64,000 nt of DNA from an uncultured Acidobacteriota bacterium (GTDB lineage Bacteria > Acidobacteriota > Thermoanaerobaculia > Multivoradales > UBA5704): assembly GCA_963770895.1 (NCBI GenBank), contig CAVYRF010000002.1:5312001-5376000 (forward strand), written 5' to 3'. Made by a program: the position numbers and the translations under genes. Below are positions 1 through 64,000 of the stretch, piece after piece. The notes beneath the pieces were generated by a model that was not told where the DNA came from, did no database searches, and saw only the letters and a program-made list of their open reading frames with translations. Position 1 is the first letter of the stretch. Every line of letters begins with the position of its first letter.

Positions 1-605
1 GTGCCGCGGGTGCCGCTGATGACCAGCCAGCGGTTGCCGGTCAGGACGTTGAGCGTCGAGATGATGCCGCCGGCCCAGTAGGCGCGCTCGCCCAGGTTGG
101 GGACGTTTTCGGGCGCCTGACCCGCGATGCTTTGCGACATCGCGTGGGCGTGCTCGAAGTCGGCGCGCGTCTCCTCCGCGGTCTTGCGCTGCAGGACCAG
201 CAGCGACACCACCCTGGCGGGCGGGCCGGCCACCGACACGTAGCCGCAGCGCGCCGCCACCTTGCCGGCGGTGCCGAACTCGACGTGGGTGATCGGCGGC
301 TTCACCGGGCCGCCCAGCAGCGCCTCGGCGTCGTCCTGGGTGAGCAGGTCGCAGGCGGGGTTGATGGCGGTCTTCATGCCGGCCGGGAGCGGTCCCCTGG
401 GCGTCTGGGAATCGCCGATCGTCGGCGGCGGCTGGTGGCGATGGCAGCCGCCGAGCGCGACCGTCAGAGCCATCAGAGCCATCAGAGCCAGCAGAGGCAG
501 CAGAGCCAGAAGGGCCGGCCGCGCCAGGAGCGCCGGCAGGGCAGGCAGCGCCGGCAATGCGGGCAATGCCGGCAGCCATCGCTTGCGGGAAGGGGTCGTA
601 TGCAT
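1..605 (-). CDS. Putative lipoprotein, runs off the window edge; paralog of 2058-2696
   Basis: Translated by hand: MHTTPSRKRW(LPA)n...TVALGGC lipobox, then NPACDLLTQDDAEALLGG...CGY...LGERAYWAGG. Not in the ORF track because its stop is outside the window. Confidence 0.75.
   Translation of the reverse strand, partial: MHTTPSRKRWLPALPALPALPALPALLARPALLALLPLLALMALMALTVALGGCHRHQPPPTIGDSQTPRGPLPAGMKTAINPACDLLTQDDAEALLGGPVKPPITHVEFGTAGKVAARCGYVSVAGPPARVVSLLVLQRKTAEETRADFEHAHAMSQSIAGQAPENVPNLGERAYWAGGIISTLNVLTGNRWLVISGTRG
465..576 (-). repeat. 9-bp imperfect tandem repeats encoding (LPA)n and (ALM)n in an extended signal peptide
   Basis: Plus-strand units cagagccat x2-3 and ggcaatgcc/ggcagcgcc-like units. 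Confidence 0.7.
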
Positions 606-609
606 GGCG

Positions 610-2061
610 TTATCGTCCCGGCGCGGCGGCTGGCGCGGTGGGCGCCAGCGCCCGCACCAGCTCAGGGAAGCTGTCGAAGTCGTCGGCGCTGGATTGCTGG
701 GAGGTGTCGCGCATCTGGCGCACGGCGACCAGGTTGGCGCCGGGGATGACCACGATGTACTGCCCGAGGTAGCCGTTGGCGTCAAAGCCGTAGGCCGGAC
801 CGGCCTGGACCTTCGGTGTCGGCAGGTCGCGGCCGGCCACGTTGTGCACCCACATCGCGCCCGCCTGTTCGTGGCCGAACGCGCGGTCGAGGGTGTTGAA
901 CAGTTCGTCGCGCGCGATGTCGCGCCCGGCAAGCGGCGTCACCGCCGCCAGGAACGCGGGGTCCGCGCCGCCGCGCCGCCAGGTGTCGAGCAGTGCCTGG
1001 TCGATGCGCATCCTGGTCCACTCGGGCAGCACCCACCACAGCAGTCCGCCGGTCGGCACATAGGGCTGGGCGGTGTGCACCGCCTCGCTGACGAAGGCCG
1101 GCGAAACCAGGCGCTTGCCGGCGTAGGTGCCGCCCTGGAGCATCAGCTGGCCGATGCGCGCGGCGTCCAGGGCGTCCAGCTGCAAGCCGGCCATGACGTG
1201 CGGATTGCCGGACGGGTCGCGCATCCACGAGAAGCGGGTGATGCCCAGCGGCGCGAAGATTTCGTCCTTCATGTAGACGTCGAGCTTGCGGCCGCTCGCC
1301 TTCTCGACGATGCCGGCGAGCAGGTTGACCGCCTTGTTGTTGTAGAAAAAGTGGCTGCCGGGGAAGTGCGCCAGGTCGGCGTCGAGGGCGAGCTGCACCA
1401 GGTTGGGCGAGGCGTAGACCTCTTCGGCGCTCGCCTGGGCCTGGATGCCGGACGTCTGATTCATCAGCTGGCGCAGGGTGATCGGCTGCTTGGAGGTTTT
1501 TTGCCACTGCGGGTACCAGGTGGCGACCAGCTGGTCGAGCGAGCGGATGCGCCCGGTTTCGAGCAGGCGTCCGATGGCCAGCGCGGCCACCGACTTGGTT
1601 GCCGACATCAGCTCGATCGGCGCCGCCGCCTTGCCGAACCGCTGGTTGGCGACCAGGCGTCCGTCCTTCAACACCACCACGGCGTCCGAATGGAAGAACC
1701 GCGCCCGCAGCATCAGGTGGGTAAACGCCTCCGCATCCAGCCCGGCGCTCCTGGCGTCGGGAAAGGCGGGCAGCATCGGATCGGGGCCGGACGGCCGCGG
1801 CAGCGTGTAGTCCTCGTAAGCGTGGGGCACGCGCAGCGCCGCCGGCACCTGGTCGGACATCGCCGCGGCACCGCCGCCGCCAGGGGCGGGGGCGGCGGAA
1901 GGCGAGACGCCGCCGGCCGGTTGGCCCGCCGGCTGGGCGATGGCCGCGGCGGCGGCGCGTGCGTCGATCACGGAATCCGGTAAGCCCGGCAGAATGGCGG
2001 CAAGCGCCGCAAAGGCGGCTGCCGCCAGCGGCGCGGCCAGCCAACGGTGGCGAACGGTCAT
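610..2061 (-). CDS. Secreted serine hydrolase, beta-lactamase class C/AmpC-like family
   Basis: SATK (SxxK) and YNN (YxN) motifs, GYLGQY near the C-terminus, signal peptide; ATG 2061 follows a GGAGA RBS. Confidence 0.88.
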   Translation of the reverse strand: MTVRHRWLAAPLAAAAFAALAAILPGLPDSVIDARAAAAAIAQPAGQPAGGVSPSAAPAPGGGGAAAMSDQVPAALRVPHAYEDYTLPRPSGPDPMLPAFPDARSAGLDAEAFTHLMLRARFFHSDAVVVLKDGRLVANQRFGKAAAPIELMSATKSVAALAIGRLLETGRIRSLDQLVATWYPQWQKTSKQPITLRQLMNQTSGIQAQASAEEVYASPNLVQLALDADLAHFPGSHFFYNNKAVNLLAGIVEKASGRKLDVYMKDEIFAPLGITRFSWMRDPSGNPHVMAGLQLDALDAARIGQLMLQGGTYAGKRLVSPAFVSEAVHTAQPYVPTGGLLWWVLPEWTRMRIDQALLDTWRRGGADPAFLAAVTPLAGRDIARDELFNTLDRAFGHEQAGAMWVHNVAGRDLPTPKVQAGPAYGFDANGYLGQYIVVIPGANLVAVRQMRDTSQQSSADDFDSFPELVRALAPTAPAAAPGR

Positions 2062-2696
2062 GATTTCTCCCTGGGTGTCTGCGGTGGCGCCGAGCCGGCG
2101 GCTGGTGGGCGGGCGGCTGGCGGGGCAGCATGCGGCCGTGCCGGGGCGGGGTGCGCCAGGCGGGCCAGGACGCGCGCCGCCAGCCCCTGCGCCGCGCGCT
2201 GCTGGTCCTGGTCGAGCTGCGCCGTGACGATCAGCACCAGGTTGCCGCGCAGCACGTGCAGCTGATCGATCTGGCCGCCCACCCAGAAGGCGCCTTCGCC
2301 CAGCCCCTGCACGTCTACCACCGGTGCCGCCGGGCCGAGCGAGCGCAGGCCGGCTTGCGTCGCCTCCTGCCGCTCCGCCGCCTGTTCGACGCTGGCCGAC
2401 TGCCGCACCGCCAGGCTGATCACCTTGGGCGGCTGTCCGGCGAGCGCGTAGGTGCACAGCGACGGGTCCCTGCCGACCGCGTCGTCGAGCGTGCTGCTGA
2501 GCGATCCCGCCACGTCCCTGGTGACCGTTTCGACGTCCTTGGACGTCAACAGCTGGCACGCATCCGGCGGCGGCACGATCGCCGCCGGCGCTGCGTGCCC
2601 GCCGCCGCACCCCAGGGCAGCGCCCCACAGCACGCCCGCCGCCATCGCCAGGCCGGCCCGAACCATCGCTCCCGCTGATCTGTGGGTGGCGCTCAT
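2058..2696 (-). CDS. Putative lipoprotein (DUF3558-like)
   Basis: ALGC lipobox; DACQLLT...CTY...GLGEGAFWVGG, matching the paralog at 1-605; its stop overlaps the next ATG. Confidence 0.7.
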   Translation of the reverse strand: MSATHRSAGAMVRAGLAMAAGVLWGAALGCGGGHAAPAAIVPPPDACQLLTSKDVETVTRDVAGSLSSTLDDAVGRDPSLCTYALAGQPPKVISLAVRQSASVEQAAERQEATQAGLRSLGPAAPVVDVQGLGEGAFWVGGQIDQLHVLRGNLVLIVTAQLDQDQQRAAQGLAARVLARLAHPAPARPHAAPPAARPPAAGSAPPQTPREKS

Positions 2697-2858
2697 CGTC
2701 GCTCGTTTCCGCCGTTCGCGGCGCCCCATTCTAAGTGGCGCGCGCCCCGATGGGAACCGCTGCGGGCCACTGGACACGGGTGCCGCCCTGGCAGGTCGTG
2801 GATCGACCTGCCCGGACGGCGGGAATCGGGGACGGTGGCGGGGAGGACTGCTAATGTT

Positions 2859-3017
2859 TTAGCAGGCGCTACAGGAGCGGCTCTGGATCGTGGTCTGCAC
2901 GCACACGGGAGTATCGGTGACGCAGCAGGCGGAGCCGAAGCCTGCCGTCACGACGCCGGACTCCAGGCTGTGGATGGTTTCCCGCGAAAGCCGCAAACTC
3001 ATCTGATTCTTCTTCAT
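2859..3017 (-). CDS. 52-aa lanthipeptide/RiPP-like precursor peptide
   Basis: MKKNQMSLRLSRETIHSLESGVVTAGFGSACCVTDTPVCVQTTIQSRSCSAC*; strong RBS AAGGAGA; AT-rich upstream region; LxLSRETIxxL leader and Cys/Ser/Thr-rich core. Confidence 0.78.
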   Translation of the reverse strand: MKKNQMSLRLSRETIHSLESGVVTAGFGSACCVTDTPVCVQTTIQSRSCSAC

Positions 3018-3431
3018 TTTACATCTCCTTTTTTCAACTCAGGATCATTCCTGAGCAGGGTCCAAAGTGCCAGTTATTAATACGTACGGGGTTGTAAATT
3101 CGTTTGGTTGTGGTAATCATCATGTTTTATGTAGACGATCAATATGCCATGACTATACCACCATCTGAGAACACAGAAAACCATCCAGGTGCGGGAGCGG
3201 CCAGGAGCGTCCGGGGCCGGTGCCTGGGGCGGCCGGGGCGCATCCAGGAGCGGCGCCTGAGGTGCGGGCCGGGCGCGTCCTAGACCGGCGCCTGGGGGGC
3301 GGGCCGGCGCGGCATGGATCGGCGACCGGCGCCGGCCGGGCCAGACCCGCAAAAGCAGGGGGCTACCGCTGCGTGCGCTGGGCCGGATCGTGTGGCGCGG
3401 GAGGCGGCGGTGCGGCTAAGATGCCGGCACT

Positions 3432-3884
3432 ATGAAAGTGCGCACTTGCAACCAGTCGGACGCGCCGGCGATCGCGGCGCTGGCGGTGGAGCTGGGGTAT
3501 CCCAACGATGCCGCCCAGGTGGCGCCGCGTCTGGCCAGCTTGATGGCGCGGCAGGATGACACGGTGTTGGTGGCGGAAGTGGACGCGGCTGACGGCGGCG
3601 CGCCGGCGGGTGCGGTCGTCGGATGGCTCCACCTGCGCGAGGAGCGCTCGGTGGTCAGCGAGCCGGTGGCTGAGATCGCCGGCTTTGTCGTGGCGAGCAG
3701 CCACCGCGGCAGGGGGATCGGCAAGGCGCTGCTGGGCGCCGCCGTCGCCTGGGCCGAGGCGCGAGGGATCGGCAGGGTGCGGGTGCACAGCAACATGGTG
3801 CGCACCGAAGCGCACAGCTGGTACCGCGCCGCCGGCTTCGCCCTGCAGAAGACCCAGGGAGTGCTGATCCGCAACACGGTCTGA
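3432..3884 (+). CDS. GNAT family N-acetyltransferase
   Basis: RGRGIGKALL acetyl-CoA motif; AHSWYRAAGF. Confidence 0.9.
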   Translation: MKVRTCNQSDAPAIAALAVELGYPNDAAQVAPRLASLMARQDDTVLVAEVDAADGGAPAGAVVGWLHLREERSVVSEPVAEIAGFVVASSHRGRGIGKALLGAAVAWAEARGIGRVRVHSNMVRTEAHSWYRAAGFALQKTQGVLIRNTV

Positions 3885-3906
3885 ACGGGCGGCGCCGTTC
3901 AGCGGT

Positions 3907-5658
3907 TCAGAGGTAGCCCAGGGAGTGCAGCAGGTCGCGGGTCTTGGGGTCCATCGGCTGCCGCCACTGGTTGGGGCCGCAGGTGGCGGACGGCGGGTCG
4001 GTTTCGACGTCGAACTTGGGAGCGTTCTGGCGGCTCCACAGGGCGCGGGTCAGGCGCTCCAGGTCGGCGGGAAAGCGGTCGGCGACGTTGGTGGTCTCCC
4101 CCGGATCGTGCAGCAGATCGTAGAGGGTGAAGCGCACGCCTTCGCCGCCGATCCAGCGCTGCTCGGTGCGGGTCTGGGCCAGGATCAGCTTGAAGCGCTC
4201 ATCGCGGACGATCTTTTGCCACTTGTCGTTGGTTTCCCAGCCGGCTTCTGAAAAGGCCAGGCCGGGGTGCTCGGGCGGCGGCGTGGAAGCCGATGCGACC
4301 CCCGCGGCAACCGCCGCCGGCATGGTGGGGGAGGCCGGCGGCGGCGGCGCCAGGCCGCGCAGGCGCGGCGTCAGCGACCGCCCCTGCTTCCAGACGCCGC
4401 CCGGCAGGGCGACGCCCGCCGCCTCGAGCAGCGTCGGCGCGACGTTGATCAGCTCCACCGGCGCGCGGTCGACGCGCGGCGCCAGCACGCCGGGATACGA
4501 CAGGATGAGCGGCACGCGCAGGCAGGTCTGAAAGCCGAAGCGGCCGTGATCGAAGTAGTACTGGTGCTCCCCCAGCGATTCGCCGTGGTCGGCGGTGAAG
4601 GCGGTCAGGGTGTGGGCCAGCAGCCCGCGCTGCTGCATCTGATCCAGCAGCCGGCCGATCTGCGCGTCGTCGTAGGCGATGGCGGCGTCGTAGCGGGCGA
4701 CGTAGAAGGGCAGATCGTGGTGACCTTCCAGCACCTGGTCGCGGCCGATGCCGCCCATCTGCAGCGTCGGCCGGTCGCCGACGAAGAGCTTCTGGGAGCG
4801 GTCGAAGTAGCGGTCGCCCTGGAAGCGATTGCGCCAGGCGCCGGGCGGCCGGTAGGGGAAGTGCGGGTCCAGGTAGTGCACCCAGAGGAAATACGGCTTG
4901 CCGGCGTGCGCCATGCCGTCGAGCAGGCCGATCGCCAGATTGGTCACCGCTTCGGCGCGGTTGGGGTCGGCGTCGCCGTGCACCGGCAGCTTCCAGGTTT
5001 CGATGTAGCTGTCAAAGCCCTGGTTGAACAGGAACTCCTTGCCCAGCGCGCCGTTGGCGACCACGGCCTGGGTCGAGTAGCCCTGCCGCTGCAGCACTTC
5101 GGCCAGCATCTCGAAGCCGCAGGAGACCGGGATGCCGACGCGGCGGACGATGCCGTTGTCCTTGGAATAGGTGGCGGTGAACAGCGAGGCGAACGACGGC
5201 GTGGTCTTGGGCCACTGCACGCTGGGCTGGTCGAAGCGTACGCCCGCCGCGGCCAGGCGGTCCAGGTTGGGCGACGTCGCCCGCGGATAGCCGTAGCTGG
5301 ACAGGTGGTCGGCGCGCAGGGTGTCGACGGTGATCAGCAGGATGTTGCTGCGCGCCGGCAGCGGCGGTACCGCCGGGGCCTGGGGCGCCGCGGCGCCTGC
5401 CGGGGCGTTCGCCGTGGCGGTGGCGGTCGTGCCGTGGCGCTGGCCGCAGGCGGTGAGAACCGCCAGGAGCAGACCAGGAACCAGAGCCAATGCCAGGGCC
5501 GGCACCGCCGCCGCGGCGCGCAGCGAGCTGCACAAGCCGCGGGTCGCCGACGCCGCGACGGGCGCACCCGCGCCGCCTTCTGCCTGCGCCCGGACGCGGC
5601 ATGGCCGTGTGGCGCCGCGGGCAGTCGCGGCGCCTGTCGTCCGCCGTCCTTGCGGCAT
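3907..5658 (-). CDS. Sulfatase-like hydrolase (alkaline phosphatase superfamily), probable lipoprotein
   Basis: NILLITVDTLRADHL, HYLDPH, TADHGE motifs; VLTAC lipobox; the nucleophile motif reads TTPSF instead of C/SxPxR. Confidence 0.85.
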   Translation of the reverse strand: MPQGRRTTGAATARGATRPCRVRAQAEGGAGAPVAASATRGLCSSLRAAAAVPALALALVPGLLLAVLTACGQRHGTTATATANAPAGAAAPQAPAVPPLPARSNILLITVDTLRADHLSSYGYPRATSPNLDRLAAAGVRFDQPSVQWPKTTPSFASLFTATYSKDNGIVRRVGIPVSCGFEMLAEVLQRQGYSTQAVVANGALGKEFLFNQGFDSYIETWKLPVHGDADPNRAEAVTNLAIGLLDGMAHAGKPYFLWVHYLDPHFPYRPPGAWRNRFQGDRYFDRSQKLFVGDRPTLQMGGIGRDQVLEGHHDLPFYVARYDAAIAYDDAQIGRLLDQMQQRGLLAHTLTAFTADHGESLGEHQYYFDHGRFGFQTCLRVPLILSYPGVLAPRVDRAPVELINVAPTLLEAAGVALPGGVWKQGRSLTPRLRGLAPPPPASPTMPAAVAAGVASASTPPPEHPGLAFSEAGWETNDKWQKIVRDERFKLILAQTRTEQRWIGGEGVRFTLYDLLHDPGETTNVADRFPADLERLTRALWSRQNAPKFDVETDPPSATCGPNQWRQPMDPKTRDLLHSLGYL

Positions 5659-6746
5659 CAGCGGATGCGCCTCCGGCGGTGGCGGATGTAGTCGGCCAGG
5701 ATGAACTCGCCGAGGTTGTACGGCGAGGCGAAGTAGGCGCGGCCGCGGTTGATCTGGGTCAGCTTCTCCACGAACTGGGTGAGCATCGGGTCTGTCGCCA
5801 GCATGAAGGTGGTGATCACCACCTTCTGCCGGCGGCAGATGTCGGCCTCTTCCAGAGTGAGATTGACGATCCGCATGTCGAGCCCGAACGGGTTCTTGTA
5901 GATGTGCCCGTTTTCGGTGATCGCCGAGGGCTTGCCGTCGGTGACCAGGAAGATCTGCTTGTTGGGCTGCTTGCGGCGCGCCAGCAGGCTCCTGGCCAGC
6001 TGCAGCGCTTCCCGCGTGTTGGTGTGGTAGGGGCCGGCTTCGATGTAGGGGATGTCGGCCAGCGGCACTTCCTGCGCGCGGTCGCCGAACAGGATGACGC
6101 CCAGGTGGTCCTTGGGATAGCGCGTGGTGATCAGCTCGGTGAGCGCCAGCGCCACCGTCTTGGCGGGGGTGATGCGGTCCTCGCCGTAGAGGATCATCGA
6201 ATGGCTGATGTCGATCGCCACCACCGTGGCGCACGAGGTGAGGTGCTCGGTTTCGAAGACTTCGAGGTCTTCCTCGGCCAGGGCCAGCTCGCCCTTGGTG
6301 CGGCGCATGGCGTTTTCGAACGAGCGCGGCGCGTCGATCAGGTGCAGGTCGTCGCCGAAGGCGTAGGGGCGCGTTTCGGGCAGGCGTTCGATGCCTTCGC
6401 CGGCCTGCTGCACCGGGTGGTAGCCTGGGCCGGCGCGATCGAGGCCGGCGAAGATCTCTTCGAAGGCGCTGCGGCGGATGTGGCGCTCGCCGCCGCTGGT
6501 CAGCTGCAGCCCGCCCTCGGAGTCGCGGCCCACCAGGTCCTGGTCTTCGAGGGAAGCGAAGAACTTGTCCAGGTCCAGGCCCTCCGGCAGGTAGCCCTGG
6601 CGCTGCAGGTAGCGCATCCAGTCCATGGCTTCTTCGACGTTGCCGCCGGATGCCAGCACCAGCTGGTTGAAGAGACGCAGCAGGTCCAGGCCGGCCAGGA
6701 TCTGCCGGATCAGCTCGGGGTCGAGATAGAGGTACTGGTGGCGCAT
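5658..6746 (-). CDS. vWA domain-containing protein
   Basis: MIDAS DISHS, TNT, VTDGKP; coupled to the upstream AAA gene. Confidence 0.88.
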   Translation of the reverse strand: MRHQYLYLDPELIRQILAGLDLLRLFNQLVLASGGNVEEAMDWMRYLQRQGYLPEGLDLDKFFASLEDQDLVGRDSEGGLQLTSGGERHIRRSAFEEIFAGLDRAGPGYHPVQQAGEGIERLPETRPYAFGDDLHLIDAPRSFENAMRRTKGELALAEEDLEVFETEHLTSCATVVAIDISHSMILYGEDRITPAKTVALALTELITTRYPKDHLGVILFGDRAQEVPLADIPYIEAGPYHTNTREALQLARSLLARRKQPNKQIFLVTDGKPSAITENGHIYKNPFGLDMRIVNLTLEEADICRRQKVVITTFMLATDPMLTQFVEKLTQINRGRAYFASPYNLGEFILADYIRHRRRRIR

Positions 6747-8266
6747 CAGTTCACGTCGCCGCGCCCACCTCCGCCGCGCTTGCTGCCGCCGCGCGGTTTG
6801 AGCAGCTGGAACTTGACCATCTCTTTGTAGTTCACCTGGCTGTCCAGGTCGGCGCGCGCCAGCTTGAGGTGCTGGTGCAGCCCTTCGAGCACCAGCTCCG
6901 CGGCCAGCGCCCGCTCTTCGCGCTCGAGGTGGCCGGTGGAGTGGCGGGCGGCCATGTCGGTCAGGTTGGGCACGCGCCCGATCTCGGCTTCGTAGTCGGC
7001 GAACGATTGCTCGTCCGACAGGGTGATCGAGTTGCCCTCGGCAAACCAGTGAATGATCGCGGCGTAGGGCCCCTTGTCGTCTTCGCCGCCGCTGCCCAGC
7101 TCCTTGCCGACTTCGGGGAAGCGGCGGTCGAACGCCTTGCGGACGGCCTGGCCGATGAGGCGGCGCGCCACCACTTCGGCGCCCTGCTGCTCGCCTTCGT
7201 ACACCATTTCCACCTTGCCGGTGATGGCGGGCAGGAGCATCTGCAGGTCGCACAGGCGCGGATAGACCCGCGGGTCGCCGCTCGCCAGCGCCCGCCGTTC
7301 CAGGTTGGAGGCGAGCAGCTCCAGCGCCGAGATGGCGACGCGCGCGCTCACCCCCGAGGACTGGTCCACCAGGTCGCTTTCGCGCGCCGCGAAGCTGATC
7401 TCTTCGACCAGCAGGCGGAATTCGTCGGGGATGACGACATTGGCGACGCCGCGCTCGGTCCACGCTTCCTGCCGGGTGATGTCGGCGGCGATCTGCACGT
7501 CGGCCGGGTAGTGGGTGAGGATCTGCGACGAGATGCGGTCCTTGAGCGGCGTGATGATGCTGCCGCGGTTGGTGTAGTCCTCGGGGTTGGCCGAAAACAC
7601 CATCAGCAGGTCGAGCGGGATGCGCACCGGGAAGCCGCGGATCTGCAGGTCGCGCTCTTCGAGGATGTTGAACAGGCCGACCTGGATGCGCGGCGACAGG
7701 TCGGGCAGCTCGTTGATGGCGAAGATGCCGCGGTTGGTGCGCGGCACGATGCCGAAGTGGATGACTTCCGGGTCGGCAAAGGTGAGCTTGCGCGTCGCCG
7801 CCTTGATCGGATCGATGTCGCCCAGCAGGTCGGCGATCGAGACGTCGGGGGTGGCGAGCTTTTCGTTGTAGCGCTCGTCGCGGTGCAGCCATTCCACGGG
7901 AGCGTCGTCGCCGGCGGTTGCGACCAGGCGCTGGCCCGGCACCGAGATGGGCGCCAGCGGATCGTCGTTGAGCTCGGTGCCGGCGAGCACCGGGATCTGC
8001 TCGTCGAGCAAGGTGACCAGCGAGCGCAGCAGGCGCGTCTTGGCCTGGCCGCGCAGCCCCAGCAGGATGAAGTCGTGGCCGGCGAGCAGCGCGTTGGCAA
8101 CCGCCGGCAGCACGGTGCGGTCGTAGCCCAGCACGCCTGGGAACAGCGGTCCGCCTCCGGCCAGGCGCTCGCGCAGGTTGTCGCGCAGCTCCTGCTTGAC
8201 CGAGCGCGAGCGGTAACCCGTCGCCTTGAGAGCGCCGAGGGTCTTGATCCGGGACACTTTGGGCAT
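6746..8266 (-). CDS. Magnesium chelatase ChlI-like AAA+ ATPase
   Basis: Walker A variant GLRGQAKT, Walker B FAINELPDL, ANPEDYTNRG. Confidence 0.88.
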   Translation of the reverse strand: MPKVSRIKTLGALKATGYRSRSVKQELRDNLRERLAGGGPLFPGVLGYDRTVLPAVANALLAGHDFILLGLRGQAKTRLLRSLVTLLDEQIPVLAGTELNDDPLAPISVPGQRLVATAGDDAPVEWLHRDERYNEKLATPDVSIADLLGDIDPIKAATRKLTFADPEVIHFGIVPRTNRGIFAINELPDLSPRIQVGLFNILEERDLQIRGFPVRIPLDLLMVFSANPEDYTNRGSIITPLKDRISSQILTHYPADVQIAADITRQEAWTERGVANVVIPDEFRLLVEEISFAARESDLVDQSSGVSARVAISALELLASNLERRALASGDPRVYPRLCDLQMLLPAITGKVEMVYEGEQQGAEVVARRLIGQAVRKAFDRRFPEVGKELGSGGEDDKGPYAAIIHWFAEGNSITLSDEQSFADYEAEIGRVPNLTDMAARHSTGHLEREERALAAELVLEGLHQHLKLARADLDSQVNYKEMVKFQLLKPRGGSKRGGGGRGDVN

Positions 8267-9216
8267 CAGTCGTGAAGCTCCTCAAGCCAGCGTTCGGCGT
8301 CCAGGGCGGCGCGGCAGCCGGTGCCGGCGGCGGTGATCGCCTGGCGGTAGATCGGGTCCATGGCGTCACCGGCGGCGAAGACGCCGGGCAGGTTGGTCCT
8401 GCTGGTCGGCTCCTGGACGCGGATGTAGCCCATGTCGTTCATGTCCACCTGGCCGGCGAACAGGGCGGTGTTGGGTTGGTGGCCGATGGCGTAAAACACC
8501 CCCTGCGTGGGGTATTCGCTATCCAGGCCGGTCTTTTTGTTGTGCGTCTTGACCGCGGTGACGCCGTGATCGCGGGTACCCACGATGTCGGTCACCACGG
8601 TGTTCCAGATCCAGGCGATCTTGGAGTTGGCGAAGGCGCGATCCTGCATGATCTTGGAGGCGCGCAGCTCGTGGCGGCGATGGATCACGGTGACCTTGCT
8701 GGCGAACTTGGTCAGGTAGATGGCTTCTTCCATCGCCGAGTCGCCGCCGCCCAGGATGACCACTTCTTTATCACGGAAGAAGAAGCCGTCGCAGGTGGCG
8801 CACGCCGAAAGGCCGTAGCCCATGAGCTCGCGTTCCGCCGGCAGGCCGGCCAGCTTGGCGGTGGCGCCGGTGGCGACGATCACCGCGTCGGAGCGATAGG
8901 TGGTCTCATCGGTGCGGATGGTGAACGGGCGCTTGTGCAGGTCGATCTCCACCGCGGCGTCGAACTTCACCTGGGCGCCGAAGCGGCGCGCCTGCTCGCG
9001 CATGCGATCGACCAGCTCGGGCCCCAGGATGCCCTCGGGAAAGCCGGGGAAGTTTTCCACGTCGGTGGTGATGGTCAGCTGGCCGCCGGGCTGGTTGCCC
9101 TCCAGCACCAAGGGAGCCAGGTCGGCGCGGGCGGTGTACAGGGCTGCGGTCAGGCCGGCCGGCCCGGAGCCGAGGATGACGACCCGGTGGTAGGAGCCCT
9201 GATCGGGGTTGGACAT
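8266..9216 (-). CDS. trxB: Thioredoxin-disulfide reductase
   Basis: GSGPAG, CATCDG redox centre, GGGDSA, GVFAAGD. Confidence 0.96.
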
Positions 9217-9454
9217 CGAGCGGAAATCTCCTCTGGGTGATCGCGGACGACGGTTCGGCAGGCGGAGCGAGTATACCAGCGCGGCTGGCGCGGTCGGCTG
9301 GGTTGGCTCGGGAACGCTGCGGGCGGAACCGCTGCTGACCGGTGCAACGGCCTCGCGGCAGCGGGAATTCCGCGATCGAACGGGTAGCCGGGGCTGGGCG
9401 GGCCCGGCAGGGGTGGGGTGTGGGGGTAGAATCGCCGCGGTAGAGGGGGGGACG

Positions 9455-10834
9455 ATGGCGATCAGCATTTTCGACTTGTTCACGATTGGGATTGGGCCTT
9501 CCAGCTCGCACACGGTGGGACCGATGCGCGCGGCGCGGCGGTTTGCCGGGCGGCTGGAGCGCGACGGGGCGCTGGCGGCGGTGGCGCGGGTGCAGGTGGA
9601 GCTGTTCGGCTCGCTGGCGATGACCGGCAAGGGCCACGGCACCGACCGGGCGGTGCTGATGGGCCTGGAGGGGGAGGTGCCCGAAGAGGTCGATCCGGAG
9701 TGGATGCCGCGGCGGGTGGAGGAGATCCGCGCCAGCGGGCGGCTGCGCCTGCTGGGGGCGCATGAGATCGCCTTCGCGGAGAAGGCGGACCTGGTGTTCA
9801 ACCGCCGGCAGCTGCTGCCGCTGCACTCCAACGGCATGCGCTTCACCGCCTTCGACGCGGCCCAGGAGGTGCTGGCCGAGCGGATCTACTACTCGGTCGG
9901 CGGCGGCTTCGTGGTCAACGAAGAGACCGCGGGGCAGGACCGCCTGGTGGCCGACGAAACCCCGCTGCCGCTGCCGTTCAAGAGCGGCGCCGAGCTGCTG
10001 GCGGTGTGTCGCCGCGAGCGCAAGGCCATCTGGCAGGTGATGCTGGCCAACGAGGAGAGCTGGCGCGAGGAGCCGGAGGTGCGCGCCGGTCTGCTGCGCA
10101 TCTGGGAGGCCATGCAGCGCTGCGTCGAGCGCGGCTGCCGCCAGACCGGGGTACTGCCGGGCAGCCTGAAGGTGCCGCGCCGGGCGCCCAAGCTCTATGC
10201 GGAGCTGACGATGCGGCCCGAAGAGTCGCTGCGCGACCCGCTGAGCATCCTCGATTGGGTGAACCTGTACGCCCTGGCGGTCAACGAGGAAAACGCCGCC
10301 GGCGGCCGGGTGGTGACGGCGCCGACCAACGGCGCCGCCGGCATCGTGCCGGCCGTGCTCCACTACTATCGCCGGTTCGCGCCCGGCGGCGGCGACGAAG
10401 GCGTGGTGCGCTTCCTGCTGACCGCCGGCGCCATCGGCATCCTCTATAAGGAGAACGCCTCCATCTCCGGCGCCGAAGTCGGCTGCCAGGGCGAAGTGGG
10501 CGTCGCCTGCTCGATGGCGGCGGCCGGCCTGGTGGCGGCGATGGGCGGCACCGCGGCGCAGGTCGAAAATGCCGCGGAGATCGGCATGGAGCACAACCTG
10601 GGCCTGACCTGCGACCCGGTCGGCGGCCTGGTGCAGATCCCCTGCATCGAGCGCAACGCCATGGGCTCGGTCAAGGCCATCAACGCCGCCCGCATCGCCC
10701 TGCGCGGCGACGGCTCGCACAAGGTCTCGCTCGATCGCGTCATCAAGACCATGCGAGAAACCGGCGCCGACATGAAAACCAAATACAAGGAAACCTCCCG
10801 CGGCGGCCTGGCCATCAACGTCATCGAGTGCTGA
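9455..10834 (+). CDS. sdaA: L-serine ammonia-lyase (Fe-S dependent)
   Basis: [38 protein letters not shown]. Confidence 0.96.
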
Positions 10835-10958
10835 GCGGCCCCCGCCGAGGCGGAGTCGCGCCGATCTGGGCCGCGCTGCGCGGATGGGGGAAGCAAATGG
10901 GGGCTACGGCTGGACCGGCTGCAGGCGCTGATATGCTCCGACCGGTCAGGAGGTCGCA

Positions 10959-12152
10959 ATGGAGCCCGTGATCCGAAGCCTCGTGCTCAAGAGGTTTCGC
11001 AGCGTACCGTCCGAAGCAGTCGACCTTGTGAACCCCACTTTCCTGGTGGGCCAGAACGGCTCGGGAAAGAGCAACTTCGTCGATGCCTTTGCCTTTTTGG
11101 CCGAGGCAATGGGCACTCCGCTGCAGGCAGTGTTCGATAATCGAGGTGGCATCTCGGCGGTGCGCAACCGGACGTCCGGCAGGGGCTATCCCCCCAACCT
11201 CGGCCTCGCAGTGCGATTCGGTGCGATCAACGGCGAGATCGCCAGCGGTAACTACGCCTTCGAGGTGCGGGCGTTGCCTAACTACGCCTTCGAGGTCGTG
11301 CGGGAGCAGTGCTCCATCTCTTTCAAATCTGGCCAAAGAAGCTGGTTCGACCGCAAGGGGATGGATTTCAAGTCGAATGTCCCCGGATTGGCCCCATCTC
11401 TCGATCCTGCATCGCTGGGTTTGCCGGTGGTCGGCGGTCACGCAAGCTTTGCGCCGATTCTGCGCACCCTGTCCGCGATGCGGGTCTATTCGATCGAGCC
11501 GGCACAGCTCAGGGAGATGCAGGAGGCCGATAGCGGCCTGGGCCTCAAGCCGGATGGCAGCAATGCAGCCAGTGTTCTGCAGGAGATCGCCCGCCGTGCC
11601 AACGGCGACATCGATCGTATCGGCGAGATCCTGGCCACGATCGTTCCCAATACGACGAACGTGGGAACCATCAAGCACGGCAAGAAGCTATCGCTGGAAT
11701 TCACCCAGGAGTGGGGACCGAACAAGCGCCTCAAATTCGAAGCGTTCAGCATGTCGGATGGGACGCTCCGTGCCCTCGGCCTGTTGACCGCCGTCTTCCA
11801 GAACCCGGTGCCGTCCTTGATGGTTATCGAGGAGCCGGAGGCGAGGATCCATCCGGGTGCGTTGGGGGCGGTGCTGGATGTCCTGCGCACTGCCAGCCAA
11901 AGGGTGCAGATCGTGGTGACGACGAACAGCCCGGAGGTCCTGGACGCGAAGTGGATCGGCGATTCAAATCTGCGGATCGTGACCTGGCAGGAGGGGGCGT
12001 CGCACGTTACGCGGCTTTCCGAGCCCTCTCGTCAGGCGCTGCTGCAGCACCTCATGGGTGCAGGAGAGCTCCTGCGCTCGAACGCGCTCACGGCGCCGCC
12101 CTTTTTTCACGGCACCATGGCCCAGGACGAGCTGTTTGAGGCGCTGTCTTGA
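10959..12152 (+). CDS. ABC-type ATPase (AAA_21-like), possibly inactivated
   Basis: GQNGSGKSN, MSDGT signature, IEEPE Walker B; the H-loop reads TTNSP instead of TTHSP. Confidence 0.85.
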   Translation: MEPVIRSLVLKRFRSVPSEAVDLVNPTFLVGQNGSGKSNFVDAFAFLAEAMGTPLQAVFDNRGGISAVRNRTSGRGYPPNLGLAVRFGAINGEIASGNYAFEVRALPNYAFEVVREQCSISFKSGQRSWFDRKGMDFKSNVPGLAPSLDPASLGLPVVGGHASFAPILRTLSAMRVYSIEPAQLREMQEADSGLGLKPDGSNAASVLQEIARRANGDIDRIGEILATIVPNTTNVGTIKHGKKLSLEFTQEWGPNKRLKFEAFSMSDGTLRALGLLTAVFQNPVPSLMVIEEPEARIHPGALGAVLDVLRTASQRVQIVVTTNSPEVLDAKWIGDSNLRIVTWQEGASHVTRLSEPSRQALLQHLMGAGELLRSNALTAPPFFHGTMAQDELFEALS

Positions 12153-12660
12153 GGGTGCAGCCCATCGTGGAGGGACACGGAGAAGTCGCTGCCGTTCCCG
12201 AATTGCTCCGCCGCCTGAGCCATGAGGCCGGCATTTTCGTCGAAGTCTGCCGCCCGATCCGACGGAAGCGATCAGAGCTGGTTGGCGAAACCTCGCTGCG
12301 CCGCTCGATTCGACTCGCCCTGCTGCAAGACTGCGACGCGATCCTGGTGATCTTCGACGGCGATGACGACTGCCCCAAGACCATCGGGCCGCAAGCTCAG
12401 GCGTGGGCACAAGCGGAAGCGCGCCAGGTCCCTTGCGCTGTCGTCATCGCTCATCGAGAGTACGAGGCGTGGTTTCTGGGGGCGCTCGAATCCCTCCGCG
12501 GCCTGCGCGGGGTCCGCTCCGATGCGGTGCCGCCGCCGCGGCCCACCGCCGCTGCCGATCCTTCCGCCGCCTGGTCAAGGCCTTTGGCTCGTTGCTGGAG
12601 GTGAGCGGGGCGGCCCTTCCGCCATGGCCACCCCCGTCATGGCAGAGCGATCGGGGCTAA
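12149..12660 (+). pseudogene. DUF4276 (TOPRIM-like) protein with an internal deletion and frameshift
   Basis: IVEGHGE, DGDDDCP and EYEAWFL in frame 12149; the C-terminal RCRSFRRLVKA is in another frame ending at 12660; junction near 12529-12540. Confidence 0.75.
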
Positions 12661-12679
12661 GGGGCAGTGCCTGGCGGGA

Positions 12680-13615
12680 TCAGGTGGCGACATCGCCGGC
12701 GGCGGTGGCGCGGGTGCCGAGCTTGTTGAAGCCCAGGCGGGTGAAGAGGGCGGTGGCGGCGGCTTCGTCGGCGCCGCGGTAGGTCAGGCGGGCCAGGTCG
12801 GTGCGGACGGGGGCGTCGGTGGCCAAGGTGGCCAGGGTGCGCGACAGGAAGGCGGTGGCGCGGGCGTCGCGGAGCTTGCCGTAGAGGGATTTGGCGCCGC
12901 GCAGGCGGCTTTGGGGGAGCTCTTCGAGGCGGCGGTAGAGGTCGTCCAGGGTGCCGAAGGCGGCGAGCAGCTCGGCGGCGGTCTTGCGGCCGATGCCGGC
13001 GACGCCGGGGATGTTGTCGACGGGATCGCCGGCCAGGGCCAGCAGGTCGACGATCTGGTCGGGGCGGACGCCGAAGGTGGCGGCGACCTCGGCCGGGCCG
13101 TAGCGCTGCTGTTTGGCGAAGTCGTAGAGGGTGACGCCGGCGGCGACCAGCTGGGCCAGGTCCTTGTCGCCCGAGACCACGACCGCCTGGTGGCCGGCGG
13201 CCGTCGCCTGGCGGCAGAGGGTGGCGATCAGGTCGTCGGCTTCGTAGCGGTCGTCGATAAAGGTGGCGGCGCCCAGGGCCGCAGCGGCGCGGCGGCAGTC
13301 GTCGAGCTGCGCCACCAGCTCGGGCGGTGGCGCGTCGCGATGGGCCTTGTAGGCGGGGTAGAGCTGGTTGCGGTAGAAGCTGCCGTTCAAGTCGCGGTCG
13401 AACGCCACGCCCAGGTGCGTCGGACGCTCGTCGGCGATCAGCTTGAGCAGGAACGACGCGAACCCGTACACCGCCCCCGCCCGCGCGCCGTCCGGGCTCT
13501 TGATCGACGAGGGAATCGAAAAGTGAGCGCGGAAGACGTAGGGGCTGGCGTCGACGAGGTACACGGTGGCGATGCCGGCCGCGCCATCCGGGCTGGCGCC
13601 GGTGGAGGTCGGCAT
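12680..13615 (-). CDS. 5'-3' exonuclease / flap endonuclease (Xni/ExoIX-like)
   Basis: LVDAS.YVFRA, YPAYKAHR, YEADDLIATL, SGDKDL, GDPVDNIPGVAGIG (H3TH). Confidence 0.92.
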   Translation of the reverse strand: MPTSTGASPDGAAGIATVYLVDASPYVFRAHFSIPSSIKSPDGARAGAVYGFASFLLKLIADERPTHLGVAFDRDLNGSFYRNQLYPAYKAHRDAPPPELVAQLDDCRRAAAALGAATFIDDRYEADDLIATLCRQATAAGHQAVVVSGDKDLAQLVAAGVTLYDFAKQQRYGPAEVAATFGVRPDQIVDLLALAGDPVDNIPGVAGIGRKTAAELLAAFGTLDDLYRRLEELPQSRLRGAKSLYGKLRDARATAFLSRTLATLATDAPVRTDLARLTYRGADEAAATALFTRLGFNKLGTRATAAGDVAT

Positions 13616-13647
13616 GGGCGGCGGGGGGGCGGGGCGGTCCGTCGCGG

Positions 13648-14469
13648 TCAGTCCAGGAAGAGATCGGGGATCAGCGGCTGGCCCGGCTTGATGGCGTAGC
13701 GGTCGAAGTCGGTCGTGCCGGCTTCGCGCAGCACCTCTTCGTCGAGCAGGAAGCGGCCGGTGGCGGCGCGGCTGTCGCGGGTGAGCATGGCGTGGGCGGC
13801 GTCGGCCATGATCTCGGGTTTGCGGCAGTTGTCGGGCGGCACCATGTCGCCGAGCGCGCCCAGGGCGGCGGTGAGGATGACGGTGCGCGGCCACAGGGCG
13901 TTGACGGCGACCCCCTGCTCGCGCAGCTCCTCGGCCAGGCCCAGGACCGTCAGGCTCATGCCGTACTTGGACATGGTGTAGGCCAGGTGCGCCGCGAACC
14001 ACCTGGGGTTCAGATTGAGCGGCGGCGCCACGGTGAGGATGTGGGGATTGGCGGCCTTCAGCAGGTAGGGGACCGCCGCCTGCGAGCAGGCGAAGGTGGC
14101 GCGCCCGTTGACCCCCCACATGAGGTCGAAGCGCTTCATCGGCGTCGCCATGGTGGGGGTCAGGCCGATCGCGCTGGCGTTGTTGACCAGGATGTCGATG
14201 CCGCCGAAGCGGTCCGCCGCCTGCGCCATCGCCGCGGCGATCCCCGCGTCGTCGCGCACGTCCAGCACCACCGGCAGCGCCTTGCCGCCCGCCGCCTCCA
14301 TCTCGGCGGCGGCGCTGAACACGGTGCCGGGCAGCTTCGGATGCGGCTCCGCCGTCTTGGCCGCGATGACGACGTTGGCGCCGTCGGCCGCCGCGCGCAG
14401 GGCGATCGCCTTGCCGATGCCGCGGCTGGCGCCGGTGACAAACAGGGTCTTGCCGTGTAGGGATGCCAT
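13648..14469 (-). CDS. SDR oxidoreductase (HSDL2-like)
   Basis: TGASRGIG, NNAS, YTMSK. Confidence 0.92.
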   Translation of the reverse strand: MASLHGKTLFVTGASRGIGKAIALRAAADGANVVIAAKTAEPHPKLPGTVFSAAAEMEAAGGKALPVVLDVRDDAGIAAAMAQAADRFGGIDILVNNASAIGLTPTMATPMKRFDLMWGVNGRATFACSQAAVPYLLKAANPHILTVAPPLNLNPRWFAAHLAYTMSKYGMSLTVLGLAEELREQGVAVNALWPRTVILTAALGALGDMVPPDNCRKPEIMADAAHAMLTRDSRAATGRFLLDEEVLREAGTTDFDRYAIKPGQPLIPDLFLD

Positions 14470-14658
14470 GGCCGGGGATCTTAGCAGGTCGCCCCACCCC
14501 GACCGCCGCATCCTGAGCCCGGTCCCCGCGTGAGATCTGCCGGGTTCGCCAGGGTCGGGAGCGCCATACTGGAAAGTTGCATATGCCAATGTCTCTGTTG
14601 CGCAAGCGCTACATTGATAGTACGGTGATCGGCTGGACAAAAAGGCGCTCCGCCCATC

Positions 14659-15750
14659 ATGGCTCTACTTCGCTTCTCGGCTCGGCCGGCAGGGTCTGCC
14701 GGTATCGTTTTGGCCGCGGCCCTGGCGCTGACCTTGCCAGGTGGTGCGGCGGCGTCCGCTGCCGACACTTTCGCCAGCGGCTTCTGCCAGGGGGCCCCTA
14801 CCAAGCTCTTTACCGTGCCGCCCTGCCGGGTCTACGACAGCCGGACAGGCGATCCTCTCGCTGCCGGCGTCAACCTGCTGCAGGTGGCTGGCCGATGCGG
14901 GATTCCTACCGATGCCACCGCGGTGTCGGCAAACCTCACCGTCGTCGGGCCGCGGGCCGCGGGCTCCCTGACGGTCTATGCCGGTGACGCCGTCCAGCCG
15001 CCGACCGCCACGATCGATTTCAACCCCGGCCAGATTCGCGCCAACAATGCCGTGGTGCAGTTGGCCGGCGACGGCTCGGGCACCGTCGCGGTCTATTTTG
15101 CCGCCGACGGTCCAGGCACCGCCGCCGTCGACCTGGTCGTGGACGTGAATGGCTACTTCGCGCGCGGCCCGGTCGTGGTCAGCATGGCGCCGCCGGCCGG
15201 TGGCCAGTCCGGCGGCACCCTGGTGACGGCCAGCGGCACCTTTCGCGATCCCTTCAGCACCCAGGTTCAATTCAACCACCAGGCACCGGTGCAGCCAACA
15301 GGTTGGACCGCCAGCATGCTGTGGGTGACCACGCCGCCTTACAGCGGCATCTTCCCGACCGGGCCCTGTGGCGCGGCCGGCTTCGTCGGCACCATCAACC
15401 TGCCGGTCAGCGTCGACGTCACGGTGACCGATACGATCACCGGGTGCTCCTCCACCTTGACCGGCGGCTTCTCCTACCTGCCGACGGACGCCAGCTGCCA
15501 CCTGCCGCCGCCGCCCGTGGCGGGATTTACCGTGCTCACGTCCAGCGCCAATGACGTCGCCAGCTTCGCCGACACGTCGACGGGCACGCCGACCAGCTGG
15601 TTGTGGGACTTCGGCGACGCCCGCACGAGCAACCTGCAGAACCCGATCCACGACTACATAGTGCCCGGCAGTTTCATGGCGACGCTGACCGCCTGCAACC
15701 CGGCCGGTTGCTCCATGACCGGCCAGTTGGTGGTCGTTCCGGGCTCGTAG
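14659..15750 (+). CDS. Secreted protein with IPT/TIG-like and PKD domains
   Basis: Signal peptide; PCRVYDSR...DVNGYF N-terminal module; WLWDFGD...NPIHDY PKD. Confidence 0.8.
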   Translation: MALLRFSARPAGSAGIVLAAALALTLPGGAAASAADTFASGFCQGAPTKLFTVPPCRVYDSRTGDPLAAGVNLLQVAGRCGIPTDATAVSANLTVVGPRAAGSLTVYAGDAVQPPTATIDFNPGQIRANNAVVQLAGDGSGTVAVYFAADGPGTAAVDLVVDVNGYFARGPVVVSMAPPAGGQSGGTLVTASGTFRDPFSTQVQFNHQAPVQPTGWTASMLWVTTPPYSGIFPTGPCGAAGFVGTINLPVSVDVTVTDTITGCSSTLTGGFSYLPTDASCHLPPPPVAGFTVLTSSANDVASFADTSTGTPTSWLWDFGDARTSNLQNPIHDYIVPGSFMATLTACNPAGCSMTGQLVVVPGS

Positions 15751-16802
15751 CCAGCAACGCGGGTCAGCGGCGGGGTTTCCGCTTCCGCATCGTCCTGGGC
15801 GCCGGCATCGTCGGTCGGGGCCGCCGCGGTCGAGGCGTCGTCGTTTGCTGCATCGTCCGCACTGTCCGTGCATCCGGCGCCGTCGTTGGCGGCTGCGGCC
15901 TCCGGCTGGTCTTCGTTCTGCGGCGCATTGACCGTCACTTCCAGCGTGGCGCAGAAGTTGACGGGCGTGCCGTCGCGCAATACCGGCTCAAAGGTGAGGC
16001 CGGTCAGGACGGCGTTGACGAATTCTGGCGAACCCTGCTGGCGGGTCACCATCGTCTGGGTCACCTCTCCGGAGGAGTCGAGCACGACCTTGGCTTCGAC
16101 CACTCCCGGCCCGGACGGCAGCTCGGATCGCGCCATGGTGAACTGACTTGGGGCTTGCGAATCGCTGATGTAGGGGGCGTCAGGTGCGAAGGCGTGGATC
16201 AGGTCGTTGACCCTGTCGTTCGAATCGTTGCGGGAGGCCACGTCGTCGGGGGTGTCGCCATCCTTGGTCCCTGACAGGTACCACATCGCCAGGCACAGGC
16301 TCAGGCCGCCGTGGTCCCGCGAGCCGAGACTCTGCATCTCCTGCGCGGCATCGCCGTCACGATAGGGGCTCTGGGCCAGGAGGGTCGCGATCAGCCCGGC
16401 CTCGGCTTGCTCCGCCGCGCTGCCGGTGTCGCCCGCCGTATCGCGGAAGACCTGCTCGGCGTCGCGCAGATCGGCGGCCGCGGCTGCGGCGCCGCCGCCG
16501 GCACCCTGTGTGGCGCGGCGGAGCAGGGCAAAGCCAAGGTCCACCGCGGCGTCAGCCTGTGCCGCCGAGCCCGGCGTCGCTTCGGCATAGGCCAGCCGCG
16601 CCGCGGCCGCGTCGTCGAGATCCTGGCCGCCGGCGGCAGCGGCAGCCAGCAGGGCCAGGCTAAAGACGGCGGCTGCGACGGTGGGGGCTGAAGCAGCGTG
16701 GTGACGCGGTGGGCGGCGAGCATCTGGCTTCCTTCCTGGCCGCGTCGTTGCAGCTCTGGCGTGGCCGGAGACCAAGAATTGCTTCTTTTGCGACTCTATC
16801 AC
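15654..16802 (-). CDS. Secreted protein with a TonB C-terminal-like domain (start uncertain)
   Basis: Signal-like stretch, helical N-part, GVVEAKVVLDSSGEV...FEPVLRDGTPV, acidic tail; overlaps the convergent gene by 97 bp. Confidence 0.6.
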   Translation of the reverse strand: MIESQKKQFLVSGHARAATTRPGRKPDARRPPRHHAASAPTVAAAVFSLALLAAAAAGGQDLDDAAAARLAYAEATPGSAAQADAAVDLGFALLRRATQGAGGGAAAAAADLRDAEQVFRDTAGDTGSAAEQAEAGLIATLLAQSPYRDGDAAQEMQSLGSRDHGGLSLCLAMWYLSGTKDGDTPDDVASRNDSNDRVNDLIHAFAPDAPYISDSQAPSQFTMARSELPSGPGVVEAKVVLDSSGEVTQTMVTRQQGSPEFVNAVLTGLTFEPVLRDGTPVNFCATLEVTVNAPQNEDQPEAAAANDGAGCTDSADDAANDDASTAAAPTDDAGAQDDAEAETPPLTRVAGYEPGTTTNWPVMEQPAGLQAVSVAMKLPGTM

Positions 16803-16956
16803 GTCAATCTACCGATTCTGCAATCACGATGTTATCCAGGGTTGTTTCTGCGACCCCGTAGCCGGATCAAAGTGGAGGGCTGTAAGGACTGCCGGCGCCC
16901 CCAGGGCGAGTCGCCATGGCAGCGCCGGCTTTGGGACGTGTGATCCGCGGCTTGTC

Positions 16957-17121
16957 TTACCAGGGGTTCGGCTCTGGCTCTTTCTTCGCCCAGGGGTTCG
17001 GCTCGGGCTCGAAAAAGATCGGCAGGGACGTGAGCCGTGCCGGGCGCACCCCACCGTGGGCGCCGGTCAGCTGGCGGCCGGCGATCTCGGCCAGTTGCCG
17101 TGAAGCGGTGATCTTCTTCAT
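16957..17121 (-). CDS. 54-aa peptide with a double-glycine-type leader and tandem EPEPNPW cores
   Basis: MKKITASRQLAEIAGRQLTGAHGGVRPARLTSLPIFFEPEPNPWAKKEPEPNPW*; RBS AAAGGAG; 21-bp direct repeat with 30-bp period at 16960-17010. Confidence 0.72.
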   Translation of the reverse strand: MKKITASRQLAEIAGRQLTGAHGGVRPARLTSLPIFFEPEPNPWAKKEPEPNPW

Positions 17122-17164
17122 CTCAATCTCCTTTCGATCCTGCGTCGTTCAACCTTCGAGATAA

Positions 17165-17193
17165 GATGCGTGATCCCGTGACGAACGGTGACA
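17165..17193 (-). promoter_or_regulatory. Possible ECF-sigma promoter for the peptide gene
   Basis: Minus strand TGTCAC-N17-CGCATC, about 45 nt upstream of ATG 17121. Confidence 0.35.
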
Positions 17194-17320
17194 CATCGGG
17201 CGCTATCGCTTCCTCGGATGCAGGCCATCAGTTGCTGCTGTCAGGGCCGATCGGCGGCCGAGGGCTCGCCTGAGGACCTTTCCGGCGCGGGACGGCGGCG
17301 AGTTGGCCAGGGGGACGACG

Positions 17321-19012
17321 ATGCTGATTCGGAGGGCTGTTTTGCTGCTCGGCCTGGGGTCCGTCTGCTTTGCTCACGCGGCGCTGCCGGCTGGGATGGC
17401 GGCTGCTCAGGATGGGGCTGCCGCGGCGGCGCGGGCGGCGCGGGTGTGGCGACAGGAGCATGAGCGGGAGGTGCTGCGGGAGTTCGTGGACCTGCTGGCG
17501 ATTCCCAACCTGGCCAGCGATACGGCGAACATCGGCCGCAACGCGGCGGCGATCCGGACGCTGATGGAGCGGCGCGGGCTGGTGGTGCGGGTGCTGACGC
17601 TGCCGGGGGAGCCGGGTGTGCCGCCGCTCCTGGTGGGTGACCTGGGGCCTGGGGCAACGGTCGGGCCGGCGGAGTCGGCTGGGTCGCCGGGACCTGCGGG
17701 GGTGCCGGGCGCGGCGGGCGGCGGCCCGGCGACCGCGGCGCCGGCGACAGCGACGGCTGGCGGCGGGGTGGGACGGCGGCTACGGACGGTGGCGTTTTAC
17801 GCCCACTACGACGGCCAGCCGGTGGACGCGGCGCAGTGGCGCAGTCCGCCGTGGACGCCGGTGATGCGGGATGCGCACGGCGGAGCGGTGGATTGGCAGG
17901 CGGCGCCGGCGATCGATCCCGAATGGCGGCTGTACGCGCGCTCGGCGGGCGACGACAAGGCGCCGGTGGTGGCGATGCTCGGGGCGCTCGATGCGCTGCG
18001 GGCCGGCGGGCGCGCGCCGGGGTTCCACCTGCGGCTGGTGTTCGAGGGCGAAGAGGAGGCGGGGTCGCCGCACCTGGCGGCCTACCTGGCGAAGTATCCC
18101 GAGGTGCTGCGGCCGGACGCGTGGGTGCTGTGCGACGGGCCGGTGCACCAGAGCCGGCGGGCGGAGCTGTTCTTCGGCGCCCGCGGCACGACGTCGGTCG
18201 ACCTGACGGTCTACGGGCCGATCAAGGGGCTGCACGACGGCCACTACGGCAATTGGGTGCCGAACCCGGCGGCGCGCCTGGCGCGGCTGCTGGCGGCGAT
18301 GCGCGACGACGACGGGCGCATCCTGATTCCGGGCTTCTACGACGACGTCAAGCCGGCCACGGCCGCCGAGGTGGCGGCGGCGGATGCGGTGCCGGCGGTC
18401 GAAGCCGACCTGCGGCGCGAGTTCGAGATCGCCAGCGGCGAGGGCGGCGGCAAGCCGCTCAACGAGCTGTTGATGCTGCCGGCGCTCAACATCCGCGGGC
18501 TGCTGGCGGGGCACGTGGGCGAGATGGCGTCGAACACCATCGAGACCGAGGCGCGGGCGTCGATCGACTTCCGCCTGGTGCCGGCGGAGACGCCCGATTC
18601 GGTGCGCCAGCGGTTCGAGCGCTTTGTGGCGGCGCAAGGATGGACGGTGGTGCGCGACACACCCGACGCCGCGGCGCGCGCCGCCCATGCCAAGCTGATC
18701 AAGCTGCAGTGGGGATCCGGTTATCCGCCGGCGCGCACGCCGCTCAGCCTGCCGCTGTCGCGCGACATCGCCGCGGCGATGACCGCCGCCGGCCACGACC
18801 CGGTGCGCCTGCCGACCGTCGGCGGCAGCATCCCGATGTATCTGTTCCAGGAGCCCGACGACACGCCGGTGATCGGCCTGCCGATCGCCAACCACGACGA
18901 CAATCAGCACGCCGCCGACGAGAACCTGCGCCTGCAGAATCTGTGGGACGGCATCGAGATCTACGCCGCGATCTTCGCCTCGCTGGACCGCGGTAGTGTC
19001 CCGCCCGGTTAA
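17321..19012 (+). CDS. M20/M25/M40 family metallopeptidase, secreted
   Basis: YAHYDGQP, ARSAGDDK, EGEEEAGS, NQHAADEN; Ala/Gly/Pro-rich insert. Confidence 0.92.
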   Translation: MLIRRAVLLLGLGSVCFAHAALPAGMAAAQDGAAAAARAARVWRQEHEREVLREFVDLLAIPNLASDTANIGRNAAAIRTLMERRGLVVRVLTLPGEPGVPPLLVGDLGPGATVGPAESAGSPGPAGVPGAAGGGPATAAPATATAGGGVGRRLRTVAFYAHYDGQPVDAAQWRSPPWTPVMRDAHGGAVDWQAAPAIDPEWRLYARSAGDDKAPVVAMLGALDALRAGGRAPGFHLRLVFEGEEEAGSPHLAAYLAKYPEVLRPDAWVLCDGPVHQSRRAELFFGARGTTSVDLTVYGPIKGLHDGHYGNWVPNPAARLARLLAAMRDDDGRILIPGFYDDVKPATAAEVAAADAVPAVEADLRREFEIASGEGGGKPLNELLMLPALNIRGLLAGHVGEMASNTIETEARASIDFRLVPAETPDSVRQRFERFVAAQGWTVVRDTPDAAARAAHAKLIKLQWGSGYPPARTPLSLPLSRDIAAAMTAAGHDPVRLPTVGGSIPMYLFQEPDDTPVIGLPIANHDDNQHAADENLRLQNLWDGIEIYAAIFASLDRGSVPPG

Positions 19013-19260
19013 TTCGCATGGTAGTCGCGCCGCAATCCGGTCCTCTGGCAAGGCGCGCCGACGCAGGCATAGTCGAACCTATGTCGAGGAGGCGCAACGC
19101 CGCCAGGGGGCCGGAGGGCAAGCGAATACTATGCGAGTTAACCGGGCGGGACACTAGCCCTGAGCCGGGGCGCGGTTGCGCTCCGGCGCGCCGGCATGGG
19201 CGCCGGGCGCCTTCCATACCCGCTTGGATGGCGTCGTGCTTGTGGTGCGGGGGGGTGGGC

Positions 19261-19300
19261 TTGACGGCGGCCTGCCGGATGCTTACTATACGGCGTATAG
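19261..19300 (+). promoter_or_regulatory. Sigma70 promoter with an overlapping palindromic TetR operator
   Basis: TTGACG (19261-66), 17 nt, TACTAT (19284-89); palindrome CTATAC-GGC-GTATAG at 19286-19300. Confidence 0.8.
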
Positions 19301-19315
19301 CAGGTGCCGCCGCCC

Positions 19316-19993
19316 ATGGAATCCGAAGCCAATCCCAACTCCCAGCCAGGCCGCCGGTGCCGCGCCGATCACAAGGAATCGGTGCGGCGGGTGATCCTGG
19401 ATGCGGCTCGCGAGCTGTTCGTCTGCGAGGGATATGGCAATGTTTCGCTGCGCAAGATCGCGGCACGGATCGGCTACACGCCCATGGCGATCTATGTTCA
19501 CTTTCGTGACAAGTCAGAGATTCTGGACTGTATCTGCGAGGAGACTTTCAGCTGCTTTCAGGCCAATGCGGAGCGGCTCGACGCCCTGGCGCTGCCGCCG
19601 CTGGAGCGGTTGGCGGCAGGTCTGCGCTTCTTCATCGACTTCGGCTTGCAGCACCCACACCACTACCAGCTGACGTTCATGACTCCGCACTGCGGCGAAC
19701 AACCGCTCGGGCGGCGCAGGGACATCGGCATCGGCTGCTACGAAAAGATGCGTCAGCGGGTGGGCCGCTGCATGGGGATGGGCGGCAACGCGGAGCATCC
19801 CGCGGCGGCGGACGATCCGGCGGTCGAGCGGGCGGCGCAGGCGATCTGCACCTCGGTGCACGGGTTGGTGTCGCTGCTGATCGCGTGGCCCGAATTCCCG
19901 TGGGTGGAGCGTGAGAAGCTGATCGAAACTGTGATCCAGGGGGCGTTGCAGCAAACCCAGCCTGGGCGGATGTTGCAGCGCGCCGCATCCTGA
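19316..19993 (+). CDS. TetR/AcrR family regulator
   Basis: ILDAARELF...SLRKIAARIGYTPMAIYVHFRDK HTH. Confidence 0.93.
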   Translation: MESEANPNSQPGRRCRADHKESVRRVILDAARELFVCEGYGNVSLRKIAARIGYTPMAIYVHFRDKSEILDCICEETFSCFQANAERLDALALPPLERLAAGLRFFIDFGLQHPHHYQLTFMTPHCGEQPLGRRRDIGIGCYEKMRQRVGRCMGMGGNAEHPAAADDPAVERAAQAICTSVHGLVSLLIAWPEFPWVEREKLIETVIQGALQQTQPGRMLQRAAS

Positions 19994-20053
19994 CGCCCGC
20001 CGTCTCCCCGTCATTTCTGAACCTGTCGCGCTGCCTTCAGCGAGGCCTTTGCG

Positions 20054-21652
20054 ATGACCAGTGCCGCCGTCGCCGCACCTCTTCCCGAGGAGCGGCTGCT
20101 GAACCCCTGGCTGGTGTCGATGATCGTGGTGCTCGCCACGTTCATGGAGGTGCTCGACACCAGCATCGCCAACGTGTCGCTGCCGCACATCGCGGGCAGC
20201 CTCGCGGCGAGCACCGACGAAAGCACCTGGGTGTTGACCTCCTACCTGGTGGCCAACGCCATCGTGCTGCCGCTGTCGGGGTGGTTTTCCAACACCTTCG
20301 GCCGCAAACGCTTTTACATGACGTGCGTGGTGCTGTTCACCGCCAGCTCGTTTCTGTGCGGCCTGGCGCCCAGCCTGCCGCTGCTGATCTTTTTCCGCGT
20401 GCTGCAGGGGTTGGGCGGCGGCGGCCTGCAGCCCAGCGCCCAGGCCATCCTGGCCGACGCCTTCCCGCCCGAAAAGCGCGGCATGGGCTTTTCGGTGTAC
20501 GCCATGGCGGTGGTCTTCGCGCCGGCGATCGGCCCGACCCTGGGCGGCTGGATCACCGACAACTTCAATTGGCGCTGGATCTTTTACATCAACGTGCCGG
20601 TCGGCATCGTGTCGTTCGTGCTCACCGGCGCGCTGATCAAGGACCCGGCCTACCTGGTGGAACGCGTCAAGCAGCTGCGCGGCAGGATCCGCGTCGACTT
20701 CATCGGCATGGGGCTGCTCACCCTCTGCCTGGGCTTCCTGCAGGTGGTGCTGGACAAGGGGCAGGAAGACGACTGGTTCGGCTCCAACCTGATCGCCTGG
20801 TCGTCGGCGATCTCGCTGGCGGCGTTTCTGGCGGTGATCTGGTGGGAGCTGCGGATCGAAAACCCCATCGTCGACCTGCGGCTGTTCCGCGAGCGCAACT
20901 TTGCCATGTCCAACGTGCTGATCTTCGGCCTGGGCTTTGCCCTGTTCGGCAGCACCGTGCTGGTGCCGCAGTTCCTGCAGGCGCTGATGGGATACTCGGC
21001 GACGGAAAGCGGCAAGGTGCTGTCGCCGTCGGGCGTGGTGGTCATGCTGATCCTGCCGATCACCGGCCTGGCGATCAATCGGGTGGGGCCGCGGGCGCTG
21101 ATCGCCGTCGGGCTGGTGATCGCCGGCGTCTCGCTGTGGCTGACCTCGCACATCGACCTGCAGGTCGACTACTGGACGGTGACCTGGTACCGCATCCTGC
21201 AGGGCGTCGGCATCGCGTTCCTGTTCGTGCCGATCAGCACCGTGTCGTTTTCGCGCCTGCCGCCTGAAAAGAGCAACGCCGCGTCGGCGCTGTTCAACCT
21301 GGCGCGCAACCTGGGGGCCAGCTTCGGCATCGCCACGGTGACGACGCTGGTCGTGCGACAGACCCAGGTTCACACCAACCGCCTGGTGTCGCACATCGCG
21401 GCGGGCAACCCGCAATACAACCAGCTGATCGCCGGGTTGACCCAGCGGTTGACGCGAGCCGGCGCTTCGGCGTACGACGCCGGCCGCCAGGCCACGGCCC
21501 TGGTGGCGCAGACGGTCGGGCAGCAGGCGGGGGCGCTCGCCTACCTGGATGCCTTCCGCTTCGTATCGATCGCCTGCTTCGTCATGCTGCCGCTGGCGTT
21601 TCTGATCAAGAAGGTCCCGCTTGGCAAGGGGGGACCGGTACACGTCGACTGA
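20054..21652 (+). CDS. DHA2 (EmrB/QacA) MFS efflux permease
   Basis: MEVLDTSIANV, WVLTSYL, GPTLGGWI, WRWIFYINVPVG. Confidence 0.95.
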   Translation: MTSAAVAAPLPEERLLNPWLVSMIVVLATFMEVLDTSIANVSLPHIAGSLAASTDESTWVLTSYLVANAIVLPLSGWFSNTFGRKRFYMTCVVLFTASSFLCGLAPSLPLLIFFRVLQGLGGGGLQPSAQAILADAFPPEKRGMGFSVYAMAVVFAPAIGPTLGGWITDNFNWRWIFYINVPVGIVSFVLTGALIKDPAYLVERVKQLRGRIRVDFIGMGLLTLCLGFLQVVLDKGQEDDWFGSNLIAWSSAISLAAFLAVIWWELRIENPIVDLRLFRERNFAMSNVLIFGLGFALFGSTVLVPQFLQALMGYSATESGKVLSPSGVVVMLILPITGLAINRVGPRALIAVGLVIAGVSLWLTSHIDLQVDYWTVTWYRILQGVGIAFLFVPISTVSFSRLPPEKSNAASALFNLARNLGASFGIATVTTLVVRQTQVHTNRLVSHIAAGNPQYNQLIAGLTQRLTRAGASAYDAGRQATALVAQTVGQQAGALAYLDAFRFVSIACFVMLPLAFLIKKVPLGKGGPVHVD

Positions 21653-21737
21653 ATCGGAAGCTGGCCAGGCCGGCGGCGCTCCGGCATGGGCGCGCCGCCT
21701 GGTGCGGCGCCGGCAACGTGGAGGGGACAACGCTGTG

Positions 21738-23246
21738 ATGGATACCTTTACAACCAGGACCTTGAGGGGGGCGCTCGGCGCCGCCGCCTTATGCGTGTGC
21801 GCATTGGCGGCGGTGGCGGCGGCGACGGCGCCGCTTGCCGCGCAGGGCCCTCCGGGCCTCAACCTGAGCAATATCAATACGCCGATCCCGGCGGCGCCGT
21901 CGGCGCAGGCGATCGTCGGCGGCGACGCCAAGTACCAGGGGAGCGTGCCCAAGGGCCTTGCCACCGGCGAGGTGTTGCAGCTGTCGCTCGCCGAGGCGCT
22001 GGAGCGCGGCCTGCAAGCCAACCTGGGAGTGATCAGCCACGGGCTCGACAGCCAGGTGGCCCAGGCCGAGCGTGCGCGCCAGCTGTCGGCGCTGCTGCCG
22101 CAGGTGGGGGCGGCGGTGCGCCACCAGACCGGCACCCTCAGCCTGGTGACGTTCGGTTTTCACCTGCCGGGCTTCCCGGAGGTGATCGGACCGTTCAGCT
22201 ACCAGGATGCGCGCGTCCAGTTGACCGAGCAGCTCAACCTCAACGGCATGCGCGCGTTCGAATCGGCCAAGGAATCGGCGCGCGCCGCCGACCTGACGTT
22301 TGCCGACGCGCGCGAGCTGGTGGTGGTGGTGGTGGGCGGCGCCTACTACCAGGTGGTGGCGAGCGCGGCGCGCGTCGAATCGACGCAGGCGCAGCTCGAC
22401 GCGTCGCAGTCGCTCGAATCGCTGGCGACCAACCAGGTGCAGTCGGGCCTGACGCCGAACATCGACAGCTTTCGCGCCACGGTGCAGCGGCAGACCGACC
22501 AGCAGCGGCTGGCGGTGGCCCAGGCGCAGTTCGAAAAGGACAAGCTGACCCTGGGCCGCCTGATCGGCCTGCCGGCCGGCCAGCGCGTGGCGCTCACCAC
22601 GCCGGTGCCCTACGTGCCGTGGAACGGTCCCGGCGAGGACGACGCGATCAAGCTCGCGTATGGTGCGCGCTACGACCTGAAGAGCGCCGAGGCGGCGGTC
22701 AAGGCGGCCCAGCTGGCGCACGACGCGGCGTCGGCCGAGCGCCTGCCGAGCCTGATGCTGGAGGGCGACTACGGCCGCGTCGGCCACAACCTGGGCACGA
22801 CCGACGGCACCTATACGCTGATGGCGGGCGTCTCGGTGCCGATCTATGAAGGCGGGCGCATCAAGTCGGAGGTGGCGCGCGCCCAGGCGACGCTCGACCG
22901 CCGGCGCGCCGAATACGCCGACATCAAGAGCAAGGTGGACTACGAGGTGCGCAGCAACTTTTTGGACCTGCGGGCGGCGGAGACGTCGGTCGAGGTGGCG
23001 CGCCGCAACGTCGAGCTGGCGGAACAGACGCTGACCGTGGCAAAGGATCGCTTCGCCAACGGCGTCACCAACAACGTCGAGGTGGTGCTCGCCGAGCAGG
23101 ACGTGGCGGCGGCGCACGAAAACTATATTGCCAGCCTCTTCTCGCACAACTACACCAAGCTCGCGCTGCTGCGGGCAATGGGGCAGGTCGAGCAGGGGAT
23201 CAAGCAGTTCCTGAGTGGACAGGTTCCCCAGGGAGGGACACAGTAG
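21738..23246 (+). CDS. TolC family outer membrane efflux protein
   Basis: Signal peptide, LSLAEALERGL, two OEP-type repeats; context between MFS and HlyD genes. Confidence 0.9.
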   Translation: MDTFTTRTLRGALGAAALCVCALAAVAAATAPLAAQGPPGLNLSNINTPIPAAPSAQAIVGGDAKYQGSVPKGLATGEVLQLSLAEALERGLQANLGVISHGLDSQVAQAERARQLSALLPQVGAAVRHQTGTLSLVTFGFHLPGFPEVIGPFSYQDARVQLTEQLNLNGMRAFESAKESARAADLTFADARELVVVVVGGAYYQVVASAARVESTQAQLDASQSLESLATNQVQSGLTPNIDSFRATVQRQTDQQRLAVAQAQFEKDKLTLGRLIGLPAGQRVALTTPVPYVPWNGPGEDDAIKLAYGARYDLKSAEAAVKAAQLAHDAASAERLPSLMLEGDYGRVGHNLGTTDGTYTLMAGVSVPIYEGGRIKSEVARAQATLDRRRAEYADIKSKVDYEVRSNFLDLRAAETSVEVARRNVELAEQTLTVAKDRFANGVTNNVEVVLAEQDVAAAHENYIASLFSHNYTKLALLRAMGQVEQGIKQFLSGQVPQGGTQ

Positions 23247-23248
23247 CC

Positions 23249-24559
23249 ATGGCACAGGCAGAGGTTGAAACGCAAAGTCCGCCGCCAGCCGGCGGCCCCG
23301 CCGGCGCGCAGGGTGCGCCGCGGCCCCAGCAGGGCGGCGGCGGCGCGGCGGCTCCGGCAGCTCCCGGCGGTGGCAGCGCCCCTCGCAAGGGTATGTCTCC
23401 ACGCTTCCGGTTGATCGTCGGCATCGGTCTGGCGGTGGTGGTGATCGCGGGGCTGCTCTACTGGCTGCACGCGCGCCACTTCGAGGATACCGACGACGCC
23501 CAGGTGGACGGACACATCCACCCGATCAGCGCCCGCATCAACGGCACGGTGCTGGCGGTCGGCCCGGAGGTGGAGGAGAACCGCTACGTCGCCGCCGGCA
23601 CGGTGCTGGTGGACGTCGATCCGGCGGATTTCAAAGCCGAGGTGGCGCGGGCGCAGGCCGAGGTGGACCGGCTGAACCAGTCCGCCACGGCGTCGCGCGC
23701 CGACGTGCCGGTGCAGACCGCCAACGCGGTCGGCACGCTGCACGTCGCCGAAGCGATGGTGACCGAGGCGCGCCAGCAGGTCGAAGCGGCGCTGGCCAGC
23801 CTGGTGTCGGCCAAGGCGCGGGTGGCGCAGGCGCAGGCGACCGCCACCAAGACGGAGGCGGATCGCCAGCGCTATGCCAAGCTGCTCGACAAGCAGGAGA
23901 TCTCGCGCTCCGAGTACGACCAGCGGGAGACCGACGCGCGCAACGCCCAGTCGGCGCTCGACGGATCGAGCGCCGATCAGGTGGGGGCGATGGCCAAGGT
24001 GGCGCAGCAGCGCGCGGCGCTGGCGCAGCAGGAGGCGAACCTGACCAAGGCGCGCACCGCGCCGCAGCAGATCGAGGAGTCGCAGGCGCGTTCGGGGTCG
24101 GCCAACGCCGACCTGGCGCGCGCCCAGGCGCAGCTGGAGACGGCCAAGCTCAACCTGTCCTACACCCACATCGTGGCGCCGGTGTCGGGCATCATCGGCC
24201 GCAAGGCGGTCGAATCGGGGCAGCGCGTGCAGCCCGGCCAGGAGCTGGTGACCATCGTGCAGACCGACGACGTGTGGATCACCGCCAACTTCAAGGAAAC
24301 CCAGCTGCGGTTCATGCGGCCCGGCCAGCCGGCCGACATCCACGTCGACAGCTACGGCGCCAACCTGACGGGCAAGGTGGAGAGCATCGCCGCCGCCACC
24401 GGCGCCCGCTTCAGCCTGCTGCCGCCGGAGAACGCCTCCGGCAACTTCGTCAAGGTGGTGCAGCGCCTGCCGGTGCGCATCCGGCTGGACCAGGCGCCGG
24501 ACCCGCAGCACCCGCTGCGGCCCGGCATGTCGGTGGACGCGACGGTCAGGGTGCGGTGA
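23249..24559 (+). CDS. HlyD/EmrA membrane fusion protein
   Basis: EDTDDAQVDG, ANFKETQL, FSLLPPENASGNFVKVVQR. Confidence 0.95.
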   Translation: MAQAEVETQSPPPAGGPAGAQGAPRPQQGGGGAAAPAAPGGGSAPRKGMSPRFRLIVGIGLAVVVIAGLLYWLHARHFEDTDDAQVDGHIHPISARINGTVLAVGPEVEENRYVAAGTVLVDVDPADFKAEVARAQAEVDRLNQSATASRADVPVQTANAVGTLHVAEAMVTEARQQVEAALASLVSAKARVAQAQATATKTEADRQRYAKLLDKQEISRSEYDQRETDARNAQSALDGSSADQVGAMAKVAQQRAALAQQEANLTKARTAPQQIEESQARSGSANADLARAQAQLETAKLNLSYTHIVAPVSGIIGRKAVESGQRVQPGQELVTIVQTDDVWITANFKETQLRFMRPGQPADIHVDSYGANLTGKVESIAAATGARFSLLPPENASGNFVKVVQRLPVRIRLDQAPDPQHPLRPGMSVDATVRVR

Positions 24560-24621
24560 GCGACGGGACGGTGGCGGCGAGCGTATTGCATGGACTGTGA
24601 CGGATGGGAGGTAGAGCGAAC

Positions 24622-24939
24622 ATGACGACCCACAAAAAGCCGCCGCACGACGACCGCGACCCGGCCGGTGCGCGCGGCGAAGACTGGACGGTTGCGCCGA
24701 CGCCGCGGGGGCGCGGTCTGGGTCCTGAGTCGGCCGGCCAGTCCGGCGACACCATGGGGCTGTCGCGCGACGAAGAGGCGGATGGCGAAAGCGTCGAAGA
24801 GCTGGTCGAAGAGGGGCAGGCCTACGAAGCCTCGGTGATCAGCGGCGTCGAAAACGCCCCCGATGCCGACCGCGGCGGCGTGCGCACCCACCAGGTGCCC
24901 GAAGACGACGTGCCGCAGGAGTACCTGGACCAGGATTGA
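24622..24939 (+). CDS. Small acidic hypothetical protein
   Basis: GGAGG RBS; GQSGD..GLS...ADGESVEELVEEGQAYEA...DDVPQEY. Confidence 0.7.
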   Translation: MTTHKKPPHDDRDPAGARGEDWTVAPTPRGRGLGPESAGQSGDTMGLSRDEEADGESVEELVEEGQAYEASVISGVENAPDADRGGVRTHQVPEDDVPQEYLDQD

Positions 24940-24985
24940 GGCGGGCGGCACTTGGGCAGGGCCGGTGTGCCGCTGCCGCGCCGGC

Positions 24986-26302
24986 TCAGGGCGCCCGCTC
25001 TGGGCTCCCGAACAGCAGACTCAGGTCATTGGGGTGGCCGGCAGCGGGCGCCAGGGTGATGTCCTGCGGCAGGTAGCGACCGCGCACCCAGACGACCTGC
25101 TGGGTGTCGACGTCGTCGGTCAGGCGTTGCTCGGCGCTCCTCAAGGATTCGGGGCGGTTCACCTGGGTGACGTCGCCCCAGGCGGCGAAGCGCGAGGGGT
25201 CGCCCGGAGTCCACACGAAGAGCGGCACGCCGGTGGCTTTCAGGTAGGCGCGCACCAACTCCGGAGCAAAATCGCTATGGTCCGTGGTGGCGTCGGCACC
25301 CAGCAGCAGCAGCACGGCGCGGGCGGTCTGGTAGCCCAGGGCGTGCACGCCGGCGGCGGCCACGGCGTCGGCCAGGCGCGGCGGGCCGGTGGGCCCGGGC
25401 TTCATGTCGGGCAGCAGCGTCATCTCGTAGAACGGCTTGGCGAAGGGGAAGCCCTTGGTCATGTCGAATATTTCGGCCAGGCCGTCGGGGCTCTTGTAGA
25501 CCCGCGCCGCCGGCGACACGTAGTGAAATAGAAAAGGACGGTTAAAGTCCGGCGTGTGCCAGAGCCCCAGCCGGCGGATCTGGTTGAGCGCCATGACAAA
25601 TTCCTGGGCGAATCCGGGCGAGCGCACGATGAACACGTGCGGCGCTTCCTGCTGCACGGTGGCGATTTCGAGCGGCTGGCCGGCGGCTGCAAAACGGCCG
25701 CGCAGGCTGTCCGGCCGGCGCGGCCGCTCCTGGCGCGGCGTGCGCACCGGCACCGCGGTCAGCTCGCTGGCGACGCCGCTGGCGTCGTCGCTGGTCAGCA
25801 CCAGCTCCTTGCGCGCCTCGACGTCGCCGGGAAACAGCACGCGCGCCGCCAGCACGTGGGCGGCGCCGACGGCGGGAAGCCGCACCTTGGCGCGTCCTTC
25901 GGCGTCGAGCGCGACGGGAGCGTCGTCGATCGTCAGGTGGATCTCGGTCGGCTGCTGGCCGGTGAAGCTGGTGGCGACCACGTGCGCCGTGCGCACCTCG
26001 CCGGCGTCCCCTTCCAGCAGGATCTGCGCCGCGCCGAGCGGGCGCGGCAGGTTGATCCACTGCCCGGTGTGCGCCACCTGGCTGCCGTCGGCCGCCAGGC
26101 CGCGCGCCTCCAGGTGGTGGGGCAGCAGCGCGGCACCCAGGTCGACGTCGGCCTGCCAGGGCGGATGGGCGATCCGGGCGACGCTCTTGCCGTCCAGCAC
26201 CAGCTCGATCGCCGCCACGCCGGGGCCTGCCGACAGCGCCACCGGCCGCGCGCCGTGCACCAGCCCCAGAAACAGCGTCAAAAAGGCGATTTCGGTTCCC
26301 AT
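24986..26302 (-). CDS. Hypothetical exported protein (Ig-like N-terminus, vWA-like C-terminus)
   Basis: IAFLTLFLGL start; LADAVAAAG...RAVLLLLG...SDF.PELVRAYL..GVPLFVW. Confidence 0.65.
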   Translation of the reverse strand: MGTEIAFLTLFLGLVHGARPVALSAGPGVAAIELVLDGKSVARIAHPPWQADVDLGAALLPHHLEARGLAADGSQVAHTGQWINLPRPLGAAQILLEGDAGEVRTAHVVATSFTGQQPTEIHLTIDDAPVALDAEGRAKVRLPAVGAAHVLAARVLFPGDVEARKELVLTSDDASGVASELTAVPVRTPRQERPRRPDSLRGRFAAAGQPLEIATVQQEAPHVFIVRSPGFAQEFVMALNQIRRLGLWHTPDFNRPFLFHYVSPAARVYKSPDGLAEIFDMTKGFPFAKPFYEMTLLPDMKPGPTGPPRLADAVAAAGVHALGYQTARAVLLLLGADATTDHSDFAPELVRAYLKATGVPLFVWTPGDPSRFAAWGDVTQVNRPESLRSAEQRLTDDVDTQQVVWVRGRYLPQDITLAPAAGHPNDLSLLFGSPERAP

Positions 26303-26408
26303 GCGGTCTGCCGCTCCCGGCCTCCCGGCCCCTTGTACCATTTCGAAATGCCGAAGAACCTGACGAGTTCCCAACGGCCCGGTGGCCGCCCGTGCCCGCG
26401 GGCGCGCT

Positions 26409-27968
26409 TCAGGCCAGTTGGACGGTGGCGGGCAGCGGCTGGTGCGGCGGCTGGGGATCGCCGGCGGCGCCCAGCAGGGCGGCCAGGCGGGCGCGGTCCA
26501 GGGAGCGGGGCAGGGCGACGCGGCCGAGGACGGTGCCGTCGGGGGCGGCGGCGCGCAGCTCGGTCCACAGCAGCGCCGACGACAGGCTGAGGCTGCCGCC
26601 GGCGGCGCCCGGCCCGGCGCCGGTTGCGGCGGCGGCCGGCGACCCGGTGGCGACGCCGGCCGCGGCGGCCGCAGGGGCGGCCAGCAGCGGCCAGGCGCGG
26701 CGGCGGCCGAAGGGCGAAACGGTGACGAAGGAGATCCCCTGGGGCGTGCGCAGCAGGCAGCCGTGGGTGCGGCGCGGCAGGCGAGCTACTTGGAGGGCGA
26801 TGGCGTCGGCGGCCACGACGACGCCGGCGATCTGGGTCTGGCTGGCCGGCGCGCGCTGGGCGAGCGGCGCGGCCAGCAGGTCGGCGGCGGCGCGGCGCGC
26901 CGCGGGATCGGTGCCGTAGTGGGCGACCAGGTGCGGGTCCAGGATCTGCGGGCGTAGCGCCGGCAGCAGCCAGGCCAGGCCGGGGCGCAGCAGGACGTGG
27001 AAGGCGAAGCTGAGCACGCGCAGCGCCCAGGGGGCGATCGCCAGCGCCGGCAGCAGCAGCAGGAAAGCCAGCACCGCGGCGGCGCCGGGGGCGAACAGGT
27101 AGAGGCAGAGGAAGCCCACGGTGAGGAGCTTTTTCACCGCTTCGAAGCCGAAGTCGATGAACGGCACGGGAATCAGCCAGATCAGCACGTCGCAGGCGTA
27201 GCGCGTCACCATCATCGCCGCCAGGCCGATGGACAGGCCCAAGGCGATCAGGGTGGCGATCGAGCCGTCGACAAATCCCATGTGCACGGCTGCCGTGTGC
27301 ACGGCGGCAAGGGTTCCCGCGGTTGCGGTCGGGGCCTCGGCGCCGGACGCGCCCGCTGCCGCGGTGGCCGCCGGCGCCGCGGCGGCAACTTTGAGCGCGC
27401 CGACCGACAGCGCGAAGTAGATGAGGGTCGAGGAGCTGTCCTCGATGACGCGCAGGAGCTTGCCGGCGACGCCGCGCACCTTGCCGGAGTTGGCCAGGAA
27501 GGTGATCAGCGCCAGCGCCAGAAACGTCAACAGCAGAGGCCAGCTCGCGTAGCGCTGCGATTCGCGGATCAGGGCGTTGTCGCGGAAGGCGCGGACCCAC
27601 GGATGGCGGGCGGCCTGGACGGTCTCCGAGCGCGCCGCGAGCCCCGCCGCCGACAGCGCCGCCAGGCCGAAGAAGGGCGTCGCCGCCACCGCCGGCAGCG
27701 GGCCGAGCAGCATTTCCGCGGTGCGGCGCAGGTCGTCGATGCGCCGCGCGTGGCGATCCAGCAGGTCCTGCTGCGCGCCGGCCGCGGTGTCGCCGGCGGG
27801 TGCGCCGGCGGGCGTGGCGGCCACGGCGCCCGCGGCGGCCGTACCGTCGCCGCCCGCGGCGCGGGCCATGCCGGCTGCCGCCGCGGGCGGACCGGCCAGG
27901 GCGATCGCCAGGACGAGCGCCAGGGCCGCCGGCCGGCAGAAAGCCCTGTGCCAGGGTGGGTTGCGCAT
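26409..27968 (-). CDS. Hypothetical multi-pass membrane protein
   Basis: Several hydrophobic helices, LIPVPFID motif; host-like codon usage. Confidence 0.7.
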   Translation of the reverse strand: MRNPPWHRAFCRPAALALVLAIALAGPPAAAAGMARAAGGDGTAAAGAVAATPAGAPAGDTAAGAQQDLLDRHARRIDDLRRTAEMLLGPLPAVAATPFFGLAALSAAGLAARSETVQAARHPWVRAFRDNALIRESQRYASWPLLLTFLALALITFLANSGKVRGVAGKLLRVIEDSSSTLIYFALSVGALKVAAAAPAATAAAGASGAEAPTATAGTLAAVHTAAVHMGFVDGSIATLIALGLSIGLAAMMVTRYACDVLIWLIPVPFIDFGFEAVKKLLTVGFLCLYLFAPGAAAVLAFLLLLPALAIAPWALRVLSFAFHVLLRPGLAWLLPALRPQILDPHLVAHYGTDPAARRAAADLLAAPLAQRAPASQTQIAGVVVAADAIALQVARLPRRTHGCLLRTPQGISFVTVSPFGRRRAWPLLAAPAAAAAGVATGSPAAAATGAGPGAAGGSLSLSSALLWTELRAAAPDGTVLGRVALPRSLDRARLAALLGAAGDPQPPHQPLPATVQLA

Positions 27969-28075
27969 ACCCCATTGTAACGCTCGCCGCCGGCGGCGGC
28001 GCCGGGGCTTGTAACAATCGCGACGGCGCTGCGTAGCTCAGCCGTGATGCGGCGACGGGCCGGGAGGGTGCTGAG

Positions 28076-28972
28076 ATGGCGCGGTTGACGATCGAAAACC
28101 TGGGAAAGACCTATCGCGGCGGCTTGCAGGCGCTGGCGGACTTCAGTCTGGACCTGTCGCCCGGCGTGCTGGGGCTGCTGGGGCCGAACGGCGCCGGCAA
28201 GTCGACGCTGATGCGCATCCTGGCGACCATCACGCGGCCGACCAGCGGGCGGGTGCTGTGGGAGGGCGCCGACGTGTTCGCCGCGCCGCTCGCCTTGCGC
28301 AAGGCGCTCGGCTACCTGCCGCAGGATTTTGGCGTCTATCCCAATCTGAACGCGGTCGAGTTCCTGGAGTACCTGGCGGCGGTCAAACGGGTGCCGGCGC
28401 GGCAGGCGCGGGCCCGCATTCCGGAACTGCTGCAGCTGGTGGGGCTGACGGCGGCGGCGCGGCGGCCGCTGGGCGGCTTTTCGGGCGGCATGCGGCAGCG
28501 GGTGGGGATCGCGCAGGCGCTGCTGTCGGACCCGCGGCTGCTGATCGTGGACGAGCCGACGGTGGGGCTCGATCCCGAAGAACGGCTGCGCTTTCGCAAC
28601 CTTTTATCGGAGCTCGGCGGCGAGCGCATCGTGATCCTTTCCACCCACATCGTCTCCGACGTCGAGGCTGCCGCCTCGGCGATCGCGCTGATCGACCGCG
28701 GCCGCCTGCTGGCGCACGCGGCTCCCGAAGCGCTGCTGGCGGCGGTCGACGGCAAGGTCTGGGAGTGGGTGGTGGCGAGCGAACAGCTGGCGGCGGTCAA
28801 GGCGCGCTATCGCGTCACCGGCACGCTGCGGCGCGGCGACGGCGTGCACGTCCGCGTCGTGGCGGACGCCCCGCCGGATACGCCGGCGGTCGGCGCGGTC
28901 GCCGTGCCGCCGACCCTGGAAGACGCGTACCACTTCTACCTGGACCGCCACCGTGCGCCGGTGGCCGCATGA
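28076..28972 (+). CDS. ABC transporter ATP-binding protein
   Basis: GPNGAGKS, FSGGMRQR, IVDEPT, STH. Confidence 0.95.
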   Translation: MARLTIENLGKTYRGGLQALADFSLDLSPGVLGLLGPNGAGKSTLMRILATITRPTSGRVLWEGADVFAAPLALRKALGYLPQDFGVYPNLNAVEFLEYLAAVKRVPARQARARIPELLQLVGLTAAARRPLGGFSGGMRQRVGIAQALLSDPRLLIVDEPTVGLDPEERLRFRNLLSELGGERIVILSTHIVSDVEAAASAIALIDRGRLLAHAAPEALLAAVDGKVWEWVVASEQLAAVKARYRVTGTLRRGDGVHVRVVADAPPDTPAVGAVAVPPTLEDAYHFYLDRHRAPVAA

Positions 28973-30588
28973 GCGCCGTCCTGCGGGCCCTGGTCCAGGT
29001 CGCCGGGGCCGACCTGCGCGAACGGATGCGGCGCACCAGTTTTCTGGCCGCGGTCGCCGGCGCCGTCTACTTCGGCTACCTGATCGAGGCGGGCTACGTG
29101 TCGCTGACGGTCGAGCGTCAGCGCGGCATCATGAGCTCGGCGTGGGTCGGCATCCTGACGGCGCAGTCGCTGGCCCTGGTGTTGCCGCTGTTCGGCTTCT
29201 ACCTGGTCAAGAACACGCTCGAGCGCGACCGCCGTACCGGTGTCGGCGAGATCCTGGCCGCGTCGCCGCTCGGCAACCTGACCTACGCGGCAGGCAAGGC
29301 GCTGAGCAACCTGGCGGTGCTCGCGGCCCTGGCGCTGGTGCCGGCCGCCGGCGCGTTGCTGCTGCAGCTGACCGCCGGCGAAGAGCGGCACCTGGCGCTG
29401 GGCGCGCTGCTGTCGCCGCTGGTGTCGATCACCCTGCCGCCGCTGGCGCTGGTGGCGGCGGTGGCGGTGCTGTTCGAGACCCTGCCCTGGCTGCGCGGCG
29501 CTTTCGGCAACGTGGCCTTCTTCATCGGCTGGAACGTGCTGCTGGTGGCACCGCTGGAATCCGGCGCGCGCGCCTTCGACGTCATGGGCTTGAGCTTCGT
29601 GCGCGACGGCCTGTATCGCTCGCTGGGCCGGCCGGTCCCGACCACCATGCAGGCCAGCAACATGTCGCTGCAGATCGGGCCGGACCACGAGGCCCTGGTG
29701 GGGAGCTTTCACTGGCGGGGGCTCCTGTGGACCTGGCAGTTCGGCATGCGGATCGCGGCGGTCCTGGGCGTGGCGCTGGCCGTGGTCGCCGCCGCGGCGA
29801 TGCTGTCCGACCGTTTCGATCCTGCTCGCCGCCGGCCGCGCCGCGCCCGCCGCCGCCCCGACGGCGCGCCCGGTGCGGCCGGCGCGGCGGGCGCGGCGGT
29901 GGTGGCGGACGCCGACGGTGCCGCGGTGGCGCTGCCGGGGCGGCCGCGGCGCGCCCTGCTGCGGCTGCCGCACTGGAGCCCCGGCACCTCCTTCGGCGGC
30001 CTGGTCGTCGGCGAGCTGCGCCTGATGGTCGAAGGGCGCAACGCCTGGTGGACGCTGGCCGCGCTGGGCCTGCTGCTGGCCGGCTGGCTGGCGCCGCTGG
30101 AGGCGGTGCGCGACGGGCTGCTGCAGGTCGCGTGGCTGTGGCCGCTCGCCCTGTGGTCCGAGATGGGGGCGCGCGAGGCGCGCAACGGCACCGGCCCGCT
30201 GGTGTTCTGCGGTCCCTGGCCGCCGGCGGTCCACGCCCTGGCGATTTGGTGCGCCGGGGTCCTGGTCACCGCCGTCGCCGCGCTGGGTCCCGGCGTCCGG
30301 CTGGCGGCGGCGGGCGACGCGCGGGGCGCGCTCGCCTGGGCGGCGGCCTGCGCGTTCATCCCCAGCCTGGCCCTGGCGCTCGGCTCGTGGAGCGGCAGCA
30401 CCCGGCTGTTCGAGATCGCCTACCTGTCGCTGTGGTACATCGGCCCGATCAATCACGCCGCCGGGCTCGACTTCATGGGCGTCACCGCGGCGGCGCGCGC
30501 CGCCGGCAGCGGCTGGCTTTGGCTGGGCCTGGCGGCGGTGCTGCTGGCGGCCGGCATCGCCGGCCGCCGCAGGCTGGCGCAGAGCTGA
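28969..30588 (+). CDS. ABC exporter permease
   Basis: ATGA overlap with the ATPase; MSAVLRAL start; many TM segments. Confidence 0.82.
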   Translation: MSAVLRALVQVAGADLRERMRRTSFLAAVAGAVYFGYLIEAGYVSLTVERQRGIMSSAWVGILTAQSLALVLPLFGFYLVKNTLERDRRTGVGEILAASPLGNLTYAAGKALSNLAVLAALALVPAAGALLLQLTAGEERHLALGALLSPLVSITLPPLALVAAVAVLFETLPWLRGAFGNVAFFIGWNVLLVAPLESGARAFDVMGLSFVRDGLYRSLGRPVPTTMQASNMSLQIGPDHEALVGSFHWRGLLWTWQFGMRIAAVLGVALAVVAAAAMLSDRFDPARRRPRRARRRPDGAPGAAGAAGAAVVADADGAAVALPGRPRRALLRLPHWSPGTSFGGLVVGELRLMVEGRNAWWTLAALGLLLAGWLAPLEAVRDGLLQVAWLWPLALWSEMGAREARNGTGPLVFCGPWPPAVHALAIWCAGVLVTAVAALGPGVRLAAAGDARGALAWAAACAFIPSLALALGSWSGSTRLFEIAYLSLWYIGPINHAAGLDFMGVTAAARAAGSGWLWLGLAAVLLAAGIAGRRRLAQS

Positions 30589-30655
30589 CCCTGCGTTGAC
30601 GCCGGCGGCCGGGCGAGACATGATGTCACTGGCTCTGGTGGGGAGAAGGGGAGCG

Positions 30656-32821
30656 ATGCGAACAAGCGCCAAGCTGCTTTGCCTCGGCCTGCTGCTGGCG
30701 GCATCCACCTCTCCGGCCTGGCCGCGCGCCGCGGGCTGGATTGCCGCCGCGGCGCCGGACGCAGCGGGGCCGACGCTCGCGATCGACCCGTCGAGCGGCC
30801 GCATCTACACCGCCACCGATGGCGAGCTGCGCCAATCGGCCGACGGCGGCGGCACCTGGCTCGCCAACCCAGCCGCCTTTCCCGCCGAGACCGCGATCGA
30901 AGCGCTGGCGCTCGACCCGTCGCAGCCGGCAACGATGTATGCCGGCAGCGACGACGGCATCTTCAAGACAACCGACGGCGGCGTCCACTGGAGCGCCGCC
31001 AACGCCGGCCTCCCGCCCGATCCCAAGATCGCCGCCCTGCTCGTCGATCCGGCGCGGCCCTCCACCGTGTATGCCGCGAGCGCCTACGGCGTCTTCAAGA
31101 CGACCGACGGCGGCGTCCACTGGAGCGCCGCGAGCGCCGGGCTTCGCGACACGACCTACGCTTACAGCCTCGCCCTTGCGCCCACCAATCCGGCCACCCT
31201 CTACGCCGGCGCCTACGATGGCCTCTACCGCAGCACCGACGGTGGCACCTCGTGGAGGGCCGTCGAATCGGGGCTCAGCGGCGAATCCGAGTTTCTGCAG
31301 TTCGATGGCCTGGCGATCGATCCTTTACACCCCGCGACGGTCTATGCCGGCAGCCGCTGCGCGATCTTCAAGTCCACCACCGCCGGCGCCACCTGGAGCC
31401 ACCTCTCAGGCGGCCTCCCGCCCTGCGCCGAGATGAACGACTTGGTCGTCGATCCGGCGCATCCAGCCGTCGTCTATGCGGGCTCCGACAGCGGCATCTT
31501 CAAGACGACCGACGGTGGCGCCACCTGGCACGCGCTCACCGCCCTCCGCACGCGCAGCCTGGCCCTCGATCCCGCGCACCCGGGCACGATCTACGCCAGC
31601 GCCGAGCGCGGCGTCTTCAAGAGTGTCGATGGCGGCATGAGCTGGAGCAACGCCGGCGGGCAGGTAACCGGCATCTTCACCCTGGCGATCGACTCCGCTC
31701 ATGGCAACCTTTATGCGAGCGCCTTGGATCACCTTTTCAAGAGCACGGACGGCGGCGCCAGCTGGCGCGACGCCATCGACGACGGCCGCGGCGGCCGCCC
31801 GCGAAGCCCCCACGTCGGCGCGATTGCGATCGACCCGGCGCGCCCCGGCACCCTCTACGCCGGCGCCCGCGAGGGCCTGTTCAAGAGCACGGACGGCGGC
31901 GCCACCTGGGCGATGCTCGAAAACGGCCCGCTCGACGAGTTCTCTCCGGTCCTGGCGCTGGCGCTCGATCCCTCGCACCCGACGACCTTGTACGCCAGCA
32001 TTCCACCTGCCGGCGTCGGCAAAAGCGTCGACGGTGGCGCCACCTGGCGGTCGATCAATACGGGGCTCCTCAAGTCGGGCCCGCCCACGGACGACAGCTT
32101 CGGCGTGCTCGCCGTCGATCCCGTGCACACCGCCACGGTCTACGCTGCCGGTTGCCAGCGGCTGGTTTTCAAGACCGAGAACGGCGGCGACACCTGGCGC
32201 TCCATCGATGCCGGCCTGCCTGACGCCAGCTTCTGCGTCACCGCTCTGGTGGTCGATTCCCGGCATCCCGCGACCCTCTATGCCGCGCTCAATGGAGTCG
32301 CAGGCCCGCTGGGCGTCTTCAAGACGACCGACGGCGGCGCCAGCTGGCACGCCGCCAATTCCGGGCTGCCGCGCGCGCACCCGGACGAGCGCCCGCTCAA
32401 GACCTTTACGCTGGTCGGCGTACACGGCGACACCAGCCACTATCAAGATTTCGATCCCACCAAGGCCTGGCACTTCGGCGAGCTCGGCCCCTTCACCAGT
32501 TCCCTGTCGGACCTGGTGATGGACCCCAGCAACTCCGCGGTGCTCTATGCCGGCACCTTCCCGCAGGGCGTTTTCAAGACGACCGATGGCGGCGTCACCT
32601 GGACGGCGGCCAATTCCGGCCTGGCATCGACCGAGATCACCGCGCTCGCCATCGACGCCACGCACGGCACTACGCTCTACGCCGCCACCCCCGCCGGTGC
32701 CTTCAAGACCTCCGACGGTGGCGCCCACTGGACCGCCGCCTCGTGCGGCCTCACCGACTCGTACGGGCCCGCCCCGCCAGCGTGCGCCGCCGCCGTAGCG
32801 GTGGCAGCCGGCAAGCCATAG
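30656..32821 (+). CDS. Secreted BNR/Asp-box repeat beta-propeller protein
   Basis: Many (F/Y)K(S/T)TDGGxxW repeats each preceded by LA.DP..P.T.YA. Confidence 0.88.
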   Translation: MRTSAKLLCLGLLLAASTSPAWPRAAGWIAAAAPDAAGPTLAIDPSSGRIYTATDGELRQSADGGGTWLANPAAFPAETAIEALALDPSQPATMYAGSDDGIFKTTDGGVHWSAANAGLPPDPKIAALLVDPARPSTVYAASAYGVFKTTDGGVHWSAASAGLRDTTYAYSLALAPTNPATLYAGAYDGLYRSTDGGTSWRAVESGLSGESEFLQFDGLAIDPLHPATVYAGSRCAIFKSTTAGATWSHLSGGLPPCAEMNDLVVDPAHPAVVYAGSDSGIFKTTDGGATWHALTALRTRSLALDPAHPGTIYASAERGVFKSVDGGMSWSNAGGQVTGIFTLAIDSAHGNLYASALDHLFKSTDGGASWRDAIDDGRGGRPRSPHVGAIAIDPARPGTLYAGAREGLFKSTDGGATWAMLENGPLDEFSPVLALALDPSHPTTLYASIPPAGVGKSVDGGATWRSINTGLLKSGPPTDDSFGVLAVDPVHTATVYAAGCQRLVFKTENGGDTWRSIDAGLPDASFCVTALVVDSRHPATLYAALNGVAGPLGVFKTTDGGASWHAANSGLPRAHPDERPLKTFTLVGVHGDTSHYQDFDPTKAWHFGELGPFTSSLSDLVMDPSNSAVLYAGTFPQGVFKTTDGGVTWTAANSGLASTEITALAIDATHGTTLYAATPAGAFKTSDGGAHWTAASCGLTDSYGPAPPACAAAVAVAAGKP

Positions 32822-33206
32822 AACCTCCGCACCGCACCCCCCTCAAGCGCGGTACTCGGATGATCTCCGAGCACCGGTCCCCCCACCGGCTGTCGCGCCC
32901 TGGGTCCAGCGTGTGGGCGCAGCGGGCACGAGAGGCGAGGGAGCAAGCCGGCTCGGTGTCTGTTCGCGGGGCTGGCTGTTGCGCGAGCGCGCACACCAGC
33001 TCATCCCGCCAAGTCCCAAGTCCAACGGGATGTCGTCAAGTACGACCCTTCCAAAAACGACTGGCAAGATCTCTGGGCTAGAACCGCGGATATGCAGGAT
33101 CATCGCTTGATCCAGCTCGTTCTTGACCCAATTCGCACCGACGGCCGGTGGACCTCGGCGATTTCCTCCCGGACATCGCCTGGCGATCACCGGCCGGTTC
33201 GCGCCA

Positions 33207-33641
33207 TCACCCGCGAGCGGTTGGGCCTTCGCCGCGCTGGTTGGTATGCGGGCGGGACTGGCCTCGTCGCAGGTTCCATAATCCGAGTACCGAGAGAATG
33301 AAGGAGAAGGTTCCGGTAAGGCCGAGCATGAGGAGGGTCCAGACGAAGAAGAACGGTGGGCCCGACTTGGCGATCCCGCCGGCGACAACCCCTCCCGCGG
33401 CCCTCACATGGACGAACTCGACAGTCACCGCAAGAAGAGCCCCGAGTGCGCTGATCAGATACCCTGATCGCCGTTCGACCAGCAACAGCGTTCCGCATAG
33501 CCAGACGACCAGGATGATCGTCGCAGCCAGCAGTCCTCCTGGGCTCATGCCGCCGTGGTAGAGGATGTCGTCCGTCAGGTGAAAAGTCGTGAGGAGGATC
33601 GAGAGCATCGACGCGATGGTTAGCATGACGTGGCGCTTCAT
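33207..33641 (-). CDS. Small hypothetical membrane protein
   Basis: AGGAG RBS; about four hydrophobic segments; TFHLTDDI motif. Confidence 0.7.
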   Translation of the reverse strand: MKRHVMLTIASMLSILLTTFHLTDDILYHGGMSPGGLLAATIILVVWLCGTLLLVERRSGYLISALGALLAVTVEFVHVRAAGGVVAGGIAKSGPPFFFVWTLLMLGLTGTFSFILSVLGLWNLRRGQSRPHTNQRGEGPTARG

Positions 33642-33645
33642 CCGC

Positions 33646-33771
33646 TCATCTCCTAGTGGTCTCCGGGGTCTGGCCTTCCTGAAAGGCATACACGATGGAA
33701 TCGAGGGAGACCCGCGTGCCGGCTACGCGGTAAGCGCCCTCCTGCTGCGACACATACTCTTCGCTCTTCAT
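33646..33771 (-). pseudogene. Truncated DUF433 antitoxin
   Basis: MKSEEYV...YRVAGTRVSLDSIVYAFQEGQTPET, then a premature stop; the C-terminal helices are missing. Confidence 0.7.
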
Positions 33772-34025
33772 CGTCCCGAAAAATCTTACCACCGAGCCCG
33801 GGCATCCCCGAGAGTCCACCGCCGCCTCCACCTCGGCCGATCGGCCTACCATTGGGGGGCCGATGGGCCAAGGGCGGCGAAGCCGACAGCGGAGCGGTTG
33901 CAATCAATTTCTTGCTGAGCAATCGAAGAAGTAGCCGCGGCGGGACCCCTCCGAAGTTACACCGCGGGCTGATAGACTCGCTTTCAGGTATCGATCGTTC
34001 GGCACCGTCCACCGGAGGGGCGACC

Positions 34026-34406
34026 TTGGCCCGAAACGTCGTCTTCACACCGAACGCGGCAAAGCCGCCTGCGACCTACAGTCAGGCTGTGAAGGCAGCC
34101 GGCCTCGTCTTCGTCTCGGGCACGGCACCGGCCGACCCTGCGACAGGCCAGTTGGTGGGGACGACCATTCAAGAGCAGACGCGGCAGTGCCTGCAGAACA
34201 TTTCGGCCATTCTCACGGCTGCCGGGAGCTCGCTGGAGCGGATCGTGAGCGCGACGATCGTGCTCGCCGACGAGGAGGACTTCGCGGGCCTGAACGAAGA
34301 GTGGGTGCGCTGGTTCCCGAGCGATCCACCGGCGCGCCAGGGAGCCAAGCTCCCCGCGAAAGTTCCAGGACTAAAAGTCTCCATCGCGGTCATCGCCGAG
34401 GCCTGA
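34026..34406 (+). CDS. RidA/YjgF/UK114 family protein
   Basis: YSQAVKAAGLVFVSG, EQTRQCLQNI, PPAR; TTG start after GGAGG. Confidence 0.88.
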   Translation: MARNVVFTPNAAKPPATYSQAVKAAGLVFVSGTAPADPATGQLVGTTIQEQTRQCLQNISAILTAAGSSLERIVSATIVLADEEDFAGLNEEWVRWFPSDPPARQGAKLPAKVPGLKVSIAVIAEA

Positions 34407-34575
34407 CGGGCCGCCATCCCTCCCGGGCACCCGCCGCGCGACACACGCGGGCCACATGGGCAGCGGTGCGATACCATGGGGTCTGACCGAGGAACCTGAA
34501 CCGGCCGTGGAACCATCAGGGGACGAAGAGCTTACTGCCGGCTCGTCGTGGGTGCGGCTGACTGTGGACGCCACC

Positions 34576-34860
34576 ATGCCGGAGGGGAGAGCGGACGACA
34601 CGATGTGGCGGGCGCTCGAGCTGGAGCTCAACCTCGACAATGGCTTGGCCTGGTATCTCGCGACCCGGCAAGAGCGCGGCGGCGAGGTGGGCCGCATGGA
34701 GGCTCTGCGGCGGGTCGCAGCTCTTCCCGGCAGCTGGCGCGCTCAGTTGTGGCTGGGGCGTGCGGCCCTCGAGGCGGGTGATCTCGAAGGTGCGGTCACT
34801 CTCTATCGCCAGATCCTGGCGCGCATGGGCGAGGCGGTTCCGTCACATGTCTGTGCCTGA
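34576..34860 (+). pseudogene. Fragment of a TPR-like protein
   Basis: SWRAQLWLGRAALEAGDLEGAVTLYRQIL helix pair; abrupt ends. Confidence 0.5.
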
Positions 34861-35810
34861 CATGCCCTCACAACGTCGTCGCTCGCATCGTGTTCGCACA
34901 GACCCTGCTCTATCTGAAGCGCACGCGGCCGGAATCGCTGGCGGAGTTCGAGGCAAGGATCCAGCTATTGCAGCAGCGCCACCCTCTGCCGCAGCCGGCC
35001 CACGGCATCGTGCAGCGGATCTTCGATAAAGCGCTGGAGGATGTGACGGCCGGCGATGCACCTGTCACGGCGACGGGGGTACCTCAGGCGCCGTAAGCAA
35101 GTCTTGGCGCGCAGATTGCCGAGAGTGACTCTTTTGACGTCTCATCGTGTGGGCAGCATTATCCTCACATTGTGAAAGTGCCCCCGGACCGACGGTCAGC
35201 GCCTCCTGAACCGACGGCGTGAGCTCGGCCGCTCTCAACTGCCGGGAGCCCTCTGGCGCGATGAAGCGGTCGGTTGGCCGCGGAGAGCCAGAGTCGCCGC
35301 CGGGCGCCCTCGCTACCCTGCGGACGAGAGCGCCCGGTACCGGCGCCCGCCACCCACCTCGGGAGCAAGCTCCCTGCGCAGAGCCCCCCGCGTCCAGGCC
35401 ACCGCACGCAGGAGAAACACCTGGACGCGGGGGGCTCTGCGCAACGCTTGCGCCCTCGGATCTCGGTCTGGCCTCGCCAAGCGCGACCGGCGACGGCACG
35501 CGATCTTCGTGACCTCCAACACAAAGGATTTCGTGCGCGTGCCTGGCTTGAAGTGGTACGAGAGATCGATGACTGCGAAGTAGTAGGCCTGAGGTTCCAA
35601 TGGTGCCAGACACTCGGCATGCAGATCGATCGGGAAGCGTGGGCGAACTCTCGACCTCTTTCTCGCGCATGCGAGGCGCACCGGCAACATCAAGATTCTC
35701 GGCACTTCCCCGCACCATGAAGCCGAATCGCAGGCTGGTGATCCTGGATCTCTTTGCGATACGCCTGCTTTTTTGCTTATTAAGAAACCGGCCCAGATCA
35801 GCTCCGCGCA

Positions 35811-36192
35811 CTATTCGGCTCTCGTACCGGCCTCGCCGCGAATCGGCCGAAATCGGGCTCGGGCTGGCGTCCAGACTACGACCGCTCCAAGTAGACGCTC
35901 ACCCGAGGTTTCAACGAGAGCGACAATGGACGCCGGAAGTTCGCCACGAGACTGCTCCGGGCAGCGGATGAGGAGAACACCTTCCTCCCCGCCCAGGTCG
36001 GAGGCCACGGCCAGCTGTCCAAAAATCCTTGTCCTCAGTAAGCAGGACTCGGTGCTCGCGGCGGGAGCGAGCGAAGACTTCCCGGTCTAGCGCACCGCGA
36101 CTATCCTCAATGACCGCAACCACGTCGTGCCCTGCATCCCTGAGCGCCATGACCACGCCGTAGTCGCAGCTCTCGTCGGCAAGAAGGCGCAC
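35811..36192 (-). pseudogene. DUF5615 PIN-like toxin, +1 frameshift
   Basis: MRLLADE...LLTEDKDF then GQLAVASD...GVLLIR in another frame; extra base in the A5 run at 36021-36025. Confidence 0.8.
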
Positions 36193-36212
36193 AGGGCCGC
36201 CACGATCGCCCG

Positions 36213-36452
36213 TCAGGCCCGATGGGCAACGGTCTCGACGATCTCGTCGTTCGCTATGGTGTCGGCAGCGAAGGCGACAGCGGCACGGACATCATCCCGC
36301 GTGAGGTGCGGATAGGAGGTCAAGAGGGCTTCCTCAGTGGCTCCTTCGCTGATTCGGCGCAGGATCAGCTCCACGGGGACCCTAGTGCCACGAATGACGG
36401 GTTTTCCCAGCATCACATCGGGATTTGCTTCTATTCGCGCTGCTAGCTTCAT
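36213..36452 (-). CDS. DUF433 antitoxin
   Basis: NPDVMLGKPVIRGTRVPVELIL...YPHLTRDDVRAAVAFAA. Confidence 0.92.
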   Translation of the reverse strand: MKLAARIEANPDVMLGKPVIRGTRVPVELILRRISEGATEEALLTSYPHLTRDDVRAAVAFAADTIANDEIVETVAHRA

Positions 36453-37266
36453 CGCTGAAACCCCTCCAGCCTGACCGATTCTATCCCAGGCAGCGGTAGG
36501 ACGGTCTTCAGGTTTTCCAGCTGCTCCCGCAGGAGGAGGATCGAGGTCCAGTGGTCGCTTCGCGGGGAACTTCCCTGGGTACGGGGCGCTATGTAGCCCG
36601 GACAGGGATGGGCGTCCTCAGAATGAGACGGCAAAAGGGCAACACACCCCTGGGGGTGCGATGGACAGATGGCCCTATGCACGATTTCGCAAATCGCTAT
36701 GTTGCTGTTGACGCGACGCATTCTCTTCGACTTAGATACCTTGTAGCTGAAGAGACAATGGCGCGGTGGGTTGGAATTTAGGGGGAGGTCGATTGGCGAT
36801 GAACGCCGCGGAACGAAGGAAGCGTCATTGACAGCTAATCCCACAACAAGAAGGTACGGGTTGCTGCAATGCATGTCTCGAACTATAGTGGGTGGTTCTT
36901 TTGGATGAGGCATATAACTGACTACAATTATCGGCATCATCAGGATGTGGATGATGAGCAGAGTGGACAGGTTAAGGTAACTTGACGATAACGAAACATC
37001 ATTCCCGGGAAATCCTGCGCAAACTCGATTATCCGCAAAGTACGCTTGATTGTCTGAGGTGGGGACTCTCGTGGGCAACGGCGACAGGCAGAGCATGGAG
37101 ATCCGGTGCGCGCAGGGCTTTGACACAAATCGAGGAAGAGAGAGCACGATCGAGATGAACCCATAGCCCTTTGTCATGGTGGAACCCGGCGCACATCCGC
37201 TGAACCCGACGGTGCGAATCTCCATTGTTATAGTCTCTAGCCACGTCCTCCGCGGAGAGTGCTTTT

Positions 37267-39423
37267 ATGCGATGTAGAGAGACTGCCGTTGTCATCTCGT
37301 TATTCGTGGCCGCCATTGGCGTACCGCTTTCTGCGACGCAAAAGCCAACACCGATACTCGGCATCGTCGAACTCGGCACGGGCACCGAAATCAAATGGGC
37401 CGACGTCAAAAAGCCGAACGTGACGATCCCACTCACGATCGAGAACCTGACGAAAGGGCCGATCGAGAACATTGACGTCATGCTCACCCCGTTCAGCGGT
37501 TCCGGTCGCGCCGCCGACGCGACGATCGATGGGAAGGAGCCGCCCGCTACAATCAAGCTTCTGAGACCAAGCATCCCTGTGACCATCACGATCGCGGCGC
37601 AGCTCCCCGCGCCGGTGACCTACCGAGCGTATCTCCGCCTTCGCCAGGGCGGGGCCGCGCATTTGTTAGCAACGATCGAGATCGCCCGTACGCGATCCCC
37701 GCCGCCTATAGAGATCGGCACCGTGCAGGCGCGCATCGTTGAATTTGGGTTCCGTCTCTGTCCACAATCGGCCATCTTCGATACGACCATCACCGATCAG
37801 GGCGACTCGGTGAAGCTTAATTACGTCCGGCACTCAATTGAATACAGGGAGAAGGCTGACGGGAAGGAACCGATAGCTCCGCCGGGGCACGTCGACGTCA
37901 TCATCGAGCCCAGCAGCCTGCTTGCCGGCGCGACACCGCTTCCGGTAAAGATGACGGTCGCCGGCATATCGAGACCGGGCCGCTACGACGCTACGGTCGG
38001 CTTCGGCGGACCCTCTTACTCGGCGACAGATATGACGGCGGTGGTCTACGCACGCCAATCGTGGTACGTCGCCATAAGCTATATCCTCCTGGGCACTCTC
38101 GTCTCCCTCTTCCTTCGCTACTACGGCATAGTCGGACGCCCGTCGCTGCTCAAAAAGCAGCGCATGAACACTCTCTTCCGCGAGCTCGCTGAGCACGCAA
38201 CCGCGGCCGCCGATGACCCACCGGCACTGGCCGTCGTGCAGAACGTCCGGCGCCAGCTCACGGATTTCTGGAACGAGCTGTCGATCACCGGTAAGTTGAA
38301 AGAAACCGTGACGCTCGACGTATACGACGCGAAGATCGCGGCGATGCCGCAATGGCTGCAACTTCGCAGGCAAATTAAACGCCTCCAACCTGAGACGCTT
38401 CGCGAGCCTTTCGAGGTGAAGATCTCGGGAGTCGAGTCTGTTCTGCGCGACCGCACGGCGGAGACCGCTGCAGTGACTGCGCAGATCAAGATTCTGGACG
38501 CCATGCCAGCGGAGATCGACGCGGCTTTGAAGACGGAGCTCGAAACGCAACTCACCGCGTTGATGCAAAGCGTCGCTGGCGACACCCGCTTCGAAGACCT
38601 GGTTCCGCTGCTCGGAAAAGTGCGGACGGAGCTTGGTGCCGGCCGCCTCGAAGGCGCGGCGGTCGAGCTCGATCTCCTGCAACGGCGCTATGTCCGCCGG
38701 CTTGCGGATGATCTCGCTGCCCGCCTTACGCCCACGTCGCCAGTCGGCGTCAAAAAGCCGGAGTGGGACGCCACTGTGGCGACGATCATGGCTGACGTCG
38801 CCCGCGCGCGCAATGCCGCCACAGCCGCTGAGGCGCTCGAAGCGTTCCGCTCGGGGTTGACACGCTTCCTCCACGTCGTCGCGACCGGTCTGAACCAGGA
38901 TATCGCGGAAAAAATCAAAAAAGGCTCGCGCTTCGGAAAGGAATACGCCTCTGTGAACCCGCGGTTAGACGCCGTCTTAGCGGCGCTCGATCAGGGTGAT
39001 CTCGTCGTCGCGTGGCGCAGACTCGACGAAGCGCAGACCGACTACGCCAAGGTAGTGAGAGAAGCGACCGCTGGTGTTCTGGGCGACGGGGAACAGCTGG
39101 CGATGAACGCCCTCGCCGCGGCGACAAATGGGTCAGGCGCCTCTGCCGGCTTCGACATCGTCGATATCTTCGTCGGTAGATCGTCGGCCGATGAGGTTTC
39201 ACGTCCAGAGTCGATGAAGTCGATCAGGACCATGCGCCTTGCAGGCGACATCGCTGCGTCGCTGTTTGTCATCCTTGCCGCGAACCTCATCGGGCTGCAG
39301 ACGCTCTGGATCGGCAACCTAACCTGGGGCGGATGGCCGGCAGTCATCGCGGCATTCCTCTGGGGTGTCGCCTTCGACCAATTCAGCCACGCCGGCCTCT
39401 CAGCCCTGATTCGGAAGGGGTAA
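37267..39423 (+). CDS. Large membrane-anchored hypothetical protein (signal, beta-rich ectodomain, TM, long helical region, C-terminal TMs)
   Basis: 718-aa ORF with good codon pattern; TM WYVAISYILLGTLVSLFLRYY; C-terminal WGGWPAVIAAFLWG. Confidence 0.8.
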   Translation: MRCRETAVVISLFVAAIGVPLSATQKPTPILGIVELGTGTEIKWADVKKPNVTIPLTIENLTKGPIENIDVMLTPFSGSGRAADATIDGKEPPATIKLLRPSIPVTITIAAQLPAPVTYRAYLRLRQGGAAHLLATIEIARTRSPPPIEIGTVQARIVEFGFRLCPQSAIFDTTITDQGDSVKLNYVRHSIEYREKADGKEPIAPPGHVDVIIEPSSLLAGATPLPVKMTVAGISRPGRYDATVGFGGPSYSATDMTAVVYARQSWYVAISYILLGTLVSLFLRYYGIVGRPSLLKKQRMNTLFRELAEHATAAADDPPALAVVQNVRRQLTDFWNELSITGKLKETVTLDVYDAKIAAMPQWLQLRRQIKRLQPETLREPFEVKISGVESVLRDRTAETAAVTAQIKILDAMPAEIDAALKTELETQLTALMQSVAGDTRFEDLVPLLGKVRTELGAGRLEGAAVELDLLQRRYVRRLADDLAARLTPTSPVGVKKPEWDATVATIMADVARARNAATAAEALEAFRSGLTRFLHVVATGLNQDIAEKIKKGSRFGKEYASVNPRLDAVLAALDQGDLVVAWRRLDEAQTDYAKVVREATAGVLGDGEQLAMNALAAATNGSGASAGFDIVDIFVGRSSADEVSRPESMKSIRTMRLAGDIAASLFVILAANLIGLQTLWIGNLTWGGWPAVIAAFLWGVAFDQFSHAGLSALIRKG

Positions 39424-39426
39424 ACC

Positions 39427-42400
39427 GTGCCGTCAAATCGATACACGCGTATCGACACTCTACTGCGCGTCCGGCGGTTCGGCAAAATTTTGGTGCTCGA
39501 TCTGGGCGGTGAGACGATGAACTTCGATGCCGCGACGCCCGAGACTGACTGGCTCGATCTGGTTGCGGCCTGGCCGGCGGTCGTCGCTGCGGCGAAGCCG
39601 GAGGGCAGCGAATACGACCTTCACCGCGTCACGATCCATGTCGAAGAGCAATCGCTGGCGGCTCTCGATTGGGAGCCTCTCTTCGTCGACCGAGCCGCTC
39701 CGACGTGGTCGCAACGGTGCGTCGTGCGGGTCTCATCAGTTCCTGCTCGCGTGATGCAGTTTCCGTTTGCTGTTCCGGCGCGAGTGCTGGAGATCGGTTC
39801 GCCGCGCGTCGTGAAGGAGGCGGTTGACGCGGCGCTGGGCGGTTCGTACGACACGTCCGCTCTCATCGTCGGCTCTACCCAGCCACTCCTGGCGCGGAAG
39901 TTCGTGCAGCGATCCTCCTGGGCCACGGCAGACATCCTCCATTTGCACGATATCACCGAGGACGCCGACCTCGTGCTGCGGACGTCGGCTCCCGACATAC
40001 CCGGGACGCTTGGCTGGATTCTTCGTGCGTGCATGCAGTGGCAGACCCGTCTGGCGATCATTGAGGTACCACCTGCACGGCTCGCGCTCGTTCGCCGACT
40101 GGGGCATGAGATTATCGAGCGCGGTGGCCCGGCGGTGATCGTCGGTCCCAACGACGGCGTCGATCGCGTGACCCTCTACGCATCGATTCTCCACGACCGA
40201 CCGTTCGATTGGGTGAAGCAGTTCCAGCCTGCAGCGGTGCTCTTCGCCGGTGGAGGCCGCGAGGAAGCCCTGCGATTCTCGCCGGCTGGAGAGCGCCTCT
40301 CGGAGCCAGTTACGAAGGATGCGATCGTCGCGGCGGTGGCTGAAGCGAGCGAGGGATTCCAGACAATCGCCTCGGCGAACACCCCTCCGCCACGCGAGGT
40401 CGTTCTCGACTCGATCTTCCATGCGGCCGGAGAGTTACGCCTGACCTCCGCCGACAACGGCCTCAGCATCGGATGGAGTCCTGCTGCCCGAATTCGCTTC
40501 GCCGACACGGTTGCTGGCCGCATGCTGCAGAAGGGCTTCGTTGTCCGGCCACTGGACGACGACGTCTCGGCGCTGCCACTGTCGCAGTACGTGCCAATCG
40601 ACGCGCTCGCCGCCATGGTCACGACGAAGTCTCTGCCGCTCGACTATGTCCGCGACCTTCGGACGACGCCCAGCATGGACGACATCGTTCGCGAGGGGCT
40701 CGACAACCTTTCGACGTCGGTCGCGCGTCTCGAATTCGAGTCGCACGAGTCGGACGGCACCCTGCCACTGGCCGTCAAGACGGTCAATCTGCGAAATCTG
40801 GTCCGCGTCGCCCGGCCGCATCTCGCTCCGGTGACGACTCCGGCAGCGACTCAGTCGCGCCACGTCAACGCCAACTTCTTAAGGCCCGATCTCCTCCTTG
40901 GCAAGGACGGCCGCGTCGCGCAGGACGGCGCGCGTCTCAGCCCGGGCGAAGAAGTGCATCTCGGTATCCGCATAGGCACGAAGGATGAGCAGACCATCAC
41001 AATCGGTGACCTCGTTCTGTTCGAGGAGGCCTTTCCCTGGAGCAGCGGCGCCGATGGGTGTTGGCTCGAGATTGGCGTCACGCCGATGGACTTCGACAAC
41101 CTCGGCGCTCCGGTGCAGGAGGTCTGGCTTCCTCGCGAAGGCCAAATGCAACTCGTCACGTTCGCGCTCTCGCCGCGCGCGAAAACCCTGATGCCGGGCG
41201 TTGCGAGTGTCCGCTTCACGTTTTACTACCAGAACAACGTCGTGCAGTCGTTCCGCGTCGCAGCGCTGCTCACGACGGCGACCGGCGATACGGCATCGGA
41301 CCTGGCACGGGCGCTCGATATTGACCCGAAAGAAGTCCCGGCGGGCGCCGGCTACCTAGCGCGCCTCGAGTACAGCGCCGCCGACCCAACTCAAGCTGAA
41401 ACTCTCGCGCGGCGTTCGCTCTCGATTGTCGCCAACGAGAGCGCAGGCCAAAAGGTGTTCAGCATAAAAGGCAACGATTTTTTCAGCTCTACGGTCAACA
41501 GCGATATCGCGAACATGGTCCAGGCGGCGCGCGACGCACTGCGAGACGCGTCGGTCAACGATGACCTGAAGGAATACCGATACGACCCTATCGACAATAG
41601 TGGCGAGAGCGCCGAGCTCATAGACCGGACAATGCAAGTGGCACGGAGAGGATGGGAGCTCTACACCCAGATTCTGCCCGAAGAATGGGCCCATAAGGCC
41701 GTCGCGGATCTTCTCGGCGATGAAGGCGTCATCACTGCGGCCCACATCGACCTGGATCACGTTGTCCCCTGGTCGTTAATCTATGATCAGCCGGTCGACG
41801 ACGCCCATTCCGAGGAAGACGTCGAGGAAAACGGCGTGTGGAAGACCTACGACGTTGCGCGCGCTGTCTGCCCATCCGGACTTCCGGCAGCCGATGCCTC
41901 GTTGCCATCTGGCGCCTGCGGCACGCGCGCCGACTGCTTGCTCTACGGCGCCGACGCCAATAAGAGGAAAATCGTAGGAAACGTCATGTACTGCCGAGAC
42001 AGAGTCATCTGTCCGCGCCACTTTTGGGGCTTCGCGCATCAGATCGAAGTGCCGGCGCAGCAGAAGCAGCCGAAGCAGGAACTGAAGCAGCCGGCCCGGC
42101 TTATCGGCAAAGAAATTACGGCCGGAATTCTCGGCGCCGTCGCGGTCGGCTACAACCCCAACGTGCGGCTCGCTAAGGAGCACGTGCAAAAACTGAAGAC
42201 GCAGCTCCAGGCACGCGCGCCGATCCAGGAGCCCCGCGCACAGAGACGGAACCTCATCAAGGCATTCCTGGCATCCGTTCAGCCCGATGTCGTCTATCTC
42301 TACTGCCACGCATACACGGACACAGCCGCGGCGCCGGGCAAGCCTGATCCAAACCTAGACTTCGGCAAACGTGCGGCGAGCGACATAATGTCCCCTGCCG

Positions 42401-42771
42401 ACTTCAACGGCACCCCATGGACGCACGGGCCGCTCGTGTTTCTTAACGGGTGCGGGACGGTCGGCTTCAATCCAGCTGCACCTTCCCGGTTCATCGCGCA
42501 GTTCATCCAGAGCCGGCACGCATCAGCCGTCATTGGCACCGAGGTCACAGTATGGGAGGAACTGGCTTCGGAAATGGGGGCGTTGTTCCTCGAAGAGTTC
42601 CTCGGCGTTGGCAAAGGGGAGAAGGGACAGCCGCTCGAGCCGAAGTCTGCGGGTCTTGCTCTCGTGCGCGCGCGGCGCAGGTTGCTGCGCAAAAACAATC
42701 CCCTCGGTCTCGTCTACACGCTCTACGGCTCTGCCGACCTGCACATCGTCTTTCAGGCGCGCGTTCCCTGA
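39427..42771 (+). CDS. CHAT-domain (caspase-like) protease, multidomain
   Basis: VPWSLIYD, FWGFAHQIE, His motif YLYCHA, Cys motif VFLNGCGT, AVIGTE, NPLGLVYTLYG. Confidence 0.85.
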   Translation: MPSNRYTRIDTLLRVRRFGKILVLDLGGETMNFDAATPETDWLDLVAAWPAVVAAAKPEGSEYDLHRVTIHVEEQSLAALDWEPLFVDRAAPTWSQRCVVRVSSVPARVMQFPFAVPARVLEIGSPRVVKEAVDAALGGSYDTSALIVGSTQPLLARKFVQRSSWATADILHLHDITEDADLVLRTSAPDIPGTLGWILRACMQWQTRLAIIEVPPARLALVRRLGHEIIERGGPAVIVGPNDGVDRVTLYASILHDRPFDWVKQFQPAAVLFAGGGREEALRFSPAGERLSEPVTKDAIVAAVAEASEGFQTIASANTPPPREVVLDSIFHAAGELRLTSADNGLSIGWSPAARIRFADTVAGRMLQKGFVVRPLDDDVSALPLSQYVPIDALAAMVTTKSLPLDYVRDLRTTPSMDDIVREGLDNLSTSVARLEFESHESDGTLPLAVKTVNLRNLVRVARPHLAPVTTPAATQSRHVNANFLRPDLLLGKDGRVAQDGARLSPGEEVHLGIRIGTKDEQTITIGDLVLFEEAFPWSSGADGCWLEIGVTPMDFDNLGAPVQEVWLPREGQMQLVTFALSPRAKTLMPGVASVRFTFYYQNNVVQSFRVAALLTTATGDTASDLARALDIDPKEVPAGAGYLARLEYSAADPTQAETLARRSLSIVANESAGQKVFSIKGNDFFSSTVNSDIANMVQAARDALRDASVNDDLKEYRYDPIDNSGESAELIDRTMQVARRGWELYTQILPEEWAHKAVADLLGDEGVITAAHIDLDHVVPWSLIYDQPVDDAHSEEDVEENGVWKTYDVARAVCPSGLPAADASLPSGACGTRADCLLYGADANKRKIVGNVMYCRDRVICPRHFWGFAHQIEVPAQQKQPKQELKQPARLIGKEITAGILGAVAVGYNPNVRLAKEHVQKLKTQLQARAPIQEPRAQRRNLIKAFLASVQPDVVYLYCHAYTDTAAAPGKPDPNLDFGKRAASDIMSPADFNGTPWTHGPLVFLNGCGTVGFNPAAPSRFIAQFIQSRHASAVIGTEVTVWEELASEMGALFLEEFLGVGKGEKGQPLEPKSAGLALVRARRRLLRKNNPLGLVYTLYGSADLHIVFQARVP

Positions 42772-43464
42772 CTTCGTGCGCCTTGAAGGTCGGGACCGTG
42801 TGCCTCACGAGAGTCTTGACATCGGCTGTGCGGTTTCCCGTCTCATCGAGGGTGGCGAGCTCGAGCGACCCAAGCCCGAGCGGCAAGTTCCACCTTTCCA
42901 TGTCCCCCGCCTCTCGGCAAAGGGATCTGCGCTTCGCGGGGAGCGCCGAGCGGGCCGCCGAACGCGGTCCCCGCCGGCCCCACAGCTCCCTAGACTAGGC
43001 CTAGGTCGCCCAACTCGGCGCGCCGTCGGCGGGCCAGAGCATGGTCCCCGATGTCATCGCCACCGACAACGTGAATCTGCCGAGGCGCCGGCCGGCCAGC
43101 TCCTAGCTCTTCGGGGCGCAAGGCAGAGCGCTGATCTCGGCAGTCATACGGAGGCTCCTTGTGCTGAGGTTTCGTTCTGCTGCTCGCTCCCCGTCTTCGC
43201 CGGGAACGCCGAGCTGGTGATCGGCTCGAGCATCCTGGGGCGCTGCCCGGGGCGTTGTCGCCCGGTCGCAGGCCTGCAAACTGATCTCCGACGCGCCGCC
43301 GCCTTCCGGATCGGCCATCGGTGGCGGATCGGTCCCGGCTGGCGAGTCTGCGGCTTGACCCAATCCGAGCTTCACCGTCGCTGCGCTCCGACCAGGATGG
43401 TCGCCTTGCGTCGAAACGGGTACCGCCATCGTCGGATTCCGCATTCTCGTCACGGGCCGCTGGG

Positions 43465-44718
43465 CTAGAAGACCCGCCACCATGGCGCTGCCAGCACTCC
43501 GTCGGCCAGCCAGGCAATCTCGCTTCCGGTGTGCAGCAGCAGGCCGGGGCGTGCACGGTCCGCGTACTCCTGCCGGAACAACTTGAGCGAGCGCACATCC
43601 GCAAGGGAAGGGCGGCGCCCGGTCTTCACCTCGATGGGAAGCAGCATCCCATCCTGCTCGATGACAAAGTCCACTTCGTCGCCCGCCACGGTGCGCCAGT
43701 ACAGGATCTCGGCCTCCACCGGTGATGAGTCCCGCCAGGCCAGCAGATCCTGAAGCACCAGGCTTTCGAGGTGAGCGCCCTGCGGTGTCGTTTCGCCTGC
43801 CAGGTGCATCGCCAGACCCGTATCGCACCAGAAGACTCGGGGGGTCTTGAGCAGGCGCTTCGTGCGGTTGACAGTGAAGGCAGGCAGGCGGACCAGTTGG
43901 TAGGTGGTCTCGAGCAGGTTGAGGTGGCGATGCACCGTGGGTTGGGACATCCCGATATCGCGGGCCACCTCCGTCTGATTGAGCAGGCCCCCGAGCCGCA
44001 GGCAGATCGCCCGCATCAGTCGCCGAACATCCACCAGCGACGCCACTGCCGAGATCTCCAGCAGATCGCGTTCGAGGTAGGTTCTGACATAGCCGGCGAA
44101 CCAGGCGGACCGCGCCTCGGCATCGTCCAACTCGTGGGCGGGGGTCGGATAGCCGCCGCGTCGCGCCAGCGCGCGCCAGTCCTCCTCCGGGGCAGTCTCG
44201 GCGGAAAGCACCGCAGGCCAGTCGCGATCAGCGGCCGCCAGCAAGCGCGACCAAGCACCGGTGGTCCCCAAGCCAAGCTGCTCACGACGAGTGAGCGGCC
44301 AGAGCGTGAGATAGGCAGCCCGCCCCGCAAGCGATTCGGAGATTCGCCGCATCAGAAGCAGGTTGGCAGAACCAGTGAGCAGGAACCGGCCCGGCGTGCG
44401 GCGCTGGTCGATTGCCCGCTTGACCGCCAATAGCAGGTCCGGGGATCGCTGGACCTCGTCGAGCGTCAGCGGCCCCTCGGCGTTGGCAACGAGCGCCGCC
44501 GGTTCGAGCCGCGCGCGCTCCAGGACATCCAGGTCGTCGAGGGTGAGATAAGCTCGCTGCGGCTTGCTCGGCAGTTGCTGCACCAGGGTTGTCTTGCCGG
44601 TCTGCCGGGCGCCGGTGAGGACGACTGCCGGAAACGACTTGAGGAGAACGGCCAGGCGGGGCGCAAGGAATCGCGACAGGGTGCGGGATGGTTCATTCAC
44701 GCCGCGAATGATATCCAT
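43465..44718 (-). CDS. ATP-binding protein, AAA_14 + DUF4143
   Basis: GARQTGKTT, LDEVQR, LLTGSA, GGYP, YLERDL, DTGLA, EVDFVIE...PIEVK. Confidence 0.93.
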   Translation of the reverse strand: MDIIRGVNEPSRTLSRFLAPRLAVLLKSFPAVVLTGARQTGKTTLVQQLPSKPQRAYLTLDDLDVLERARLEPAALVANAEGPLTLDEVQRSPDLLLAVKRAIDQRRTPGRFLLTGSANLLLMRRISESLAGRAAYLTLWPLTRREQLGLGTTGAWSRLLAAADRDWPAVLSAETAPEEDWRALARRGGYPTPAHELDDAEARSAWFAGYVRTYLERDLLEISAVASLVDVRRLMRAICLRLGGLLNQTEVARDIGMSQPTVHRHLNLLETTYQLVRLPAFTVNRTKRLLKTPRVFWCDTGLAMHLAGETTPQGAHLESLVLQDLLAWRDSSPVEAEILYWRTVAGDEVDFVIEQDGMLLPIEVKTGRRPSLADVRSLKLFRQEYADRARPGLLLHTGSEIAWLADGVLAAPWWRVF

Positions 44719-44745
44719 TCACCGCATGAATAGCAACCCATCTAC

Positions 44746-44820
44746 GCCTCGGCGACCGAGCTTGAGAAGTTCGCCCGACTCTACAAGAAGCCGCTCACGT
44801 TCTTCCTCAGCGGCGACTAA
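44746..44820 (+). pseudogene. C-terminal remnant of an XRE HTH protein
   Basis: ASATELEKFARLYKKPLTFFLSGD*; upstream in-frame stop and no start. Confidence 0.5.
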
Positions 44821-44932
44821 GGGCAGCCTCTACCCGGGGACGCCGGATCGCGCCGCGCTTCCGAGGCACCGCGGCGCCGGAACGAGCCTGAGCAGGTGGG
44901 GCTAGGATTCCTGCGCCTTGCGCGCGGTGACT

Positions 44933-45394
44933 CTAGGGGCAACTCGGAAAGCCGGCGGTGTCATAGACCGGCATCGATGTCTGGTTCAAGGCATTCGAGT
45001 AGACCCGCCCCTTGCCGGTCTTCAGGTCAATGACCTCAAGCGTGTATGCGACGTTCGTGAGTCCCGCCGTGAAGACCCAATAAGCGTTGAAGGGCTCGAC
45101 GCAGGCGTCGATCACCTTCACGAACAGCTCGGGATCGTCCGCGTCGAAGAACCAGAACCAGCCCCCGCCGAGGACGGGGCTCTTGTCCGTGTGGAAGAGC
45201 GGCACCGCGTGGCCGCCGCCCGCCAGGCCGCCCCCGGCGTCGTAGTTGACCGCCACTTCGAAGCGGTCGCCGACACCCAGGCAGAGGGTGGTGTCGTTAG
45301 CCGTGCAGTTGTAGGACTGTTGGGTCTCGGCCGAGGAAGCCCTGGCGCCCGCCAGCACGAGGAAGGCGCCGAGGACGGCGATGCTCCGCTTCAT
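44933..45394 (-). CDS. Small secreted Cys-containing protein (stand-alone form of a domain common at C-termini of Thermoanaerobaculia proteins)
   Basis: Signal peptide; TTLCL..RFEV...FWFFD...ELFVKVIDAC...YWVF.AGLTNV. Confidence 0.78.
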   Translation of the reverse strand: MKRSIAVLGAFLVLAGARASSAETQQSYNCTANDTTLCLGVGDRFEVAVNYDAGGGLAGGGHAVPLFHTDKSPVLGGGWFWFFDADDPELFVKVIDACVEPFNAYWVFTAGLTNVAYTLEVIDLKTGKGRVYSNALNQTSMPVYDTAGFPSCP

Positions 45395-45830
45395 GGTTCA
45401 CCCCCTTGCTTCATAGAGGACACGCGACAAACCGCTTTGTTGGGTCGGGCCTGCCGTCTAGTCTCGTCGCGCTCCCAGGCAGAGACGGTCGAAGGGTCGA
45501 GGCCGAACCGGCGAGCTAGCGCTTCCGCGGAGAGTCCCGCAGCCTGCCGCGCGGCTCTGACCCGCCCGCCGAAGGTTCCTGGCTCCGGCCGCGGGTCGTA
45601 GCCGAGAAAGGCGAGGATGCCGGGCAGGAAGCGCAGCCCAGGCGCGCCCCGCCCCGCCTCCCAACTCGCAAGGCTCGCCTGCGAGCAGCCGATCTCGTGG
45701 GCCGCGTGTCTCTGGCGGAGGCCGCGGTCAAGGCGCGCCCGCCTGAGATGCTCGCCAATGGTCCGGGGTGCCTCCGGGTAACCCTGCGGACTCGACTTCC
45801 GTCCTCGTAAGCGGACACGAACACTTATGC
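45391..45830 (-). pseudogene. Double XRE HTH reading frame without a canonical start codon
   Basis: Translated by hand: RLRGRKSSPQGYPEAPRTIGEHLRRARLDRGL...SWEAG...FLGYDP...FGGRVRAARQAAGLS...AWERD; no ATG/GTG/TTG upstream of the HTH domains before the TAG at 45895-97. Confidence 0.75.
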
Positions 45831-45870
45831 ACGCGGCCCCAGGGCTGCGTGCACCTTTTGTGATCCGCTT
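45809..45870. repeat. Inverted repeat with central CA dinucleotide; candidate recombination (att-like) site
   Basis: TGCACGCGGCCC-CA-GGGCTGCGTGCA (45828-45853, one mismatch) plus outer arms AAGCGGA-CAC / GTGATCCGCTT. Confidence 0.6.
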
Positions 45871-45989
45871 GCGGGGCAGGATTCTTCGCCCTGGCTATCC
45901 TCAGAACCGTCGCACCCTGGGCGAGCACCTCAAGTAGCCGAAGTCCCAGGGGAGCCGAGGCGGAGGCGCCGGTGCACTTGGTAAGGAGC

Positions 45990-46265
45990 AGGGGCCGACG
46001 CAGTAATCTCGTCGCTCGGCCCCGGTCGGCTTCGAGGAAGAAGAAAACATTCCGGCGGTGCTCCGGTTCGGCCTCGAAGCGAAGGCCGAAGACACGATCC
46101 GGTTCCACGCCGAGCTGGTGGAGCGTGCCGCTCTCCTGCACCTCGACCTTCCACCGGCGGGGTACGATGCCGGTCACGCGGAAGGGCCTTGGGCAGACTT
46201 CCTTCCGGCGCAAGCTCCTCGGATACCGGGGAACCTGGCGCCAGGGGCTTCACCGGACGCACGAA
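45990..46265. pseudogene. Replication-relaxation (Replic_Relax) family remnant with an internal inversion
   Basis: Minus strand: WKVEV...GVEPDRVFGL...FFFLEADRG; plus strand continues RGTMPVTR...TSFRRKLLGY..TWRQGLH. Confidence 0.72.
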
Positions 46266-46281
46266 GCATGCCCCTGCCGCC

Positions 46282-46316
46282 TACAATGGACTACAGCCAT
46301 GGTCCTTAACCATGGC
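46282..46316 (+). promoter_or_regulatory. -10 box and palindromic operator upstream of the lexA-like gene
   Basis: TACAAT at 46282-87; GCCATGGT-cctta-ACCATGGC at 46296-46316. Confidence 0.6.
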
Positions 46317-46331
46317 CCTAAGACCAACCCT

Positions 46332-46984
46332 ATGGGCAGACAACGCACCTACCAATCTGAACAGGTCCTCGTCGCGCTTGAGCGCTACGCCATCCAGCAT
46401 GGCCGGGCGCGCCGACCATCGAGGAGTTCCGCCAGGCCCTCGGCGTCGGTTCGAGCCGCACGGTCCTGCGCTACCTTCAGGAGCTCGAGGATGGCGGCTT
46501 CATCCGGCGCGCGCCCGGTGCGCGTGGCATCCAAGTCCTGCGCCGCCCCTCCGGCGGGACGCAGACTCAGCCGGTGCCGGTCCTTGGCCGCGTGACCGCC
46601 GGCGCCTTGGACCTCGCCGAGCAGCACTACGACGGTTGGCTACAGCTCCCGGTCGAAGATCTCAAACCGAAGTCTGCCAAGTTCTTCCTCCTCAAGATCC
46701 ACGGCCGGTCTATGGATCAGGCAAAGGTCGGAGGGGAGCGGATCGAAGACGGGGACCTCGTGCTCGTGCGCCAGCAGACCGCGGCCGATCCTGGTGAGAT
46801 CGTCGTGGCGCATGTAGACGGCGAGGCAACGGTGAAGAAGCTGGCACGTCTGCCGGACTATTGGGTGCTGAAGCCGGAGTCCTCGCAATCTCACTACCGC
46901 CCCATCCTCGTTGGCCCCGGTTTCTCCATTCAGGGAGTCGTGACGAAGGTCATCAAGAAGGGATCTGAAGTATTCGACCTATAA
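46332..46984 (+). pseudogene. lexA: LexA-like S24 repressor, +2 frameshift
   Basis: HGRA|PTIEEFRQALG wHTH, AG cleavage site (RVTAG), GRSM and ATVKK catalytic motifs; extra CG in GCGCGC near 46407-46412. Confidence 0.85.
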
Positions 46985-47003
46985 GAGCAGGAGATTATCG
47001 ACC

Positions 47004-48092
47004 ATGGGCTACGAAATCGATTTTTTGAAGGTAGGCGATACGAAGAGTGGCGATTCGATCACGCTCCGTTTTGGCAACCTCCACGGTCCGCGCAACCAGC
47101 AGTCGGTAGTAGTCGTTGACGGAGGTTATGTAACTGACGGGGAAAGAGTCGTCGAGCACCTTGCGCGCTACTATGGCACAGACCAGATCGATATCCTAGT
47201 ATCGACTCATCCGGATGCCGACCATGTGGGCGGCTTGGAGACAGTCTTCGAAAGCTGTGGAGTTGGGCAGCTCTGGATGCACCTGCCGTGGACTCATACC
47301 ACGGACATGGCCCGCTTGTTTCAGAGCGGCCGCGTAACAGACATGAGCGTTCGCGAGGTCATGCGGCGGTCCCTCGAAGCAGCATGCGCCCTTGAAGCAG
47401 CTGCCAAAAGAGAAGGCGTACCGATCATCCAGCCCTTTACAGGAACGCAGGATGCAACTGGCTCGCTCGTCGTACTCGGTCCCACGCAAGAGTACTACCG
47501 GAGCCTGCTCCCAGAGTTTCGCTGTACCCCCGAGGCAAAGAGCGAAATCGAAAAGCTGCTGGAGCGTGCCATGCGAGCCGCTGCGAACCTCGCGGAACGG
47601 TGGAACTGGGAGACGTTGACCGACAGCGGCGACACGACCGCGGAGAACAATTCAAGCGTTGTCCTCTTGCTACGAGTCGATGGTCGCACCGCACTTCTGA
47701 CCTCGGATGCGGGCAAGCCTGCCCTGACCCAGGTGGTTGATCTCATGGAGGCGAACAACATCGACCCGAAGAACCTGAACTTTATCCAAGTGCCTCATCA
47801 CGGCAGTCGTCGCAACGTCGGCCCGACCTTGCTGAATCGGCTTGTAGGCCCCAAGCTGGCAGGGGACCAGTTGATGAAGCCGGCGTTCGTGTCCGTCGCA
47901 GAAAATGCTGACGACAAGCATCCCTCCAAGCGCGTCGTGAATGCCTTCCGGCGTCGAGGAGCCCACGTCTCCCGCCACAACGGTGGCCATTGGATTCGGC
48001 ATCAATTCAACGCGCCAGATAGATCAGATGCTGTGTCTCTTCCAGCCCTTCCTTTTTATGACGGGATAATTGAAGAAGACGGAGATGCCTAG
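47004..48092 (+). CDS. MBL-fold metallohydrolase, ComEC/Rec2-like
   Basis: FLKVG...GDSI, VDGG, THPDADHVGG, NNSSVV, LLTSDAG, QVPHHGS. Confidence 0.92.
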   Translation: MGYEIDFLKVGDTKSGDSITLRFGNLHGPRNQQSVVVVDGGYVTDGERVVEHLARYYGTDQIDILVSTHPDADHVGGLETVFESCGVGQLWMHLPWTHTTDMARLFQSGRVTDMSVREVMRRSLEAACALEAAAKREGVPIIQPFTGTQDATGSLVVLGPTQEYYRSLLPEFRCTPEAKSEIEKLLERAMRAAANLAERWNWETLTDSGDTTAENNSSVVLLLRVDGRTALLTSDAGKPALTQVVDLMEANNIDPKNLNFIQVPHHGSRRNVGPTLLNRLVGPKLAGDQLMKPAFVSVAENADDKHPSKRVVNAFRRRGAHVSRHNGGHWIRHQFNAPDRSDAVSLPALPFYDGIIEEDGDA

Positions 48093-48813
48093 TCATTTCG
48101 GAGGAGCCGAGGTGTTTGACGCCTACACGCGCCGCGCACGACTCCAACCGGCCCTACTCGCCATTCTACCTATCGGTATTGCCGTCCTCGTCTGGTTTCC
48201 AAACAGTCTCACCGAATGGGGAGTTTTCGCGAGCGTCCTTACCTCGGCCGGCGGCATGGCACTCTTGGTTCGCATCGCGAGAATCAGAGGCAAGGGAATC
48301 GAGCCGTCTCTCTACGAGAGGTGGGGCGGCAAGCCTACGACAGTCGCCCTTCGCCATCGTGACACAAAGAACGCCGTCCTGCTTGCTCGGCGTCACGCGC
48401 AGTTGCAGCAGATCGCGAAAGATATCCACTTGCCAACTCCGGAAGAGGAGACTGCCGACCCCGCTGCTGCGGATGCAGCCTATGACGCCTCAGTGGCAGT
48501 GCTCATTGAGCGGACTCGGGACCGTAAGCGCTTCCGATTACTCTTTGACGAGAACTGTAACTACGGCTTTTGGCGGAACCTCCTTGGCCTCCGTCCGTTT
48601 GGCATCCCCTCCTCCCTTCTAGGAACAGCCGGTATCGCCTTCCTGATCCATCGGCACAATTTCGCCTTGGAGTTCAAACCTCTCGTGGCTCTCGGTATCG
48701 ACCTGCTTTTCCTCATCGGCTGGCTCCTCCTGGTGAGGGATGCTACCGTTAGGATCGCGGCTTCGAGCTATAGCGACCGCCTCCTGGCCGCCTGCGAAGA
48801 TCTGGCATCGTAG
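48085..48813 (+). CDS. Membrane protein with about 4 TMs, unknown function
   Basis: RARLQPALL, WGGKPTT, LLFDENCNYGFWRNL; two TM pairs flank a soluble region; overlaps the upstream MBL. Confidence 0.82.
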   Translation: MPSHFGGAEVFDAYTRRARLQPALLAILPIGIAVLVWFPNSLTEWGVFASVLTSAGGMALLVRIARIRGKGIEPSLYERWGGKPTTVALRHRDTKNAVLLARRHAQLQQIAKDIHLPTPEEETADPAAADAAYDASVAVLIERTRDRKRFRLLFDENCNYGFWRNLLGLRPFGIPSSLLGTAGIAFLIHRHNFALEFKPLVALGIDLLFLIGWLLLVRDATVRIAASSYSDRLLAACEDLAS

Positions 48814-48832
48814 ATACGAGGTACTCTTCGCT

Positions 48833-49852
48833 ATGCCACTGCTCCATTTCTTAAATGTTAGCGAAGGCGACTGCTCTATCATCCAGCACGGGTCCGGACA
48901 TGTGACGGTTATCGATGTCTGCAACGCTCGCGCTGAGACAGCCGGGGAGCGCATCGCGTCCGGCGTCCTGATGCGGTTAGCGGAAAAGGGCATTTACGGC
49001 AATTTCAACCAGAAAAAGTATCCCGTAAATCCTATCTCCTACATGAACGACCGCGGAATCTCGTCCGTTTTCCGGCTTGTCGTAACTCATCCAGACATGG
49101 ATCACATCGATGGGATCAGTGATTTCTTCGCTGAATTCAAGCCGACGAACTTCTATGACACCGACAACACCGTCGAGAAAGATGAGGGCTGGGAAGACAC
49201 AAACTACCGAGAGGAAGACTGGCTCTTCTATAGGGGCCTGCGTGAAGGCACCGCTGACGTTAGCTCCAAGCGCTTGGTTTTGTATCCTCCTGGCCGGGGA
49301 CCCTGCCGCACCGAGGACTGGAATGGCAAGCCGGGCGGCGATGGGATTCGAATCCTTGCGCCTTCCAGGCAACTCGCCAGGCTGGGGAGGGAGACCGGCG
49401 ACTGCAACGACTGCTCATATGTTATCCTCTACCGAGCGTATGGATTCAAGATCCTCTTTGGGGGAGACTCGCACGATGGCACCTGGCAGTATATTCTGAG
49501 GCACTATCGTTCTTGGGTCACTGATGTAGATCTCCTAATCGCCCCCCACCATGGCCGCGACTCCGGCAGGTCGTACGACTTCCTCGACGTCATAAATCCG
49601 CGTCTGACCTTCTTCGGCAATGCCCGTAGCGAACATCTGGCTTACGATGCCTGGAACAACAGGGAGCTGCCGTTTATCACCAATAACCAGGCCGGCTCTA
49701 TGATTGTACGCATCGATCGCGACGCAATGCACCTATTCGTCACCCATGAACCATATGCCAAGGCGTACAACGCGGACACCTATCTTGATGAGCAGCTTCA
49801 GGCGTACTATTGCGGCGTGATAATAGACATCAACGAATCGCCTCCTCCTTGA
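48833..49852 (+). CDS. Second MBL-fold metallohydrolase, ComEC/Rec2-like
   Basis: HFLNVSEGDC, THPDMDHIDG, NDCSYV, FGGDSH, APHHG; GAGG RBS. Confidence 0.9.
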   Translation: MPLLHFLNVSEGDCSIIQHGSGHVTVIDVCNARAETAGERIASGVLMRLAEKGIYGNFNQKKYPVNPISYMNDRGISSVFRLVVTHPDMDHIDGISDFFAEFKPTNFYDTDNTVEKDEGWEDTNYREEDWLFYRGLREGTADVSSKRLVLYPPGRGPCRTEDWNGKPGGDGIRILAPSRQLARLGRETGDCNDCSYVILYRAYGFKILFGGDSHDGTWQYILRHYRSWVTDVDLLIAPHHGRDSGRSYDFLDVINPRLTFFGNARSEHLAYDAWNNRELPFITNNQAGSMIVRIDRDAMHLFVTHEPYAKAYNADTYLDEQLQAYYCGVIIDINESPPP

Positions 49853-49885
49853 CCCTTCATTTTTGAGGCGTAGAATAGAAGGGCA

Positions 49886-50155
49886 ATGAAGACTTTGACC
49901 TACCGCATCCATCTCACCCCCGAACCCGAAGGGGGATATACCGTGACCGTCCCCGCCCTCCAGGGCTGCATTACCTGGGGCCGCGACTACGAGCACGCCC
50001 AAAAGATGGCCCATGAAGCCATAGAGCTCTACCTCTCTTCCCTGGCCGACGACGGGGAACCCATTCCCGAGGACACCCTCTCTGCCGATGCTTTCGTCCA
50101 GATCCAAGCACCGGCAGCATGGAGCACCTCAGGAGCCTCACCGCGAAGCAAATAG
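49886..50155 (+). CDS. hicB: HicB family antitoxin
   Basis: EGGYTVTVPALQGCITWG...AHEAIELYL...GEPIP. Confidence 0.92.
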   Translation: MKTLTYRIHLTPEPEGGYTVTVPALQGCITWGRDYEHAQKMAHEAIELYLSSLADDGEPIPEDTLSADAFVQIQAPAAWSTSGASPRSK

Positions 50156-50346
50156 TCAAGGCGCTGAAGCAGGCGGGCTTCGTGGAGCACCGCCAGCACC
50201 GCACAAGCCACCTCCTCCTCGTCCATCCCGAGCGCAAGCTACGTACCATAGTTCCCATGCATCACGGCGACTTGCCCCGCGGCACCGTGCGCGCCATCAT
50301 CCGACAGAGCGGGATGACCGAGGAGGAGTTCAAAGCGCTGCTCTAG
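50119..50346 (+). CDS. hicA: HicA family toxin
   Basis: IVKALKQAGF...TSH...VPMHHGDLPRGTVRAIIRQSG. Confidence 0.92.
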   Translation: MEHLRSLTAKQIVKALKQAGFVEHRQHRTSHLLLVHPERKLRTIVPMHHGDLPRGTVRAIIRQSGMTEEEFKALL

Positions 50347-50350
50347 CAGC

Positions 50351-51949
50351 TCATGCCGCCTCGCCCTCCTCATCTGCTTCTTGTCCTGTTGTATCTGCTT
50401 CCATCAGTTCCCTAATCTTTTCAAGCTTCTTCTCGGAGCTTTCATCTGCGAAAAAGGTTCGAACGTCGTGGAGAAAAGCCCGCAGCTCGACACTCGTTGC
50501 TGTGGCTGACCAGCGGCGAAACGGTTTGGCCGCGTCAATCTTGAGTTCCCGGTCTCGCAGTCTGGGGTTCGAACCTAGAATACCGAGGATCATTCGCTTC
50601 TCGCTCGGGGAACCAACGCGGAACCGCGAAGCCGCTTCTTTGTTGAATTGGATGAGCAGGCGCTGGGGTTCGAACCGTTCGCGGGTCTCGGTAAGCTTCT
50701 GCATCTCTTGCGTCACCTGGATGCGTTCTCGGGTGAGGCTTTGGCGCTCTTCGAGAAATTCGGCGTCGTCCAGCAGCTCGCGGATGCGGAGCTTGTTCAG
50801 GTTCGCGAGCTGGCGATCGAGCGATGCGGCCCGCACGTCAAGTGCATGCCGCTGCTTCGCGAGGAGTTCCTGGTCCTCGGCCATGACGCCGGCCAGGCGG
50901 TCCATCTCGAAGTGATGGAACTTCTCGGGAAGCGTGGCTTCCTCCAAGAACGCCGCAAGCTGCGCGTCGAGGCGTTCCGCCGTGACCGACCGTTGGGTAC
51001 AATGGTAGTCGAGGCGGCGCCAGGAGCAGTGGTAGTAGATGTAGCGGGAGCCGAAGCGGTTCCGCTTGTGCTCCGCGGTCACGAGGAAGCCGCACTCGTC
51101 GCAACGTATGAGGCCCGTATAGGCGAACTCATGCGTCTTGCGCCGCGGCTTCCCCGGACGCCCGAGTAGCTCCTGCACGCGCTCGAACTCGGAGAGCGTC
51201 ACCATGGCCTGATGCTTGCCGGGGTGGCTCTCGCCCTCCCATTCGATGACACCCGCGTAGAAGGGGTTCTTCAGGATCTTGTAGATCGCGCTCTTGGTGA
51301 ACGGGGCGCCTCCGATCCGCTTCCGTGTTCTCGTCGTAAGGCCCCATTCTTTGCCCGCCATCTCCCAAACGCGGCGGGGCGTCGCCTCGCCCGAGAGCAC
51401 GAGGCGCCACATCCGCTCGATCGCATAGAAGCGCTCGGGGTCGGGGATGATGCCGCCGCTCTCCCGGTCGTTCAGGTAGCCGGCGGGCGCGAAGTTCGGC
51501 AGCCAGCCGCGTTTCACTTTGGCGCGCATTCCCCGGCGGACGTTCTCCGAGAGCGAGTCCACGTAATACTTTGAGTACCCGAAAATGATCGAGAGCATGA
51601 ACTTGCCCTGCGAGTTGTTCTCGAAGGAGAAGGTGGCGAAGCGCAGGTCCTTCAGCTTCCCGGTATCGAGGTGGTAGATGATCCGGCCGCCGTCCACGGA
51701 GTTCCTCGCCAGGCGGTCCGGGTGCCAGGCGATCACGCCTTCCGCCTTGCCGCGCTCGATTTCGCGGAGCATCGCCTCGAAGACCGGCCGGCCGGGAGCC
51801 TTGGCGCTCTGCGATTCTTCGAAGACGCGCACTATGGTCGCGCCCCAGGCAGCGGCATGCCGTTCCATCTCCGCGCGTTGCGATTCGATGGAGAGCACCT
51901 GGCGATCCTCGGACTCGCTTGATTTGCGGCAGTAGAGAAAATAGTTCAT
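50351..51949 (-). CDS. Large serine recombinase (resolvase + recombinase + Zn ribbon + coiled coil)
   Basis: YCRKSSE catalytic Ser, WHPDRLARN, NPFYAG, CDECG...YYHC zinc ribbon. Confidence 0.96.
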   Translation of the reverse strand: MNYFLYCRKSSESEDRQVLSIESQRAEMERHAAAWGATIVRVFEESQSAKAPGRPVFEAMLREIERGKAEGVIAWHPDRLARNSVDGGRIIYHLDTGKLKDLRFATFSFENNSQGKFMLSIIFGYSKYYVDSLSENVRRGMRAKVKRGWLPNFAPAGYLNDRESGGIIPDPERFYAIERMWRLVLSGEATPRRVWEMAGKEWGLTTRTRKRIGGAPFTKSAIYKILKNPFYAGVIEWEGESHPGKHQAMVTLSEFERVQELLGRPGKPRRKTHEFAYTGLIRCDECGFLVTAEHKRNRFGSRYIYYHCSWRRLDYHCTQRSVTAERLDAQLAAFLEEATLPEKFHHFEMDRLAGVMAEDQELLAKQRHALDVRAASLDRQLANLNKLRIRELLDDAEFLEERQSLTRERIQVTQEMQKLTETRERFEPQRLLIQFNKEAASRFRVGSPSEKRMILGILGSNPRLRDRELKIDAAKPFRRWSATATSVELRAFLHDVRTFFADESSEKKLEKIRELMEADTTGQEADEEGEAA

Positions 51950-52137
51950 TGGTGCAGTGGGCCTTCCGAGCCCGAGGCCACGCATTCCGCTTCGCGCTTC
52001 GCCGAGCGCGCGAGGAGGAGATAGAGCGCGTCAAGGCGGGCAATGTGTTCGCGCGTCTCATCCGCCCCGAGTTCTTCCTTGAACTCCTCGCGCCAGATCT
52101 CCTGGAACTTGCAAATGTCGTCGGCCGTGATGCGCAC
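51946..52137 (-). CDS. Small helical protein coupled to the recombinase
   Basis: 63 aa, DDICKFQEIWREEFKEEL...; ATGA overlap with the recombinase start. Confidence 0.72.
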   Translation of the reverse strand: MRITADDICKFQEIWREEFKEELGADETREHIARLDALYLLLARSAKREAECVASGSEGPLHQ

Positions 52138-52525
52138 GGTAACGACGGTACGCTGCGAGGGGGAGCCGCGCTAGGCGGCAGAGGGAGCGTGCTTCAAGAC
52201 TTGGAAGAGCGATAGGGTGGGAAGTCTTCAATCTCCCTCTTGGATGGTAGGCAAAAATGGCGCGGTCGTCAAAAAGACGCGTCGTCGCTTTTCCATAGTT
52301 CCTGGCACAGTACGCCTTAAATTGCCTTCACCGTGAAGACGGCGCGAACCGCCGCCTTTCTCTTCACCGTGCACACCGCTAATCTGAATCCCGCCATGAA
52401 CAACACCTCGCCACGATCGCGCATCGCAACACGTATCGCCGAAATCCGCGCCGGCCCGCGCGGGGATACTTAAGCATCCGCTCCACAAAATAAAACCTCT
52501 GTCGCCAAACAACATCCTCCAACAT

Positions 52526-53029
52526 ATGTCCCACGAGACTCCGACCCGCCCGACCCGCATCATCGCCCTCGACCCCACGACTAAGGGTTTCGGCTATGCC
52601 ATTCTCGATCTGCCGCTTCGCCTCATCGCCTGGGGCCTCGCCCACATCTCGGGCGAGAAGCGCTCCGGCGCCGTGGCCCGCTTCGAGGCGCTTCTCGACC
52701 AATTCCGGCCGGATGCCGTGGTACTCGAAGACACCACCGCTCCGGGCTCGCGGCGCTACCCGCGCATGCGAGACCTCCTCGAAACCCTCGCAAAGACGGC
52801 GCGCGAGCGCGGCGTCGCGGTATACACCGTCGCGCGGCTCGCGGTCATTGCCTGCTTCTCCTCAAAGGACGAACGCGCCACGAAGGCCAAGATCGCGAAG
52901 ACGCTTGCGGTCGCGTACCCGGAGCTTGCGGAGAAGGTACCGAAGCAGCGCAAGACCTACCAGAGCGAGGACGAACGCATCTCGATCTTTGATGCCGTCT
53001 CCTTAGCGGTGACATTCGCGAGTACATAG
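52526..53029 (+). CDS. RuvC-like (RNase H fold) nuclease
   Basis: IIALDP...FGYAIL, PDAVVLED, ATK...IA, FDAVSLA. Confidence 0.75.
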   Translation: MSHETPTRPTRIIALDPTTKGFGYAILDLPLRLIAWGLAHISGEKRSGAVARFEALLDQFRPDAVVLEDTTAPGSRRYPRMRDLLETLAKTARERGVAVYTVARLAVIACFSSKDERATKAKIAKTLAVAYPELAEKVPKQRKTYQSEDERISIFDAVSLAVTFAST

Positions 53030-53057
53030 CGGTTCGGCTGCCAATTCCTTCTCACGC

Positions 53058-53089
53058 AAGACGGCTTCCGGGGCCGTCTTTTGCGTTTT
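53058..53089 (+). terminator. Intrinsic terminator
   Basis: AAGACGGC-ttccggg-GCCGTCTT followed by TTGCGTTTT. Confidence 0.65.
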
Positions 53090-53145
53090 GCCTCCCGCCC
53101 GTACCCTTATCGCAGTTCCTTTATCTCCATGGAAAGGAGGATGCG

Positions 53146-54093
53146 ATGGGCCAGAGCTTCGTCCCGTTTGTAGAGGTGAAGCGCGCCGTGAGTATCGAGG
53201 CGCTTCTCGAACACTACGGCCTCTTTGCGGCCCTCACCGCCAAGGGTCAGAACCTCGTGGGCGCGTGTCCCTTCTGCAAGGGGCCATCCGCGCGCCAATT
53301 CCAGGTGAACCCGGACAAGAACGCCTGGTACTGCTTCGGCTGCAAGCAGGGCGGGAACGTCCTCGACTTCGTGGCCCGCAGGGAGCGGGTCGGCCTCCGC
53401 GGCGCAGCCATCAAGCTCGACGCCTGGTTCACTCTCGGGCTGGCGACCGCGGCGGCGGCGCCCACCCTGGCCGCCGCTTCGCCGCCACCGTCGCACGCAG
53501 CTCGCGATTCTGCGCCGCCGACCATCGCGGCATGCCCGCCGGCAGAGAACCCGCCCTTGACGTTCACGCTGAAGACCCTCGACCGCAATCATGCCAGCCT
53601 CGCGGTCCTCGGGCTCGCGCCCGAGACCATGCTGCACTTCGGGGCCGGGTACTGCACGAAGGGACTCCTGAAGGGCAGGCTCGCGATCCCGATCCACAAC
53701 GGCGGCGGCCAGCTCGTCGCCTACGCCGGCGTGGCCCTTGAGGCTGACACCATGCCGCGCCACCTCTTCCCGCCCAAGTTCAATTTCGGGCTTGAGGTCT
53801 TCAACCTTTACCGGCTCGCTGCGGTCGCGGAGCCCGTGGGCCGGCTCTATATCGCGCCGGACATTGAAGGCGCTCTGCGGCTCTTCGACGCCGGCACCCG
53901 GCCGGCGATCGGTCTCTTCGACGGGTCGCTCTCTTCGGCGCAGGAGGAGGCGATTGCCGGCGAACTCGGTCGCTTTGAAGGGCTCGTCCTCGTGGGCGAG
54001 GGTTTCGCAGACCGCACGGTCGCTCGTCTCGCACGGCATGCGTCCGTCTCCTGGGTCACGGACCCCTCCTCCGCGATCCACGGCGACGAGTAG
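53146..54093 (+). CDS. CHC2 zinc-finger, primase-like protein with a degenerate TOPRIM region
   Basis: CPFC...WYCFGC..GGNVLDFV, GRLAIPIHN..GQLVAYAG, FNLYR; AGGAGG RBS. Confidence 0.85.
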   Translation: MGQSFVPFVEVKRAVSIEALLEHYGLFAALTAKGQNLVGACPFCKGPSARQFQVNPDKNAWYCFGCKQGGNVLDFVARRERVGLRGAAIKLDAWFTLGLATAAAAPTLAAASPPPSHAARDSAPPTIAACPPAENPPLTFTLKTLDRNHASLAVLGLAPETMLHFGAGYCTKGLLKGRLAIPIHNGGGQLVAYAGVALEADTMPRHLFPPKFNFGLEVFNLYRLAAVAEPVGRLYIAPDIEGALRLFDAGTRPAIGLFDGSLSSAQEEAIAGELGRFEGLVLVGEGFADRTVARLARHASVSWVTDPSSAIHGDE

Positions 54094-54136
54094 CGGACAC
54101 CGGCGCCATGTTCCTTGGGGAAGTAGTCATTCCATT

Positions 54137-54168
54137 GCCCCACGGCACCACCGCTGGGGCTTTTCTCT
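54137..54168 (+). terminator. Intrinsic terminator
   Basis: GCCCCA-CGG-cacca-CCG-c-TGGGGC followed by TTTTCTC. Confidence 0.6.
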
Positions 54169-54496
54169 TCCCGCCCGGTCTCCTGTCCTTGACATGCCGC
54201 CCTCCCGACCCGGCTATGGAAGCTGGCGGGGTATGGAAAGCTCCGGCCGCCGCCCGCACGCCCTGGACCTTCCCACACCCCTCGGAAATCCTGGGCGCCC
54301 GCCCCGACCTGCCACCCAGGATTACACGCAGCTCCCACAGCCGCGGCGACGGCGAGGATGCATAACCCATGGGTGGAGAGAGAAGCGCGTCTTCGATCGC
54401 TGGTAGGTAGCCGCCGAGCGTGAACGACATAGTGGACGGAAAGGTGACCCGACCGCGCAACGGTGCGACGGTGAAGGTGTGGCCGCGGGCCTGCGG

Positions 54497-57142
54497 TTAT
54501 GTCTTCTTCGCCGAAGACCCTGCCGGCAAAAGCTTCCGGTACTCGGCCGCCTTCTCGCGATTGCCCGATGCATCGTAGAGCTGGACAACGCGCTCCACGG
54601 CCTTCGGCCTGTCGACCGGCACCGCCCGCCGGTAAAAGGCGAGAAGCAACGGCTCGGCTTCCTTGAAGCGTCCGAGCCCTACCAGCGCGCTGCCCAAGTC
54701 AGCCCCGGTTGAGACCGTGAGGTAGGCGGACGCTCCCGCCCGCATCTGCAAGATCCCGACCGCCTGCCGGAGGTGAGTCTCCGCCGCTTGGTAATTCTTC
54801 TGCTCGTAGAGGCTCTGTCCCTGCGCGCGCAGCACCGCGGCCATGAGGCGGTCAGTCGGTTCGACCTTTTCGAGCGCAAAGGCATAGGCTTCGCCGATCA
54901 ACCGGTCCGCCTCGGAAAATTCGTGGTCGGCCAGGAGCGCGAGCGCGAGCTGCACTTTGATCTTCTCCGTCGAGCGATGCTCTTTGCCAAGACCCGCCTC
55001 CGCAATCGCCAACGCCTCCCTGGAGGTACGCACCGCCGCTTTCACGTCTCCCTTTAGCAGATACAGGAGGCCAAGATTGTGCGTTGAAATAGCGACGCGC
55101 GGATGCAGCGGCCCGAGCGCGGCGCGGAACATAGCCGTAGCCTTCACCTGAAGACGCTCCGACTCATCAAACAATCCTTTCTGCTGAAGAGCCGCCGCCA
55201 CATTCGAATAGTCGTCAGCCACAATGGGATTGCGCTCGCCGTATATTTTCCTCCGCATGGCGAGGCATTCCCGAAGGAGCGGCTCGGCCTCGTCCGGCCG
55301 GTACATCGCCGTCAGAAGGCTTCCAAGGCCGCCGAGAGACTCGGCGATCGCCTCCGGGTTGGGGCTTGGCGCACTGCGGCGCAGGTCCAAGACGCGCCGC
55401 ATGATCGCAAGCGCTTCGTCGTAGCGCGCCTGCTCGTCCGCCATGATCCCAAGCTGCTGGAGGGTGTCGCCAATCCTCGGATCGCTCTGCGGGAGCCCCT
55501 TTTCGAACACCGCGAGCGCGCGGCGGTAGGTCGCCTCCGCCGGGGCAAACTGCCCAAGGCCGCGCTCCAAGGTCGCCATTTGGTCGAGCGTTTCGCCGAG
55601 AAGCGGATCATCGCTCGCCAGGTGCTGCGTTGCGAGGGCGAGCGCACGCTCCTGGGTTCCCGCTGCCTCCTTGAACAGGCCCATGTTCTGGTACATCTCG
55701 CCGATGCTGTTTAGAAGCCGCACCTCCGTCTCGGGCTCGTTCTTCAGGCGGCGCGGCAGCTCTTCGACCGCCTGGTCGAGGAGCTCCTTCGCGGTAGTCG
55801 CGCCGCGGAGGTTCTCGTGCGGGTTGGTGAGCTGGAACATTTCGATGAGAAGAGACGTGGTGGCCGCGGCGCGGGTAGCCTCGCGGGTGGCCTGGTCGCG
55901 TTGCCGTACGGTTTCCCGGTACTGCCGGAACCAGAGGCCGAGGGACGCGAGCACAAGAAGAGCGACAAGCGCCCCCACTGAGGCTGCGCCGCGATGACGG
56001 CTAAGAAACCGCGATGCGCGGTAGAGCCGGGAACCCCCTCGGGCCGAGACCGGCAAAAGAGCGAGGTGGCGCGCAACATCGTTCCCGAGGTCGGCCGCCG
56101 ACTGGTAGCGGCCGACCGGCTGCTTGCAGAGCGCCTTTGCAGCGACGGCATCAAGGTCGCCCTGGAGGCGCTTCGCGAGCGTTGTCGCGTTCTTCGTTGG
56201 AGGAGGCGGCGAGTACGGAGCCGGAGCGTCGCTGTCGCCGGCGAGCAGGGCGAGGTCGCTTAACCTGCCGGGCTCTTCGTGCAAGATGGCATCGCGGAGT
56301 TCCGAGACCGTGCGCGCATGCCGGTATGGCAGGCGGCTGGTCAGAAGCACCGAGAGGAGCACGCCCAAGGAGTACACGTCGCTCAAGGTCGTCGTCTCTT
56401 CCTGGCCGACCTGCTCCGGGCTCGCGAAGGGCAAGGTAAGGGGCGACGGCTCGCCCGCGCCGTTCCCCGCGGCGCCCACTTCTCTCGCGATGCCGAAGTC
56501 GAGGAGCTTCAGCTCGCCGGTAGCGGTCACGAGGATGTTCTCGGGTTTCAGGTCGCAGTGGATCACGAGCCGCTGGTGGGCGTAAGCCACCGCCTCGCAG
56601 ACCTTCAGGAAGAGCCGCAGCCGCCCCGGCACACCGAGCTGGCGGCGCTCGCAGTAGGCGGTGATGGGCTCACCCTCGATGAACTCGAAGACGAAGTACG
56701 GCAGGCCCTCCGGCGTCTCGCCGCTGTCATGGAAGGTCACGATTGCCGGGTGGGTGAGGCCCGCGAGCCGCTTGTCCTGCGAGAGCCTCACCGCGCGGGA
56801 GAAGAGCACCTTGACCGCCACCCGCCGGTCGTTGTTCTTCGTGTCCCGCGCCTCGTAGACCGCGCCCATGCCGCCGGCACCGACCCTGCCCACCACGACG
56901 AAGTGGTCGATTCGGTCGCCCTCGGCATAGTCCGGCTCCTCCGGCTCGTCGGGCAGGCCCAGGAGCCCCTTGAGGGCGGAGGTCGCGACGGGCGGGGCGT
57001 CGAGCAGGGCCTCGACCTCGCTGCGGAGTTCGGCATCGCCGCCGCAGGCCCGGTCGAGAAACGCCAGCCGCTCTTCGGCCGGAACCTGAAGCGCCTCCTC
57101 GAATATCCGTTTCACTTCGAGCCACCGTTTAAAGGGCGCCAT
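54497..57142 (-). CDS. Membrane Ser/Thr protein kinase with TPR repeats
   Basis: GAGGMGAVY, VAVK, HCDLKPEN, DFG, ASPEQ, SDVYSLG; TM helix, then multiple TPRs. Confidence 0.95.
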   Translation of the reverse strand: MAPFKRWLEVKRIFEEALQVPAEERLAFLDRACGGDAELRSEVEALLDAPPVATSALKGLLGLPDEPEEPDYAEGDRIDHFVVVGRVGAGGMGAVYEARDTKNNDRRVAVKVLFSRAVRLSQDKRLAGLTHPAIVTFHDSGETPEGLPYFVFEFIEGEPITAYCERRQLGVPGRLRLFLKVCEAVAYAHQRLVIHCDLKPENILVTATGELKLLDFGIAREVGAAGNGAGEPSPLTLPFASPEQVGQEETTTLSDVYSLGVLLSVLLTSRLPYRHARTVSELRDAILHEEPGRLSDLALLAGDSDAPAPYSPPPPTKNATTLAKRLQGDLDAVAAKALCKQPVGRYQSAADLGNDVARHLALLPVSARGGSRLYRASRFLSRHRGAASVGALVALLVLASLGLWFRQYRETVRQRDQATREATRAAATTSLLIEMFQLTNPHENLRGATTAKELLDQAVEELPRRLKNEPETEVRLLNSIGEMYQNMGLFKEAAGTQERALALATQHLASDDPLLGETLDQMATLERGLGQFAPAEATYRRALAVFEKGLPQSDPRIGDTLQQLGIMADEQARYDEALAIMRRVLDLRRSAPSPNPEAIAESLGGLGSLLTAMYRPDEAEPLLRECLAMRRKIYGERNPIVADDYSNVAAALQQKGLFDESERLQVKATAMFRAALGPLHPRVAISTHNLGLLYLLKGDVKAAVRTSREALAIAEAGLGKEHRSTEKIKVQLALALLADHEFSEADRLIGEAYAFALEKVEPTDRLMAAVLRAQGQSLYEQKNYQAAETHLRQAVGILQMRAGASAYLTVSTGADLGSALVGLGRFKEAEPLLLAFYRRAVPVDRPKAVERVVQLYDASGNREKAAEYRKLLPAGSSAKKT

Positions 57143-57143
57143 C

Positions 57144-57716
57144 CTATTTCCTCCTGTCCGCACCGACGAGGTGCACGAGGAGCCTTCGCGCGGTGTCCCA
57201 CTGCTCCCGGACTCTTCTGCGGGACAATCCAAGCTCTTCCCCGATCGCCCGCTCGCTCAGCCCATCGAAGACCTTGAGTTTCACGATCTCGGCAAGCTCC
57301 GGGTCTTGCTCCTCGACACCCGCCATGACTTCAAAGACAAATAGGGTGGCCTCCGCGTCTTCTGGGTCGGCGGGATGCGCCACCTGCTCCAGGGACAGCT
57401 CTTGTTGATCGCCGCCGCGCTTGATGGCATCGGCCCGGCGGAGCGTGCTGATTGCGAGGTGTCTTATGGCTGCATGCGCATAGGCGAAGAACTTCTTCCG
57501 ATTCGCGAGGTCCGGGAAGCGGTCGGCCAGATCAATGTAGAGCTCGTTCAGGAGAGCGGTCGGGGTGAGTGAACCGGCGGGGAGCCTCCCGAGGTGGTAC
57601 TGGCACATGCGTTTCAGGGTCGAATAGAGGAGACCAATCAGCTCATCAAGACCCCCTCGGTCACCCTCTCCGATCCGCCGGAGAAGGTCGGTGATGGTCC
57701 GCGCATCCTCGGGCAT
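57144..57716 (-). CDS. ECF sigma factor of the kinase-associated type
   Basis: ITDLLRR...GD, SLTPTALLNELY in place of DAED, IKRGG, region 4 HTH; directly upstream of the kinase. Confidence 0.9.
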   Translation of the reverse strand: MPEDARTITDLLRRIGEGDRGGLDELIGLLYSTLKRMCQYHLGRLPAGSLTPTALLNELYIDLADRFPDLANRKKFFAYAHAAIRHLAISTLRRADAIKRGGDQQELSLEQVAHPADPEDAEATLFVFEVMAGVEEQDPELAEIVKLKVFDGLSERAIGEELGLSRRRVREQWDTARRLLVHLVGADRRK

Positions 57717-58035
57717 AAGCTGCACTCCCTCAGAGATTTGGCGCTTTCGCGTTCGGGCATCTTACGCTGGCACCTTCATGTCTTCAAGCGCATTTCCGCC
57801 CTCCGATGGTCCAGCGACCCGGCTATCCCACCTGAACGGTGTGGACCAAAAGAACCCTGTTCCGCGCCTTCTATAGAGGAGGGGAACACGCAGCGACTCG
57901 GATTGGTCAGCACAGGCGCGATCGGCATTGCGCCATTTCGGAAGAGGAAGCATACTTTATACATTCCTGCCACAGGATCTGGTTCTGTCTGTCGCCGGCA
58001 GTCGCCGGCCGGACCATCAGAAGAGGACTAATCAC

Positions 58036-59043
58036 ATGAACGAGCCTGTAAGTGTTCCCAAGCCAGCCATTCCCCGATCGTCTCGACAGCGTGCCGCCTT
58101 GGTCGGGCTGATTCTTGGCGCTCTTCTGGCGGCGGGGGCTATCGGCCTTGACGCGCAGCAGAAGGGGTCCACTGCCTCTTCGCTTCAGCCTTCGTGCCTC
58201 ACACCGCTCGTGGCATCGGAGTCCTCGACTTCTGCAGCGGAGGCACAAGCTCTGCTTCCAACAATTCCTGCTGTTCCTCCGTCTCCCTTGCCGGCGGCGA
58301 TGCTCGCACCGGGGGTGCTTTCTGGCTCCCAAACTCCCCTGACAGCCACCCAAAACACCCCTACCGTGGGTGCAGACGATCTCAAGAATCTTTATGGTTA
58401 TTCCGGTCCTTACTACAACACCACCGATCTTGACGGTCGAGTAGTTGTATTGAATCAGTCCGTCTACACTTGGCCTACCGCCACTTGGAAGACTACCGGA
58501 TTGGTTCGCAATCAGACGCGTTGCCCACTGCACATTACAAGCGTAACTGCATTGCTCAAGGGCGCTGACGGTAGGACCCTCGCGACTGCCACCGCCAGCT
58601 TGCCCATCTCAGATCTTCGGCCAGGAGAACCAGGACCGTTTATTGTGGTGGCGCCTGTATCTCCGAGCGACGTGAGCTCCATTTCGTGGCAGGTCAGCTA
58701 TGCCCCTGCCATTGGCGTAACGAGGCTCTTTCGCACCGCTGTGTATTCCGAGTACGCAGACGAAACGGGATATCACATCACTGGGGCTCTTTTCAACGAC
58801 GCCACCACATCAGCTCAGGTTGAACTGGTGGGCGCTTGGCTCAATTCTCAAGGTCAGGTCTTTTATGTGGCAAACCTGCCCTTCATCACAGGCGACCCCA
58901 ATGCAGAGACGGAGCAGCTTGAATACACTACCTCTTTGCAGCCAAACCAGTTGGCAGCCTTCGCCTATACGAATCCTCAAGGCACGCTCGCGCAGGGTCT
59001 CTTGAAGGCACCGCAAGGTGCGCTCTGGGAGGTGTCGAAGTGA
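58036..59043 (+). CDS. Secreted protein with two FxLYD-like Ig domains
   Basis: Signal/TM; TGLVRNQT...LKGADG...LRPGEPGPF; TGALFNDA...WLNSQG...LQPNQLAAF. Confidence 0.7.
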   Translation: MNEPVSVPKPAIPRSSRQRAALVGLILGALLAAGAIGLDAQQKGSTASSLQPSCLTPLVASESSTSAAEAQALLPTIPAVPPSPLPAAMLAPGVLSGSQTPLTATQNTPTVGADDLKNLYGYSGPYYNTTDLDGRVVVLNQSVYTWPTATWKTTGLVRNQTRCPLHITSVTALLKGADGRTLATATASLPISDLRPGEPGPFIVVAPVSPSDVSSISWQVSYAPAIGVTRLFRTAVYSEYADETGYHITGALFNDATTSAQVELVGAWLNSQGQVFYVANLPFITGDPNAETEQLEYTTSLQPNQLAAFAYTNPQGTLAQGLLKAPQGALWEVSK

Positions 59044-62000
59044 GAATCTACCGCGCTGTCTTATTACTCGGTGCCCTTACTGGATTGTGCGCGACAAATG
59101 CGGATGCCTATGAATTTGGCTCCATACCGCTAGTCGACGTGGAAAATGCGGCGAATGCGATTAGCACAATGCCAAAGTATTCGTGCCCAGGCTTAAGCAG
59201 CGCCCATAACGGAAAACTCATTGCGCTTATGCTTACGCCAACCTGGGGAGAGACTACGCTAGGAGGCGTCAATTCACCTTCACCAATGACGCTAAGCCGC
59301 GCCGACAACGGCCCAGCCCTGTATCCGCCGGGAGACGAGAACGTGGAGCCGTACCGCCGAGCGTTTTGGCATACGGGTATCGGAGCATGGCAACTGGATG
59401 ACATCAATCTAGGCTCAGATCTGGGGTTTGAGAGGTTTGCAAGTGCAGCAGCGGCTATGGAGGTTGCTACAACTATGGCTGCGGCGTACTGCGGAACAAA
59501 AGGCAATGACAACCCGTACTACAACGCATTTCTAAATTGGATAGACTCATGTGAAGACAAGACGGCGAAAACCCCCAACACGCTGATTTGCCAGCGACTC
59601 TTCAATGCAATCTACAATTCCAATGGCCTGCCTTTTGTCACTCCCGATCCATCCGTAGATGAATACGGCGGCAGCGATATGCGTAGCTGTAGTCTTTCGG
59701 GAGGCGGCGGCACCTTCGCGTGTCTATACGTGAACCCCGCGACGGCTCAAGGCGCCACTTGGTGGGTACGGGAGAGCCCCGATGGCACCCCACCACTGGC
59801 AAAACCCTTTTACGTCTACAGGCAAAGCCACGGACCTTACGAGTGGCGATACTGGATGGCTGGAACCGACACCGGTTTCACGAGCGACATAGCCGTTGCA
59901 CGCCCATATGGTACTTGGTCAAAATGTGGACTGTGTTGGATGACGAACGGACAGCTTACTCCGGTGGTCGGTCCACCCTCCAAGTATTGTCCAATAAACT
60001 TCTCCCCGTGTGCTGGACTAAGCCCGCAGGCACTCTGTGACTTGAAGGCAGGCGCCGGTGCTTGCACCACGCCTCCTCCTCCTTCAACCCTTTCCGTCGC
60101 CCTCACGGCGGCTCCAAATAGCGGGCCTGCGCCCCTGAACGGCGTTATCTTGCAAGCTAACGTGACGGGGACCCCGAACGAGACCATCAACTACACCTTT
60201 TATTGCAACCGACCGGACCAAGGCACGAACATTACTCAGCCCTGGGACTATAAGCAGGACGCGATATCGCGGACTCAAATGAGGGCCCCCGGCGGAACCT
60301 GCGACTACCTGTATAAAACTCCCGGCACCTATACCGCGAAGGTCATCGCCGAGCAGGGAAACGGCGCGGCGCAGAGCCAGGTGACGATCACGGTGAGCGG
60401 CGGCACCACGTCCGGGTGCTTCCCTCTAGTGCTTGCCGCGAACAACCCGGCCGGTGGCGCGCCGCCCGTGGCCTCGCCGCCGGGAAGCGACCCCTGCGCG
60501 GTGGGCGAGTACCAGCCCGGGACACAAATTCAGCTCACCGCGACACCGGCAAGCAGCTGGACGGTAGGCAGCTGGGTCGGAACCGCAAACGACCCGAGCA
60601 CGGCGGACACGAACAGCCTCGTCATGCCTGCGTCGGCCCACTCGGTCAGCGTGAACTATGTCGAATCGGCACCGAGCCCCCTTACGATCACCACGACCTC
60701 CTTGCCGGATGGTTTCGTCGGCCAGCTGTACATGACCACGCTCGCGGCCTCGGGCGGCACCGGCACCGGCTACCACTGGAGCATACAGAGCGGCAGCCTT
60801 CCCGCCGGACTCGGCGGTAACGGCCAGACCGGCGTCATAAGCGGCACGCCGACACAGGGCGGCATCGGAAGCAATTTCACGGTGGGCGTAACGGATTCCG
60901 GCGGCGACTCGGCGAGCCGGCGGTTCTCGCTCTACGTGGAGGCCGCGCCGGGCCTCGCGATCTATTCGAGCGCTGCGGGTAGCTTCGCCTTCTTCGTGGG
61001 CAACCCATACACGCGAGCGAACTCGATCACCTATACCGCCGAGGGCGGCCAGGCGCCGTACACCTGGAGCGCGACCGGCTTGCCGCCGGGCCTCCAGATC
61101 GATTCCGCGGGCGGCTTCCTCTATGGGACGCCCACGGCAGCAGGGAGCTACGCGGTGACCATCAAGGCTGAGGACTCGACGGGCAAGTCGGGCTCGCTGC
61201 CGGTCGTGCTCTCGGTCACGAAAACCGCCATCACCATCTCCGGCTCTGGGGGCCAGACACCGGCGAGCCCGCCGGCGGGGCAGGTGGGGAAGAGCTACCT
61301 GACCTTCTTCCAGGCGGGCGGCGGGAGCAACACAGGGTTCCAGTGGTCCGTACAAGGGAGCCTGCCGCCCGGCCTCGTGTCAGAAAACGGCCCAGGCTGC
61401 CCGGCGAATTGCGCCCTGGAGGTTACCGGCACCCCGACCATGGCAGGCACTTACACCTTCACGGTCGCGGTGGCCGATTCGCTCGGCGACCGCGCGAGCC
61501 AGCCCGCGACCATCGTCGTGAACTCCGGCACGCCGCCCTCGATCACCACGACCACGTTCCCGCGGTCGACGATTGGATCGCCCTATACTGCCTCGCTCAC
61601 GGCAACCGGCGGCACCCCCGGATATCAGTGGGCCTTCGTGGGCCAGTCTCCCGATCCGGGCATCGTTCTCTCTCCGTCCGGCGTCCTGTCCGGCACTCCC
61701 ACCCTCACGAACGATTGCCCGACCGGAGCGACCGACGGCCCCGGCATCTGGGTCGGCTCCGGTTATCCGACGAGGTATTTCTCCGTCCAGGTCACGGACG
61801 CGGCGGGCCAGTCCTCGACGACGACGCTCTGCCTCGTCTCCTACTACCCCCTGCCGCACCTCACCGGTGCCAATCCTCCCTTCGTAATCGTGGACGGCCA
61901 GGATCACACGATCACCGTTGACGGTACGAACCTCCGCAACACCTCGATGCTGGAGCTTGGCACGGGCCTCGCGCCGACCACCTACGTGAGCCCCTCAGCG

Positions 62001-62456
62001 GTCACCTTCAGCCTCTTCCCGGCGCCCGGAGGAATATTCACGACCGGCCCCGGAGGCGGTGGCATCGGCGACACGACTTATGCCGTGCAGGTGGTCCAGC
62101 CCTATGCCGGGTTCAGCACCTCAAGCATTAACTTCGCGGTGTACGATCCGCCGCCAAGCTTGAGCGGCGTGAATGCCGTCCTAAACAACACCAGCCAGCC
62201 GTGCCGAGCCAACATGACCTGCGAGCTCGCGGTCTCCGGGACGGGCTTCGTCTTCACCACGAACTACCTTGTGGTCGAGTTGAGTCAGTCGCTCACGAGA
62301 GACTCCAACCCCTCGACGGCCCTTCCCTGGTCGAATCTCACAGTGGGTACGTTCTCCGCTCCCTCCGCCGGCACGTACACCCTGCGGGTGACGAACACGA
62401 ATCAGCAGAACGGCCAGCCTGCGAGCGCCACCTCCACGTTTACGGTGCAGCCTTAA
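59040..62456 (+). CDS. Large secreted protein: uncharacterised Cys-rich N-domain, PKD-like domain, He_PIG-type Ig repeats
   Basis: Signal peptide; repeats ITTTSLP.G.VG..Y...GG...Y.W....LP.GL....GTPT..G; GTGA overlap with the upstream gene. Confidence 0.85.
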   Translation: MRIYRAVLLLGALTGLCATNADAYEFGSIPLVDVENAANAISTMPKYSCPGLSSAHNGKLIALMLTPTWGETTLGGVNSPSPMTLSRADNGPALYPPGDENVEPYRRAFWHTGIGAWQLDDINLGSDLGFERFASAAAAMEVATTMAAAYCGTKGNDNPYYNAFLNWIDSCEDKTAKTPNTLICQRLFNAIYNSNGLPFVTPDPSVDEYGGSDMRSCSLSGGGGTFACLYVNPATAQGATWWVRESPDGTPPLAKPFYVYRQSHGPYEWRYWMAGTDTGFTSDIAVARPYGTWSKCGLCWMTNGQLTPVVGPPSKYCPINFSPCAGLSPQALCDLKAGAGACTTPPPPSTLSVALTAAPNSGPAPLNGVILQANVTGTPNETINYTFYCNRPDQGTNITQPWDYKQDAISRTQMRAPGGTCDYLYKTPGTYTAKVIAEQGNGAAQSQVTITVSGGTTSGCFPLVLAANNPAGGAPPVASPPGSDPCAVGEYQPGTQIQLTATPASSWTVGSWVGTANDPSTADTNSLVMPASAHSVSVNYVESAPSPLTITTTSLPDGFVGQLYMTTLAASGGTGTGYHWSIQSGSLPAGLGGNGQTGVISGTPTQGGIGSNFTVGVTDSGGDSASRRFSLYVEAAPGLAIYSSAAGSFAFFVGNPYTRANSITYTAEGGQAPYTWSATGLPPGLQIDSAGGFLYGTPTAAGSYAVTIKAEDSTGKSGSLPVVLSVTKTAITISGSGGQTPASPPAGQVGKSYLTFFQAGGGSNTGFQWSVQGSLPPGLVSENGPGCPANCALEVTGTPTMAGTYTFTVAVADSLGDRASQPATIVVNSGTPPSITTTTFPRSTIGSPYTASLTATGGTPGYQWAFVGQSPDPGIVLSPSGVLSGTPTLTNDCPTGATDGPGIWVGSGYPTRYFSVQVTDAAGQSSTTTLCLVSYYPLPHLTGANPPFVIVDGQDHTITVDGTNLRNTSMLELGTGLAPTTYVSPSAVTFSLFPAPGGIFTTGPGGGGIGDTTYAVQVVQPYAGFSTSSINFAVYDPPPSLSGVNAVLNNTSQPCRANMTCELAVSGTGFVFTTNYLVVELSQSLTRDSNPSTALPWSNLTVGTFSAPSAGTYTLRVTNTNQQNGQPASATSTFTVQP

Positions 62457-62492
62457 AGGAGAGGTAGGAAATGATTGCCAGGGAGAGCTGCC

Positions 62493-63176
62493 ATGTTCAA
62501 GGCAAAACCCGAGGTCGAAGGCCACTGGCACTCCCTGATCGAGGGCTTTGCCACTTCATCACTGGACTTCTATGAGCTGGCGAAAGCTGGCATCGCTAGG
62601 CGCGAGATCCCGGACCTCAAGATCTCACAGGTGGAGTGGAAGGAAAGCGGTGTGGGCTCCGGCAAGCGCGTCTATCTGCGCGTCAGCCGCGAGGGTCTGA
62701 ACTTCGACATCTGCGCCGCCCCCTTCGGCACCGGGTACTTCTTCTCCTGGTGGCTCGCAAAGATCAAGCGCGTCTTCCTGGATTTCCTCTTTATCATCGT
62801 CATGCTGGCTGGGGCCTTCTTCATGTTTCGGGCGTTCACGAGCGACAATCCTGGGAGCGAGGGAGGCCATGGTTGCATAGCGGTCGTGGGTGGCCCCCTG
62901 CTCCTCCTCGGCCTCCTCATGGGCCTCGGATTCCTTGTCCGCTATGGCGAGACCGGAAGTGAGCCCACCGTGCTCTCGATGCCGATCACGGGCTTCTTCT
63001 ACGGCTTCATCTTCCGCCCGCAGACATATTTCAACGACGACACCGCCCTCATGTTCCGGGAGTCCATCCATCACGCGGTCACGGAGGCCATCGACCAAGT
63101 GACTTCCGCCCAAGGCGTGCGCGGGCTCTCGGAAGAGGCGCGTAAGATAACCTTCCAGCCGGGCGGCAAGAGGTGA
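62493..63176 (+). CDS. Hypothetical membrane protein
   Basis: EWKESG..SGKR.YLR, FDICAAPFGTGYFFSWW, 2 TMs, TYFNDDTALMF. Confidence 0.75.
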   Translation: MFKAKPEVEGHWHSLIEGFATSSLDFYELAKAGIARREIPDLKISQVEWKESGVGSGKRVYLRVSREGLNFDICAAPFGTGYFFSWWLAKIKRVFLDFLFIIVMLAGAFFMFRAFTSDNPGSEGGHGCIAVVGGPLLLLGLLMGLGFLVRYGETGSEPTVLSMPITGFFYGFIFRPQTYFNDDTALMFRESIHHAVTEAIDQVTSAQGVRGLSEEARKITFQPGGKR

Positions 63177-63196
63177 TCGCCGCCGCGAAATAGCGG

Positions 63197-64000
63197 ATGA
63201 CCCGCCCCACCCTGCCAGAGCACCTGACCGAGCAGTTCTACGCCTGGGAACTGCGCGGTCGGGGCTGGCAGGAGTTTTCCTCTGCGGTCGCACTCGAACC
63301 GCCCTACGTTCCTTTCCCCGGATACTTCCTCCCGCCGATCAAGGACGACGGCCACCGGCCGGGTCTCCTTGGCCGCCTCCTCGCGCCGGCCCTGCCGGCA
63401 GAAGAACCGCTGGAGCTTGAGGAGCCCGAACCGGAAGCGTTCGAGAGCGAGGAGTCGCTTGTCGAGTGCGTGGTCTCGCTGCCGCGGGACGAAGCGGTCA
63501 AAGCGGAGAGCGCCGAGCGCTTCCTCCTATCGCTCTCCGGCGCCGAGCTGCCGCTTGCCTTCGAGGTGGTGGGCCTGCACGATCAGCTCCGCGTGCAGCT
63601 CGTCTCCCGAGCGCCGGATGCGGGACTCCTCGCAAACCAACTCCGGGCCTTCTTCCCCGAGGTCTCGATCGCGGCTGAGCCGGAGGGGCTGCGACAGGTA
63701 TGGAAGAAGAACGAGAGCGAGACCATCCTTGTCCACTTCGGCCTGGCGCGCGAGTTCATGCTGCCCCTCTCTTCTTTCCGGTCCCTCGACCCCGATCCGC
63801 TCCTGCCGCTTTTCGGGGCGCTCGCCGAGCTTGAAGCCGGCGAAGCCGGCCTCGTGCAAGTCCTCTTTGAGCGAGTCCGCGAGCGGTGGGCCGAAAGCGT
63901 CATGCGCGCCGTCGTGACCGGGGGCGGCGAACCCTTCTTCGCCGACTATCCAGAACTCACGAAGGCTGCGCGGGAGAAAGTCTCCCGGCCCCTGTACGCC
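63197..64000 (+). CDS. N-terminus of a putative type IV coupling protein (TraD/TrwB-like), partial
   Basis: Translated by hand: MTRPTLPEHLTEQFYAWELRGRGW...LEPPYVPF...FGLAREFMLPL...DPL...VQVLF; open to the window end. The ATPase domain is not visible, so the call rests on recalled family N-terminus and context. Confidence 0.6.
   Translation, partial: MTRPTLPEHLTEQFYAWELRGRGWQEFSSAVALEPPYVPFPGYFLPPIKDDGHRPGLLGRLLAPALPAEEPLELEEPEPEAFESEESLVECVVSLPRDEAVKAESAERFLLSLSGAELPLAFEVVGLHDQLRVQLVSRAPDAGLLANQLRAFFPEVSIAAEPEGLRQVWKKNESETILVHFGLAREFMLPLSSFRSLDPDPLLPLFGALAELEAGEAGLVQVLFERVRERWAESVMRAVVTGGGEPFFADYPELTKAAREKVSRPLYA

Follow-up and report, generated by a model that had tools for sequence, protein, structure and literature searches.

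The locus

Position 45840 of the window (the whole stretch of 64 000 nucleotides that was analysed) is the centre of a nested palindrome, from which two reading frames run outwards on opposite strands. To its left lies a minus-strand AAA_14/DUF4143 ATPase block (43350..44752) that is 99.6% identical to C2:3487864-3489267 elsewhere in the genome. Beyond a breakpoint at 44752/44753 there follow the last 21 codons of a small XRE gene (44755..44818, plus strand), a gene that is intact beside the tail gene of an element on C1. On the right, the plus-strand block 45842..46022 is identical to C2:3487685-3487865, and there runs straight into the ATPase gene. The stretch from 46023 to 64000 is the window part of ~22 kb that reach to window-equivalent position 67811; it carries a LexA-like gene, two MBL-fold genes, hicAB and a recombinase gene at 50351-51985.

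The minus-strand frame reads ...VRLRGRKSSPQGYPEAPRTIGEHLR... from the palindrome and is open from stop to stop over 45391-45894, a length of 167 codons, with no ATG, GTG or TTG before a methionine eight residues from its end. A listing of ORFs that begin with one of these codons has none in this frame. Pfam identifies two XRE-type HTH domains in it (HTH_3, E = 2.3e-19; HTH_31, E = 7e-19). An earlier note on this DNA had described a full double HTH without a start; the frame is indeed start-less and has both domains, but from ~45456 the last ~20 residues typical of the family give way to unrelated sequence, the repeat boundary at this C-terminal end falling at 45453-45456. What is left (45456..45825, minus strand) would be the detached tail of an integrase, and it is in frame with the recombinase SR2, described below, when the junctions are joined. 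The plus-strand frame, ...MHAAPGLRAPFVIRLRGRILRPGYPQNRRTLGEHLK*, has its stop at 45937. Homologues with the beginning MHLLSLTLRGRILRPGYP... (P0010) resemble it, and in translation it is a 36-codon stub (45827..45937, plus strand) of a paralogous tail, of R type, whose stop comes straight after GEHLK. This copy is truncated, as the earlier note had said.

The palindrome and its arms

An inverted-repeat search gives a core palindrome of 12 + 2 + 12 nt (45828..45853), with arms at 45828-45839 and 45842-45853 that are complementary at 11 of 12 positions around a spacer of two nucleotides, the central CA at 45840..45841. The 12-bp repeat around CA is just as the earlier note described it, and the proposal that this is the layout of a serine recombinase site, inverted arms around a 2-bp centre, gains from the same core layout at 18 sites in the genome. 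Two further inverted repeats are nested around the core, one of 18 nt (45798-45815 and 45864-45881, 78%) and one of 22 nt (45744-45765 and 45911-45932, 82%), and all three share a centre within 3 nt. The 12-nt core taken alone does not exceed chance: the window has two such repeats, and 20 first-order Markov simulations yielded between 0 and 2, with a mean of 0.35. The weight of the palindrome comes from its long homologous arms and from 17 sister sites, and not from the core by itself.

The arms are of different types. The L arm (45786..45839, minus strand; nhmmer arm model, E = 1.7e-5) overlaps the first codons of the HTH frame and is the putative element-side, or P′, half-site; its complementarity to the arm at the 3′ end of SR2 extends to 8 of 12 positions in the inner part and 10 of 14 in the outer. 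The R arm (45842..45893, plus strand; E = 4.4e-7) would be the target-side arm of the junction, and R-type arms are found with other partners at C2:3492523, C2:3592641 and C1:2002623. The history of the sequence breaks at the central dinucleotide. Aligned with C2:3487299-3487865, the window shows 36 mismatches over the 386 nt ending at 45840, but is free of them over the 181 nt that start at 45842. The earlier note was right that two related element ends are fused here.

A family of sites in the genome

A 201-nt region around 45840 has eight matches in its own genome. Reading the flanks of these matches led to 12 sites, and among candidates from an nhmmer arm model six more look on inspection like sites, giving a total of 18 in the 8.2-Mb genome; half-sites elsewhere, which the earlier note had thought worth seeking, thus exist at 17 sister sites. 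Each of the 18 consists of two homologous arms of ~50 bp around CCC-CA/TG-GGG, and the arms fall into five homologous types. One sister lies within the window at 36597..36662, where an X arm, TG at 36651-52 and a core-only arm mark the point at which low-GC foreign DNA begins.

Abutted terminal repeats of an insertion sequence or transposon were considered as the source of such sites, and rejected. Only one side of each repeated block is bounded by the centre, and the opposite end varies from copy to copy; since the centre is the one boundary that the blocks share, the sites are not the ends of one repeated transposon. Transposase genes were seen in one place only, as an IS21 pair next to the copy at C2:3487683, named from their IstB/IstA-like first residues.

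SR2 and its 3′ end

No cognate recombinase gene directly adjoins the site at 45840. A large serine recombinase of 519 aa, here called SR2, is encoded at window-equivalent positions 66291-67850 (Resolvase, E = 6.3e-31; Recombinase, E = 2.3e-21). Its reading frame passes through a site of the family at C2:5379811 (window-equivalent 67811) to a stop 39 nt beyond, so that gene and site lie outside the window, 2.3-3.9 kb past its end and ~22 kb to the right of 45840. The association recurs. A paralogue of SR2 on C1 (69%) ends in the site C1:123379, and this site and C1:71846 are the ends of an intact element. A copy of the 3′ end of SR2 at C2:4642356-4642666 is 98% identical, the similarity being lost 12 nt past the centre. 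Homologues of SR2 are present in 28 of the 61 genomes of the family that were searched, and in these other genomes an arm follows the 3′ end at all eight loci with >=66% identity to SR2.

The central dinucleotides are equal in the C1 pair (CA/CA), in the pair C2:4620618/4642654 (TG/TG) and in seven pairs from other genomes, and in the window pair only if 45840 is read on the other strand. When parental sites are reconstructed, the outer arms of attP pair at 9-10 of 14 positions (three of three pairs) against 2-7 of 14 in six observed junctions, so that the parental attP, as reconstructed, is more symmetric than the hybrid junctions; the outer arms of attB are less clear, at 4-7 of 14 without gaps. 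In relatives the right core flank is conserved from ~C2:5381135 while the left flank is mobile DNA, and no empty site was recovered from them.

Integrase and tail join in one reading frame

If the integrase side of one junction is joined to the HTH side of its partner, the product is one open frame, of 590-673 codons. Within the genome the join of SR2 to HTH contains no stop in three of three pairs (523+150, 516+147 and 566+147 codons). The joins are likewise open and in frame in all seven foreign pairs, taken from five other genomes; the two ends of each pair agree in their dinucleotide (CA, CA, TG, GC, GC, AA and CT), and its tail and recombinase are on the same strand 29-48 kb apart. One foreign pair uses a different codon phase, and does so at both its ends. 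For two of these seven the top-scoring centre joined out of frame, and the centre was set by hand to one that was tied or next best, the choice being guided by the spacing of the arm on the integrase side, which is conserved, and by how alike the right half-sites are. The pairs share ancestry, and therefore ten in-frame joins out of ten overstates their independence; selection over inheritance is favoured, though not proved, by the differing lengths of the arms and by the single change of phase.

The fused form also exists in nature. Eight representative proteins of 622-674 aa have by domain content Resolvase, Recombinase and HTH domains together. P0058 is a natural fusion in which the recombinase runs into the tail, as it also does in a 381-codon open frame at G003:C4:834531-835590, and the cultured Paenibacillus phage Harrison has in its virion genome an integrase of 695 aa with two C-terminal HTH domains. 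By comparison none of 27 SR2 ORFs matches the HTH profile, as expected of integrated copies that lack the tail. Evidence to the contrary is that the homologue search lists 55 HTH proteins which gene callers delimit as stand-alone. A tblastn search with the window tail against 50 697 phage records gave no match at E 1e-6, and a search of viral contigs with the HTH alignment returned 14 loci, all weak generic HTH matches, none of which was used.

These joins bear on the idea, raised in the earlier note, that recombination here would give or remove the start of a regulator gene. Recombination does decide what stands upstream of the HTH frame; what it would supply, however, is the whole reading frame of the integrase rather than a start codon. 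In the same way, the site is at the 5′ end of the HTH frame as proposed, but that frame is better seen as the in-frame C-terminal module of an integrase, and probably not as an independent regulator.

A probable attachment site inside the integrase gene

We consider it probable that attP of this element family lies inside the SR2-family integrase gene, that integration amputates the double-HTH tail, and that 45840 is a relic of the hybrid site so produced. The site family, its link to SR2 genes, the breaks at the centre, the in-frame relation and the full-length fused proteins are already established by comparison of sequences. The palindrome would be a hybrid attachment site, of attL type, of a family of integrative elements driven by SR2. 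In the whole integrase gene the order would be catalytic domain, recombinase domain, zinc-ribbon and coiled-coil, a short linker containing the crossover, and the double XRE-type HTH, with SR2 cutting at the central dinucleotide. Upon integration the recombinase at one end would retain a short, arbitrary tail encoded by the target, and at the other the last ~147 codons, the double HTH, would lose both start and promoter and would read from the junction towards the interior. The start-less HTH 'gene' on the minus strand would be such an amputated tail. The R target arm would itself be the relic end of an older element of sister type, bearing the stub of that element's tail, and this would be why two homologous peptides read outwards from the centre.

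The window copy itself is a decayed and rearranged relic, judging by the lost C-terminus of the tail, the neighbouring genes reduced to stubs and the inverted polarity. It follows that the interest is in the family, not in this locus. The polarity of 45840 is opposite to that of the SR2-linked site 21 971 bp away (CA at 45840, TG at 67811, on the same strand); the two are therefore no plain attL/attR pair, and at least one further rearrangement must be assumed. At the C2 copy the ATPase block adjoins the equivalent of 45842..46022, in the opposite relative orientation to that of the window. A simple inversion of 44753-46022 was tried and set aside: it restores the contiguity of ATPase and R arm, but rebuilds neither of the end stubs (the small XRE gene, and a minus-strand stub at 46023-46213). 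Contigs assembled from four public soil runs contain one joint, 44752 to 46020 on opposite strands, which is the arrangement of the paralogous C2:3487683 locus, and loose ends at 44753 and 45452/3 that reveal other contexts for these blocks; neither the joint nor the loose ends speak to switching or excision at 45840.

Alternative readings

Opposite polarity could also mean that 45840-67811 is a live invertible segment of 22 kb. An inversion carried out by SR2 would bring SR2 and the tail together again, in frame, on the minus strand, and at the other end an R-type palindrome would reappear. The switch would have two positions, of which the present arrangement is one. Having CA at one site and TG at the other, both read on one strand, is as expected of inverted sites, a single flip turns the L|R and Lshort|R junctions into L-type and R-type palindromes, and the join of SR2 and tail is in frame. 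Yet the missing C-terminus and the stubs at the flanks indicate decay rather than a maintained switch, and at C2:3487683, where the L|R junction is identical, no partner site lies 22 kb away. We regard a live switch as improbable.

The palindrome might instead be an operator in the divergent promoter region of an autoregulated XRE repressor that uses a non-canonical start, such as the ATT in TIGEHL, with the plus-strand stub as a chance duplication. Such repressors classically have this layout, with a palindrome, here of 26 bp, directly upstream of the HTH gene. The residue before GEHL is L, V, I or M across the HTH family, and is encoded by ATG in the C1 paralogue; moreover in five of the seven foreign tails an ATG, GTG or TTG lies in frame after the crossover and ahead of the first helix, so that the tail might be produced separately as well. 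At 45840, however, there is no in-frame ATG, GTG or TTG between the supposed operator and the HTH, and no sigma-70-like promoter was found in 45300-46300, which is a weak test in a high-GC organism. The earlier note would have counted homologues with a normal or alternative start and no conserved palindrome against its reading; in fact P0007 and P0003 keep the palindrome, and gene callers give the homologues many different starts. An operator would also not account for the same arms at recombinase 3′ ends where no HTH gene adjoins, for a sequence history that breaks exactly at the centre, or for a frame continuous with the recombinase in every pair examined. These leave the operator only a small probability.

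The enzyme named in the earlier note was the recombinase at 50351-51985, whose action would give or take the start of the regulator. The ATG at 45827, across the centre from the plus-strand stub, would be an example. The enzyme is intact, a large serine recombinase with Resolvase, Recombinase and Zn_ribbon_recom domains encoded 4.5 kb from the site, and the stub does have an ATG as its first codon, placed in the opposite arm. The assignment nevertheless fails: nhmmer across the whole genome places no arm of the family between 45893 and window-equivalent 67775, nor near the 51% paralogue at C1:93182-94777. The 3′ end of the gene abuts hicA, and the plus-strand stub is a dead end of 36 codons. 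The enzyme and SR2 are too distant to find each other by tblastn at E 1e-3, and by these searches SR2 is unrelated to it; the arms of the 45840 family would be half-sites of SR2. That the enzyme at 50351-51985 acts here is very unlikely.

Least likely of all is that the long inverted repeat serves as a secondary structure in RNA or DNA, a bidirectional terminator or processing hairpin between divergent units, for although the RNA fold of 45740-45940 is stable (-97.3 kcal/mol, z = -4.5, none of 200 shuffles as stable) and a terminator-like hairpin with a T-run is found at 45828-45853 on the plus strand (the core followed by CCTTTTG), one terminator-like site compares with 0.7 expected in shuffles, the genes diverge from the hairpin with none converging on it, the outer arms of observed junctions pair poorly (2-7 of 14), and the outer arms at 45840 differ at third codon positions with the peptide kept (GYP: ggttacccg and ggctatcct), which points to common coding ancestry rather than selection for pairing.

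What the split gene might do

Given an attP within the integrase gene, the state of the DNA would set the isoform of the enzyme; the long form may integrate, and the short form, alone or with the freed tail, may behave differently. A further step, which we put forward as a doubtful possibility, is that the enzyme takes its direction from the state of the DNA, with no need of a separate directionality factor. The long integrase would be made only from the excised circle, and its double-HTH tail would read the outer 25-45 nt of arms that are unusually long, to license attP x attB, with the integrated, tail-less form, alone or with the freed tail, performing attL x attR. As relic sites pile up head to head, the same enzyme would then drive local inversions between them, for example of the 22-kb segment 45840-67811, where a flip would rebuild the long gene in the chromosome. 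If it is true that the isoforms differ in direction, this would offer control without an RDF for serine integrases, which are widely used tools of genome engineering.

For annotation, start-less 'XRE regulators' at the edges of islands are probably integrase tails, and so marks of old insertion points. The 18 marks in this genome would then chart a graveyard of stacked elements. The data set also offers ten natural attL/attR pairs with different central dinucleotides.

Comparison with known systems

The split-integrase design is rare; in the accounts cited below it has already been published for Bacillus phage Goe14, and is hinted at for DsiB of Dehalococcoides.

The att arms of canonical large serine integrases extend over roughly 20-25 nt per side; conservation here covers ~40-50 nt per side, partly through coding constraint. 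The canonical sites of phiC31, Bxb1 and A118 are described as imperfect inverted half-sites around a 2-bp crossover (PMC3783163). In these systems as in ours, attL and attR, being hybrids, have less symmetry than attP and, less clearly here, attB, and the central dinucleotide sets polarity; their attP, however, lies beside the integrase gene and not inside it.

Engineered integrase-RDF fusions, as reported, demonstrate that a module at the C-terminus of a serine integrase changes the pair of sites recombined (Olorunniji et al. 2017, PMC5737554). That module is a directionality factor and favours attL x attR. The fused form of SR2 exists when attP is intact, and the logic would therefore be the opposite.

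In the mycobacteriophages BPs and Brujita attP is reported to lie in a regulatory gene, and the integrated and free states encode different C-termini (PMC4557955, PMC3694055). There too DNA state sets the protein isoform, although the split gene is the repressor and the integrase a separate tyrosine enzyme. Their integration-dependent immunity is said to involve degradation tags.

The 'suicidal' tyrosine integrases of SSV1 type in archaeal viruses and plasmids have attP in the integrase gene, which is whole on the free circle only, and the 2021 review that describes them calls self-splitting integrases exclusively archaeal (PMC8371274). On integration the gene is divided in two, with one piece at either end of the element, as we propose for SR2. 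Apart from the change from tyrosine to serine enzyme, the SSV1 split, as reviewed, parts N-terminal from catalytic portions and leaves both pieces inactive, whereas here the catalytic enzyme would remain whole and lose only an accessory DNA-binding module.

Closer in design is DsiB, from the ssrA-specific islands of Dehalococcoides, a serine integrase whose ORF overlaps attL/attP and takes its stop codon from the flank (McMurdie et al. 2011, PMC3146451). Its authors suggest that a complete gene may be present only when the element is circular or has a tandem island as its neighbour (PMC3146451). In both systems the integrase ORF runs into the att site and islands are stacked in tandem; unlike SR2, DsiB has a CcrB-like partner, DsiA, and a tmRNA-gene target, and the paper describes no HTH tail (PMC3146451).

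The nearest counterpart is Bacillus phage vB_BsuS-Goe14, reported to have a large serine (sprA-like) integrase with attP within the part of the gene that encodes the C-terminus, such that integration leaves an integrase 131 aa shorter and a small ORF identical to the lost end; the speculation of its authors is that integration is the work of the long form and excision that of the short one (Kohm et al., bioRxiv 10.1101/2021.11.22.469490). The likeness is one of design, attP within a serine integrase gene, with a tail of comparable size, 147-150 codons here. The host there belongs to the Bacillota and the target is spoVK, against a soil Acidobacteriota-like genome and relic att sites here, and a tail that according to the Goe14 authors has no known domain is replaced by a double XRE HTH. 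The present family would extend the design from the one documented Bacillus phage to a soil acidobacterial lineage.

Head-to-head HTH frames at 45840

Three nested inverted repeats located by a repeat finder share one common centre around 45840. The inner pair is 12 nt long (45828-45839 and 45842-45853), complementary at 11 of 12 positions with CA between the arms, and it is enclosed by a middle pair (45798-45815 and 45864-45881, 78%) and an outer pair (45744-45765 and 45911-45932, 82%). On the minus strand the peptide read from the centre is VRLRGRKSSPQGYPEAPRTIGEHLR, continuing through two XRE-type HTH domains (Pfam HTH_3, 2.3e-19; HTH_31, 7e-19). This frame, which we term the tail, occupies 45391-45894 between two stop codons, and ATG, GTG and TTG are absent from it until its last eight codons. 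On the plus strand the peptide MHAAPGLRAPFVIRLRGRILRPGYPQNRRTLGEHLK runs to a stop at 45937, giving a 36-codon stub. The earlier note had described 45391-45937 as a 12-bp inverted repeat around CA with outer arms, a start-less double HTH on the minus strand and a truncated plus-strand peptide, and the description holds. The 12-nt core is unremarkable by itself, with two such repeats in the window against a mean of 0.35 in 20 simulations. Where the residues of the two arms agree (GYP) their third codon positions differ, and thus the arms resemble each other beyond the core because they are diverged copies of a single coding sequence, not because pairing was selected.

Probable recombination at the centre and the family of sites

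Window 45456-46022 aligns without gaps to 3487299-3487865 of C2, the contig on which the window lies. The two copies differ at 36 of the 386 nt that end with 45840 and at none of the 181 nt beginning at 45842, so that two histories meet exactly at the central dinucleotide. When parental sites were rebuilt by exchanging the halves of paired junctions, the outer arms of the rebuilt attP paired at 9-10 of 14 positions in all three pairs, whereas the figure for the six junctions as observed is 2-7 of 14. At the level of sequence this contrast fits the expectation for hybrid attL and attR sites of serine integrases.

How general is the site within its own genome (8.16 Mb, three contigs)? The 201 nt around the centre match eight places, and the flanks of these together with further BLAST matches yielded 12 sites. 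An arm profile built from 18 arms gave 28 matches at E up to 10; inspection of the new ones at eight places added six sites; of the other two, C2:5379811 had been counted before and C1:1977105 (on a second contig) was rejected as ordinary coding sequence. The total is 18. Each comprises two arms of ~50 nt flanking CCC-CA/TG-GGG, and five homologous arm types (L, L2, R, R2 and X) occur in many combinations: L|R at 45840 and C2:3487683, L|R2 at C2:4620618, X|R at C2:3492523, R'|R at C1:2002623, L|L2 at C1:1999658, and a lone R arm at C2:3592641.

A second site in the window, at 36651, has an X arm and TG, and lies at the start of low-GC foreign DNA. It is in direct orientation with another X-arm TG site 32.4 kb to the right, at C2:5381094, and the low-GC island lies between the two. 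Conserved core genome begins again ~40 nt past the right-hand site, and there is no recombinase gene beside either.

HTH homologues of other organisms retain the N-terminal peptide, and in two of them (P0007 and P0003) the antisense translation of an R-like arm is even kept upstream of it. Called starts vary widely across 24 aligned homologues.

The recombinase linked to the sites

The large serine recombinase encoded at 50351-51985 was rejected as the enzyme of these sites. The arm model finds no arm between 45893 and 67775 (window numbering continued past its end), nor near the 51% paralogue at C1:93182-94777. The earlier note was therefore mistaken in selecting this enzyme (as 50351-51949); it is SR2, an unrelated large serine recombinase just beyond the window end, that ends at a sister site. 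SR2 (C2:5378291-5379850, equivalent to 66291-67850) has 519 aa with Resolvase and Recombinase matches, and its frame crosses the site centred at the equivalent of 67811, with the stop 39 nt further on. Its paralogue on C1 (69%) ends in site C1:123379. A remnant of the SR2 3′ end, 98% identical, lies at C2:4642356-4642666, the similarity being lost 12 nt beyond the centre.

Of 61 genomes searched in the taxonomic family, 28 contain SR2 homologues (E up to 1e-30). All eight loci with at least 66% identity have an arm 3′ of the gene; at more distant loci a weak arm match is found at the 3′ end in just 3 of 22. In their tails the distant homologues have a conserved stretch around ggcaaaaggg, judged by eye and uncounted, ~14 nt before the presumed crossover.

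In-frame joining of recombinase and tail

A single uninterrupted frame results in all three pairs of this genome when the integrase side of the junction at SR2 is fused to the HTH side of the partner junction: 523 + 150 codons (recombinase + tail) for the window pair, 516 + 147 for the pair of the C1 element and 566 + 147 for C2:4620618 / 4642654. We made the same join for seven pairs, drawn from five further genomes where one contig carries an SR2 homologue and, 29-48 kb away on the same strand, an HTH-family gene; the other nine of 16 HTH places and two partnerless SR2 places were excluded. All seven are in frame without a stop, over 590-629 codons from the alignment start. For two (G009 and G003_C5) the join at the centre ranked first by the automatic procedure is out of frame, and a tied or next-best centre was used that fits the conserved integrase-side arm spacing and the likeness of the right half-sites. 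The central dinucleotide is identical at both ends of each pair (CA, CA, TG, GC, GC, AA and CT), and in one pair it falls at another codon position, likewise at both ends.

Of 30 chromosomal SR2 loci, three were too short to use; none of the other 27 open frames has an HTH profile match, and they end in short, unrelated, target-encoded tails. Genome G015 has two SR2-type elements (L038 and L076) whose target-side sequences nearly agree at both junctions, the central dinucleotide being GC, and the two thus occupy paralogous copies of a single host gene.

Uncut long forms also exist. P0058, a metagenomic 'site-specific DNA recombinase', continues into the tail, as does a 381-codon open frame at G003:C4:834531-835590. 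A search with P0058 gave, in its best 150 representatives, five that align through the HTH part in one stretch and three more that do so in two; Resolvase, Recombinase and HTH domains occur in each of the eight, which measure 622-674 aa. Paenibacillus phage Harrison carries in its virion genome the gene for a 695-aa integrase, in which Resolvase, Recombinase, zinc ribbon and a pair of HTH domains were identified. P0060, a 648-aa representative, joins an SR2-like recombinase to the C-terminal portion of a Mg-chelatase/ComM-like protein; presumably this is an integrated copy whose frame runs on into the target gene.

We propose that attP lies within the linker of one gene, with the recombinase on one side and the double HTH on the other. 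Integration would then place recombinase and tail at opposite ends of the element, with the tail reading inwards. The amputated integrase tail at 45840 would consist of the L arm and the minus-strand HTH, and the R arm with its stub would be what remains of the tail end of an older element of a sister type, the target of the insertion. The suggestion that two related element ends are fused here is thus borne out, an L-arm tail meeting the R-arm stub of a sister element. The earlier note had further proposed that recombination within the 5′ end of a regulator gene supplies or removes its start. Recombination does decide what precedes the HTH frame, but the in-frame joins indicate that it would supply a whole integrase, not a start codon. 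The observation was real and its interpretation largely right in kind.

Decay and rearrangement of the window copy

The window copy is decayed. Its tail is without the family's last ~20 residues from about 45456. The small XRE gene that follows the tail in the C1 element is reduced to its last 21 codons at 44755-44818, and a minus-strand gene is cut at 46022/46023. An ATPase block that directly follows the R arm at C2:3487683 is found in the window beyond the tail and in inverted orientation. This 1.4-kb AAA_14/DUF4143 block (43350-44752 and C2:3487864-3489267) is 99.6% identical between the two places, with a 2-nt overlap at the junction. The CA at 45840 is opposite in polarity to the TG of the SR2-linked site 21,971 bp away. 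One possible history is ordinary integration followed by a 1.27-kb inversion and extra loss; it is also possible that attP recombined intramolecularly with a target-like site in inverted orientation, flipping a 22-kb segment.

The DNA at ~44958-45455 is absent from other tail copies, and metagenome contigs diverge at 45453. A 153-aa open frame here (44933-45394, minus strand) has a signal-peptide-like start, an ATGA overlap with the stop of the truncated tail and no Pfam match.

Several further features of the window may be recorded. A ~52-kb paralogous element on C1 shares long stretches with the window island at 72-90% identity, including 54532-64000 with C1:110089-119589 and 50123-51949 with C1:93182-95364; the right part is collinear, and the left units are individually inverted with their order unchanged. 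A hicB-hicA toxin-antitoxin pair (49886-50346) ends 5 nt from the stop of the recombinase gene 50351-51985, and the C1 element has the same neighbours. A LexA/CI-like repressor gene at 46300-46984 (Peptidase_S24 and LexA DNA-binding domain) has an apparent frameshift near 46385; its first ~26 codons (MGRQRTYQSEQVLVALERYAIQHG...) are in a different frame and the Pfam match begins at profile position 25, so that it is either a pseudogene or an assembly indel. A ~165-nt repeat at 18986-19171 has dozens of copies on all three contigs at 72-97% identity, some places matching in both orientations, and looks like a MITE or REP-like element.

Relation to known systems

The mechanism is already known but little documented. 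Full-text literature searches for split or attP-spanning serine integrases added no case to those described here. Kohm et al. (10.1101/2021.11.22.469490) describe the same split-integrase design in Bacillus phage Goe14, and speculate that integration is the task of the long form and excision that of the short one. For DsiB, McMurdie et al. (PMC3146451) note that dsiB overlaps attL, and that the gene may be whole on the circle only. The SSV1-type split is analogous, and is called exclusively archaeal in a review of archaeal integrases (PMC8371274); there it is tyrosine integrases that are split, whereas in SR2 it is the gene of a serine recombinase.
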